Assembly: GCF_006345805.1 (NCBI RefSeq)
Contig: NW_021833771.1
Span: forward strand, 1-55,457
Length of the DNA stretch: 55,457 nt
Direction of reading: 5' to 3'
From: Octopus sinensis
Taxonomy: Eukaryota
The notes under the pieces were generated by a model that was not told where the DNA came from, searched no databases, and saw only the letters and a list, made by a program, of their open reading frames with translations. How positions within the stretch are numbered: the stretch's first letter is position 1; each line of letters starts with the position of its first letter. The translations under genes and the position numbers were made by a program. Shown in pieces: positions 1-55,457 of this stretch.

Positions 1-201
1 TACACAAACATATACACTCACACCCATACATATATATACATATATACGACCGGTTTCTTTCAGTTTCCCTCTACCAAATCCACTCACAAGGCTTTGGTCG
101 GCCCGTGGCTATAGTAGAGGACACTTGCCCAAAATACTACGCAGAGGGACTGAACCCGGAACCATGTGGTTAGTAAACAAGCTTCTTACCACACAGCCAC
201 T
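1..201 (-). mobile_element. SINE family A (tRNA-derived head, CORE-like CCTTGGGCAAGTG motif), 5' half, truncated by window edge
   Basis: Reverse complement matches the head of the full copy at 23659 (AGTGGCTGTGTGGTAAG..GGTTCAGTCCC..TTGGGCAAGTGTC..GTGGATTTGGTAGA). Confidence 0.9.
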
Positions 202-888
202 AGAAAATAATTTTAGGAATACTATTTCTTGTCAGGTCGTTTTCCTGTACAACATTCCGTACAACATTCCCTGTGTTTTTATTATATCAATGGTGGGTTC
301 GTATGCGAGCGATTTTGCTTGTTTAGTTTAAATTTGCCGATTACGAGCATTTAGAGTAGGTTTGGAACGTTAATGTACATCCACGTTTATTTTATCGTAA
401 CTATTACAGGATATCTTGTTGCCATGTGGTGTATTGTCTCTGGAAAAGCTCCCCATGGCTTGTATCTTTGCACGATTTATGGATATACCTTTCTATGTGT
501 CTAGTAACGAGAGTCTTTTCCTGTTTCGCAACAGTTTATGCATTTTCTACTGCTCCCAGAGTGGATTTGTGCTTCCAGGTCATTGATAAAGAGTAATTTA
601 CTGACATTCAATTCATGTGATTATTGCACATGTACAGACAAACCATTAATATTGTTTGTTGCTGTTGTGTTTTGAGTACTATCGCCTTTCCTGATGCATT
701 AAGGTTAGACTTCCTTGTTCCGATGCTAAATGGAGTCTTGTGAGAGATCATTGCGGACGTATCTGATTAAAGTTTCTGTATTACATTCATCGAGACCACA
801 CAGGGTGTCTGCTTGTAAGTTGTAAAGATATTGGGTAACATAATAATACCTTCTTACATTACTCTCTCTTTCTCTCTCTTATATATAT

Positions 889-923
<35 letters not shown>

Positions 924-954
<31 letters not shown>

Positions 955-1386
955 GATAGAGAGAGATAGAGAGATAGAGAGAGATAGATAGATAGAGATA
1001 GAGAGAGAGATAGATAGAGATAGATAGATAGAGAGAGAGATAGATAATAGAGTAGATAGATAGAGATAGATAGATAGAGATAGATAGATAGAGATAGAAG
1101 ATAGATAGATAGATAGAGATAGATAGATAGATATAGATAGATAGATAGATAGATAGATAGAGATAGATAGATAGAGATAGATAGAGATAGATAGATAGAT
1201 AGATAGATAGAGATAGATAGATAGAGATAGATAGATAGAGATAGAGAGATAGATAGATAGAGATAGATAGATAGAGATAGATAGATAGAGATAGATAGAT
1301 AGAGATAGATAGATAGAGATAGATAGATAGAGATAGATAGATAGAGATAGATAGATAGAGATAGATAGATAGAGATAGATAGATAG

Positions 1387-1481
<95 letters not shown>

Positions 1482-1685
1482 GATAGATAGATAGAGATAG
1501 ATAGATAGATAGATAGAGATAGATAGATAGATAGATAGAGATAGATAGATAGATAGAGATAGATAGATAGAGATAGATAGATAGAGATAGATAGATAGAG
1601 ATAGATAGATAGAGATAGATAGATAGATAGATAGAGATAGATAGATAGAGATTTAGATAGAGAGAGATTTAGATATAGACAGATA
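924..1685. repeat. (GATA)n/(GA)n compound microsatellite with frequent 10-bp GATAGATAGA period
   Basis: Read directly from the sequence. Confidence 0.97.
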
Positions 1686-2128
1686 GTTATATTGTTTCGA
1701 CCACTACTGCACAGTTACTGGCTGTCAGAAATATTTGTTGTATTGTTAATAGATTTCTCGTAATTCCGCCTATGAAATTTACTTCTTCTACATCCTAGTA
1801 AAAAACTGAAGCCATACATTATTTTATATCATTTGCCATAAAGGCAGTACACAGACAGAAGCTTCCGGGCTGGACACGGACATTAATGGGATGAATGATA
1901 ATGATACAAGGATGATAAGGATGGGAGAAGAGAGAAAGTGCCCGCCGACCCTCTGCTTCTGTATAACGTTCTTTTAAAAAAAAAAAACACTGAATGAGGT
2001 ATTAACCCTCTTACAATTTTATAAAAAGTTCATTACAAATGCTGACCGATACTGCAAATTTATTGATGGTGCCGACAGTCCCCTAGCTATTGAGATGAGG
2101 TTTTAATATTCTTGAGGCAGACATTAAT

Positions 2129-2270
2129 GCGGCAAGGTGGCAGAATTGTTAGTAAGCCGAGCAACATGCTTAGCGGTATTTTGTTCGTCTTTATGTTCTA
2201 AGTTCAAATTCGGCTGAGGTCGACATTGTCTTTCATCCTTTTAGTGTCGATAAAATAACTACCATTTGAG
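2129..2270 (+). mobile_element. SINE family B, degenerate copy
   Basis: GGCAGAATTGTTAG..GCTTAGCGGTATTT..GTTCAAATTC..GAGGTCGAC..CTTTCATCCTTT matches the copy at 39177. Confidence 0.8.
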
Positions 2271-2948
2271 TAGCGATAATCGAGGTAAACGATTGACTCT
2301 TCTCCCGGACTTGCTGGACTCATGCCAAAATTTGAAAGCAATGTTTTGGGGCAGACAAATTTCTATTTAAGCTTATTTAAACTACGTACTCAATTACACA
2401 TACACTCACCCTGGACCACTTATTTGTACAAGACTGGTGTACGTATCTTCTGCATTATCTGCCCATCCCTGCATCCCAAATCATTTGCCTCACCGGTTAA
2501 TCTGCCTCGGTTTATTCTCGTTTTGTCTTTCTTTAAACTTCTTCAGAGCAAAGAGCCATTTAAAATTGATAAAAAAAATATGCTTGATTATAGTAACAAA
2601 ACTCTCAAGATGGTGTTTCTTTGCAGCTAGTAGGCATTATTTATTTGCATTTAATATTATTTTTAGCAGGTTTTATTTTTAAAATGTCGGTTGGTTCCAA
2701 CCTACATTCTTAGGTAAAACGTATTTAATTTTACCATCATATTTTTAAAATGGCCCGAGATGAAAAACCAAAACCCAATTAACAAAATTATTCTAAAAAA
2801 GATATCAAGGAAATAGACGTTAAAATAAACCAAAAAACATTCTGCTCACTGAAGACGAAATAAAAGTTACAAGATTAAAAAGAAATAAATTTACTGTGTC
2901 ATATAACTTCTGAACTTTAAGCAAGCATCGTGAAGTCTACTCGTAGGT

Positions 2949-3344
2949 GTGGAGGTGCAATGGCCCAGTGATTAGGGCAGCGGCCACGCGGTCGTAGGAT
3001 CGCGGTTTCGATTCCCAGACCGGGCGTTGTGAGTGTTTATTGAGCGAAAACACCTAAAGCTCCACGAGGCTCCGGCAGGGGATGGTGGTGATCCCTGCTG
3101 TACTCTTTCACCACAACTTTCTCTCACTCTTACTTCCTGTTCCTGTTTCTGTTGTACCTGTATTTCAAAGGGCCGGCCTTGTCACTCTCTGTGTCACGCT
3201 GAATATCCCCGAGAACTACGTTAAGGGTACACGTGTCTGTGGAGTGCTCAGCCACTTACACGTTAATTTCACGAGCAGGCTGTTCCGTTGATTCGGATCA
3301 ACCGGAACCCTCGTCGTCGTAACCGACGGAGTGCTTCCACCCAT
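2949..3344 (+). mobile_element. SINE family C, full length, with 8-bp TSD
   Basis: A box TGGCCCAGTGA, B box GGTTTCGATTCC; TCGTAGGT at 2941-2948 and 3345-3352; highly similar to the copies at 26672 and 49191. Confidence 0.93.
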
Positions 3345-3374
3345 TCGTAGGTATGAATGCGTTGTCAAAAGTTC

Positions 3375-3491
3375 GCATTGCATGACTGTGGTTTCTGCTG
3401 CATGAAACCTTGGGCAAGTATATTCTTCTATATCGCCTGTTGATCAATGCCTTCGTAGTCAATTTTGTTAAGGAAACTGTGAGGAGACGTC

Positions 3492-3495
<4 letters not shown>
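3375..3495 (+). mobile_element. SINE family A, degenerate fragment between the inverted family C copies
   Basis: CCTTGGGCAAGTA..GGAAACTGTGAGGAGACGTCGTATATA resembles the family A body. Confidence 0.6.
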
Positions 3496-3520
<25 letters not shown>

Positions 3521-3523
<3 letters not shown>

Positions 3524-3893
3524 GGAGCACTGCGTCGGTTACGACGACGAGGGTTCCGGTTGATGCGATCAACGGAACAGCCTGCTCGTGAAATTAACGT
3601 GTAAGTAGCTGAGCACTCCACAGACACGTGTACCCTTAACGTAGTTCTCGGGGATATTCAGCGTGACGCAGAGAGTGACAAGGCCGGCCCTTTGAAATAC
3701 AGGTACAACAGAAACAGGAAGTAAGAGTGAAGGAAAGTTGTGGTGAAAGAGTACAGCAGAGATCACCACTATCCCCTGCCGGAGCCTCGTGGAGCTTTAG
3801 GTGTTTTCGCTCAATAAACACTCACAACGCGAGTGTTTATAAACACACAACGACCGCGAGTCCGCTGCCCTAACCACTGGGCCATTGCACCTC

Positions 3894-3896
<3 letters not shown>
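3521..3896 (-). mobile_element. SINE family C, inverted relative to the 2949 copy, B box replaced
   Basis: Reverse complement of the 2949 copy over about 370 bp; flanked by (TA)n on both sides. Confidence 0.93.
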
Positions 3897-3944
<48 letters not shown>

Positions 3945-4174
3945 GGGGTGCTGAAAAGCTCCTAACTATCGCGAAGAGGCTCAACCTTCCGAGTTCTTTC
4001 ATAGAACTTAGAAAACTGCAATAAGTATGTGAATCTGATTGAGGAATACGTTGGATAAAATAATAATTAACTGATCCTCCTGTATTTTCATTCACCCAAA
4101 GCCAAGAACTTTTTAGCACTCCCTTGTACATGTGTGTGTGTGCGTCTTTGTGCCTGAGTTATTGAGCTCCATCT

Positions 4175-4357
4175 GTTTCTTTACTACCCACAAGGGGATA
4201 AGCATAGAGGGGACAAACAAGAGCAAACAAACGGATTAAGTCGATTACATCGACCCCAGTGTGTAAGTGGTACTTACTTAATTTATCAACCCCGAAAGGA
4301 TGATAGGCAAAGTCGACCTCGGCGGAATTTGAACTCAGAACGTAAGGGCAGACGAAC
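4175..4357 (-). mobile_element. SINE family B, 5'-truncated
   Basis: CCCACAAGGGG..GTCGATTACATCGACCCCAG..CCCCGAAAGGATG..GTCGACCTCGGCGGAATTTGAACTCAG. Confidence 0.9.
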
Positions 4358-4924
4358 ACCATATGCCAACCAGCGTTGTTTTGTTTACCCCCGTAATTTA
4401 GACTTTCGTCAGATACCGATAAAAAAAAGTTGCAGAACTTAAAAACAAAAACATAAATTCTAAGGTAGATTTCTTTTGACTTAAATCTTTCAAGATGATG
4501 CCCCAACATGGATGGAAGACAATGAGCGAAATGATTAAAAGATGCAAGACAAACGTTAAATGATTTCTGCTCGTCAAATTCCAATGCCCACGAATAACTG
4601 GATAATTGATATTTTGCTTAGCTATTCTAATTTTGTAAACGATCTGGGTAACGATAAAACTAGTATATACTATCACACAAAATGCAATTGTACGCAAACA
4701 AATCCTTCACTAATTGAAACAATGCATAGAATTCCTCCTCGCTTTGAACATCTCTCATCTAGATAAAAATAATGAACCATCTGTACAAGTGCTTCATTAG
4801 TTGCAATTCTCAAAACGTGTGTCAATTCCTCTCACTAATCAAATAATTTAACTGTTCGTTATTATTATTATAAAGGAAGCCGTAGGGTGAAACAAATGGT
4901 ACATATGTAACTATCTATCATCAT

Positions 4925-5037
4925 TTTTGAAACAAATACACACGCGCGTATATACACATATACATACACATATATAAATGCACGTATCCGCACACATATA
5001 TACATGCACGTATGCATACAAGTATGTATATACATAT

Positions 5038-5117
<80 letters not shown>

Positions 5118-5636
5118 CATATACATACTTATAGATGCACATATATAAATGCACATATCTGCACGCATATATACATGCACATAGATACAGCATACATGCA
5201 TATGCACATACGTTCATGTGGTGTGCATATACGGAGATGAATAGTTAGATAAGATGCAGTGATATGTAGACAAATGCTCTGTTAACGAGCAAAAGACACT
5301 TGGTTTCGATCCCACTGTTTGGCAACTTGTGTTTTAAGATAGTCTTCGAAAAACCGAAAGTCTAATAGTGCAGTCAAGTGAGATAAAATATGAAACCAGG
5401 AAAATATAGATTAAAAATTCCTCAAGAGTGCAGGGGAAATAAGATTGTAAGTCTGATTGCAATAGCGAAATATGGTCAGAGTAGAATTGATTACGAAATA
5501 GCAGCAACAGATAAAGTTCAAGAAATTGAACGAACAACAGGAACGAAAATGGTTGAACGCTGTGTGAACGCAATCTCAAACCCATCATAGACATACGTTT
5601 TGGCACATATGCGTATAAGTGCGTGTATAAAAGTAC

Positions 5637-5671
<35 letters not shown>

Positions 5672-5933
5672 TGTATAAACATATACACACACTTACAGAC
5701 ACATGCACAAGCATACATACAAACTCCACGAGCAGCATTGAAATTCTATCCACAAGGATTTTTTCAACACAATATTTACATGCTATTATAAATAGCTTTA
5801 TGCGTGTGCTTCGAGATGTTCAATAAAAAGTGGTTTAGATCACGCTCTCTCGAACGTTTTTAAAATTCTTATGACGTCAACAAAACATACATACATACAT
5901 ATATATATATATATGCATACAAATACATCAAAT

Positions 5934-5976
<43 letters not shown>

Positions 5977-6947
5977 ATGTATGCTGTTGCCTGAGTACCT
6001 ACATATATATATATACATATGTTGCGTGCCTCATATTTTTTTTTGCAATGCTTTAATATTAAAAATTAATGCCTCACTGAACGCAGATCATATTCTGCTG
6101 TTACATTTTTCATATTCCGCTTGATAAAACTTGATAAAACTTATCAGATATTTTCTTTGTTCTCTTAAGTCTCTTCTTCGAATTCCTATTTTCATTTTAT
6201 CTTTATTTTATTTATATTGCTGGGTGGGCAAGGAATCAGATATCCAACATAGAAAGTCTACATTTCTTTCTTAGATACTACAAAACAAACTGCGTAATCT
6301 CTCGCTTGTAGACACACGCACATAGACTAAAAAGTGCCAGATGTATAGAAGAGAGACAGACAGCTTTTTGTACAGTTTCTTCTTAGTCCAAGCCTTAGAT
6401 AAATATCAAATGTACATCAATGATATGTTCTTGGCATCAACTTATTGTTATCTCATGTTCTTCTGTATTAATACTTCTTTCCGTCAGAAAATGAAAATGT
6501 GATGATGAGAGATGCATATAGCTGTATTATTACATATCTCTCTCTCTCTCTCGTTGGGTTTCTTACTTTAACATACAACGTTTCACTCTCCTACTTGTCC
6601 TTGCTCTCTCATACACGCTCTCCCTCAACATACATAGAGACATGAATACTTATACATACATTCATATATATAATGTGTATGTATATATATGGATGTATAT
6701 ATATGAATATATGTATATGTATTATATATACACATATATATATATGATTGATTGATTATAATCTCTTTAGCATATGTATCTCGAGACACAAATGCACATA
6801 TACACACAAGACATATACATTTGTATGTGTGGGTGTATTTGTGTGTGTATACATGTATATATATATATGTGTGTGTATACATGTATATATATATGTGTGT
6901 GTATACATGTGTATATATGTGTGTGTGTGTGTGTGTGTGTATACATG

Positions 6948-7006
<59 letters not shown>

Positions 7007-7431
7007 ATGTGTTCACAACAAAGATAGCACGCATACAGAAACACACATGCGCACATATATACACACAGACGCACACACATCAGCCCATGCCAGTGAGTAA
7101 ATACGTGGGTGTGTAGGTATGTGCGTGCCTGTGAGTTTAGAAAATGGTTTAAGATCAATGAGATCTGTGTTCTCACTGATATTTAAACAAAAAAATATAA
7201 CTTACATTTATTTGCAAGCTGTATAACTTGTAATGATCAACAATATCGATACGGTCATATATTTATCAATAAAAGAATATTTATATGCATTTATACATAA
7301 ATATATATATATACATAGATATATATATATATATTATATATAAACGGCGGTGCATTAGCATGGCCGAAGCTCTGAGCTGAAACTAGAAGAAAAAAATATA
7401 TATATATACATATATATATAAATATATACAC

Positions 7432-7462
<31 letters not shown>

Positions 7463-7533
7463 TATATATATACACATATATATATATATATACACATATA
7501 TATATATATATACACATATATATATATATACAC

Positions 7534-7566
<33 letters not shown>

Positions 7567-7770
7567 TATATTATAACATATATATACATACACACATATA
7601 TATATATACATATACACATATATATATACATATACACACATATATATATATATACGTATACACACACATATATATATAACACGTATACACACACATATAT
7701 ATATATACATATACACATATATATATATATACATATACACATATATATATACACATATATATATATACAT
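4925..7770. repeat. Several (TA)n/(CA)n/(TG)n microsatellite blocks (about 4925-5210, 5630-6020, 6640-7030, 7290-7770)
   Basis: Read directly from the sequence; source of the YIYI-type ORFs. Confidence 0.95.
7346..7396 (+). mobile_element. Isolated SINE/LINE 3' tail fragment inside a TA array
   Basis: GGCGGTGCATTAGCATGGCCGAAGC..CTGAAACTAGAAGAAAA resembles the family A tail GGCGGTGCTCCAGCATGGCCGCAG..CTGAAACAAG. Confidence 0.55.
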
Positions 7771-10700
7771 CAGGGGCGTGCACTCTCAGCAATGCAAGGT
7801 ATGCGCTGCATGCCTTCCTTGTTTCAAAGAAAATACGTCCAGTTGTTTTAGAAATATTGTCTCCACTTCGTACATCTGCTTTGATAAATGCTTTTAGAAG
7901 ATCGCATGATACACACTCCCTCTCTGTCTGTATTAGTTTGTCCTTCCTTCCTCTCTCTCTCTCTCTATCTTAGTGACTCGATAAATTTATCGCTTATCAT
8001 GCGTTGGGAAGACAGCATGAGTCCCTTCTCTATGTCTTTGATAGTTTGTCTCTTCCCTCTTTCTTGTTTAAAAGATATACAACGAGGAATGGTCACCCCC
8101 TTTCTCTCAGCGATTCGACAAATTCAGTTTGGCGTGTCATGCTGTGCTAAAATCGCATTTCACGCCTCTCTGGCTATTTTGACCGGAACAAAAGCCGTCC
8201 CATAATTCTTGTTTTAGCCAGCTGAAATGTTGGAATAGCCTTCGCATGTAAGTTTGAAATTTTTTATCCAAAACATCCGTTTGCACTATCATATTTTTAG
8301 AAAGTTTTGAAAGCAAAAATATCTACATTATATTTCTTATTTTAGAAATAGCTAATTAATCTTAAATTAATTTAACAAAGGGTATTTTTCCGTTTTGTTG
8401 AAATTGACTTAAAATTTACGCCGGCGCTTCCACGTGGGTCCTTAAATAAGAGCAGCCTTTTTCAAAATGAGTGAAATGTGTGCTATAAACGATATTTTGA
8501 GAACTAGTTTTTCTAAAAGGGACTTCGATGGGAAAAAATTAATTATAAATCGCGGGAGACCAACACCGAATTTACCTAATTTGCGAAGCTACAACAAGAA
8601 ATTCACGAGACAATTTCAGGTTAATTCGTATGAAAAGAAGAAATGGTTAACTGGAAGTGTTGCTCTTAATAAATTATTCTGTTGGCCGTGTTTACTTTTT
8701 GGCTTAGAAAAAATGTTTGGAATGATAAAGGCTATGATGATTTAAATAATTTACATATGGCTATGCTAAAGCACGAGCGTTCTCAAAGGCATATAAAATG
8801 TTTGATAGACCTTAAAATATTCGGGAATGTTCGCATAGACTTACAATTAGATGCACGTAAAAATCTAAGCATACAACAGCATAATGAGAAAGTTCGACGA
8901 AACAGATCCATTCTGCAACGATTGATCGATGTTGTTATTTTTTTAGGCCTCCAGGAATTATCGTTTCGGGGTCATTTTGAATCTGAAGGCTCTAATAATC
9001 GGGGAAATTATAAAGAACTCGTTTATTTGATCAGTAAGTATGACAAACAAATGGAAAGTCATTTAGATACAGCTTCTATCTTCACTGGTCTGTCGAAGCA
9101 ATTCATAAAGTTATGTTGAATGAGATGCAGAAGGAAATTGACCAAGCTAAGTTTGTTTCTATTCTTGTTGATGAGACATCTGATGTCTCAGCATCTTCAC
9201 AACTGTCAATAGTTTTACGTTATGTTACAGAAGACTGTGTGACGAAAGAACGATTTATCGGTTTTAGTGATGTTAGTGCAGATCGATCTGCAAATGCTTT
9301 ATCTGAACATGTTTTTAAATGCATTGAGACGTAGGAATGTGGAAACAAATTGATTGCGCAGACATATGATGGTGCCGCTACAATGGCAGGACAACTAAAT
9401 GGGTTACAGGCAAAAGTAAGAAAGAAATATGAATGTGCGATCTTTATTCATTGTTGTGCCCATATCCTAAATTTAGTTCTTTCACAATCATGCTCTGCTA
9501 TGAAAGAATGCAAGATATTTTTTTCTACAATAAACGGACTCGGTACATTTTTTACGAAATCACCGAAAAGGACTAATGCATTAGATAATATTGTTAAAAA
9601 AAGATTTCCGAAAGCAACAGCAACTAGATGGAATTACTCCTCACGTCTTATTATTACCACAAAGGAAAATTATAATTTCATAATCAGCCTTTTTGAACAC
9701 ATCATTGAAAATCCTGAAGCATGGGATGATATCACCATAAATTCAGCAATTGGATTCTTACACACTTTAAAAGCTCCTGATTTCTTATTTTTGTTAGAGG
9801 TATTCAGTGACATTTTTTCTTTTACTGACGTCTTATTTAACATACTCCAGAGTAAAAGTCATGACATAGTGTATTGTAAACAGCAAATAGATAAAACTAG
9901 AACTGTACTCGAAAACAAACTTGATAATTTTTCAGTCTTTTATGATAGGTTAGGGGAAAAATATGGAGTCGATGCAGGAATCGGAATTCAGAGATCCAAG
10001 AATATATCTATTGATCCCCAACGACATTATAGAACGCTTTATAACAAAATTATAAGTACAATAGTTGACCAAATAAAAGCACGATATTCATCCTTAGAAG
10101 AGTTTAAATTCATGGAACTTTTGAATTTCAACAAAGTTGATGAGTATTGCAAACAATTTCCTGTGGACTCTTTAGATTCTTTAAGAACAACTTATGGCAG
10201 ATTTTTTGATGTAATACGATTACAAAGTGAGCTCAATGTGATGTATTCAATGAAAGATTTTAAAAAACCAAGTGTAAGTCATTTAATGAGTTACATTAAC
10301 AGCACTGATCTTGTTGAAGCTATGCCAGAACTCTTCAATCTGTGCAAGTTGATTTTGACAATTCCGTCTACCACTGCTTCTGTAGAGCGATCCTTTTCTG
10401 CATTAAGTAGAATTAAAACATACCAAAGAAATGCGACAGGAGAAAGAAGGCTGTCTGGGTTAGCACTAATGTCAATTGAAAAAGATTTATTACAAGAATT
10501 GATGAAAAGAGAAGATTTCTATGAAAATGTGATAGATATATTTGCCCAGAAAGATCGAAGAATTGAATTAATTTATAAATGAGCTAAATAACATTTTAAA
10601 ACATAAAAAAAATATATTAAAGAGCATATATTACAGGTTTTGCTAAGTGTTTGTTATAACGTAAGGTTCGACCTTCTTACATCAGTATTGTTTCGCAGGA

Positions 10701-11529
10701 GAAATGTTTTGATTTCTTCGTGAAACCTAACCTACATAGATTTCCCTTTCTGTGCTGCTGGGTGTAGTCTATTTACGGCCGTAAATAAGTGTTTTGTTTC
10801 ACTTTCAATAAGTGTCTTGTTTCAATCTCAGAGATGTTGACTTCTGCCAGAACAGTTTTGGGAGGCTTTTTACAATGTTGAATTTTCGCTGTCTTTCATT
10901 GTGTGCGTATTCATGTATATGCGTGTATTTTCAATGTTTATGCGTGAGACGTAGTCCTTTAATGTACGGAGTTCAGTAAGTCTCAGAACAGTCAATAATT
11001 TTCCCGGAATTGACAAGTAGCATGATAAAGAACCTGACTTGTCTTCGAGAGGGTAACGATCTAAAACCATGGCCATATAATGTAACTAAATGTGTTCTTT
11101 TAATTAAATCATTTCATTCAGCTCAACCGATAGGTATAGGGGCTAATGCAGAATCGCACCCCTTTGAAAAACGAATTTATGTGAAAATTTTTTTTCGGAT
11201 TCCTACCTTTAACAGAGATTCTGAATATGCAAAAATATTGACAGAATCCAATTTCATCTTTATTACATTTCACTTATGATTTTTAGACTTTTCTAAGGGA
11301 GAATGAGGATGGGAAAGTACTGACGTTTCGAAGAGCAAAGAATAATACAAACAATACACTTATTTCAGGATCATCTCTGCACAGCCATTTTTTATACCCT
11401 GTTTATTCTGCATATTCAGAATCTCTTATATGTAAATCGTAGGAATAGGAAAATGTTTTACTGAAAAATTGCCGGGGGGGGGATGAAATTAATTGCATGC
11501 CCAACGCCGGAAGTCACCGCACGCCACTG
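7771..11529 (+). mobile_element. hAT-superfamily DNA transposon, complete ends
   Basis: Left end CAGGGGCGTGC; right end reverse-complements to CAGTGGCGTGC (10/11); 8-bp TSD ATATACAT at 7763-7770 and 11530-11537; encodes a hAT transposase. Confidence 0.95.
8467..10582 (+). pseudogene. hAT transposase (ZMYM1-like/PRKRIR-like type), disrupted
   Basis: Four ORF pieces: LFCWPCLLF, LSFRGHFES..NRGNYKEL, ILVDETSD, QTYDGA, IHCCAH, TRWN, TASVERSFSAL.RIKT. Lesions: apparent 1-bp loss in the A run near 8710, frameshifting deletion near 9095, in-frame TAG at 9332-9334. Confidence 0.93.
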
Positions 11530-11858
11530 ATATACATATACACATATATATATATATACATATACACATATATATATACATACACATATATATATATATA
11601 CATATACACACATATATATATATATATATATACGTATATACATACATATATATATATATATATATACGTATATACATACATATATATATATATACGTATA
11701 TACATACATATATATATATATATATATACGTATATACATACATATATATATATATACACATATACACATATATATATATATATATACACATATATAATAT
11801 ATATATATACACATATATATATATATATATACACATATATATATATATACACATATAC

Positions 11859-11897
<39 letters not shown>

Positions 11898-12819
11898 CAT
11901 ATATATTATATATATATATATATACATACATATATATATACAACATATATATATATATACACATATATATATCATATATATATATACACATATATATATA
12001 TATATACACACATATATATATATACACACACATATATATATATAATATACACACATATATATATATATATATACACACATATATATATATATATACACAC
12101 TATATATATATATATACACACATATATATATATATATACCACATATATATATATATCACACATATATATATATATATACACCATATATATATACCACATA
12201 TATATATATATAGATATATACACACACATATATATATATATACACACATATATATATATATACACACATATATATATATATACACACACATATATATATA
12301 TATACACATATATATATATAATATATATATATATACACATATATATAATATATATATACACATATATATATATATAACACATATATATATACACATATAT
12401 ATATTACACATATATACATATATATATATACATATATATATTATATATATACACATATATACATATATATATATACATATATATACACACACATATATAT
12501 ATATACACATATATATACATATATATATACATATAATATATACATACACATATATATATATACACACATATATACATATATATATATACATACACATATA
12601 TATATACACACATATAATATACATATATATATATATATACACATACACATATATATACATACACATATATATATATACACACATATGTATACACATATAT
12701 ACATATATATACACACACATATATATATACACACATATATACATACACACATATATACACATACACATATATATATATATATTACACATATATATACACA
12801 TATATATATACACATATAC

Positions 12820-12850
<31 letters not shown>

Positions 12851-12969
12851 CATATATATATCACATATATATATATATATACATATATATAACACATATA
12901 TATATATATATATATACATATATATATACACATTATATATATATATATATATATACATATATATATACC

Positions 12970-13002
<33 letters not shown>

Positions 13003-13260
13003 TATATACACATATATATATATATATACACACATATATACATATATATTATATATATATAACATATATATATATAATATATATATATATACACACATAT
13101 ACATATATATACACTCATATATATATATATTACACATACGTATATATATTTATATGCATATATACACACACGTACACACATATATAAACGCATATATGTG
13201 TGCGTGCGCCTCTGTGTGTGTGTGTGTGTGAGAGTGCACACACACACACACACACACGTA
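11530..13260. repeat. Long (TA)n/(CA) interrupted microsatellite, continuation of the array left of the hAT
   Basis: Same TATATACACA-type units on both sides of the transposon. Confidence 0.97.
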
Positions 13261-13484
13261 TATGAAGGTTTCTACTTCAGCATGTGTGCCTAGAGATTAG
13301 AACACTCGTGATTATGCGAGCAAAATCTTCTTACCGAAATACTGAATATACAAATCTACTAAGTTCTGAATCTGTAAAGCAAAAAATTATTCCCGGTTTC
13401 ATCAAAACATACGTGTGGGGCTGGGGTGGGGGTAACTGTATTGTATGTTAATCTGCTCTATATCTACTCTATATACTCAGGTTT

Positions 13485-13515
<31 letters not shown>

Positions 13516-13579
13516 TTAGAGATAGAGAGGTGAATGAGAAAAGTCCGTAATTAAATTTATAAGTGGAGAAACAGATGCA

Positions 13580-13870
13580 TAGATAAATAGATAGATAGAT
13601 TGCTTTATTGGCCACGCAGGGCTGCACACAGAAGGGACAAAATACAAAGTAGAGCGTTTCTTTTTGAGAAGAAGTGAAGGGGGAAAAAAACGGTCGGATT
13701 CCGATCAAATGGGATAGTGAAAAAAAAAGTGCGGACGATCGATAGGCATCGTGTATCACAGAAATGTCAATGTAAAAGGGAAAACAGATTAGGTTTGTCC
13801 GTGGATAGAAAAGCCTAGGGAAAAGACCACGGAAACCTTGGGCAACAGTGTCATGCAAAAAGAGAACACC
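13580..13870 (-). mobile_element. Putative LINE 3' UTR fragment (family D), copy 1
   Basis: CTTTATTGGCCAC(G/A)CAGGGCTGCACACAGA..AAGTAGAGC also present at 14105 and 48285; on the minus strand it ends AATAAAG followed by (TATC)n. Confidence 0.55.
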
Positions 13871-14084
13871 TTACAATAAGTGGCTCTCTTTTTTTTCCTA
13901 GAGAGATAGGTAGATAGATAGGTAGGTAGGTTTATTATTCTTACACAAGAATGTTGTTGACAGAGTATAAAAATAATAAACTTGTACTCTACAAATATAT
14001 AGAGTAACCCATCAGATAAACGTGAAATTATTTTTTACTATATCTGAACATAAAAACAATCAGTAATATAGATAGACAGAGAGA

Positions 14085-14340
14085 TTGATAGATAGATAGA
14101 TAGATAAGTTTCTTTATTGGCCACACAGGGCTGCACACAGATGGGACAAGTTACAAGGTAGAGCTTTTCTTTTGGGGGATGAAAAAAACAAAAACAAAAA
14201 AACAAAAGGTGGCGTAGGTTTTCGATCAAAAGGGATCGTAAAAGGGAAAAAAAGAACAAAAAAGAAAAAAAGAAAAAAAAGAAAAAAGGAAAAGGAACGA
14301 AAGAAAAGAGAAATGAAAAAAAGAAGAAAAAAGGGGAAGA
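14085..14340 (-). mobile_element. Putative LINE 3' UTR fragment (family D), copy 2
   Basis: As copy 1; includes GGTTTTCGATCAAAAGGGATCGTAAA shared with the 48285 copy. Confidence 0.55.
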
Positions 14341-14599
14341 TAGATAGATAGATATATAGATAGATAGACAGAGTTAGACAGACTGATCGAGTGACTGACT
14401 TACTCATAGCTGATGTTGATGTTTCTCCCTGGCGGGAAATCGGGTTTCCGAGTTTTAGCATGTTCTTGAAATCCGAGTTGAATACTGGATGATAGGTGAA
14501 GGAGAAGGTAAGGAATACAGCCTGACCGGCAAAAAAAAAACAGAAAAAGCAAAAAACTATAAATAAAACCTACTACACATTCACTCTTTTTCTTAGTGG

Positions 14600-14657
14600 C
14601 ATTCAAAGACAGACAGACAGGTAAGTAGATTGGTAGATAGACAGACAGAAAGAGAGG

Positions 14658-14740
<83 letters not shown>

Positions 14741-14987
14741 TCAGATAAAGAGGAGGAGAGATAGATAGACAGTCAGATAAAGAGGAGGAGAGATAGATAG
14801 ACAGATAGATAGAGAGGAGGAGAGATAGATAGATAGAAAGACAAAGAGGAGGAGAGATAGATAGACAGACTGATAGATAGATAGAGAGGAGGAGAGATAG
14901 ATAGATAGACAAACAGATAGAGAGGCGGATAGATAGAGAGGAGGAGAGATAGACAGACAGACAGGCAGACAGATAGATAGAGGAGAT

Positions 14988-15023
<36 letters not shown>

Positions 15024-15125
15024 GAGTGGTAGATAGATAGACAAACAGAGGAGAGATAGATACAGACAGATAGGGAGGAAGAGAGATAGATAGAGAGGAG
15101 GATAGACAGACAGACAAACAGACAG
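14600..15125. repeat. (GATA)n with AGAGGAGGAG-interrupted minisatellite units
   Basis: Read directly from the sequence. Confidence 0.95.
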
Positions 15126-15902
15126 ATTGACGTTACACAGCTGTTCCACATACGAGCAATGTGATATAGAAACTTTTGCGCAAACACTGGACATAATAGA
15201 GGACTTTAAACAAACACAATACGTTAACTATTCTACAATTTCCATAAGATTTCGGTCCTCTGTACTATCTGTAAATTTCTTAGACAGTTTTGAGTGCAAA
15301 ATATCGCAAAATACGATCTTTGTCGTTTTCGATTTTCGGATCAATATCTTGTTATGTTTGGTCTCTTACAATTAAATACATAAAATGAATACAACAGAAA
15401 GACTCAGTGAATCATTGAAATTTTCTTCGTCTTCTCTTTCCTATATTTTTATAGTTTCATTATTCCTATATAATATCGCACACAATATCTTATACATATA
15501 TATTCTTTTCATCTGAATTTTGACATTTTTCTCTTTACCACATGCTTTTGAATTGCTCCGTTCCATAATCATTCGATATTTCCTTTTATCTGTTGGAATA
15601 TGCGACAATGTGTGTCGATGTTCATGGGTGTGTGTGTGTATATAGGTTTACATATATGTGCGTGTCTGTGCGCGTGTGTGTATGGACATATATATATATA
15701 TATGTATGCATGTATATATATGTGTATGTATATATATATATATATGCGTGTTGTGCCAGGAGATTGATGAAGCAGTTTCACCGGCACATAATTTGAAATC
15801 TTCTCAACAATTGTGCTCTGACAATTGGCCATATTATATGAATTCTTCTCCGCTTGTATAAAAGTTTGAATGTATGCTTTTATGCATGTACGTACGTGTA
15901 TC

Positions 15903-15934
<32 letters not shown>

Positions 15935-16252
15935 ATGTATGTATGTATATCATATATATGCCCTAGAGCATTATCTGGTTAGCCTGACATTTAACATTTA
16001 TTGTTCGAAAGTAATATACAAGCTTTAGAATAAAGGCTGTGACAATGTACCGTACAAACATTCCTGGTTCCTGACTTCACGATCCTTACATTATTGGTTG
16101 TACATTCAGATAGGGACATCAAAGTGGCCGTGGAACAGTCATTGCCAAAGTAGTGACCAGAGTTATTAAAATATCCGATCGTCTAAAATCTATTGGTAAC
16201 CAAAGAAGTGAATTTTCATAGGGGTTAATTGAAATAATCTACCTTTACGTGT

Positions 16253-16800
16253 ATGAAATAAGGCGACAGATAGTACTAGGCAGAGAGGCAATGGTCAACA
16301 TGAGCAGGGTCTGGAAGTGTAGAGACATCAGACTCGCTACCAAATGCAGATTGGTGAATGCAATTGTCTTCCCAATAGCAACATCTGGATGCGAGACCTG
16401 GACACTAAAGAAAGCTGACCAGAAGAGAATTAATGCATTCGAGCTTTGGTGTTGGAGAAGACTTTTACGGATTCTATGGACAGCGAGGCTCACCAATAGA
16501 GAAGTTCTTAAGCAGATCAGGCCCAAAATGTCGCTAGAAGCTAGGATCACCAAGCATAGATTGGCATATTTCGGTCATATTATGCGGAGAAAATCCCTGG
16601 AGAAGGACATCATGCTCGGAATGGTCAGTGGCAAGAGAGGGAGAAGCCGACCAAGAACCCGCTAGCTGACACCATCAAGAGTGATACCGGAATGGACATA
16701 GCGAATCTGAAAGAAGCGGCCCAGGATAGAACTGGCTGGTGGACACTGATCCAACGAGTAATCGAGAGTCGACTTCGACTGAGCGGGTAGATAGATTGAT
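16253..16800 (+). mobile_element. RTE-clade (BovB-like) LINE 3' fragment, C-terminal part of the RT ORF
   Basis: IVFPIATSGCETWTLKKADQKRINAFELWCWRRLLRI.WTAR.TNREVL..YFGHIMRR.SLEKDIMLG; ends CTTCGACTGAGCGG followed by a GATA-type tail. Confidence 0.92.
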
Positions 16801-18834
16801 GTCTATGAATCACGAATCTTACCAAATATATGTCCATGCCTTTTGACGCTGTAATATTTATTTGGTCGACAAGTCATCCCTACAATTGATAACCATATTT
16901 TTTTTTCTGAAATATGGTCAGAAATCTAAACGTAAACAGTGGTAATAAAACTACTAATGAACATAAGATACCGTAAATGAGATTGGATTCCTAATGCGGC
17001 CACCACTCTTGACGCAAGAGCCAGTTATCGGAATAGGCTGATCATCAGACAATACGCCGGCTGTTCTTCCCCACTGGATATAAATCCAGTTGTGGTCAAA
17101 TATACTTGTCATCCTAGACAAGTACTTGAGTGGCTGTCAAGTACTGTGGTCAGTTTATTGGATTCCACTAGTCACATGCTTAAATTAGGATAAATTACTT
17201 TTTTTATATTTTATAAGCTGTTGTTTTTGTTGTTGTTTGGTTGTTAGCTGGAAACGTCTATTTTTTTTTTTATTCATCTTTGCATATTAATTGCTTATGT
17301 TTACAACGAAATAAACTTTCGTGTTTAAAGAATTTTTACTATAGAAACTATATCCCTGAAGAACAAGTAATAAGAACTATACAAGAGGTGAAATGGATGA
17401 GAGGATAAACTATTCTATAGCTTGCTGCAAAGTCCAAATCTGTTATTTTTCGTTATATCTCTGGACAGAACATATTATCTTTTAGTTCGCCTCATTTCAT
17501 TTGCCAGTCGGAAAAATTAGCCTCGGTACTTCTGGGAATATTTCTGTAGATAGACTGGCGTCCTATCAAAATGGCGATATATTACTTATCTGGAAACAGC
17601 TAGAGCAGAGTGTCGTCTTTTAAAAGTCCTCCAGTGAATCAGAATGAAAATAAATTTCACAGTCGAACTTCACCCCCATCCTCATCCATTTGTTATTTAT
17701 ATCTTTGTCTGGAGGTCTATTTATGAGTACTTAAATATATTTGCTATGTATGTATGCATGTATGTATGTATGTATTATAACTGTATGTATATGTGCATGT
17801 TTGTGTGTACATGTATATTTCCCAGTATCAACAATTCACCAAATTCTTAAACATATATGATGGTTATATCAGAAATATTGCGAATAGTTATCACACTGCC
17901 GAACTATATAATAACCGAAGCCTGTAGCATCTATTTGATTTACGAAGTATAAAATATCAGTTTATCTCTGTTCGAATTTCATTGCGTGGTGCTATTGCAT
18001 ATGAAAACTCTAGGATCGATAAAATAAGTTCCTGTAATTAATATATTGATTGATATTGACTTAAGCAACTTTAATACTGATTGGTTTTTCAGTGAAGTGG
18101 ATTTAATGGTTGTCAGTGCAAATATCTTTATTGCTAAAGAGGAAACAATTTTAAATTTATATATTTGTTTCTCTGAAATATAAAAGGGAGCTATTGTTTA
18201 ATAATGGATATGCGAGTGTTAAGTTGCTGATTCGGTTTGTATTTGTATTATATCCGCTTTCAATGACATTATGAGCTAGCATTATGCCGGTCGAGATTCT
18301 ATCCGTTGTACAACGCTTGCTGACAGAATTGCTTTTCTGCTTAGTGAGAAGCAATAAGTGTTCACTTCCGTTTCCTCTTTATACACTGTTTGAACACAAC
18401 TTTCTATAATTGTCTGGAAATATATTTCTAACTGAATGCCTTTGTTATATTCAACGGTTATATATATTTCAATGTAACAATTACACGATATCAACTGGGC
18501 TCTCATTTTCATGTCTGTGATTTGCCGACTTATATCCCTTCGCCCTCTTTGATATTATCACCGGCAAGGATATAATTTGCATAAAATCTTCAGACTGCCC
18601 CGAGCGGTGTTGTGATTATCAGGGGGTACTACAAATCACTAAAAGCGAGGAAGCCTTCATTCGGTTGCTCACCGTGCAAAGGGGGAAAGATAGCAACGGG
18701 ATCACCTGAAACACCCGAATCTACCCACCGATCCCTGCAGGAAATGCGTCATTGTATAAAGTAGGGGCTCTCATAGTAAAATAGTCTTTAGTCGTGGAGG
18801 GTTTGTTTGATCGGAACATATTTCGGTCTAGAAG

Positions 18835-19380
18835 CAACTACCTCTGCAACTACTACTACTACTATTATTATTATTGCTGGTACTACTACTACTACTACTC
18901 CTAGTAATACTACTAATACTGTTACTACTGCTGCCACAACTAATACTACTGTTACTACTACTACTACCACTACTACTGTTACTACTGCTGCTACTACTAA
19001 TACTAATACTGCTACTACTAATACTACTACCACTGTTACTACTACTACTACTACTGTTACTACTACCCCTACTACTGTTGCTGCTGTATACTGCTACTAA
19101 TGCTGTAGCTGCTGCTGGTTTTTGCCACTTCTACGATAACCACCATTACTACTGCTATTAATACCACTACTACTGCTGCCACTACAGCTACTACTGCTGC
19201 GCCTGTTGCTGCTGTTTGTTTTTGCCATTACTACAAAAACTACTACTACAACTATTATTGCTGCTACTGTTGCTATTACTACTGCTGCTGTTTTACCACT
19301 CCTACTATAAACACTACTACTACTTTTACTATTATTTTTCCTACTACTGGTGCTACTACTACTACAACAACAACATAGTT
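18835..19380. repeat. Degenerate (ACT)n/(GCT)n trinucleotide array
   Basis: Read directly from the sequence; explains the poly-T/L/V ORFs. Confidence 0.95.
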
Positions 19381-19815
19381 GTAGATTTAGCAGGAGACCA
19401 ATCGTTTTAATCGATGACTGTTGTTCAACGAGAAACACGTTGGTTCAAATAGATTCCAGTCTGACTTACAAGAAAGCAACACAAAGTTAATGTATATTTT
19501 CACGAATCATTACCTGAAGACAAAATTTTAAATAGTTCTTCTATGTTCGTCTAGATAATGGACTATTACTTACTGACAATCAATAACCGTATGAAGTGAT
19601 GAAGTTAACAGAGTTGATGCGACGTTACATTGCCCGCTGAAATATAGTTTTAATTTTTATATAGATACGAACGGCAATAAGTTGTGACCTTGTACAAGAC
19701 AAGAAGCACTCTAAAAACTGAGTGTCTCTTTGACTGGTGGAGAACAATTATTGTTTTTAGTGTTATATAGCTCTGGGTTAGTTTCCATCAAATGTAATAA
19801 GTACGGCATAGAAGT

Positions 19816-20057
19816 AGGAGTGGCTGTGTGGTAAATAGCTTGCTTATCAACCACATGGTTCTGGGTTCAGTCCCACTGCGTGGCACCTTGGGCAAGTGTC
19901 TTCTACTATAGCCACGGGCCGACCAAAGCCTTGTGAGTGGATTTGGTAGACGGAAACTGAAAGAAGCCCGTCGTATATATGTATATATATATGTGTGTGT
20001 GTGTATGTTTGTGTGTCTGTGTTTGTCCACCTAGCATTGCTTGACAACCGATGCTGG
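19816..20057 (+). mobile_element. SINE family A, 3'-truncated
   Basis: Head, internal TA/TG microsatellite and start of the 3' part as in the 23659 copy. Confidence 0.92.
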
Positions 20058-20275
20058 CTCCTTACCACACTCCTGAACACAACGTCAGTGTGACGGTTTA
20101 AGCATATATTATGTTCACTCAATACCTGTAATTTCCTATCAATCTCTCTTTCCCCTTCTTTCTCTCACTCCCTTTCTCTCCCTTCCTTCTCTCTTATACT
20201 TTGCCTATTTAGCTTATGCATTTATCTATCTATCTATATATATATATTATATATATATATTATATATATATATAT

Positions 20276-20476
20276 GTGACCGCGTGTGTACCGTTGGCGA
20301 TTTTTTCCCTCTGTCTTCCCTTCTCTGGATCTTTCCTTCTCCTATGTTTCCGACGAAGAGCTTCGCTCGGAACGTTAAACCCTCCTTCTTTCCTGAGTAT
20401 CCAATAATACTATATTTGTTCCACGTCCTCGCGTTGTTGTTTTTTTTTTCTGTGCTTTCTTGTTCGGATTAACTTT
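20276..20476 (+). mobile_element. Short element flanked by (TA)n carrying a degenerate minimal hammerhead; Penelope-like terminal repeat remnant suspected
   Basis: GTTT-CCGACGA-A-GAGC-TTC-GCTC-GGAA-CGT-T-AAAC at 20346-20380. Confidence 0.55.
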
Positions 20477-21068
20477 ATATATATATATATATCGATGTAT
20501 CTGTTTGTCCATCTATCTATTTACGTATCTATAGATCTGTCTGTCTGTCATTCAATTGGTCATCTGTCATTCTCGTGTCTTTGTAATACTCGACCATTCA
20601 TAAATCCATTCCATGTCTCAGAAATCGGTTCGTCAAACACTACGTTCTTGATCGAAACTGACAAAGCAATTATTCCATTTAAAGGGTAGTTTTGAAGAAT
20701 TTAGTTGTGTTGGTCAGTAGCGCTCTGCTTCAGATTATTATTGCTGATTATATATTGATTGGTTTCATTAATTCATTTCTCATAGAAACACTACATGAAT
20801 GTAGTCTTTAACCCTTGGCCTGCCTTGTGATACACATGACATATTTCCCTGGCTTTTAATCAGCAAATTTCATAGGCCTTCTCAGTTTATTACAAGATTC
20901 AGAGAAATTTGGAATTTATGAAAGGAAAAGTTTTGCATTACTCGGAGTATATAAAATAAGGGTGAAGTAAAAGTCTGAAAACGAGGATCGGCATTGAGAG
21001 AAACTTATGAAAATGCTTTGGATAGGCGAAGGGTTAAATTGTGTATCTAAGAGTTTTGTAAATAAGGG

Positions 21069-21388
21069 TTTTTTTTTTATTTATGCGCCCCTTTTCAAGC
21101 CTAGCAAGGCTCGTGGGCCCGGTTTCCCGATTTCTATGGCGTATGTGTTCCCCCCAGCTGAAGGGAACGCCAGTCCATCGCAGCTTTACTTTAAAAACAG
21201 GAAGAGAGAGTGAGAGAAAGTTGGGGCGAAAGAGTACAACAGGGGTCGTCACCACCCCCTGTTGGAGCCTCATGGAGTTTTAGGTGTTTTCGCTCAATAA
21301 ACACGCACAACGCCTGGTCTGGAAATCGAAACCGCGATCCCCCGACCACGAGTCCGTTGCCCTAGCTACTGGGCCATTGCGCCTCCAC
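21069..21388 (-). mobile_element. SINE with family C head and a different 3' tail ending in poly(A)
   Basis: About 21194-21388 matches the family C head/body; 21069-21190 reads GCTGCGATGGACTGGCGTTCCC..CATAGAAATCGGGAAACCGGGCCC..AATAAAAAAAAAA on the minus strand. Confidence 0.85.
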
Positions 21389-22815
21389 AAATAGTGTAAT
21401 TGCACCTGCGAAGAGCTTCCGTCTGTGCTTGATAATCTCTAAACAAGAATGCTTATGATTTAGCCAAGAAGGAGAGCTTTGTTTTGGCTCTCAGTTGTAA
21501 CTGGCTTGAGAAGTTTGTTGGTGTTTGAAATCGGCTTTTTCTCCACATTGTCAAACTTTATACCTGTTATATCATCTGCTATACTATCGTTGTCAATAGA
21601 GAATGCAATAAAGTGTAATCATCATGAATCAAGAGGCTACTCTAAGCTTTGTCTACCTTCCGTTTCGTCTACTTATCACATATGAACAGAGAGGAAAATA
21701 AAAATATATTTTGCTCGCATCGGCAATTAGACCAGGCAATTATTCATACTTCCGATCGAACGTAATGTATGCATAACCTTTAGAGAAATCAGAAGTCTTT
21801 CTAATATTGTCAGCTGTAGCCAAATGTTCTGCTAATATATTCAGCCTGTCCAAAAAATATCTCTGTAGCTTTCTGTGTAACAGAAAATAACAAAAAATAA
21901 CAATATATATAATTTTTTTTCAATTGAAAAAAAAAAAAAATTCATTCCAATTTATAACATTATATTTCAATGTTTTGTCTGACATTTTCTAAAATTAAAT
22001 TTGGTGGATATTTCTAGATACGATTAATTGAAAGTAGACAGTTTTAATTACATCAACTAGAGGTTTTATCATATATTTTGCATGTACTTTGTTTGCAAGG
22101 TGTAATTATATTTTATATTTTGTTGTCTATTTTTATGAGTTCTTTAAAGACACATATATATAGATTTCATTTTGTGGTGACTCGTATTTTGTAAGATTTC
22201 TTCAATAATTATGTGCTAATATTTAAAAAAATGGACATATAAATTCACAAAAAAATATATATGCATTTAGACATATATATCTAGATATCTTTTATAGTTC
22301 ACACGATGCCAAACTTGTCATCATCAGACGTCAGATATTTTTATTATAATGTTAACTATGAATTCCACATTCCATTAAAAGATCGACGCATAGACGTTCT
22401 CATTATGGTGAACCAAAACGATCTACAAATCAAGAGAATCTTTAAAGATTTCACCTCATTGTACTGTGAACCCAAACATATGTAACTAATTACAGAAGTA
22501 TCAATGAAATGATAGTGTGGTTTCATTCCAATCGAAGACAACTTAGATTCTTATTCATTTGCAGAAAATAAGGTAGGACAATTACTGTGTTGATCACAGA
22601 CTAATGAAGCAGGAAGACATCTCATATTTTGACAATTACACTTTCTTAGTCTTTAATCCTTTCACTGAAAAATGAAATTTCGTGGTTATTCCAGTAACAA
22701 TGTTAAATATCTACTAAATATACAAGTGAATTTTCCGCATATCACATTTCTTCATTAAACGTGACATATCTCAACGGAAAATCATTTCAAATAAGATGTT
22801 CCTCGGTGAAAGACA

Positions 22816-23311
22816 TCTTTACATATAAAAGTCAAGTCGTGTGTCTGTCTGTCTGTCTCCTACGATTTAGATTCCTAACTACTCCCACATTTTGTGGTGC
22901 AGTTTAACCAAAACCGGGTATCTTATAGTCGGGATTCATATCGAGCCCTTCTGGGTATTAGCGCGCGTCTACTATTTAAAAACAAAATTACCATCATATT
23001 TTCCATTTTAATGCATTTTTTCGCTATTATATAAGGGAAGTAACTCTCTAAAAATGTCTACGATGAGTCAACGATTTTAAAACAAAATTACCATCAATTT
23101 TTCCCATTTTTAATGCATTTTTTCGCTATTATATAAGGGAAGTAACTCTCTAAAAATGTCTACGATGAGTCAACGATTTTAAAACAAAATTTACCATATT
23201 TTTTTTCCATTTTTAATGCATTTTTTGGCTATTTTTTGGCTATAACTCTCTAAAAATGCTTATATAGTTATTTCCCTTACAAACCCGAGCAACGCCGGGC
23301 GATACTGCTAG
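22816..23311 (+). mobile_element. Non-autonomous Helitron
   Basis: Inserted between A and T; 5' TC, 3' CTAG, subterminal hairpin CCCGAGC-AAC-GCCGGG at 23284-23299; internal ~99-bp tandem duplication; second copy at 53588. Confidence 0.88.
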
Positions 23312-23658
23312 TTGGTATATAAAGCTACTTGCCGTAGTTAAAGTAAAGAAATTTTGAGTGGATTCCGCAGTAAAAGTGTTAGCAACATGTCATTTGTGAT
23401 TCTTGATTCTTCAAATTTTCCCCCATTTTCTCATTTCGACTTCTTTCCAATTCCAAGCGAATACGTGTTCCATTATTTCTGAAATCGGAGATATATTCAA
23501 CAAATCAAGTACTTCCCTTTATGGAATGTCATGTCCCCTTAATCGTGTCTGCTGTTTGAATATATGTGACAGGCCATTGTGAGTTGTAGTTCATAACTCA
23601 TTTAGATTTCACACACATTCACTCGCTTACATACACACACAAACTAATATATATATAT

Positions 23659-24057
23659 AGGAGTGGCTGTGTGGTAAGTAGCTTGCTAACCAACCACATG
23701 GTTCCGGGTTCAGTCCCACTGCGTGGCATCTTGGGCAAGTGTCTTCTGCTATAGCCCCGGGCCGACCAATGCCTTGTGAGTGGATTTGGTAGACGGAAAC
23801 TGAAAGAAGCCCGTCGTATATATGTATATATATATATATATTTATGTGTGTGTGTTTGTGTGTGTGTCTGTTCCCCTAGCATTGCTTGACAACCGATGCT
23901 GGTGTGTTTACGTCCCCGTCACTTAGCGGTTCGGCAAAAAGAAACCGATAGAATTAGTACTGGGCTTACAAAAGGAATAAGTCTCGGGGTCGAGTTGCTC
24001 GACTAAAGGCGGTGCTCCAGCATGGCCGCAGTCAAATGACTGAAACAAGTAAAAGAG

Positions 24058-24058
<1 letters not shown>
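23659..24058 (+). mobile_element. SINE family A, full length
   Basis: A box TGGCTGTGTGG, B box GGTTCAGTCCC, TTGGGCAAGTG core, internal TA/TG microsatellite, tail GGCGGTGCTCCAGCATGGCCGCAGTCAAATGACTGAAACAAGTAAAAGAG. Confidence 0.95.
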
Positions 24059-24111
<53 letters not shown>

Positions 24112-24419
24112 TAGATAGATAGATAGATAGATAGATAAAACATAATAAAATAGGGTAATGATAAATTATTATTACCAGTGGCCTAGCACATAAAACGAAT
24201 TGGTCATTAGACTATATATTATTCATATAGAAATACAATAAGAGGCTTCCAAATAGGAAATCGTTGTGCTAGAACACAAAAAAGGGATAAATTCACGAAA
24301 GGATCATGAATTTATCCCTTTTTGTGGTCTTGAGATTTCTACTGCTCTTTCTAGCACAACGCTTTCCTATTTGGAAGCTCTTATTGTATATAGATAGATA
24401 GACAGTCAGATAGACATAT

Positions 24420-24452
<33 letters not shown>

Positions 24453-25719
24453 CATATGTATATGCATATATGGGTACAAGACGTCACCAACTGTGTAAAC
24501 TATATGAAATGTGAAAATAAACGAGTTAAATACGCAAAGAACGAGAGAGAAAATGGAAAACAGTACAAGTAAACACAGAGGCCGACCCTTCGTCAGTTGT
24601 CCGCTGTCTATTTACTCCTCATTTCGCACCTTGAGTCTTGAAAGACATTCTCCCATTCATATACGGACACATATACTATCTCTCTCTCTTTCCCTGTTCC
24701 TCTCTCCTTCTCTGTCTCTCACTCTCACCCTGTTTCTCCATCCACTGTCTTTCTTACCCTCTCTCTTTTATTATACTCTCTCTCCCCTCTCCTTCATCAT
24801 AGATGAGATCTGATTAAGTACAACAGTACTAGTCATATTGGCGCTCTTCCCAGTTAAATACGTCAGCATATCCTGTTAGTTGTATATTAAATGCTTTATT
24901 TTATTTGTTCCGTTATTAAGGGAATTACCTGCTATTTCTATATAAGTTACTGAGTCGGCAGTTCAGTTTGATCAGCATCTCAAACAAAAGTCAGAACTTA
25001 CAGAAGTGGAACCAATATTTATTATATTTGTTAGACAGTCAGATAGACTGAGAAAGAGATTTAATGAGATATACTGAGGCTGCATAATTAATACTACACA
25101 ATGTGTTTATCTCAATAAATGTGTATATCTGTAGGTATGTGTGTGTAGTAGTAGAGTGTACAGTATGTAGAAATACAGAGAGTGGTCATTTCATTTGGCA
25201 TAGTGCAACCTATGGTAATACCTACGAAAAATGTATGCATATTCATTTGTGTTAATCTTTGTAAATCTATTTAGGTTCTGTAAAAAAAATTGAAGGGCTC
25301 TAATTGTTATATTTACCTGCATACATCATATTTATATCTTTATTTGAATTATTTGAACATTGTGGTATAAGAAATAAATCGTTCTCAAAAATGGAACTCG
25401 AAGTAAATAAAGCTATAAACATACCGTATAGAAAATTGGATTTAAAATACCTTGAGTAAAAAAGGTCGAAAGCTGACCATGTAACTCGAATCATAGTCTT
25501 TTGCTTCCATACACGAATTCTTTTTTCGCTACAATATTCTACACGCCATAAATTATATCCTCACCAATTTCGAATTTCATCCTTCAAGTTCCTTATGAGT
25601 TATATCTTATACCTACATTTCAGCATATATATATATATATATACATGTGTGTATTTATGTATGCATCTATATATATTGACAAGGCACGTGTATTATATAT
25701 TCTTCAATTTCTTTTTCAG

Positions 25720-25875
25720 GGGCATTGTTCGAACCTGAGAACGAAGGCCCGAAACTGGCGTTTATGAGTGCAATCGAAAAGGTGAATCTTAAGAATGAGA
25801 TTCTACCTCAGACGTTACTTATATACGACGTTTTGAAGGTTCAACCTCAGGATAGTTTTCAGGCATCAAATTTAG
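25720..25875 (+). CDS. Internal coding exon of an ionotropic glutamate receptor (kainate-type), start of the amino-terminal domain
   Basis: Acceptor TTCAATTTCTTTTTCAG, donor G|GTAAGT, 156 bp, phase 1-1. GALFEPENEGPKLAFMSAIEKVNLKNEILPQTLLIYDVLKVQPQDSFQASNL aligns by eye with GluK2 GGIF..[41 protein letters not shown]. Confidence 0.88.
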
Positions 25876-26009
25876 GTAAGTCGTTTCCACATATGTCTTC
25901 TCATTATCAAGTTCCTTCCGTGATTTCAATTTATTTTCAGGTTTATACTTTTGAAATGTTTCAATATACATCATTACAATTTTGTTTTGTCTTCTAAAAT
26001 TGCAAAGCT

Positions 26010-26340
26010 GAATCTAAATTGGTTGGCATCCTTTTTGTCTCGGGAGACAATGGAGTTGCGCATAAAGTAGTCTAGTCTGGCTTTTACATTTCATGTCCTG
26101 ATACATTTCCTGCTGTGGCTGTGTAGTCCTATCCTGGACAAACACTCCCTCTGGCAGGTACCGCAAATATAACGAAGACTGTTCCTGGCTGGTTGTAATA
26201 CCATAGTTTCTTGCTGACGTCTTTTCTTGTCTTTCCATTTCTCCTCTCTCTCTGTCACTCCTTTGTATTCCCTCTCTTACGGTACGTCGCCAGTCTCCAC
26301 GGTTGCCGGCAACTGCCTCCCAACCGCTAATATCTAAAGA
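26010..26340 (-). mobile_element. RTE-clade LINE 3' fragment with a single C-terminal CCHC finger
   Basis: Minus strand reads GWEAVAGNRGDWRRTVREG, then a frameshift in a GA run, then YICGTCQRECLSRIGLHSHSRKC and a stop. Confidence 0.85.
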
Positions 26341-26671
26341 TATGTAAGAATTAAAAATGGGTCCTTGTAAAATAAATTACGGTCAGAAAATATTTAATAT
26401 GAACTATAAATAAAGATCATTTTTTATCATGGGAAAAGCGAACGAAATTGTCCACATTTCGAGCGATATATTTCTTCCGTGAAATATAAAATGGTTTTAA
26501 TGATGTGGTTCTCCATTCTCTCTCCAATAAAATGCTATGGTTGAAGTGATGGAACTCTTCTACCCATGAGGAAAATCTTAAGTTTTTGCTTTATTTTAGC
26601 AGGCATCAGACGTATGACAACTTATTCCGACGCACACAAACACCCCTCACACACACACATGGAAATGGAAA

Positions 26672-27060
26672 GGAAGCACTCCGTCGGTTACGACGATGAG
26701 GGTCCCGGTTGATCCGAATCAACGGAGCAGCCTGCTCGTGAAATTAACGTGTAAGTGGCTGAGCACTCCACAGACACGTGCACCCTTAACGTAGTTCTCA
26801 GGGATATTCAGCGTGATACAGAGAGTGACAAGGCCGGCCCCTTGAAATACAGGTACAACAGAAACAGGAAGTAAGAGTGGAGTGAGAGAAAGTTGAGGCG
26901 AAAGAGTACAACAGGGGTCGCCACCACCCCCTGTCGGAGCCTCGTGGAGCTTTAGATGTTTTCGCTCAATAAACACTCACAACGCCCGGTCTGGCAATCG
27001 AAACCGCGATCCTCCGACCGCGAGTCCGCTGCCCTAACCACTGGGCCATTGTGCCTCCAC
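26672..27060 (-). mobile_element. SINE family C, full length
   Basis: Reverse complement of the 2949/49191 copies. Confidence 0.93.
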
Positions 27061-27489
27061 TACATGTATATACAGCATGCTTGGAAAGGAAATATCCTGA
27101 ATGACATCTGGGTATCAGAATGATATCAGTAGTCAAACAACTGTCCGAAAACAGTCATACTGACCACGTATACTCGTTGTCGGAATCTAGGACATGATAT
27201 TTCAGCTAAAATTTTTCCATCACATTTCTTACTTTCAGTGGTGCAAATGACTTAACCACTTTTCGTAGGCTGATGATATCCGCTGAGGTTGCAGCCTAGG
27301 GCCAAGAACCTCTTACGCCTTTCCCTTGATATGTCTGACAGAAAAATGAGATAGCTGACGTCTCATGTATGATGGCCTGCAAATTATCTATATGTACCTG
27401 GCGCAAAACGCATACGCACACACTTATATACAACGGCCCACACAGACACATGTAGGAGTACATACATACATATATATATACACACACAC

Positions 27490-27647
27490 ACACGACGGGC
27501 TACTTTCAGTTTCCGTCTACCAAGACCACTCACAAGGTTTTGGTCGGTCCGATGCTATAGTTGAAGACGCTTACCAAAGGTGCCACGGAGTGGTACTGAA
27601 CTTGGAACCATGAGGTTGGTAAGCAAGCTACTTACCCAACAGCAACT
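27490..27647 (-). mobile_element. SINE family A, 5' half, diverged
   Basis: CTTTCAGTTTCCGTCTACC..GGAACCATGAGGTTGGTAAGCAAGCTACTTACC. Confidence 0.85.
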
Positions 27648-27649
27648 AT

Positions 27650-27695
<46 letters not shown>

Positions 27696-27784
27696 ATTAT
27701 ATATATATATATACTCATTATCACTGTGGAAACCATGTAGGCAGTCAGTAAGAAGCTTTTGTTCGTCTTGAGGCCGATAGAGAT

Positions 27785-27881
27785 TCCTTTTATTTCCTGA
27801 TGAGAAGACGGCATAATGCATCCTTCATTCCTTCGGAATTAAGAGTATGCAGTCTTCGAAACATATGTCGAAAGTAAAGGA
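27785..27881 (+). ncRNA. Type I hammerhead ribozyme motif with intact catalytic core
   Basis: Stem I TCCTTTTATTTC/GAAAGTAAAGGA (10/12 paired); CTGATGA at 27797-27803; stem II GAAGAC-G-GCATA/TATGC-A-GTCTTC; GAAA at 27858-27861; palindromic stem III ACATATGT; GTC cleavage triplet ending at 27869. Confidence 0.8.
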
Positions 27882-27917
27882 CTTTAGTTAAAATCTTCGT
27901 TCGTCTTAGCTATTCAT

Positions 27918-28100
27918 TGTCCCCCTAGCATTGCTTGACAACCGATGCTAGTGTGTTTACGCCCCCGTCACTTAGCGGTTCGGCAAAAAGAGACCGACAG
28001 AATAAGTGCTGGGCTTACAAAGAATAAGTCCCGGGGTCGATTTGCTCGACTAAAGGCGGTGCTCCAGCATGGCCGCAGTCAAATGACTGAAAAGAGTGAG
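27918..28100 (+). mobile_element. SINE family A, 3' half
   Basis: CCCCTAGCATTGCTTGACAACCGATGC..GGCGGTGCTCCAGCATGGCCGCAGTC. Confidence 0.9.
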
Positions 28101-29626
28101 AGAGTATATGCGATATATATGTCTCTCTGTATACTGACACGAACATCATTCATGCACACAAACATACATACCTACACAAACTCACTCATTATATATATAA
28201 ATGTATGTGTGTGTGCGTATGTGTGTGTGTGTGTGTGTGTGTGTGAGTAATAGGCGTAAAGATAGACAAATATATGCAGACACTGACTCTCTCTCTTCAC
28301 TCGCATTTATATTCTCACTATCTCTAACACACACACACGCATACACAGAAAACACACATAAGCACATAATCTCACAATACAGTGCAATGCGGATATCATT
28401 TAAACGTATCTAAGTACAGCAGAGTTACGTCCCTTCATGCCAACCAATATTACACAATAACGCTACCGATATACATTCCTAAAAACAAACGCTAAATGAG
28501 CAACGAGACACAGAACGTTTTACACCTTTACTCGGTTATAGGAAACCATAGAATGGCTTGAGGCGTCAACAATTAACAGAAGTAGATTCTGTACTACATT
28601 TGCTCTGTTGGATATTTTTAGCGACGCAATAATAAATATATCACGCACACAAGCATGCGATCCCAGGCAAACATACACTCTTCTAGCAGAAATAGATGTT
28701 TAAATAGATATCGTTTTATATGATTGCTTCTGCATCTATTTCTTGCACTTTATCTCGCTCTCTATTTTACTCCTTCTGTCAGGTTTTTTTCCATCCCTGC
28801 GCCTTCCCTTCTACGTGGGTGTGTGTATTTGTGTATACGTTTGTGGAAAATTGTAATATGCAAATATATAGGTATGTGTGCCAGTCTGTGTCTGTATGTG
28901 TGTGTGTGCTTATATGTATAGACATACACAAAATATAAACAACCATATACACAAACACATACACACACAAACAAACATTTACGCATGAACCTGCAGAGAG
29001 AACAAGAGAGGAATAAGAACTGATATATATATATATTATAACCACTTATATATCATATATGTACACACAAACACAGACACACACACACTCATACACATAC
29101 ATAATATACATACATATATACATACATACATCCGTGCTTACATATTTACATACATACGTCTGTGCATACGTATTTATGCATTAGGTGTGGGCAATTTTTA
29201 ATGCGTCTATTTCTCTAAAATTCTTTTTGAGTACACACGCACACATATGAGAAAGGGAAGAGTGATGGCTAGAGTGAATGAGTGAGTGACAGAGAGAGAG
29301 AGAGAGAGAAATAGACTGACTGATAGGTCGATAGATAGATCGATTGATAGATAAATAGATAGATCGACAGATAGATAGATAGATAGATAATTGGATGGAT
29401 GGATGGATAGATGGGTGGATGGATAGATAGATAGATAGATGGGTGGATGAATAGATAGATGGGTAGATGGATAGATAGATAGATAGGGGGATGGATGGAT
29501 GGATGGATGAATCGATCAATATATAAATAGATACATACATACTTATATACATGCATACATACATACAGTATGTATGTATGTGTATATACATACATACATA
29601 GATACAGCATGAGTGTGTATATATAT

Positions 29627-29709
29627 CTGCCTCTCAACTCGTTTGAGGTCAGTGCGCACTTGAAGCCCTACAAATAATTGCGGGCGCACCATATACAAAT
29701 TTCTAAGCT
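29627..29709. mobile_element. Isolated terminus of the hAT element that begins at 31901
   Basis: CTCAACTCGTTTGAGGTCAG..CCCTACAAATAAT..GGGCGCA..CATATACAAATTTCTAAGC matches 31901-31965 joined to 32333-32351. Confidence 0.8.
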
Positions 29710-30309
29710 CATACATACATACGTAGTTCAAAGACGAATGTATTGGGCATAATATCCAGTAATATGAGCCAAAGCAGTGAATTACGTGAGCCCCAATGAC
29801 ATCACCATGGAAATATCTATAATTTCAGTCACATTTTAATCGCCTTCAATGGGCCTATCCCTTTAGATTTCAGGGGTTTTTTCTGTCTTTGTATAATTTC
29901 CATTTCATTTTCTGTTTTTATACAAATACTTCTGTTTTACCGATATCAATTCTATTGAGTTCACATTCTGTGCTGACATTCCTGTCTTCAGCCGTTCTTA
30001 TCACGGGTAAGAAAGGGGGAAAAAATGTGTTGTTTTGGATATTTCTTCCTTTCTAACTTTCTAAATTATCCTAACGTTATATTTTCCTTTATTTCTTTAT
30101 CGTCGTTTCCAAAACGGACATTTTCTCTTTTGGTAATTAATACGTTGAATCTGCAATAGATGACATGCCCAAGCACGTCCATACACACACACGCGCGCAC
30201 ACGAGAGCGAGCGCGTGAGCACTGATTCACCTCATTCACACGCACATCATGATCCACGCCTTCACTACCCACATATTTATATACATGTATGTATATACTT
30301 ATATGATCA

Positions 30310-30640
30310 TATGTGTGTGTGTGCGTAAATATATATATATATATATATATACATACTTATAAATACATATATATATATAAACACATATATATATATACAT
30401 ATATATAAACATATATATAAACACATATATAAACACATATATATAAACATATATATACATATATATAAACACATATATATAAACATATATATAAACACAT
30501 ATATAAACATATATATAAACACATATATATACACATATATATAAACACACATATATAAACACATATATATATACACATATATATAAACATATATATAAAC
30601 ATATATATATAAACATATATATATAAACACATATATATAA

Positions 30641-30682
<42 letters not shown>

Positions 30683-30900
30683 GCATACATACATATCTAT
30701 CTACACACACATATATATATATGTATGTATGTATGTATATATGTGTGTATATATGTATATGTATGTATATATGTGTATATGTATGTATATATGTCTATAT
30801 ATATACATGCAAATAATTATATATATGTGTGAGTGTGTATGTTTGAATTTGTGTGTGTATGCGTGTGCGCGCGTGCTGTGTGCATGCGTGTATGCATATC
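30310..30900. repeat. (TA)n with AAAC/ACAC interruptions, then (TATG)n
   Basis: Read directly from the sequence. Confidence 0.95.
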
Positions 30901-31298
30901 CTTACACACGCGAACACGCACGGACATAGTCATCTATCTAAAGAGTCTTCCTCAATAAGTGCTATACTGGTCCAACCCTATATCTAAATAAAACAATGGC
31001 GAACGATTACTAAAGCATCTAATCAATGTCGGGGAGTTGATGAAAAAAATGTAATGTACAAAGTCTTTGCAAGTTAACGGATTAATGAAGTGGTGAAAAA
31101 TAGTTGGATGGGAAAGTAAAACATTTTGGATTACTTTATTTTATCTTGGGAAGATCATTCTCTTTTAGTGCCTTGTTAGTGCCTTCTAGTACCTTATTCA
31201 TATAACACACGCACTGGTCTGATTTCCACTCATTTATTTATCTGTTCTTACTAAAATTTCCGTTGGGTCTAGCAACCTTTTTAATAGTCGTTGACTCT

Positions 31299-31772
31299 GT
31301 CAGCATGAGCAGGGTCTGGAAGAGTAGAGACATCAGACTCGCTACCAAATGCAGATCGGTGAATGCAATTGTCTTCCCAATAGCAACATATGGATGTGAG
31401 ACCTGGACACTAAAGAAAGCTGACCAGAAGAGAATTAATGCATTCGAGCTTTGGTGTTGGAGAAGACTTTTACGGATTCTATGGACAGAGAGGCTCACCA
31501 ATGGAGAAGTTCTTAAGCAGATAACGCCGAAAATGTCGCTAGAAGCTAGGATCACCAAGCATAGATTGGTATATTTTGGTCATATTATGCGGAGAAAATT
31601 CCTGGCGAAGGACATCAGGCTGACCAAGAAACCGCTGGCTTGACACCATCAAGAGTGATACCGTAATGGACATAGCCAGTCTGAAAGAAGCGGCCCAGGA
31701 TAGAACTGGCTGGAGAACACTGATCCATCGAGTAACCGAGGGTCGACTTCGACTGAGCGGATAGAGAGAGAG
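31299..31772 (+). mobile_element. RTE-clade (BovB-like) LINE 3' fragment, copy 2, with a small internal deletion
   Basis: Near-identical to the 16253 copy; lacks about 30 bp after GACATCA. Confidence 0.92.
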
Positions 31773-31900
31773 ATTCTGTCTGTTATCGGAACTGCGTTTT
31801 TTGTGCGCATGCGTGTGCGTCAGTGTGCGTGCGCATACGGATATGTATGTATGTGTGTATATATGTGTATGCATGTGCGTGTGTGTGTGTGTATACATAT

Positions 31901-33490
31901 CAGTGGTTCTCAACTCGTTTGAGGTCAGGGTGCACTTAAACCCCCTACAAATAATCGTGGGCGCAGCATCCTCTTCTATCCTCTTTTACTTGTTTCAGTC
32001 ATTTGACTGTGGCCATGCTGGAGCATCGCCTTTTTGTCGAGCAAATCGACCCCAGGACTTATTCTTTGTAAGCCCAATACTTATTCTATCGGTCTCTTTT
32101 GCCGAACTGCTAAGTGACGGGGACGTAAACAAACCAGCATCGGTTGTCAAGCAATGCTAGGGGGACAAACCCATATACATATTGCTCTTTTACTCTTATT
32201 TGTTTCAGTCGTTTGACTGCGGCCATGCTGGAGCATCATCTTTTAGTCGAGCAAATCGACCCCAGGACTTATTCTTTGTAAGCCTAGTACTTATTCTATC
32301 GGTTTCTTTACCCGAACCGCTACGTTACAAAGCATATACAAATTTCTAAGCTTAGTAACATATAATAACACATACCTTAAGATTCTTCATTCTTGAGCTC
32401 ATGGGAAACATTCGCTCGATGTGTCTTGGCAATTTCTTCAATGTTCGGGCGAATGTTTGAAAGACAAACTCGCATTTCTTCATCAATGCGTGTAAGTGTT
32501 CCTCGCTTTTTGTACTTGATGGTAGAAAGAGTGGAAAATCCCAATTCACGAAGATATGAAGTTGAAAATTGCAGCAGAACTATAAGAGCTTTTTTAGAAA
32601 TCGAATCATATTCATCTTTTATAGAAATCCAGAAAGCTTCAAGTGACAATTTCTTGTATTTCATCATTAATCCACGGTCAGTAGTTGTAGCAGCGAGGTT
32701 TCTCTTCTTCTATCAATGTTAATTCGAAATCATTGGAAGTTTCCACGAATGGGTTTCTGATCCTGTCATATTGTTCAGTTTTCAGTGATAGGAAATACGA
32801 ACTCAATTTTAATTCTAAACGGGAGTGTTTCATTTATGCCTGTTTCGCTTAGACTTAAAGGAAACATTTCCAAATTCCCTTCGAAAGCTTTACGTTTCCA
32901 AATCTTTCATTTTGTCAGTGGACATTAGAAGGTTTTCTTCTTTCCCTTGCATGCTAGTATTTAAAATATCGAGCTGCTGAAATATATCTGCCAAAAACTA
33001 TAAACAGGCCATCCAAAATTCAGAACGAAGAAGGTCACAGAAATTAGATTGTTTCATTTCTTCAAAGAACACAAGAAGTTCGTGTACATGCGCAAGTACA
33101 TTTCTTCTTGACAGCCACCTTACTTCGCTATGTAAAAGCAGCCGTTTGTATTGAGAATCCAAATCGTTACAAAACTGTTCGAATATACGAGATTTGACAG
33201 GTCTTGTTTCAATAAAGTTTCCCATCTGAACAACTTAACCTAAAACTTATTTTAGTTCTTCCCCTAATGTTTTTGCCATCATGGCCTCTCTATGAAGAAA
33301 GCAGGGAGTAACGATAGCATCCTTATTTTGTTTTCTTTTGTTTGTTTTTTTTGTTTGTTTGTTTTTTATAAAAGCTGTGAGACCCTTAACACAGTCTACC
33401 GTGGAAGGGGCTCCATCTATACAAATACCCACACATGATTTCCATGATAACTGCCATTTATCAAAGCATGTATTCAGAAAAAAAGAAACT
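31901..33490 (-). mobile_element. Decayed Buster/Charlie-type hAT (FAM200/SCAND3-like transposase fragments), one terminus retained
   Basis: Terminus CAGTGGTTCTCAAC; minus-strand peptides [61 protein letters not shown]. Confidence 0.88.
31970..32330 (-). mobile_element. Two tandem SINE family A 3' halves nested in the hAT terminus
   Basis: Two copies of CTTTTACTTGTTTCAGTC..GCAAATCGACCCCAGGACTTATTC; AGCAT at 31965-31969 and 32331-32335. Confidence 0.85.
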
Positions 33491-34574
33491 GATTAATTGA
33501 GTGAAAGAGCTGAGAGCCACTTCTACTAACCACGCTCTCGTATGGTTAATGGAAGTGAGAGTGGAAGAGGACAAGAAAGAGGAATGTTAACGACGTTGAA
33601 GAGGAGCGTTACATGGTTAAAATGTTTGTTGAAGTAAAAGGTAGAGTGACAAAAATGCGACAGAGAGAGAGAGAGAGAGAGCAGTTTTGGTCAAACCGGG
33701 GCTATGGCAGAAGACACTTGCCAACAGTGACACGCTGTGAGACTGAACCCGGAACCATGTCGTTGGCAAGCAACTTTTTAGTATACAGAGTCAAGATCCA
33801 CGACTTACGAAACCAATGTTCCATGAGGAATTACGGCATGGCGAACGCAATGCCCCAGACCTAAGTTATCAAAACGCCTGGAAACTGGAGCTTAGAAAGA
33901 GCCATATTTCTTTGGCTGATAGTAAACACCTCAGAGAAATTAGTGATTTTAAACATGGGTGGATTTGCTTGTTCTGTTTAACTGTTAATTTTACAAATAC
34001 AAGACAATGTTTTCAAAGTTAAGAACTAGATAATAAGCGATATACAGCCGCCGGTTATAGCAGCTTAGTTTTAAGATAATTTTAGTTGTTAAGAATTGTC
34101 CATGATTAACAATTTCCATTTAGACAGATAAGTCTGCAAGCATTAATTTTTCTCCATGTATTCACAGCTAAATATATAATTATAAACATGTCTTGGTAAT
34201 GGTGATACAACAGCTTATGTTTTATTAAAAAAACCGAAGTTAGATTACAGATTCGCAGCAAAAGTGATTTGGAATTATCCACAGTAGAATAAAAATCAGC
34301 TTATATTTGCTTAAACTGGTTAAGATTACGGGCTTAATAAAATACTAAGTAAGCCAACATTTTCTGTTGAATGTGTTATATAATCACCTCTTAATAAAAA
34401 GGGGGATAATCAACACACTTAATACTTTGCTAATGGTTGTGTATGTGTGTGCATGTCTGTAGATGCGTGAATATATATATATATTATATATATACACAAG
34501 CACGCTTACACACATGTGCACACAGATTTTGATAAACCAAAACAGATGGCAATAAAAAACAATTAGATAAGTGC

Positions 34575-34900
34575 AGGGATGGCTGTGTGGTATCAAGTTT
34601 GCTTTCAACCGCATGGTTCCGGTTTCAGTTCCACGGCGTGGCATCTTAGGCAGGTGTTTTCTGCTATAGCACTGGGCCGACTAAAGACTTGTGAGTACAT
34701 TTAATAGATGGAAACTGAAAGAATCCCGTGGGGTGCGTTTTGGACAACCGGTGTTGGTGGGTATACGTTCCTGTATTTTAGCAGTTTGGCCAAAGAAAAC
34801 CGATAGGATAAGTACCACGATAACAAGATTAAGTGCTGGGGTCAATTCTTATGACAAAAATTTCTTTAAGGCAGCGACCCTGCAAAACTGGAGTCTAATG
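34575..34900 (+). mobile_element. SINE family A, old degenerate copy
   Basis: GGATGGCTGTGTGG..CATGGTTCCGGTTTCAGTTCC..GGAAACTGAAAGAA. Confidence 0.75.
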
Positions 34901-35629
34901 ACTTTTAAAATTTCAAAGAAATAACAATATAGAACGATGTTTATACGTTGTTTAACTATATTTACCATGCAACTATTGCTTGAAGAAAAGTATCTGAGTA
35001 TATGTGTCTCATTTACCTCTCGTTCTGTCTATTTATATGTGTGTGAGTGTTTAAATGTATATGTATGTAAGTGTGTGTTTAAGTGTTAACGTTTGCATGT
35101 ATAAATAAGCTAATTTTCACGTACGCTAGTTTGGTTTTTGACAGATCTCAACAATTTCGGTTTGGAAATTATACCATGTTATCTAGAATGTTATCTAGAA
35201 TTTCCCCGATGCAATTTCAGTCGAAGAGCAGAAATCTAATGTTGACAATTTAAAAACGCGTTCTTTTCGTTTTCTTTGCCCGAAGCTATATTTGAATTGA
35301 AGTGTTACCTACTGAGCTGTACTTATTCATATTCAAATAGTTAGTGTAGTTATTATTGCTTTATTTGCTGCAAATAAACGCTCATCATAAACAGTGAATG
35401 TGTCAAAGCGTTTAGACTTGATACAATATTTAATCATTTTAAAGTGAATTTGTACGATACCAAAATGGATCTCCGTCGATCTCGATGATGATTAGTTGTA
35501 CGATCAACTGAAATCCATGCTTATAGAATTAACGTATTAGTCAGGGGATGAGGTCATTGCGAACCACATGTTAACCCTTAAGGTAATTATCCGGCAGAAT
35601 CAGAATGATAGTGAGTTGGAATTGCAGTT

Positions 35630-35679
35630 ATAGCCTGCCTGTGAGTGGATTTCGCAGACGGACACTGAAGGAAGCACGT

Positions 35680-35716
<37 letters not shown>

Positions 35717-35942
35717 CTGAGTGTGTGTGTAAGTATGCATGTATGCATGTATTTATGTATGTATTTGTGTGTCTCCTACCTTCACTTGATGTGTGTTTAC
35801 GTCCACGCAACTTAGCGGTTTGGCAAGACAGACCGATAGTATAAGTACTAAGGATTAGTCCTGGGGTCGATGTATTCGACTAAAGGAGGTGTTCCAGCAT
35901 GTTCGCAGTCAAATGACTGAAACAAATGAAAGAATAAAAGAA
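35630..35942 (+). mobile_element. SINE family A, degenerate and headless
   Basis: GTGAGTGGATTT..CTGAAGGAAGC..microsatellite..CAGTCAAATGACTGAAACAA. Confidence 0.75.
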
Positions 35943-35977
35943 TATATATATATGTGTGTGTGTGTGTGTATCTATAA

Positions 35978-36023
<46 letters not shown>

Positions 36024-36919
36024 CTATAAATATATATATGTGTGTGTGTGTATATCTATAAACATATATATTCTTTTATTCGTTATATATGTATATATAT
36101 ATATATATATATAAGATAAACTTACTTCGAAATAGATGCGTGGCGTTCAGAGAGAGGGAGAGATGAAGGGGAGAAAGAGAGTGTTGGATAGATTGATGGG
36201 TAGATATGTGAGTAGGCAGATAGATATCGACGGTGTGGCATTGCCCTCACCACCTTGAACCAGTAAACTAGAAATAGAGAAATTGTGTTTATTATATGCT
36301 GCAGAATAAACCAGGTCTGGTGAGACATATTGCCGCCACGTAAGGTCAGTAACTTATAAGAAAAGATAAAGAGTTTTTCATTGCCAAATTCTGTTATACT
36401 TACGTCCTTGCGCACTTGCATTCGTATGTGCGATAGAGACAGACAGACAGACAAATGGACCAACAGACAAACGGGAAGAATAAGGTTGAGGGAGGGAATG
36501 CGGTTTGTTTTATGATTGTGTGTGTTTGCGTACAAGCTTGATGTTCAAATATAAAATGCATGTATGTAGTTATGTATGTCTCTGTCGAACAGTCTATTCG
36601 TTGTATTCAAATATTTTTGATTAGAATTTTATTTTTCTGAACCTTATCTTAAATATCTTGACTTCTGCGAAGGATAAAGTATATTTACTCGCTTTCAGGT
36701 TAAAATGTCTAATAAAAGAAGTGGTGGGGGAGGAAAAAAGCGAGAGTTTTGTGGAAAATTACTGACAGAAAAGAACTCCATGCTTCATTCTTTACATATA
36801 TTAAGTTATATTTATAGTTTTAAAGATAACCTTTAATGTGTGTGTGTTAGGGGGGGTGCATTATACAATACGTCTGCGTGAGGGAGAGAGATGTGTGTAT
36901 ATATAATATATTTGTGTGT

Positions 36920-36966
36920 GTGTGTGTACATACAAATATCTATCTATATATATGTGTACATACAAA

Positions 36967-37003
<37 letters not shown>

Positions 37004-37114
37004 TATACATATGTGTATATATATATATATATATGTACATACAATATCTATCTACCCATCTATATAATATATATATATATTATATATATGTACATACAAA
37101 TATCTATCTACCCA

Positions 37115-37160
<46 letters not shown>

Positions 37161-37236
37161 TACAATATCTATCTACCCATCTATATATATATATATATAT
37201 AATATATATATGCACATACAAATATCTATTTACCCG

Positions 37237-37290
<54 letters not shown>

Positions 37291-37357
37291 TACAAATATC
37301 TATTTACCCGTCTGTATATATATATATATATATGCACATACAAATATCTATTTACCG

Positions 37358-37412
<55 letters not shown>
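36920..37412. repeat. Minisatellite of TG(T/C)ACATACAAATATCTAT(C/T)TACCC units separated by variable (TA)n
   Basis: About 8 units read directly. Confidence 0.9.
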
Positions 37413-37416
<4 letters not shown>

Positions 37417-37926
37417 CCTTTTGGGAGGTGGGTAAAAACCACCTACATATCAACATTCACTATATCTGTTTCCATCACGATAATTTTAAGATTCGATGAA
37501 AAAGAAGATTAACCATTTTAATGGTGAGTCTCGAAGTTGATATATCTCTAAATGATAATTTATAACACATTGGGTTTTTTTTCTTTTTAAATCCCTTGGG
37601 TGGAAATAAGGGGAATGTCATTGCGGGTTCCTGTCCCTTGAGGAAACTTCGACATTTATCTGTGTAAAAGTTTCTTTAACCCGAGATACTTCATGCTATT
37701 TTTATAGAACTACCATTTTTGAAATTCGCTCTTAAAATCCTTTATATCTTATACATACATACATACATACATAAATGATGGCTTCGACTACATTTCAGGC
37801 AATAGTATCTAAATATGAGCAGTGCAGATATGTCCAATCTTTCCTGGTGGTGCTCTACACTGTTTTGCATCGCTATGGTAACGACTGGTTCCTTATACAC
37901 TGCTGTTCAGAGACCTACAAAAAAAT

Positions 37927-38250
37927 GTGGTACTCCGTCGGTTACAACGATGAGTGTTCCAGTACATCCGATCAACGGAACAGCCTGCTCGTGAAATTAA
38001 CGTGCAAATGGCTGAGTACTCCACAGACATACCGACTCTTAATGTAGTTCTTTGAGAGTGTCAGTGTGGCACAGAATATAACAATGCTGGTCATTTGAAA
38101 TCCAGATACTCCTCATTTGTGTCTTCTGAATAGGCTAGGGCAACATGAGATAATATGTCTTGCCCAAGAACAGTACGCACCGTTGGGTATCGAACTCACG
38201 ATCATAGGGTCTTGAACCGAACATCCTAACCAGTAAGCCACACGCCTTCA
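37927..38250 (-). mobile_element. SINE with family C tail but a different tRNA/CORE-type head
   Basis: 37927-38100 matches the family C 3' part; minus-strand head GAAGGCGTGTGGCTTACTGGTTAGG..GAGTTCGATACCC..TCTTGGGCAAGAC. Confidence 0.7.
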
Positions 38251-38361
38251 TTAAGAGAACTACGACCCGTGTTCATGCAAGCCTTTATTCCATCATGGAA
38301 TTTTTCATGGAGTTAATTGTTTTTTTACTGCTGCAGAAGCCATTTTAAGCAGAACATATTA

Positions 38362-38607
38362 CATAGATTGGCATTTTTTGTCATATTAAGCGGAGAAAAT
38401 CCCTGGAGAAGGACATCATGCTCGGAATGGAGAGTGGCAAGAGAGGAAGAGGCCGACCAAGAAACCGCTGGCTTGACACCATCAGGAGTGATACCGGAAT
38501 GGACATAGCCAATCTGAAAGAAGCGGCCCAGGATAGAACTGACTGGAGAATACTGATCCATCGAGTAACCGAGAGTCGACTTCGACTGAGCGGATAGATA
38601 GATAGAT
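38362..38607 (+). mobile_element. RTE-clade (BovB-like) LINE 3' fragment, copy 3
   Basis: Matches the last ~240 bp of the 16253 copy and ends GAGCG-GATAGATAGATAGA. Confidence 0.9.
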
Positions 38608-39176
38608 TTCATTCGTTAAAATTCAAACGCTGCCTGTGTCTGAGGTGTTTCAAACTCTGAAAATGCTTTGCGTAGTGTCAACCCCTCTTCCTAAACTACA
38701 TATGCGTTTGTTCTAAAATCACTAGTCACCCATATTGGAAACAAACCATGTTACAAGTGTTACGTCAGAGTTTTCTTTCTCCTTGAGGGACGCCAAAAGA
38801 AGGATTAGAGTCTCTATCTCCTGCTTGGCAGTTGACTCTTCTAAAATCATACGTTGTTTGAAAATTTTTGTCATTCGTCCAATGTGTCCAAAAGAAACCC
38901 CCAAAAATTCTCCTTACCGAGCAGGGTCTGTTATGGTTGCAGATGTGAATCATGACAGTCCGTCAATGCAGCAGGTCCTATTAGTTACATGTAGCACACA
39001 CACATACACACTTTTACATGAAATTGTCATTGCAGTTAGATTATATATGAAAAATTAATTAGATTCTTGTAACTTTCTAATTTTCTCTCTAGACAACAAT
39101 CTAGTGGGAAAGGATTCGCATATCAATTCCAGTTCGTTTTATTGAATCGGAGTGGATAGAAACTAAAGTGTAAGAA

Positions 39177-39770
39177 GGCGGCGAGCTGGCAGACACGTTA
39201 GCACGCCGGGCGAAATGCTTAGCGGTATTTCGTCTGCCGTTACGTTCTGAGTTCAAATTCCGCCGAGTTCGACTTTGCTTTCATCCTATCGGGGTCGATT
39301 AAATAAGTACCAGTTACGCACAGGGGTCGGTATAATCGACTTAATCCGTTTGTCTGTCCTTGTTTGTCCTCTCTGTGTTTAGCCCCTTTGTGGGTAGTAA
39401 AGAAAGTATTTCGTCTGCCGCTACGTTCTGAGTTCAAATTCCACCGAAGTTAACTTTGCCTTTCATCCTATCGGGGTCGATTAAATAAGTACCAGTTACG
39501 CACTGGAGTCGATATAATCGACTTAATCCGTTTGTCTGTCCTTGTTTGTCCTCTCTGTGTTTTGCCCCTAGTGGGTAGTAAAGAAATAGGTATTTCGTCT
39601 GCCGCTTCGTTCTGAGTTCAAATTCCGCCGAAGTTTACTTTTGCCTTTCGGGGTCGATACATTAAGTACGAGTTACGCACTGAGGTCGATATAATTGACT
39701 TAAACCCTTTGTCTGTCCTTGTTTGTCCCCTCTATATCTAGCCCATTGTGAGCAATAAAGAAATAAGAAA
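39177..39770 (+). mobile_element. SINE family B tandem array: one full unit plus two headless units
   Basis: Head GGCGGCGAGCTGGCAGA; units restart at GTATTTCGTCTGCCG at 39406 and 39590. The central CTTTCATCCT.TCGGGGTCGAT.AA.TAAGTACCAG resembles the Deu/Nin SINE domain (from memory). Confidence 0.92.
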
Positions 39771-39781
39771 TTAAAGTGTAA

Positions 39782-40188
39782 TTTACTCTTTTACTCTTTT
39801 ACTTGTTTCAGTCATTTGACTGCGGCCATGCTGGAGCACCGCCTTTAGTCGAGCAAATCGACCCCGGTACTTATTCTTTGTAAGCCCAGTACTTATTCTA
39901 TCGGTCTCTTTTGCCGAACCGCTAAGTGACGGGGACGTAAACACACCAGCATCGGTTGTCAAGCAATGCTAGGGGACAAACACACAAACACACACATACA
40001 CACACACATATATATATATATATACATATATACGACAGGCTTCTTTCAGTTTCCGTCTACCAAATCCACTCACAAGGCATTGGTCGGCCCGGGGCTATAG
40101 CAGAAGACACTTGCCCAAGATGCCACACAGTGGGACTGAACCCGGAACCATGTGGTTGGTTAGCAAGCTACTTACCACACAGCCACTC
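39782..40188 (-). mobile_element. SINE family A, full length
   Basis: Reverse complement of the 23659 copy. Confidence 0.95.
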
Positions 40189-40745
40189 TGATTTTTTTTT
40201 TTTTACTCAGGTTAAATATGGATGTAACTAAAATACCGTTAATGTAAATATTCTTGCATGAAATTATGTTTCTTCTTTCTCCGACACTCATTTATTTATT
40301 TATTTATTTATTTATTGTATAACACATTAAGAATTAATTGGGTAGCTAGATCAGTCTTGATGGGACATTTCTAATTCTTTTATAAATATTTACAGGAATT
40401 AAATGTAATGTTGACACAAAACCATTAATTTCCTTGTTTACTTAGAATGCCGTGTGATATATTTGGATGTATTAGCGCGTCTGCCTCATACAAGAATAAA
40501 AAATTCTCTGAGCTAAGGAATCATTCATCAACTTGACAATACTAACACTGCTTTGATTAGTGCTAATGAAATTTGTCCCAGTGGATGGGTCGAAATTAAA
40601 ACCAATAAAACTAGACTTGCCGTCCGAGTTGCTTTTATTTTTTTTCGTGCGAAACATACGCTACACAATTTTCCTGAAAGTACTTGCCTTGAAAGAAACT
40701 GATGGAGACAATGGAAATTTAGTTCTAGCAATAATTGGGGTGGTA

Positions 40746-41345
40746 AGCTGGTGGAATCGTTAGCATGCCGGGCAAAATGCTTAGCGGTATCCCGTCTGCC
40801 GTTACGTTCTGTGGTAAATTCCACCGTTTGTCTGTCCTTGTTTGTCCCTTCTCTGTTTAGCCCCTTGTGGGCAATAAAGAAATATGTATTTCGTTAGCCG
40901 TTACGTTCTTAGTTCAAATTCCGCCGAAGTCGACTATGCCTTTCAGTATTTCGGGGTCGATTAAATAAGTACCAGTTACACACTGGGGTCGATGTAATCG
41001 ACTTAATACCGTTGTCTGTCCTTGTTTGTCCCCTCTATGTTTAGCCCCCTGTGGGCAATAAAGAAATACGAATCATTAGCATGCCGGGTGAAATGCTTCG
41101 ATAAATTATGTACCAGTTACGCACTGGGGTCGATATAATCGACTTAATACCGTTGTCTGTCCTTGTTTGTCCATCTATGTTTAGCTCCTTGTGGGCAATA
41201 AAGAAATAAGAATCGTTAGCATGCCGGGCGAAATGCTTAGTTGCATTTCGTCCGTCTTCGTGTTCTGAGTTCAAATTGTGCCTTTCATCATTTCGGGATC
41301 GATAGAATAACTACTAGTCAAACCCTGGAGTCGATGTAATCGATT
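40746..41345 (+). mobile_element. SINE family B tandem array of four partly deleted units
   Basis: Three GTGGGCAATAAAGAAATA tails, each followed by a restart at GTATTTCG or GAATC(A/G)TTAGC. Confidence 0.88.
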
Positions 41346-41650
41346 AACCCATACAATAAAATTCAAGACCTGTTACCTATAGTCGAAAGGAATAACAGAG
41401 CTGTGAAGTCACGTGCCTGGTGCTTAGAGTGTTGCACTCCCCATCGAGGTTTCGAAACCTGAATGGGGATGATCCACTGTGTCGAGTAACATAATTCATT
41501 TTGCGTTGCCCTCATCCTCCCTACAAAGGATTGGTATCCAGATCAGAAGGCGTGTTGTGATTTTGGTGTTTCAAACACCAATATAGACAGGGCAACCAGC
41601 CCTTTGACTCGGGGGACAATAATTACTACTCCATATAACAGAGCTGATTA

Positions 41651-41883
41651 CCTATTTCTTTACTACCCACAAGGGGCTAAACACAGAGAGGACAAACAAG
41701 GACAGACAAACGGATTAAGTCGATTACATCGACCCCAGTGCGTAACTGGTACTTAATTTATCGACCTCGAAAGGATGAAAGGCAAAGTCGACCTTGGCGG
41801 ATTTTGAACTCAGAGCGTAACGGCAGACGAAATACGGCTACGCATTTCGCCCGGGGTGCTAACGCTTCTGCCAGCTCGCCGCC
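41651..41883 (-). mobile_element. SINE family B, full length
   Basis: Reverse complement of the first 39177 unit. Confidence 0.93.
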
Positions 41884-42572
41884 TGATTACCTGACCACCT
41901 GTATACACCTGTCCACCCACACTTTGAACCAATGCTTAACACCACTATAGATACAAAGGTTCCATACTACGATTTGTTTTTTGTTTTTTTCAGTAGTATT
42001 CTATTTTCAGATCTACTACCCTATTGATTCATTTTATTTATTTATTACCAAAAAAAAAAAACAAAAAAAGATTGGTCCGGTTGAATGCGTGAGTTGTTTC
42101 TCTGAAATAAAGGATATAGCTTCGCTTTGGAATTGTACAATACAGGCTTGTCACAAAGATTTTCTGTTTTTTCTTTCTTTTTTTTTTTTGTTATGTATAT
42201 TTTTATCTATATATTTTTGGTAAATATGTTCATTGTCATTGAAGAGTTCGATGCTAATGGATTTGTTAAATTTAGATATGGCTACGTCGACCTCGATGCT
42301 TCACCCTGTTGACTTTGGTATCGGCAGCTGATGGTGTAAAAATAAACATTGGAAAAAATAAGAAAAAACTTTAAAAGAGATAGAGAGAGAGTAGGAGGGA
42401 GTTGGAGAAAGATAGAGGAAGAGTTATGATGTGTGTGTATGAGTGAGAGAAAGTGTGTGTGGTGTATGTCAGCGTGCACTATTCTGTATATGTGTATTTA
42501 AATGAGATCTCATGTTTTGCTGGTGACACTCCTTAGCGGTTTATTATAAAAAAAATAAGCTGGTATAGGCGC

Positions 42573-42721
42573 AGGAGTGGCTGTGTGGTAAGTAGCTTGC
42601 TTCCGGGTTCAGTCCCACTGCGTGGCATCTTGGGCAAGTGACTTCTGCTATAGCCCCAGGCCGACCAATGCCTTGTGAGTGGATTTGGTAGATGGAAACT
42701 GAAAGAAGCCTCTCGTGTATG

Positions 42722-42754
<33 letters not shown>

Positions 42755-42810
42755 TTGTGTTTGTCTCCCCTAGCATTGCTTGACAACCGATGCTGGTGTG
42801 TTTACGATTC
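42573..42810 (+). mobile_element. SINE family A, 3'-truncated
   Basis: AGGAGTGGCTGTGTGGTAAGTAGCTTGC head and body. Confidence 0.9.
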
Positions 42811-44384
42811 CTGAACCGGGCGGTACGTTGTGTTCTTGAGCAAAACACTTCTTTAATTAGTAGCGTCGATCACATTACTTTACTTGTGTGTTATTTTATC
42901 GGCCCCAGGAGGATAAAAAGTAAAGTTCGCATAACTTCGATTAAACTCAGAATTTAAAGAACCGGAAGAAATACGAAAAAGGTTCTGCCTGTCCTTTGTC
43001 TTTAATAATTCTAATTTAGGCGCAAATTTGAGGGGAGGGTTTTAATCAGTTGCATGCCTCCATAAATTCATCGATACTTTATTTCATTGACATCGAAGGG
43101 AGGAAAGGCAAAGTTAAGTTTGTTGGAGTTTAAACTCAGAACTTAAGGAGCTCTAAAAAATAACGCAAGCTTTTTTCCGGAGACTCAAACAATTCTGAAA
43201 ATTATGTTATTTGCTCTGTGAATTTTTATCCTAATTTTTTGTCTGGGAGATTTCTACTTCTATGTTCAGTCTTTTGTGCACCTGTCAAGTACTGCAGTCG
43301 ACATTTTGCGTTTGCAGATATGTACTAATATGAAAGGGGAATAGCCTGCACACTAGATCCTAAAACTTTACCCATCAGTAGAGCCTTGAAAAAGAGGGAA
43401 TAAATAAATTTAAATGCACAACTGCCGCATCAATATTGAGTATCTGTGACATCTTATCTTACTGCCACACGAACAATCAGGAGCACAAACGAATATCCTA
43501 TCATTCACACATGCAACTACTCAGTTTTTGTCTTCTCTCTCAGAAAAAAAAAAAACAACAAAACAACAGAAAAACAAATTTGCTTTTGGATTATTCAAAA
43601 GAAAAAAATAAGAACCTAAAAAATTAATAGAATTCACATACTGCACTGAATTTATTCAAATGTTCTACTTTAGAAATTTGTGTCTTTAGGCCAACGTCAA
43701 AAAATATGAGCGTAATCATAATTTGCTTTTATTGTTTTCTGTGAAAACCATATATTTATTCCTGGTGTGAAAGATGCTGAACCTCAAAAATTATATTTAG
43801 TTAATGAAGTCAAACATAGTAATCAAGCGAAAAAAAAAGGATTATATTGGAAAAAGAAAACTATAATTCATTCGTAAAATAATTTAATTTGTCAACAATA
43901 TTAAGCCGCACCCGTTTATGAATAATTTTTCCTATTTTACCATCTTAATTTTGATAATGCTAGAATCCTTTCAATAAAATTATTCTCTATTGGAGAATAA
44001 TGTAGAATTAGCAGTTGACCTACACACAGTTTCTATTCCTGACTGGAGATATATATCTTTCCATATTCTCTATATTTCTTGATATTATATGTATTCTGTA
44101 ATGTAATAAAAATAAATAACACTGTAGATTAGAGGATTCGAATAACCCAGACACTGTTTTATCAAATTTCTTTGAGCAGGAATGATAATGGAATATAATG
44201 AGCTGAATCTATAACAAATATCTAAGAGTCTTGAAACGAAAGGCGCTGGTTTCTCTATTTAATCGTAACACAATGACTTAAGTGCTTCACATTTCGTGCA
44301 TTAGCTCCTAACAAAACATATACATATAAGTCTACCTTTCTCTCTCTTCTCTCTCACCTCTGCCTGTCTCTCTCTCTCTTCTGT

Positions 44385-44574
44385 CTCTTTTACTTGTTTC
44401 AGTCATTTCACGCCTTTAGTCGAGCAAATCGACCCCAGGACTTATTCTTTGTAAGCCTAGTACTTATTCTATTGGTTTCTTTTGCCGAACCGCTAAGTTA
44501 CGGGGACGTAAACACAACAACATCGGTTGTCAAGCGATGATGGGTGGGGGGTACAAACACGGACACACAAACAT

Positions 44575-44580
<6 letters not shown>
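44385..44580 (-). mobile_element. SINE family A, 3' half
   Basis: CTTTTACTTGTTTCAGTC..GCCGAACCGCTAAGTTACGGGGACGTAAACAC. Confidence 0.88.
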
Positions 44581-44606
<26 letters not shown>

Positions 44607-44959
44607 CTATATATATATATATATTATATATATATATATAATATATATATATATTTTAAATTCAAGTGTTAAAGATGGCTATGTCAATCTAAAGCGGTTT
44701 CAGTCGCAAACAGCGGCCTTATCACTTCATCCTATCCTTTCAAAGATAATGTGTAAAAGTGTATCTCTAAATGGTATTCATTAGCTATGCATAAATTTAT
44801 TGCCCCTCGGTTCTCACTTATTGCTACTTTGGTTAGACTCTATAGAGAAGAAACATGGTTATAATCGATCCGGCCCTGACCGAGTATGTGTTTGAACTAC
44901 ATCGAATCGGTTCATCGAACAAACTCCAATATATAACCGGCTCTATTTTTATTGATTGT

Positions 44960-44993
<34 letters not shown>

Positions 44994-45029
44994 TATACAG
45001 AGAGAGAGAGAGGGGTACATAGATACATA

Positions 45030-45256
45030 GAGCTGGCAGAACAGTTAGCACGCCGGGAGAAATGTGTAACCGTATTTCCCGTGCCGCTACGTTCTGAGTT
45101 CAAATTCCGCCGAGGTTGACTTTGCCTTTCATCCTTTCGGGGTCGATAAATTAAGTACCAGTTACACATTGGGGGTTAATGTAATCGACTTAATCGCTTT
45201 GTCTGTTCTGTTGTTCCCTCTATGTTTAGCCCCTTGTGGGCAATAAATAAGATTGC

Positions 45257-45290
<34 letters not shown>
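45030..45290 (+). mobile_element. SINE family B, near full length with (TAGA)n at the 3' end
   Basis: GAGCTGGCAGAACAGTTAGCACGCCGGG..GTGGGCAATAAA. Confidence 0.92.
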
Positions 45291-45291
<1 letters not shown>

Positions 45292-46139
45292 TGGGTGAGT
45301 GAGTGAGTGAGAGAGATAAATTGGAGACAAGGACAGGAATCGTGAAATAAAGACAGTATTTTATGCATTTAGTCACTGACTATAAAACCTATTCTCAAGT
45401 TACAATAGCCTATTAATAATAGTGTTATATGCATAAATATTATATTCAACACATGAATATTGTATTCAACGCATAGCGTTTATACTGCGATACTTAACAC
45501 CTAAATCATTTAAACACTAGCACCAACGTTATTAAAGAAATAAGAAAGAACTTTAATCTATTGAATAGACTATTTCCTACAGCAAAATTAATAGGACAGC
45601 GAAGATGGCAGAATCGTTAAAGCGTCGCATAAAATGACCTACGGCATCAGTTCAGGGGTCGTGCGCTCTGCAGAGGTTAGCTGTTGGGAGTTACTGTCGT
45701 TGTTGTTGTTCTTTTTCTTCTACTTCTTCTTCTCCTAGTTCTCTCCCTCTCCTCTTATTCCACCGCCCCTTCCTTCCGCTCCAGTTTCCTCTTCGTTTTC
45801 GGCTCCGCCACCACCACCACCATCTCTTCCTCCGCCCCTTCTCCTCCTACATCTTTTTTTTTTCGGCCGCCTCTTCACCAACCAACACATACCACTTGTC
45901 AAACAACTCCAAAGGAAGGTGCGAAGCCATCATTAACTGACAGAAAAGGACGTCGTAAATCATTGAAGTTTTATCTTAATTATATTCAGACGTTAAAAAA
46001 AGGAAGAAAACACACACACAAAAAAGCAATCACTTAATCTACCAGACATAGCAGTCAAATCACTTTCAAATTACACACCACCGTATTAAATCGGAGACAA
46101 TTATTTTCTACTGGAGGCACCACGCCCGAAATCTGCGGG

Positions 46140-46497
46140 GAGGGGTCAGTCGATTAGATCATTCCCAGTACGGAACTGGTAACTTAACTTATCGACCCCG
46201 AAAGGATGAAAGCCAACGTCGACCTCAGTGGAATTTGAACTCAGAACGTTTCGACAGACGAAATATCTATTTCTTTACTCCCCACAATGGGCTAAACACA
46301 GAGGGGACAAACAAGGACAGACAAACGGATTAAGTCGATTATATCGACCCCAGTGCGTAACTGGTACTTATTTAATCGACCCCGAAAGGATGAAAGGCAA
46401 AGTTGACCTCGGCGGAATTTGAACACATAACGTAACGGCAGACGAAATACCGCGAAGCGTTTCGTCTGGCGTGCTAACGTTTCTGCCAGCACGCCGC
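46140..46497 (-). mobile_element. SINE family B, full unit plus headless partial unit
   Basis: Full unit 46268-46497, followed on the minus strand by a restart at GATATTTCGTCTG. Confidence 0.88.
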
Positions 46498-46736
46498 TTT
46501 TAAACCTGAGAGAATTATTCTTTTATTACTTTTTCAGTCATTTGAGTGCGGCCATGCTGCAGCACTGTCTTTGAATTTTTTTATTTGAATTAATCGACCA
46601 CGTTCCTTATTTTCTCAAACCAAATGCTGTTCTATTGTTCCTTATTGCCGAACCATTAGGTTATGAGAATGTAAACACACCAATACCGTGTATTAAGCAG
46701 TGGGTTGGGTGGTGTATCGGGAAATAGCAGGTACAT

Positions 46737-46785
<49 letters not shown>

Positions 46786-46804
46786 GCATTAAATAGTATA
46801 AAAT

Positions 46805-47136
46805 GTGGATCTGTTCGTTTTCGCTGACAGACCTTTTACTTATCTATCTTTAACTTAAATTGTTTGAATCTCCGTGTACTGGTGTAATTTATTATGCTGA
46901 ACACGGTTCACTTTCCAACACTCTTCCTTCAACTGAATACAGGTCGTTGAATGGTTAAAATAACCCAAACGCGACAACTTTAACACGAAATAACTTCTAG
47001 AATACGAAATTTTGTCAAAAATGTTGAAAGTAAACCGTGTTCAGCTTCAGAAATTACACCAGTATACGAAGTTTCAAACAATTTAGTTATAAAAAAAATA
47101 TTTCTAAAAATCTGTGATCTAAACTGAACAGATCCC
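46805..47136. mobile_element. MITE with long imperfect TIRs and 4-bp TSD AAAT
   Basis: GGATCTGTTC..TTT / AAA..GAACAGATCC ends; inner arms AAATTGTTTGAA..TACTGGTGTAATTT..GCTGAACACGGTT match their reverse complement; AAAT at 46801-46804 and 47137-47140. Confidence 0.8.
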
Positions 47137-48269
47137 AAATCGTACATGTAGGACTAGCAAATCCATTCACAAGGCTTTGGTCGGACCGTAGATATAGTAG
47201 AAATATTCGCTCAAGGTGCCGCGCAGTGGGACTGAATCCGGCGTAATGTGGTTGAGAAACAAATTTCCTATGCAGCTAACTTGAGACTATTTAGTTTTTT
47301 GTTCTTTTTCTTTTTCAAACATTTGAACATTAAATTATGTAGTCCTAGAATTACTATATCTGAAAATAAAAAGTCGGCGATACTAGAAATAGCAACTAAA
47401 TCTCAACAGACATACTTCATTATTTAAATAGAGAAGGATTTTTAAAATACTATAATTTCAGGTGTTACAAAAAGAGAAAAATAGCCAAAATCAGATGAAC
47501 TTTGACATCGGTTTTCACCGTTTGTTATGACCTGTGGCTAAATATTTCAATAACAATAATAAAAATATTATGAACAACATCAATGGTTTTATTCTATTAA
47601 ACGAGAAATAAAATCTGTTATGAAGGAAAAATATATTTCTATTTTGTAGTGTCTGTAAAATTCTTTACAAGTTTTCACAATTCTTTACAGCTTTGTGATG
47701 CTGGTCAGTGGAAGGTCAGTCTCTGTACAAAACCGACCACCTGCTATGTCACGTCGCTATAATTCTATAGCTCCATTTCCTGTTTTTCTCAAAGAAAACA
47801 TACTTATATTCTATACGTAGTCAATTTCGACGATAATACTCCTTTTGTTATTGGCCACAAGGGACGGTAGCAATAACAAATGATACCTGATGTAGTAGTA
47901 GTAAACTTCAAATAATGCTCAAAATATAATATTCCGGTATTGAAATTTCGTTAAACGTGATTTTCGTGTCGTATCCGTGTTGTCAGATGGTTAACTATTT
48001 ATTGCCAGTTAGTGTAGTAGTTTGATCCGCACACAAACAGGTGCTCGCAGAAAGACACATACACGTCCACTTGTGTTTGTGTGTGTGTGTTAGTGTGTGT
48101 GTGTGTGTGCGTGTGTGCGTGCGTGTGTTTGTTTGCTTTGTGTGTATGTGTGAGTGTGTGTGAGTGAGTGTGTGTGTGTGTGTAGATAGATGGATAGATA
48201 GAGGGAGAAATAGAAAGATAGCTAGAGAAATAGATAGATAGATAGGATAGCTAGATAGAGTAGATAGAG

Positions 48270-48540
48270 GGATGGATAGATATGTTTCTTTATTAGCCAC
48301 ACTGGGCTGCACACGGACATGACAAATTTACAAGGTAGAGCTTTTCTTTGGGGGTAAAAGAAAGGGGTTTGGTTTTCGATCAAAAGGGATCGTAAATGGA
48401 AAGAAAGAGGACAAAAAAGGGGGGGGGATAAAATAAAATTTTTAAAAAAGGGGGGGTGAGGAAAAAAAGGGAAAAGAAAAAAATCACAGAAATGTCAATA
48501 TGAAGTGTAAAGGTGAGGTTTACCCGTGGAAAGATGGACA
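48270..48540 (-). mobile_element. Putative LINE 3' UTR fragment (family D), copy 3
   Basis: TTTCTTTATTAGCCACACTGGGCTGCACAC..CAAGGTAGAGCTTTTCTTT. Confidence 0.55.
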
Positions 48541-48595
48541 GATAGAGTAGATAGATGGATGGATAGACAGATAAATAGATAGATGTGGCGAAACA

Positions 48596-48725
48596 GCCAC
48601 ATGGTTCCTGGTTCAGTCCCACTGCGTGGCACCTTGGGCAAGTGTCTTCGACTGAAACCTCGAGCCGACCAATGCCTTGTGAGTAAATTTGGTAGAAGGA
48701 ATCTGAGAGAACCCTGTGGGATATA
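48596..48725 (+). mobile_element. SINE family A fragment
   Basis: CCACATGGTTCCTGGTTCAGTCCCACTGCGTGGCACCTTGGGCAAGTGTC. Confidence 0.85.
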
Positions 48726-49190
48726 CCTATATACGGTGAGCCGTAATAAAATCACAGGAAAAATAAAAGACAATTAATTTATGGGATTCGGACAAAATCT
48801 CTCGAACAACACCCCTCCCATCCACTGACAAAACCCCTAGGCCTTCTTTTCCTGCGACTTTATTACCATGATATTTTTCCAGTGACTTTTTTTTTATATT
48901 CTTTTTCCTGTTTTGTCACTGTGTTTGATGCTTTCTTGTTTTCATGTCTCGAGACAAATTTTAACATCCAGTCCTCATAGTTTTAAGGGAGGTGTCTATG
49001 GCAATTGTGGAAATCTTCATTGTTAATGCCAGTTGTAAAAGTCCACGGCCTCCCTATTTTCTTGGAAGATAAATTCGTTCTATATCTAAATTTACTTCTT
49101 GAGTAGTTCTTTCGTGACCCTAAACTTGATAAAATATGGGATAAAGGAAAGAAAATGGAATCCATCATACACTTTATAAATAACTATGAT

Positions 49191-49578
49191 GTAGAGGCGC
49201 AATGGCCCAGTGGTTAGGGCAGCGGACTCGCGGTCGTAGGATCGCGGTTTTGATTCCCAGACCGGGCGTTGTGAGTGTTTATTGAGCGAAAACACCTAAA
49301 AGCTCCACGAGGCTCCGCAGGGGATGGTGGTGATCCCTGCTGTACTCTTTCACCACGATTTTCTCTCACTCTTACTTCCTGTTTCTGCTGTACCTGTATT
49401 TCAAAGGCCGGCCTTGTCACTCTCTGTGTCACGCTGAATATTTCCCCGAGAACTACGTTAAGGGTACACGTGTCTGTGGAGTGCTCAGCCACTTACACGT
49501 TAATTTCACGAGCAGGCTGTTCCGTTGATTCGGATCAACCGGAACCCTCGCCGTCATAACAGGCGGAGTGCTTCCACC
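49191..49578 (+). mobile_element. SINE family C, full length, with 13-bp TSD
   Basis: AAATAACTATGAT at 49178-49190 and 49579-49591. Confidence 0.95.
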
Positions 49579-50709
49579 AAATAACTATGATAGCCTATGG
49601 GAGTATGCGAGCAGCTGCAAACAACTATCGAAATGTATTCTGATTAAACGAGGTTCGTTTTGTCAAGTCACCTGTCGAGACACGCCTGCGCTAATGATGC
49701 CGTACCAGTATTTATACAACATCTCATCCGTGAGGCACTTATGCGCAAAGGGTCGAAACGGTTGTAGTGATTAAAAAGAGAATCTCGTGGATTCCATTCT
49801 CTCTTTTTTGCTTTCATATTTCATCTATGTATTTTCCAACAAGAAAAATACACAAACGTATACACAAATAACGAATAAAAACGCCGTATGCAGTTATATG
49901 TGGCTGGATGTGTTCGTTTGTATGTATTTAAATATATATGTATGCGTGCATTTAAACGACGATAGTGGTAGTTAAATGGTTCCTAAATGCTATCTAAAGC
50001 AAACTGTTCGTATACTAAATCATCGGCAATGGAAGTTTAAAGCATTATTTGTCATTTTAAGGAAAATTTTTGTAATTTAGTTATATTCATAGCTTTGTAA
50101 TGTGAGAGTATACGATAAAGGTAAGATTTTGAGTTTTATTTGTTTATATATATATATATATATCTTACTATTTATTTATTTATTTGACATTTCTCATTCT
50201 CTCCACGATATTTATTATTACTATTACAGGAAAAACCCATTAACTGATATATCATACATTATTGAATAATTATTTAATAAAACATAACACTAGTGTAGTT
50301 CACTGCATCTCTAACGGAGTATTGTCTATCATAAATTTCGTTATAACGGTTTAAAATGGTCTCCTGTAAATAGGCAAGCATTTAACTCATAAATCATGTA
50401 CGCTACGAAATACATAAAAAGTACGCCATTTTGAAATATTCAACACATATAAATGGCATTTCTGTTGGTCAGTTAAAAATGTTTTACTTAAAAATCATAA
50501 ATCTGTTTCAGTTACTTTATCTTGTTGTATATCTAAGCATTTATATTCGCCGTTCGTTCGTTCGAACGCATGAATTGCATATAACATAGGCAAACGCTCG
50601 GTAAAAGATGGGAAACAGAATTACTAATATATATGTAATCACATATTTACGCTGGCAAACGACAACACACATTATCATATACATACATGCATAATATTTA
50701 TATTTACAT

Positions 50710-50747
<38 letters not shown>

Positions 50748-50779
50748 CAGCTGTTTTGTTCCTTTATATATAGCTTACA

Positions 50780-51800
50780 TATGTGTGTATGTGTATATAT
50801 ATATATATACATATATACTCATATACATATATACTCATTTATATATATATATACTCATATACATATATACTCTTTTTATATATATATATATATATACTCA
50901 TATACATATATACATATATACTCATTTATATATATATATATTATACTCATATCATAATATACTCATTATATATATATATATTATATACTCATATACATAT
51001 ATACTCATTTATATATATATATATTATATTTATACTCATATACATATATACTCATTATATATATATATATATATATATACTCATATACATATATACTCAT
51101 TATATATATATATAATATCTCTACTCATATACATTAATACTCATTTATATATATATATTATATTAATATACTCATATACATATAACTCATTTATATATAT
51201 ATATATATATATATATACTCATATACATATATACTCATTTATAATATAATTATATATATATACTCATATACATATATACTCATTTATATATATATAATAT
51301 ACTCATATACATATATACTCATTTATATATAATATACATATATACTCATATACATATTACATTACTCATATACATATATACATATATACTCATATACATA
51401 TACCTCATTTATATATATACTCCCCCATTATATATATATATATAATCTCATTTAATATATAACTATATATACTCATATATATATTATAATATATACTCAT
51501 ATATATACTCATTAATATATATAATATCTCATATACATATATACTCATTTATTATATATATATACATATATACTCATATACATATATACTCCATTTATAT
51601 ATATATATAGATACTCATTTATATTAATATATATACCTTTATATATATATATACTCATATATATATATATACACTATATACTCATTATATATATATATAC
51701 ATATATACTCATTTATATATATATATACATATATACTCATTTATATATATATATACATATATACTCATATACATATATACTCATATATATATACATACAT
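50780..51800. repeat. Compound minisatellite with TACTCAT anchors separated by variable (TA)n
   Basis: Read directly from the sequence. Confidence 0.95.
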
Positions 51801-53020
51801 ATATATATCACAGCTATTTTGTACATATATGTATGTATGTGTTTATGTATGCATGTATATATGTATGTATGTATGTGTTTATATACATATCCATGTATAT
51901 ACCCATTTGTGCGGAAGTGCCTGCACATATTTAAATACACGCATCGATCACACACACACACGTATACAGCAACAAAAATATTACCAAATATAATACATGT
52001 TCACGAATTTATACCTATAAAAATATATGCATATGTGCGTGCGTTACATGGATAAAAAAAACACACACAGAAATATATGCAGCTATTTATCCTAACCAGT
52101 AAATTAGCATTGCGCTATTTTGCGGTTTTTCGATTGAATAGTGTGCTACAAACATGTTTATAGCCGAATAATCTTGAACAAGCTCTATTGCTCCTCGCTC
52201 CTGCCAGTCTTACTATGATAATGATTATATAATTGCGGGCATACATAGTTGCACATAGCGTTGGAGAAAACATGATCGTGTATTTATTATTTAGGCGGAC
52301 ATATTGTATTTTTAGTGGACTTTATTTTAGTGGCCTTATTGTATTTTTCCCCTCTTGATTTTCCTGCTCCACCGATTGTTTCAGATTGCTATTTATGTGT
52401 AATATATTTTTGCCTTATCCTCATAAAACTGAAACGCTAATAGACGTACAGATGCGCATGTGTATATAAGTGTATAAGAAACACTAATCCAATATAAACA
52501 CAAATTCTTCAGCCTACATACCTATACAAATCTTCTCTCTCTTTCACAATGTATGTATATACGTGTGTGCGTGTATGTGTGTATGTGATCATGTATGCAT
52601 TTACCTATCTGTCTCTCAATCCGTCTAATTTGTTTATCTATCTGTCTGTGTATGCGTGTGTGTGTATATATATATATAATATAAAACATATGCATATATA
52701 CATACATATATCTGTCTGTATGTGTGTGTGTATATATATATATATATAAAACATATGCATATATACATACACATATCTGTCTGCCTGTATGTGTGTGTAT
52801 GTATATATATATATATATAATATAAAATATGCACGCCCATATACATACATATATGTACATACCTACATCTATATGGGTATGCATATATGGGTAGAGGACA
52901 CCAAAAAAACGTTGAACACAATGAGAAACAGATAGATAAATTGATAGATAGATGTGTATATACAAATCTATGCATATATATGTATACACACATACCTATA
53001 CACACACATATGCATATATA

Positions 53021-53178
53021 CAACGGGCTTCTTTCAGTTTCCCTCTACCAAATCCACTCACAAGGCTCTGGTCGGCCCGAGGCTATAGAAGAAGACACTT
53101 GCCCAAGTTGCCACGAAGATAGGCTGAACCCAGAACCATGTGGTTGTTAAGCAAATTACTTACCACAGAGCCACTCCT
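53021..53178 (-). mobile_element. SINE family A, 5' half
   Basis: CGGGCTTCTTTCAGTTTCCCTCTACC..ACCACAGAGCCACTCCT. Confidence 0.9.
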
Positions 53179-53587
53179 ACGCCTATATATGTGTGTATAA
53201 GTATATATGTATATACAAGTGTGAGCGTAAATATGTATATACAAGTGTGAGTGTAAATATGTATATATGTATACGTACCTCTCTCTATATATATATGTAT
53301 TGATATATCTTTTAATAGGCTCAGAACTATATTAGGAAAATCTCACAAATGCAGCATGCATGCCAGATCGTTGGGATGTGAGATTGCTTAGAGAAGAGTT
53401 AGCCACAGTTTTAAATCAGTTTCCTTGCCATGCTCGGACGACCAAGTCTGCTTAATATGTACCCTACCAGTTCACTTAACGGAATCAGTGAACTTTTGAT
53501 TAACAGATAAATAAAAATAAAATACTACGCGGATGGTGAAAGCGTTCCAACAACGTCATGACAGATAAGCATGATTTTTATTAGATA

Positions 53588-54091
53588 CTAGCAGTATCGC
53601 CCGGCGTTGCTCGAGTTTGTAAGGGAAATAACTATATAAGCATTTTTAGAGAGTTACTTCCCTTATAATTCGGGCTTTCCTTAGCCATTTTTGTTTTGGT
53701 GTCTTCAAGGCATGAAGTCGTTGTTCTAAAGAACGCTGGTCCTCCTTCACAACGCATTACGACGTTGATTTCTTTACACTCCCTTCCCCACAGCTTCACG
53801 AGGGAGGGAGGGGGAGAAACAAACAGGTGCAGCTGTGAGCGTGGACGCCAACTCCGCCGCCATCGACATATGAGCATTTTATGCATTAAAATGGAATAAA
53901 AAATGATGTTAAATTATTTTTAAAATCGTAGACTCATCGTTGACGCGCGCTAATAGTCAGACGGGCTCGATATGAATCACGACTATAAGATACCCGGTTT
54001 TGGTTAAACTGCACCGCAAAATGTGGGAGGAGTTAGGAATCTAAATCGAAGGGGACAGACACTCACACAACTAGAGTTTTATATATATAGA
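53588..54091 (-). mobile_element. Non-autonomous Helitron, same termini as the 22816 copy but a different interior
   Basis: Minus strand A|TCTATATATATAAAA ... CTCGAGCAACGCCGGGCGATACTGCTAG|T. Confidence 0.88.
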
Positions 54092-54433
54092 TATCTTTTT
54101 ATTTTAAATACAGTGAAATTACTTAGTCTATTCGAATATAGGAATTATTATATATAAAATTCTTAGCTTCGACAGTGATATCATGCTTGAAATTAAAAAT
54201 TCACTGTTACAGAAGTTGTTTTGTTGCCTGTATTTCCTGATATAAACAATAAAGGCATTTGCGATATCTGGATGGCTAACGGAAGGCATTGTCGAATATG
54301 TTCGTTGTCAAAGTAACAATGTCAAGTTCCTGAAAAGGAAACTGCAGAAAATTATTTGATCATCACGAATTCGGCAGAGTGGATTATTTTTTCTTTCATT
54401 TTTTTCTGTTTTTTTTTTGTAAACATCAGGTGT

Positions 54434-54530
54434 AGGAGTGGCTGTGTGGTAAGTAACTTGCTTACGGACCACATGGCTCCGGGTTCAGTCCTACTGCGTG
54501 GCACATTGGGCAAGTGTCTCGGGCTGACCA
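54434..54530 (+). mobile_element. SINE family A head fragment
   Basis: AGGAGTGGCTGTGTGGTAAG..GGTTCAGTCC..TTGGGCAAGTGTC. Confidence 0.85.
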
Positions 54531-54639
54531 AGCTTTCTCTCCGTGACTCGCTAAGTCTTCCGGGTTTGTTTATAAAAGTATTATTTATGTAGTTACATGT
54601 GTGTGTATTTATATATTATGTACACTCTCACATACACGC

Positions 54640-54673
<34 letters not shown>

Positions 54674-54681
54674 GTATGTAT

Positions 54682-55218
54682 GACACATGGGAAAGCATAG
54701 CTATTGATCGTAGCAGGTGGAGAAGGATTGTGCATGAGGGGAGAGCCACGTTTGAGAAATCTCGAGTTGCACATGAGAAAGTAAGGAGGGATGTCAGGAA
54801 GGACATCGCTGTTACACTTCCAGAAGGGAAGGGTCTTCCTTTGATTCTGACATGCAATGTCTGTGCAAGACCCTGCCTCAGTAAAGCTGGTCTCATGAGT
54901 CATCTTCGTAATCATAAAACCAGACAGATGATTGACAATCTGACCACTGGTGGTGGTGTAACACACCATACTAATCATATCTGTCGAGCATGTGGAAGAG
55001 AGTGTAATTCGGCAGGAGGACTTAAGCGACATGCAAAGGTACATGAAGCCCAGTTACAAGTACAGTCGGCTATTACCAATAAAGGTTTTAGTTGCCAAAT
55101 TTTGTACAAGACATTGTAGATCTTTAGCTGGGCTAAAGAGTCACATTCGATCACAGCACCAATAACAGTTAAGCTTCGTGCAATGGCCATACTCCATAAC
55201 AAGGGGGCAGCCATAATA
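54682..55218 (+). mobile_element. RTE-clade LINE 3' fragment ending in three C2H2 zinc fingers
   Basis: TWESIAIDRSRWRRIVHEG, then CNVC-X12-HLRNH, CRAC-X12-HAKVH and, after removing one T at 55100-55103, CQIC-X12-HIRSQH with stop at 55163-55165; flanked by (TATG)n. Confidence 0.8.
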
Positions 55219-55457
55219 TATGTATGTATGTATGTGTGTGTATGTATGTGCGTGTATCATACAGACCTTTTGTGTTTTATACAATATTTTCACTTTCTAT
55301 CCTTGGCATCAATAGCTCTTTCCCAAAGTTTCCATTTCTAAAAACCGCCTCAATTTCCATCTTTCTAATGTCCTGTTCCCCTAACCCCCACCAACTTATA
55401 CCCGCTTCTCATCGCATGTCCGTTCGTCTTTCTGCCAGCTTCCATTTAAATTAATAA

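What the first reader, a model, noticed from the sequence alone, without database searches (positions are those of the whole stretch)
27785..27881. Intact hammerhead ribozyme on the sense strand of a glutamate receptor intron
Seen: all conserved core positions are present (CUGAUGA, G-C closing pair, GAAA, GUC triplet). Stem I pairs 10/12 and stem II 11/12, continuing into CTT-C-ATTCC/GGAAT-T-AAG. Stem III is the palindrome ACATATGT, only 2-3 bp as a monomer but 8 bp between two molecules. A 9-bp direct repeat GTTCGTCTT (27761-27769, 27899-27907) brackets the motif. Established: Penelope-like retroelements carry hammerheads with palindromic stem III that cleave as dimers, and conserved intronic hammerheads exist in amniote genes. 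Inference: a PLE-derived ribozyme 1.9 kb downstream of the iGluR exon donor could cut the receptor pre-mRNA, possibly only when nascent transcripts dimerise. The long stem II is atypical of minimal PLE hammerheads.
Basis: partly seen in the sequence, partly recalled or inferred. Interest (0 to 1): 0.8.

Follow-up and report, generated by a model that had tools for sequence, protein, structure and literature searches.

The report
Solo hammerhead ribozyme in receptor intron
A complete type I hammerhead self-cleaving RNA motif really sits on the sense strand of an intron of a kainate-type glutamate receptor gene, but it looks like a single leftover copy of a ribozyme-carrying retroelement, and nothing here shows that it regulates the gene.

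Summary
At 27785-27881 (+) there is a complete type I hammerhead. It has the core CUGAUGA (27797-27803), a G-C closing pair, GAAA (27858-61), and GUC with cleavage at 27869/27870. Helix I pairs 10/12, and helix II is a 54-nt hairpin pairing 11/12. Helix III is the palindrome ACAUAUGU, which gives 2 bp plus a 4-nt loop in a monomer.

It is the only such motif in the window, against about 0.0008 expected by chance. Rfam Hammerhead_1 aligns over its full length, but below threshold (19.2 bits, gathering 34, E 0.015).

A 12-nt direct repeat (11/12 identical, 138 nt apart) brackets it. The unit lies between a (TA)34 microsatellite and SINE fragments, 1.9 kb downstream of a kainate-receptor-like exon on the same strand.

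There is no second hammerhead and no Penelope-like ORF in 55 kb. Helices I and II fold robustly, but helix III does not (P about 0.02). Dimerisation in trans is weak (about -7.4 kcal/mol).

The best reading is a solitary insertion of the Penelope-like/retrozyme class, carried along in the intron and at most a slow cleaver. Copy number, orthologous conservation and cleavage could not be tested with these tools. It is a new member of a known kind, of low to moderate interest.

The parts
27785..27796 (+). Hammerhead helix I, 5' strand
   Evidence: Pairs 10/12 with 27870-27881. Pair probabilities are 0.8-0.98 in most contexts up to +-500 nt.
27797..27803 (+). Catalytic core box CUGAUGA (C3-A9)
   Evidence: Read directly. 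Aligned to the Rfam RF00163 core.
27804..27857 (+). Helix II, a 54-nt imperfect hairpin closed by G10.1-C11.1
   Evidence: 11/12 basal pairs plus the apical CUU-C-AUUCC/GGAAU-U-AAG. Pair probabilities exceed 0.9 for the first six pairs. Its length is why covariance models lose score.
27858..27861 (+). Core box GAAA (G12, A13, A14, A15.1)
27861..27868 (+). Helix III, palindrome ACAUAUGU (A15.1-U16.1, C15.2-G16.2, AUAU loop)
   Evidence: Two bp as a monomer, with pair probability about 0.02. An 8-bp intermolecular duplex of -7.0 kcal/mol forms between two copies.
27869..27870 (+). Predicted self-cleavage site (after C17 of GUC)
   Evidence: Position follows from the hammerhead numbering. Cleavage was not tested.
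27870..27881 (+). Hammerhead helix I, 3' strand
27758..27769 (+). Left copy of the 12-nt direct repeat, TTTGTTCGTCTT
   Evidence: A shared 9-mer between the flanks arose in 0.5% of shuffles. It is either a target-site duplication or terminal redundancy of a 138-nt unit.
27896..27907 (+). Right copy of the direct repeat, TTCGTTCGTCTT
   Evidence: In the MFE fold, 27893-27907 pairs with 27770-27784 and extends helix I, but the fold is not better than shuffles (z=-0.54).
27648..27715 (.). (TA)n microsatellite, 42 nt upstream of the left repeat
   Evidence: Microsatellites, (TA)n among them, are preferred PLE targets according to PMC8557442.
27460..27647 (-). SINE head fragment, unrelated to the ribozyme
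   Evidence: 77-84% identical to eight other copies in the window.
27917..28133 (+). SINE tail fragment that abuts the ribozyme unit
   Evidence: 88-94% identical to other copies. Homology begins at 27917 in all of them. No direct repeat brackets the ribozyme plus this tail.
25720..25875 (+). Kainate-type iGluR exon (start of the amino-terminal domain) with AG/GTAAGT splice sites

Best explanation
The motif is a genuine type I hammerhead ribozyme sequence delivered by a single insertion of a small ribozyme-bearing retroelement. That element belongs to the class that includes Penelope-like element terminal repeats and their non-autonomous derivatives, the metazoan non-LTR retrozymes.

The inserted unit is about 126-138 bp and is bounded by a 12-nt direct repeat. 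It landed next to a (TA)n microsatellite in a SINE-rich intron of a kainate-type glutamate receptor gene.

Because it is in sense orientation, it is transcribed as part of the pre-mRNA, provided the gene is expressed. Helices I and II should form.

Three features argue for slow or negligible self-cleavage (inferred):
- Helix III is only 2 bp.
- No second copy is available in cis to build the 8-bp dimeric helix III.
- Helix II has no loop at the position that normally makes the rate-enhancing contact with helix I.

The motif is therefore most likely a neutral passenger.

Shown: the motif, its uniqueness in the window, its fold, its repeat boundaries and its genomic context. Inferred: its retroelement origin, its low activity and its lack of function.
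For: - **Motif:** core and helices are complete. It is the only hammerhead-like motif on either strand of 55 kb, including Penelope-type mini-hammerheads, against a chance rate of 0.0144 per Mb.
- **Rfam:** type I model RF00163 aligns over its full length with E=0.015.
- **Helix III:** its architecture (2 bp plus a palindromic 4-nt loop, GAAAY/RUH) is that of canonical metazoan type I hammerheads of retroelements.
- **Boundaries:** a 12-nt direct repeat brackets the unit, p about 0.005.
- **Setting:** a (TA)n microsatellite lies adjacent, which is a known PLE target type.
- **Precedent:** most such motifs are dispersed single copies, many of them in introns.
- **Folding:** the monomer's active fold is 2.2 kcal/mol above the MFE, and helix III has P about 0.02.
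- **Dimer partner:** no partner half-site exists within 27 kb on either side at up to 3 mismatches.
Against: - No other copy of the 27716-27916 sequence could be found, so family membership rests on architecture alone. The searches covered the window, metagenome and viral contigs, a 5.8-billion-protein collection through translated peptides and papers.
- No PLE ORF is present in the window.
- The 54-nt helix II fits neither published PLE mini-hammerheads nor retrozyme hammerheads.
- All 15 core positions and both long helices are intact. That fits a recent insertion, but it would equally fit selection.
- A mussel hammerhead with the same helix III design cleaves as a monomer at about 0.1 per min. 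Low activity is therefore not assured.
Confidence: 0.72

Rival explanations
1. The ribozyme has been exapted as a regulator. It cuts the nascent receptor pre-mRNA inside this long intron, as a slow monomer or through pairing of nascent transcripts. This lowers the yield of spliced mRNA, much as the intronic CPEB3 ribozyme does in mammals.
For: - It is in sense orientation, 1.9 kb past the donor.
- At least 27.6 kb of intron follow it within the window, with no further receptor exon. That gives many minutes for even a slow ribozyme to act (inference from Pol II elongation rates).
- Core and helices are fully intact.
- There is precedent for intronic ribozymes that affect expression of a neuronal gene and for conserved intronic hammerheads in amniotes.
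Against: - There is no evidence of conservation, expression or cleavage.
- No cis partner exists for the dimer.
- Trans dimerisation has a Kd around micromolar.
- Helix III is essentially unformed in the monomer.
- The setting is a pile of SINE fragments and microsatellites.
- Intronic sense copies are common for this element class.
Confidence: 0.07
2. It is specifically the 3' terminal piece (pseudo-LTR) of a 5'-truncated Penelope-like element, rather than a retrozyme-type small element.
For: - PLE hammerheads are type I with a palindromic, very short helix III, and most occur as solitary truncated copies.
- Published PLE motifs have a longer helix II and a shorter helix I (4-5 bp). Here there are 6 and 4 contiguous bp next to the core.
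- A microsatellite lies beside the insertion.
Against: - No RT/GIY-YIG remnant is present.
- The conserved unpaired nucleotide between A9 and G10.1 is absent.
- A helix III loop is present, unlike in the mini-hammerheads.
- The cephalopod PLEs discussed in PMC8557442 are Naiads, which lack canonical hammerheads. This applies only if the window is cephalopod, which is unverified.
- The 12-nt repeats bound a unit of only 126-138 bp.
Confidence: 0.3
3. The ribozyme segment and the adjoining SINE tail (27917-28133) form one chimeric SINE with a hammerhead-containing head, like the schistosome SINE-like elements.
For: - The ribozyme unit directly abuts a SINE tail in the same orientation, 9 nt after the right repeat.
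- Hammerhead-bearing SINE-like elements are known in schistosomes.
Against: - No direct repeat brackets the ribozyme plus the tail, whereas a significant repeat brackets the ribozyme unit alone.
- Tail-only SINE copies occur elsewhere in the window.
- None of the other SINE copies carries the ribozyme segment.
Confidence: 0.05
4. It is a chance look-alike in AT-rich DNA, with no ribozyme ancestry.
For: - It is below the Rfam gathering score.
- Minimal descriptor matches do arise by chance at about 14 per Gb.
Against: - The observed helices go far beyond the minimal descriptor: 11 further base pairs, a factor of about 3e-5 by my calculation from base composition.
- The full-length Rfam alignment has E=0.015 after correction for 4,227 families.
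- The fold z-score is -2.4.
- The unit has its own flanking direct repeat.
Confidence: 0.01

Closest known systems
Canonical metazoan type I hammerheads of non-LTR retrozymes (e.g. the Mytilus galloprovincialis and Acropora millepora retrozymes, PMC7229834)
   Same: - Type I topology and the CUGAUGA / GAAAC / GUC boxes.
- Helix III of 2 bp capped by a palindromic 4-nt loop: mussel ACGCGCGU, here ACAUAUGU.
- Low GC (0.39).
- A small non-coding unit with flanking repeats longer than 4 bp.
   Different: - It is a single unit, not a tandem array.
- The unit is about 138 bp, against 170-400 bp.
- Helix II is a 54-nt hairpin instead of 4 bp plus a loop.
- Helix I has 4 bp then an internal loop, instead of 6 bp plus a loop.
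- The predicted circular unit is not unusually stable (z=-0.41).
Mini-hammerheads of Penelope-like elements (Cervera and de la Pena 2014, PMC4209133; Lunse et al. 2017)
   Same: - Type I topology with a palindromic 15.2-16.2 region that implies dimeric action.
- Longer helix II and shorter helix I.
- Mostly solitary dispersed copies.
- An association with microsatellite targets.
   Different: - A helix III loop is present.
- There is no extra nucleotide between A9 and G10.1.
- No PLE ORF or pseudo-LTR lies nearby.
- Helix II is far longer than the published 6-8 bp.
Conserved intronic hammerheads of amniotes (HH9, HH10) and the intronic CPEB3 HDV-like ribozyme
   Same: It is a self-cleaving motif on the sense strand of an intron of a protein-coding gene, here a neuronal one. 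A long downstream intron would give time for cleavage.
   Different: - Those are defined by deep orthologous conservation and demonstrated cleavage, and neither is known here.
- There was no Rfam HH9 or HH10 match.
- This copy sits among young repeats.
Schistosome SINE-like elements with hammerheads (Sm-alpha, Sj-alpha)
   Same: It is a type I hammerhead carried by a short non-autonomous retroposon, next to SINE sequence.
   Different: No Pol III promoter boxes or tRNA-like head were detected. No repeat brackets a ribozyme-plus-tail unit.

Membership tests
Hammerhead ribozyme, type I (Rfam RF00163) | Conserved core: C3 U4 G5 A6 N7 G8 A9, G12 A13 A14, A15.1-U16.1, H17 | tested here: met
   All positions are present at 27797-27803, 27858-27861 and 27868-27869.
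Hammerhead ribozyme, type I (Rfam RF00163) | Three helices around the core, with helix I open-ended and a G10.1-C11.1 closing pair | tested here: met
   Helix I pairs 10/12, helix II pairs 11/12, and helix III has 2 bp. Helices I and II are highly probable in the ensemble. Helix III is unstable as a monomer.
Hammerhead ribozyme, type I (Rfam RF00163) | Score at or above Rfam's gathering threshold (34 bits) | tested here: not met
   The score is 19.2 bits with E=0.015 and a full-length alignment. 50 nt of helix II are treated as a local end. There was no hit in the wider searches.
Hammerhead ribozyme, type I (Rfam RF00163) | Site-specific self-cleavage after H17 | not testable with these tools
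   This needs in vitro transcription or mapping of RNA ends.
Hammerhead ribozyme, type I (Rfam RF00163) | Tertiary contact between the helix I loop or bulge and loop 2, needed for fast cleavage at physiological Mg2+ | tested here: inconclusive
   Helix II continues as a helix where loop 2 normally sits. Helix I has a 2x2 internal loop after 4 bp. No standard contact can be assigned from sequence.
Penelope-like element hammerhead (mini-HHR in pseudo-LTR) | Located in the terminal repeat of an element that encodes RT and GIY-YIG endonuclease | tested here: not met
   No such ORF was seen in 55 kb (stop-to-stop ORFs; Pfam). Most published copies are, however, solitary.
Penelope-like element hammerhead (mini-HHR in pseudo-LTR) | Helix III absent or minimal, with a palindromic 15.2-16.2 region or loop 3 | tested here: met
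   ACAUAUGU is an 8-nt palindrome. It has a 4-nt loop, as in the less minimal variants.
Penelope-like element hammerhead (mini-HHR in pseudo-LTR) | Conserved unpaired nucleotide between A9 and G10.1 | tested here: not met
   A9 (27803) is followed directly by G10.1 (27804), which pairs with C11.1 (27857).
Metazoan non-LTR retrozyme | Short tandem repeats (two or more units of about 150-450 bp), each with a type I hammerhead | tested here: not met
   There is a single unit, and only 12 nt are repeated at a spacing of 138 nt. No second motif is present in the window. Monomeric derivatives are described in the literature.
Metazoan non-LTR retrozyme | Canonical type I hammerhead: helix III of 1-2 bp plus a palindromic 2-4 nt loop, helix I of 6 bp and helix II of 4 bp with interacting loops | tested here: inconclusive
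   Helix III fits, but helices I and II do not. A model built from four tested retrozyme hammerheads could not span the candidate.
Metazoan non-LTR retrozyme | Expressed as abundant, highly self-paired circular RNA | not testable with these tools
   The predicted 138-nt circle is not more stable than shuffles (z=-0.41). No expression data were available.
Conserved (exapted) intronic ribozymes | Orthologous conservation of the motif in the same intron across species | not testable with these tools
   No eukaryotic genome collection was on hand. Exact-protein look-ups and peptide searches returned nothing.

The most novel reading that the evidence does not exclude
The hammerhead has been retained as a co-transcriptional switch or timer on a kainate-type glutamate receptor gene of an invertebrate, possibly a cephalopod. 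Slow self-cleavage, or cleavage through pairing of neighbouring nascent transcripts when the gene is heavily transcribed, would occur within an intron of more than 29 kb. It would reduce productive splicing and couple receptor mRNA output to transcription rate. This would be a hammerhead counterpart of the mammalian CPEB3 ribozyme.
Probability: 0.05. Interest if true: 0.75.

Novelty: new member of a known kind. Interest (0 to 1): 0.3.

Why it matters
**If it is only a retroelement remnant.** It adds one more example to the thousands of dispersed type I hammerheads in animal genomes. It has two small points of note:
- The very long helix II makes it invisible to Rfam at default settings. Similar variants may therefore be under-counted.
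- My literature searches found no description of hammerheads in cephalopods, if that is indeed the source.

**If it cleaves the pre-mRNA in vivo.** It would be an invertebrate case of an intronic ribozyme acting on a neuronal receptor gene. That would bear on the open question of what genomic hammerheads do for their hosts.

Tried and rejected
1. **Rfam, wider searches.** Rfam at gathering score on the whole window and at E<=10 on 261 nt gave no hammerhead. Only a 107-nt search gave the sub-threshold hit. A whole-window E-value search was swamped by microsatellite look-alikes of mir-297 and mir-3149 and said nothing about hammerheads. The weak Xist_exon1 hit is a sequence-only chance match.
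2. **Custom covariance model.** I built a model from four experimentally tested retrozyme hammerheads. It did not reach the candidate, and all its hits were 51 nt or shorter. This is a limit of the method with a 54-nt helix II, not evidence against the motif.
3. **Search for related copies.** All of these were empty or unrelated, so copy number and orthology remain untested:
   - Self-BLAST found none.
   - A metagenome pattern scan gave five unrelated matches with no Rfam hits.
   - Viral contigs gave none.
   - Four exact-ORF look-ups gave none.
   - A peptide translated across the motif found nothing in 5.8 billion proteins.
   - Sequence strings found nothing in papers.
4. **Exon peptide searches.** The exon peptide had no hit in the protein collection or in Pfam.
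5. **Retrozyme-circle idea.** The 138-nt unit folded as a circle (z=-0.41) and the 150-nt unit with both repeats (z=-0.54) are no more stable than shuffles. A rod-like circular RNA is therefore not supported.
6. **Chimeric SINE idea.** I rejected it for lack of a bracketing repeat.
7. **Source organism.** I did not verify it.

Full report
**1. What is there**

- **Helix I:** 27785-27796 pairs with 27870-27881 at 10 of 12 positions. There are four pairs next to the core, a 2x2 internal loop (U.U, A.G), then six pairs.
- **First core box:** CUGAUGA lies at 27797-27803.
- **Helix II:** it runs 27804-27857 (54 nt). It is closed by G10.1-C11.1, pairs 11/12 at its base with one G.A mismatch, and continues into CUU-C-AUUCC / GGAAU-U-AAG.
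- **Second core box:** GAAA lies at 27858-27861.
- **Helix III:** it is the perfect palindrome ACAUAUGU at 27861-27868. As a monomer it can give only A-U and C-G closing an AUAU loop.
- **Cleavage site:** C17 is 27869, so cleavage would fall between 27869 and 27870.
- **Direct repeat:** It extends to 12 nt with one mismatch (27758-27769 and 27896-27907, spaced 138 nt).

**2. Is it more than chance?**

A descriptor scan of my own found one hit on both strands of the 55 kb, the candidate. The descriptor was CUGANGA, helix II, GAAA, helix III, UH and helix I. The same single hit came back when I allowed Penelope-type mini-hammerheads with any even palindrome in place of helix III and an optional extra nucleotide after A9.

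I also simulated 138.6 Mb of sequence with the window's first-order composition. Motifs with contiguous helices of at least 4, 6 and 2 bp arose at 0.0144 per Mb, about 0.0008 per window. The candidate has 11 further base pairs beyond those minima. From the base composition I calculate an extra factor of roughly 3e-5, so a chance origin is negligible even genome-wide (inference).

Further support:
- The 97-nt segment folds better than its shuffles (z=-2.4).
- Helices I and II keep pair probabilities above 0.8 in four of five sequence contexts, up to 500 nt on each side.
- Rfam gave nothing at its gathering score or in a 261-nt search.
- A 107-nt search with laxer filters returned RF00163, Hammerhead type I. 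It aligned over the whole model (1-45) at 27791-27875, with 19.2 bits against a gathering score of 34 and E=0.015 after correction for 4,227 families.
- The shortfall comes from helix II. Fifty nucleotides had to be skipped where the model expects ten.
- A covariance model that I built from four experimentally tested retrozyme hammerheads could not span the candidate at all.

**3. Surroundings**

- **The exon.** The segment 25720-25875 on the + strand has a polypyrimidine-AG acceptor and a GTAAGT donor.
  - Its peptide matches the start of the amino-terminal domain of kainate receptors. Against GluK2 residues 41-93, PDB phmmer gives E=3e-4, and all 21 hits are kainate-type receptors.
- **The intron.** This exon encodes only the beginning of the receptor. 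The DNA downstream must therefore be an intron, and at least 27.6 kb of it lie beyond the ribozyme within the window. The motif is on the sense strand, 1,909 nt from the donor.
- **Repeats around the motif.** The motif is embedded in repeats.
  - 27460-27647 is the head of a SINE in minus orientation.
  - 27648-27715 is a (TA)n tract.
  - 27716-27916 is unique in the window and holds the ribozyme.
  - 27917-28133 is the tail part of the same SINE family in plus orientation.
  - Complete SINE copies elsewhere in the window join head, microsatellite and tail directly. The ribozyme segment is not part of that SINE.
- **Chimeric SINE reading.** No repeat brackets the ribozyme plus the SINE tail. 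I therefore set aside a chimeric hammerhead-headed SINE.
- **Penelope-like ORFs.** No reverse transcriptase or GIY-YIG endonuclease ORF is present. The only recognisable coding remnants are a frameshifted hAT transposase and LINE-like C-terminal fragments.

**4. What it most likely is**

The 12-nt direct repeat that brackets only the ribozyme unit is unlikely by chance. A shared 9-mer between the two flanks arose in 99 of 20,000 shuffles (a post hoc test). It marks either a target-site duplication around a 126-bp insert or the terminal redundancy of a 138-nt unit copied slightly more than once.

Both readings fit a small non-coding retroelement. The literature describes two related carriers of such motifs.

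- **Penelope-like elements.** Their terminal repeats hold type I hammerheads with a minimal, palindromic helix III. These are mostly found as solitary truncated copies and cleave poorly, as dimers.
- **Metazoan non-LTR retrozymes.** These have canonical type I hammerheads whose helix III is 1-2 bp capped by a palindromic 2-4 nt loop.

[quoted passage not shown] It reports that monomeric copies are dispersed along chromosomes and that 44% of copies in Xenopus tropicalis overlap introns. Penelope-like elements also prefer microsatellite targets, including (TA)n, and one lies beside this insertion.

The candidate's helix III is built exactly like that of the mussel retrozyme hammerhead, ACGCGCGU. 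It lacks the extra nucleotide between A9 and G10.1 that is typical of Penelope mini-hammerheads. Its 54-nt helix II matches neither group. I therefore assign it to the class but not to a family.

**5. How it would work**

- **As a monomer.** The canonical fold costs 2.2 kcal/mol more than the MFE (-22.3 against -24.5). In the MFE, part of the core pairs with the helix III strand. Helix III has a pair probability near 0.02. Helix II also continues as a helix where loop 2 would normally contact helix I. The rate-enhancing tertiary contact of natural hammerheads therefore cannot be assigned (inference from established hammerhead structure).
- **As a dimer.** Two copies gain about 7.4 kcal/mol through the 8-bp helix III (-56.4 against 2 x -24.5). 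That corresponds to a dissociation constant in the micromolar range (my calculation).
- **Availability of a partner.** No second copy is available in cis within 27 kb on either side. A dimer would therefore need two separate nascent transcripts. That is conceivable only at the high local concentration of a heavily transcribed locus.
- **A caveat in the other direction.** The mussel hammerhead, with the same helix III design and poorly conserved loop contacts, cleaves as a monomer at about 0.1 per min in transcription buffer. The intron downstream is long enough to give a slow ribozyme many minutes.

My estimate is therefore weak or negligible cleavage and a neutral passenger (0.72). A real regulatory effect remains possible but unsupported (about 0.05-0.07).

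**6. What could not be done**

The questions that decide between "ordinary remnant" and "retained ribozyme" could not be addressed with these tools. They are copy number in the source genome, presence in orthologous introns, transcription, and cleavage. No eukaryotic genome collection was available, and every indirect route came back empty. I also did not verify the source organism.

**7. Verdict**

The Penelope assignment and the proposed action on the receptor pre-mRNA are not shown. It is a new member of a known kind. The unusually long helix II is a minor variant, and it hides the motif from standard Rfam scans.

Noticed in passing
window 8446-10579 (+): A frameshifted remnant of a hAT-type DNA transposon. 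Pfam gives the hAT C-terminal dimerisation domain (E=3e-10) and DUF4371 in adjacent frames.
   Followed up: partly
window 23662-24085 (+), 19819-20055 (+), 39792-40187 (-), 42598-42806, plus partial copies at 13-202, 31977-32328, 44411-44547, 48594-48717 and 52985-53175: An abundant composite SINE family built as head, internal (TA)n(TG)n microsatellite, then tail. Copies are 77-95% identical. Head-only and tail-only fragments flank the ribozyme unit. ARAGORN calls no tRNA in the window.
   Followed up: partly
window 16222-16662 (+) and 31206-31640 (+); also 26017-26376 (-) and 54547-55116 (+): ORF fragments with peptides typical of the C-terminal part of LINE-type retrotransposon proteins. 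The first two are near-identical to each other, and the last has a weak C2H2 zinc-finger match. None gave a Pfam RT hit.
   Followed up: partly
window 3033-3288 (+) and 3572-3821 (-); third copy 49217-49556: Two copies of a repeat of about 250 nt lie in inverted orientation about 300 nt apart, forming a large inverted repeat. A third copy lies 46 kb away. I saw this only through near-identical ORF translations.
   Followed up: no
window 857-1714, 11450-13230 and 50700-52050: Kilobase-scale microsatellite or short-tandem-repeat blocks of (TA)n, (TATG)n-like and (CTAT/CTCT)-like units. They produce hundreds of spurious sub-threshold Rfam matches to repeat-derived miRNA families (mir-297, mir-3149, mir-466, mir-1277).
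   Followed up: no
L005 740-789 (metagenome contig Ga0307984_1069078, 1,069 bp, 38% GC): This contig has CUGAUGA ... GAAACAUAUGUC with a 7-bp helix I and the same ACAUAUGU palindrome, but no regular helix II. It has no Rfam hit and is unrelated in sequence to the window. It may be chance or an irregular hammerhead.
   Followed up: partly
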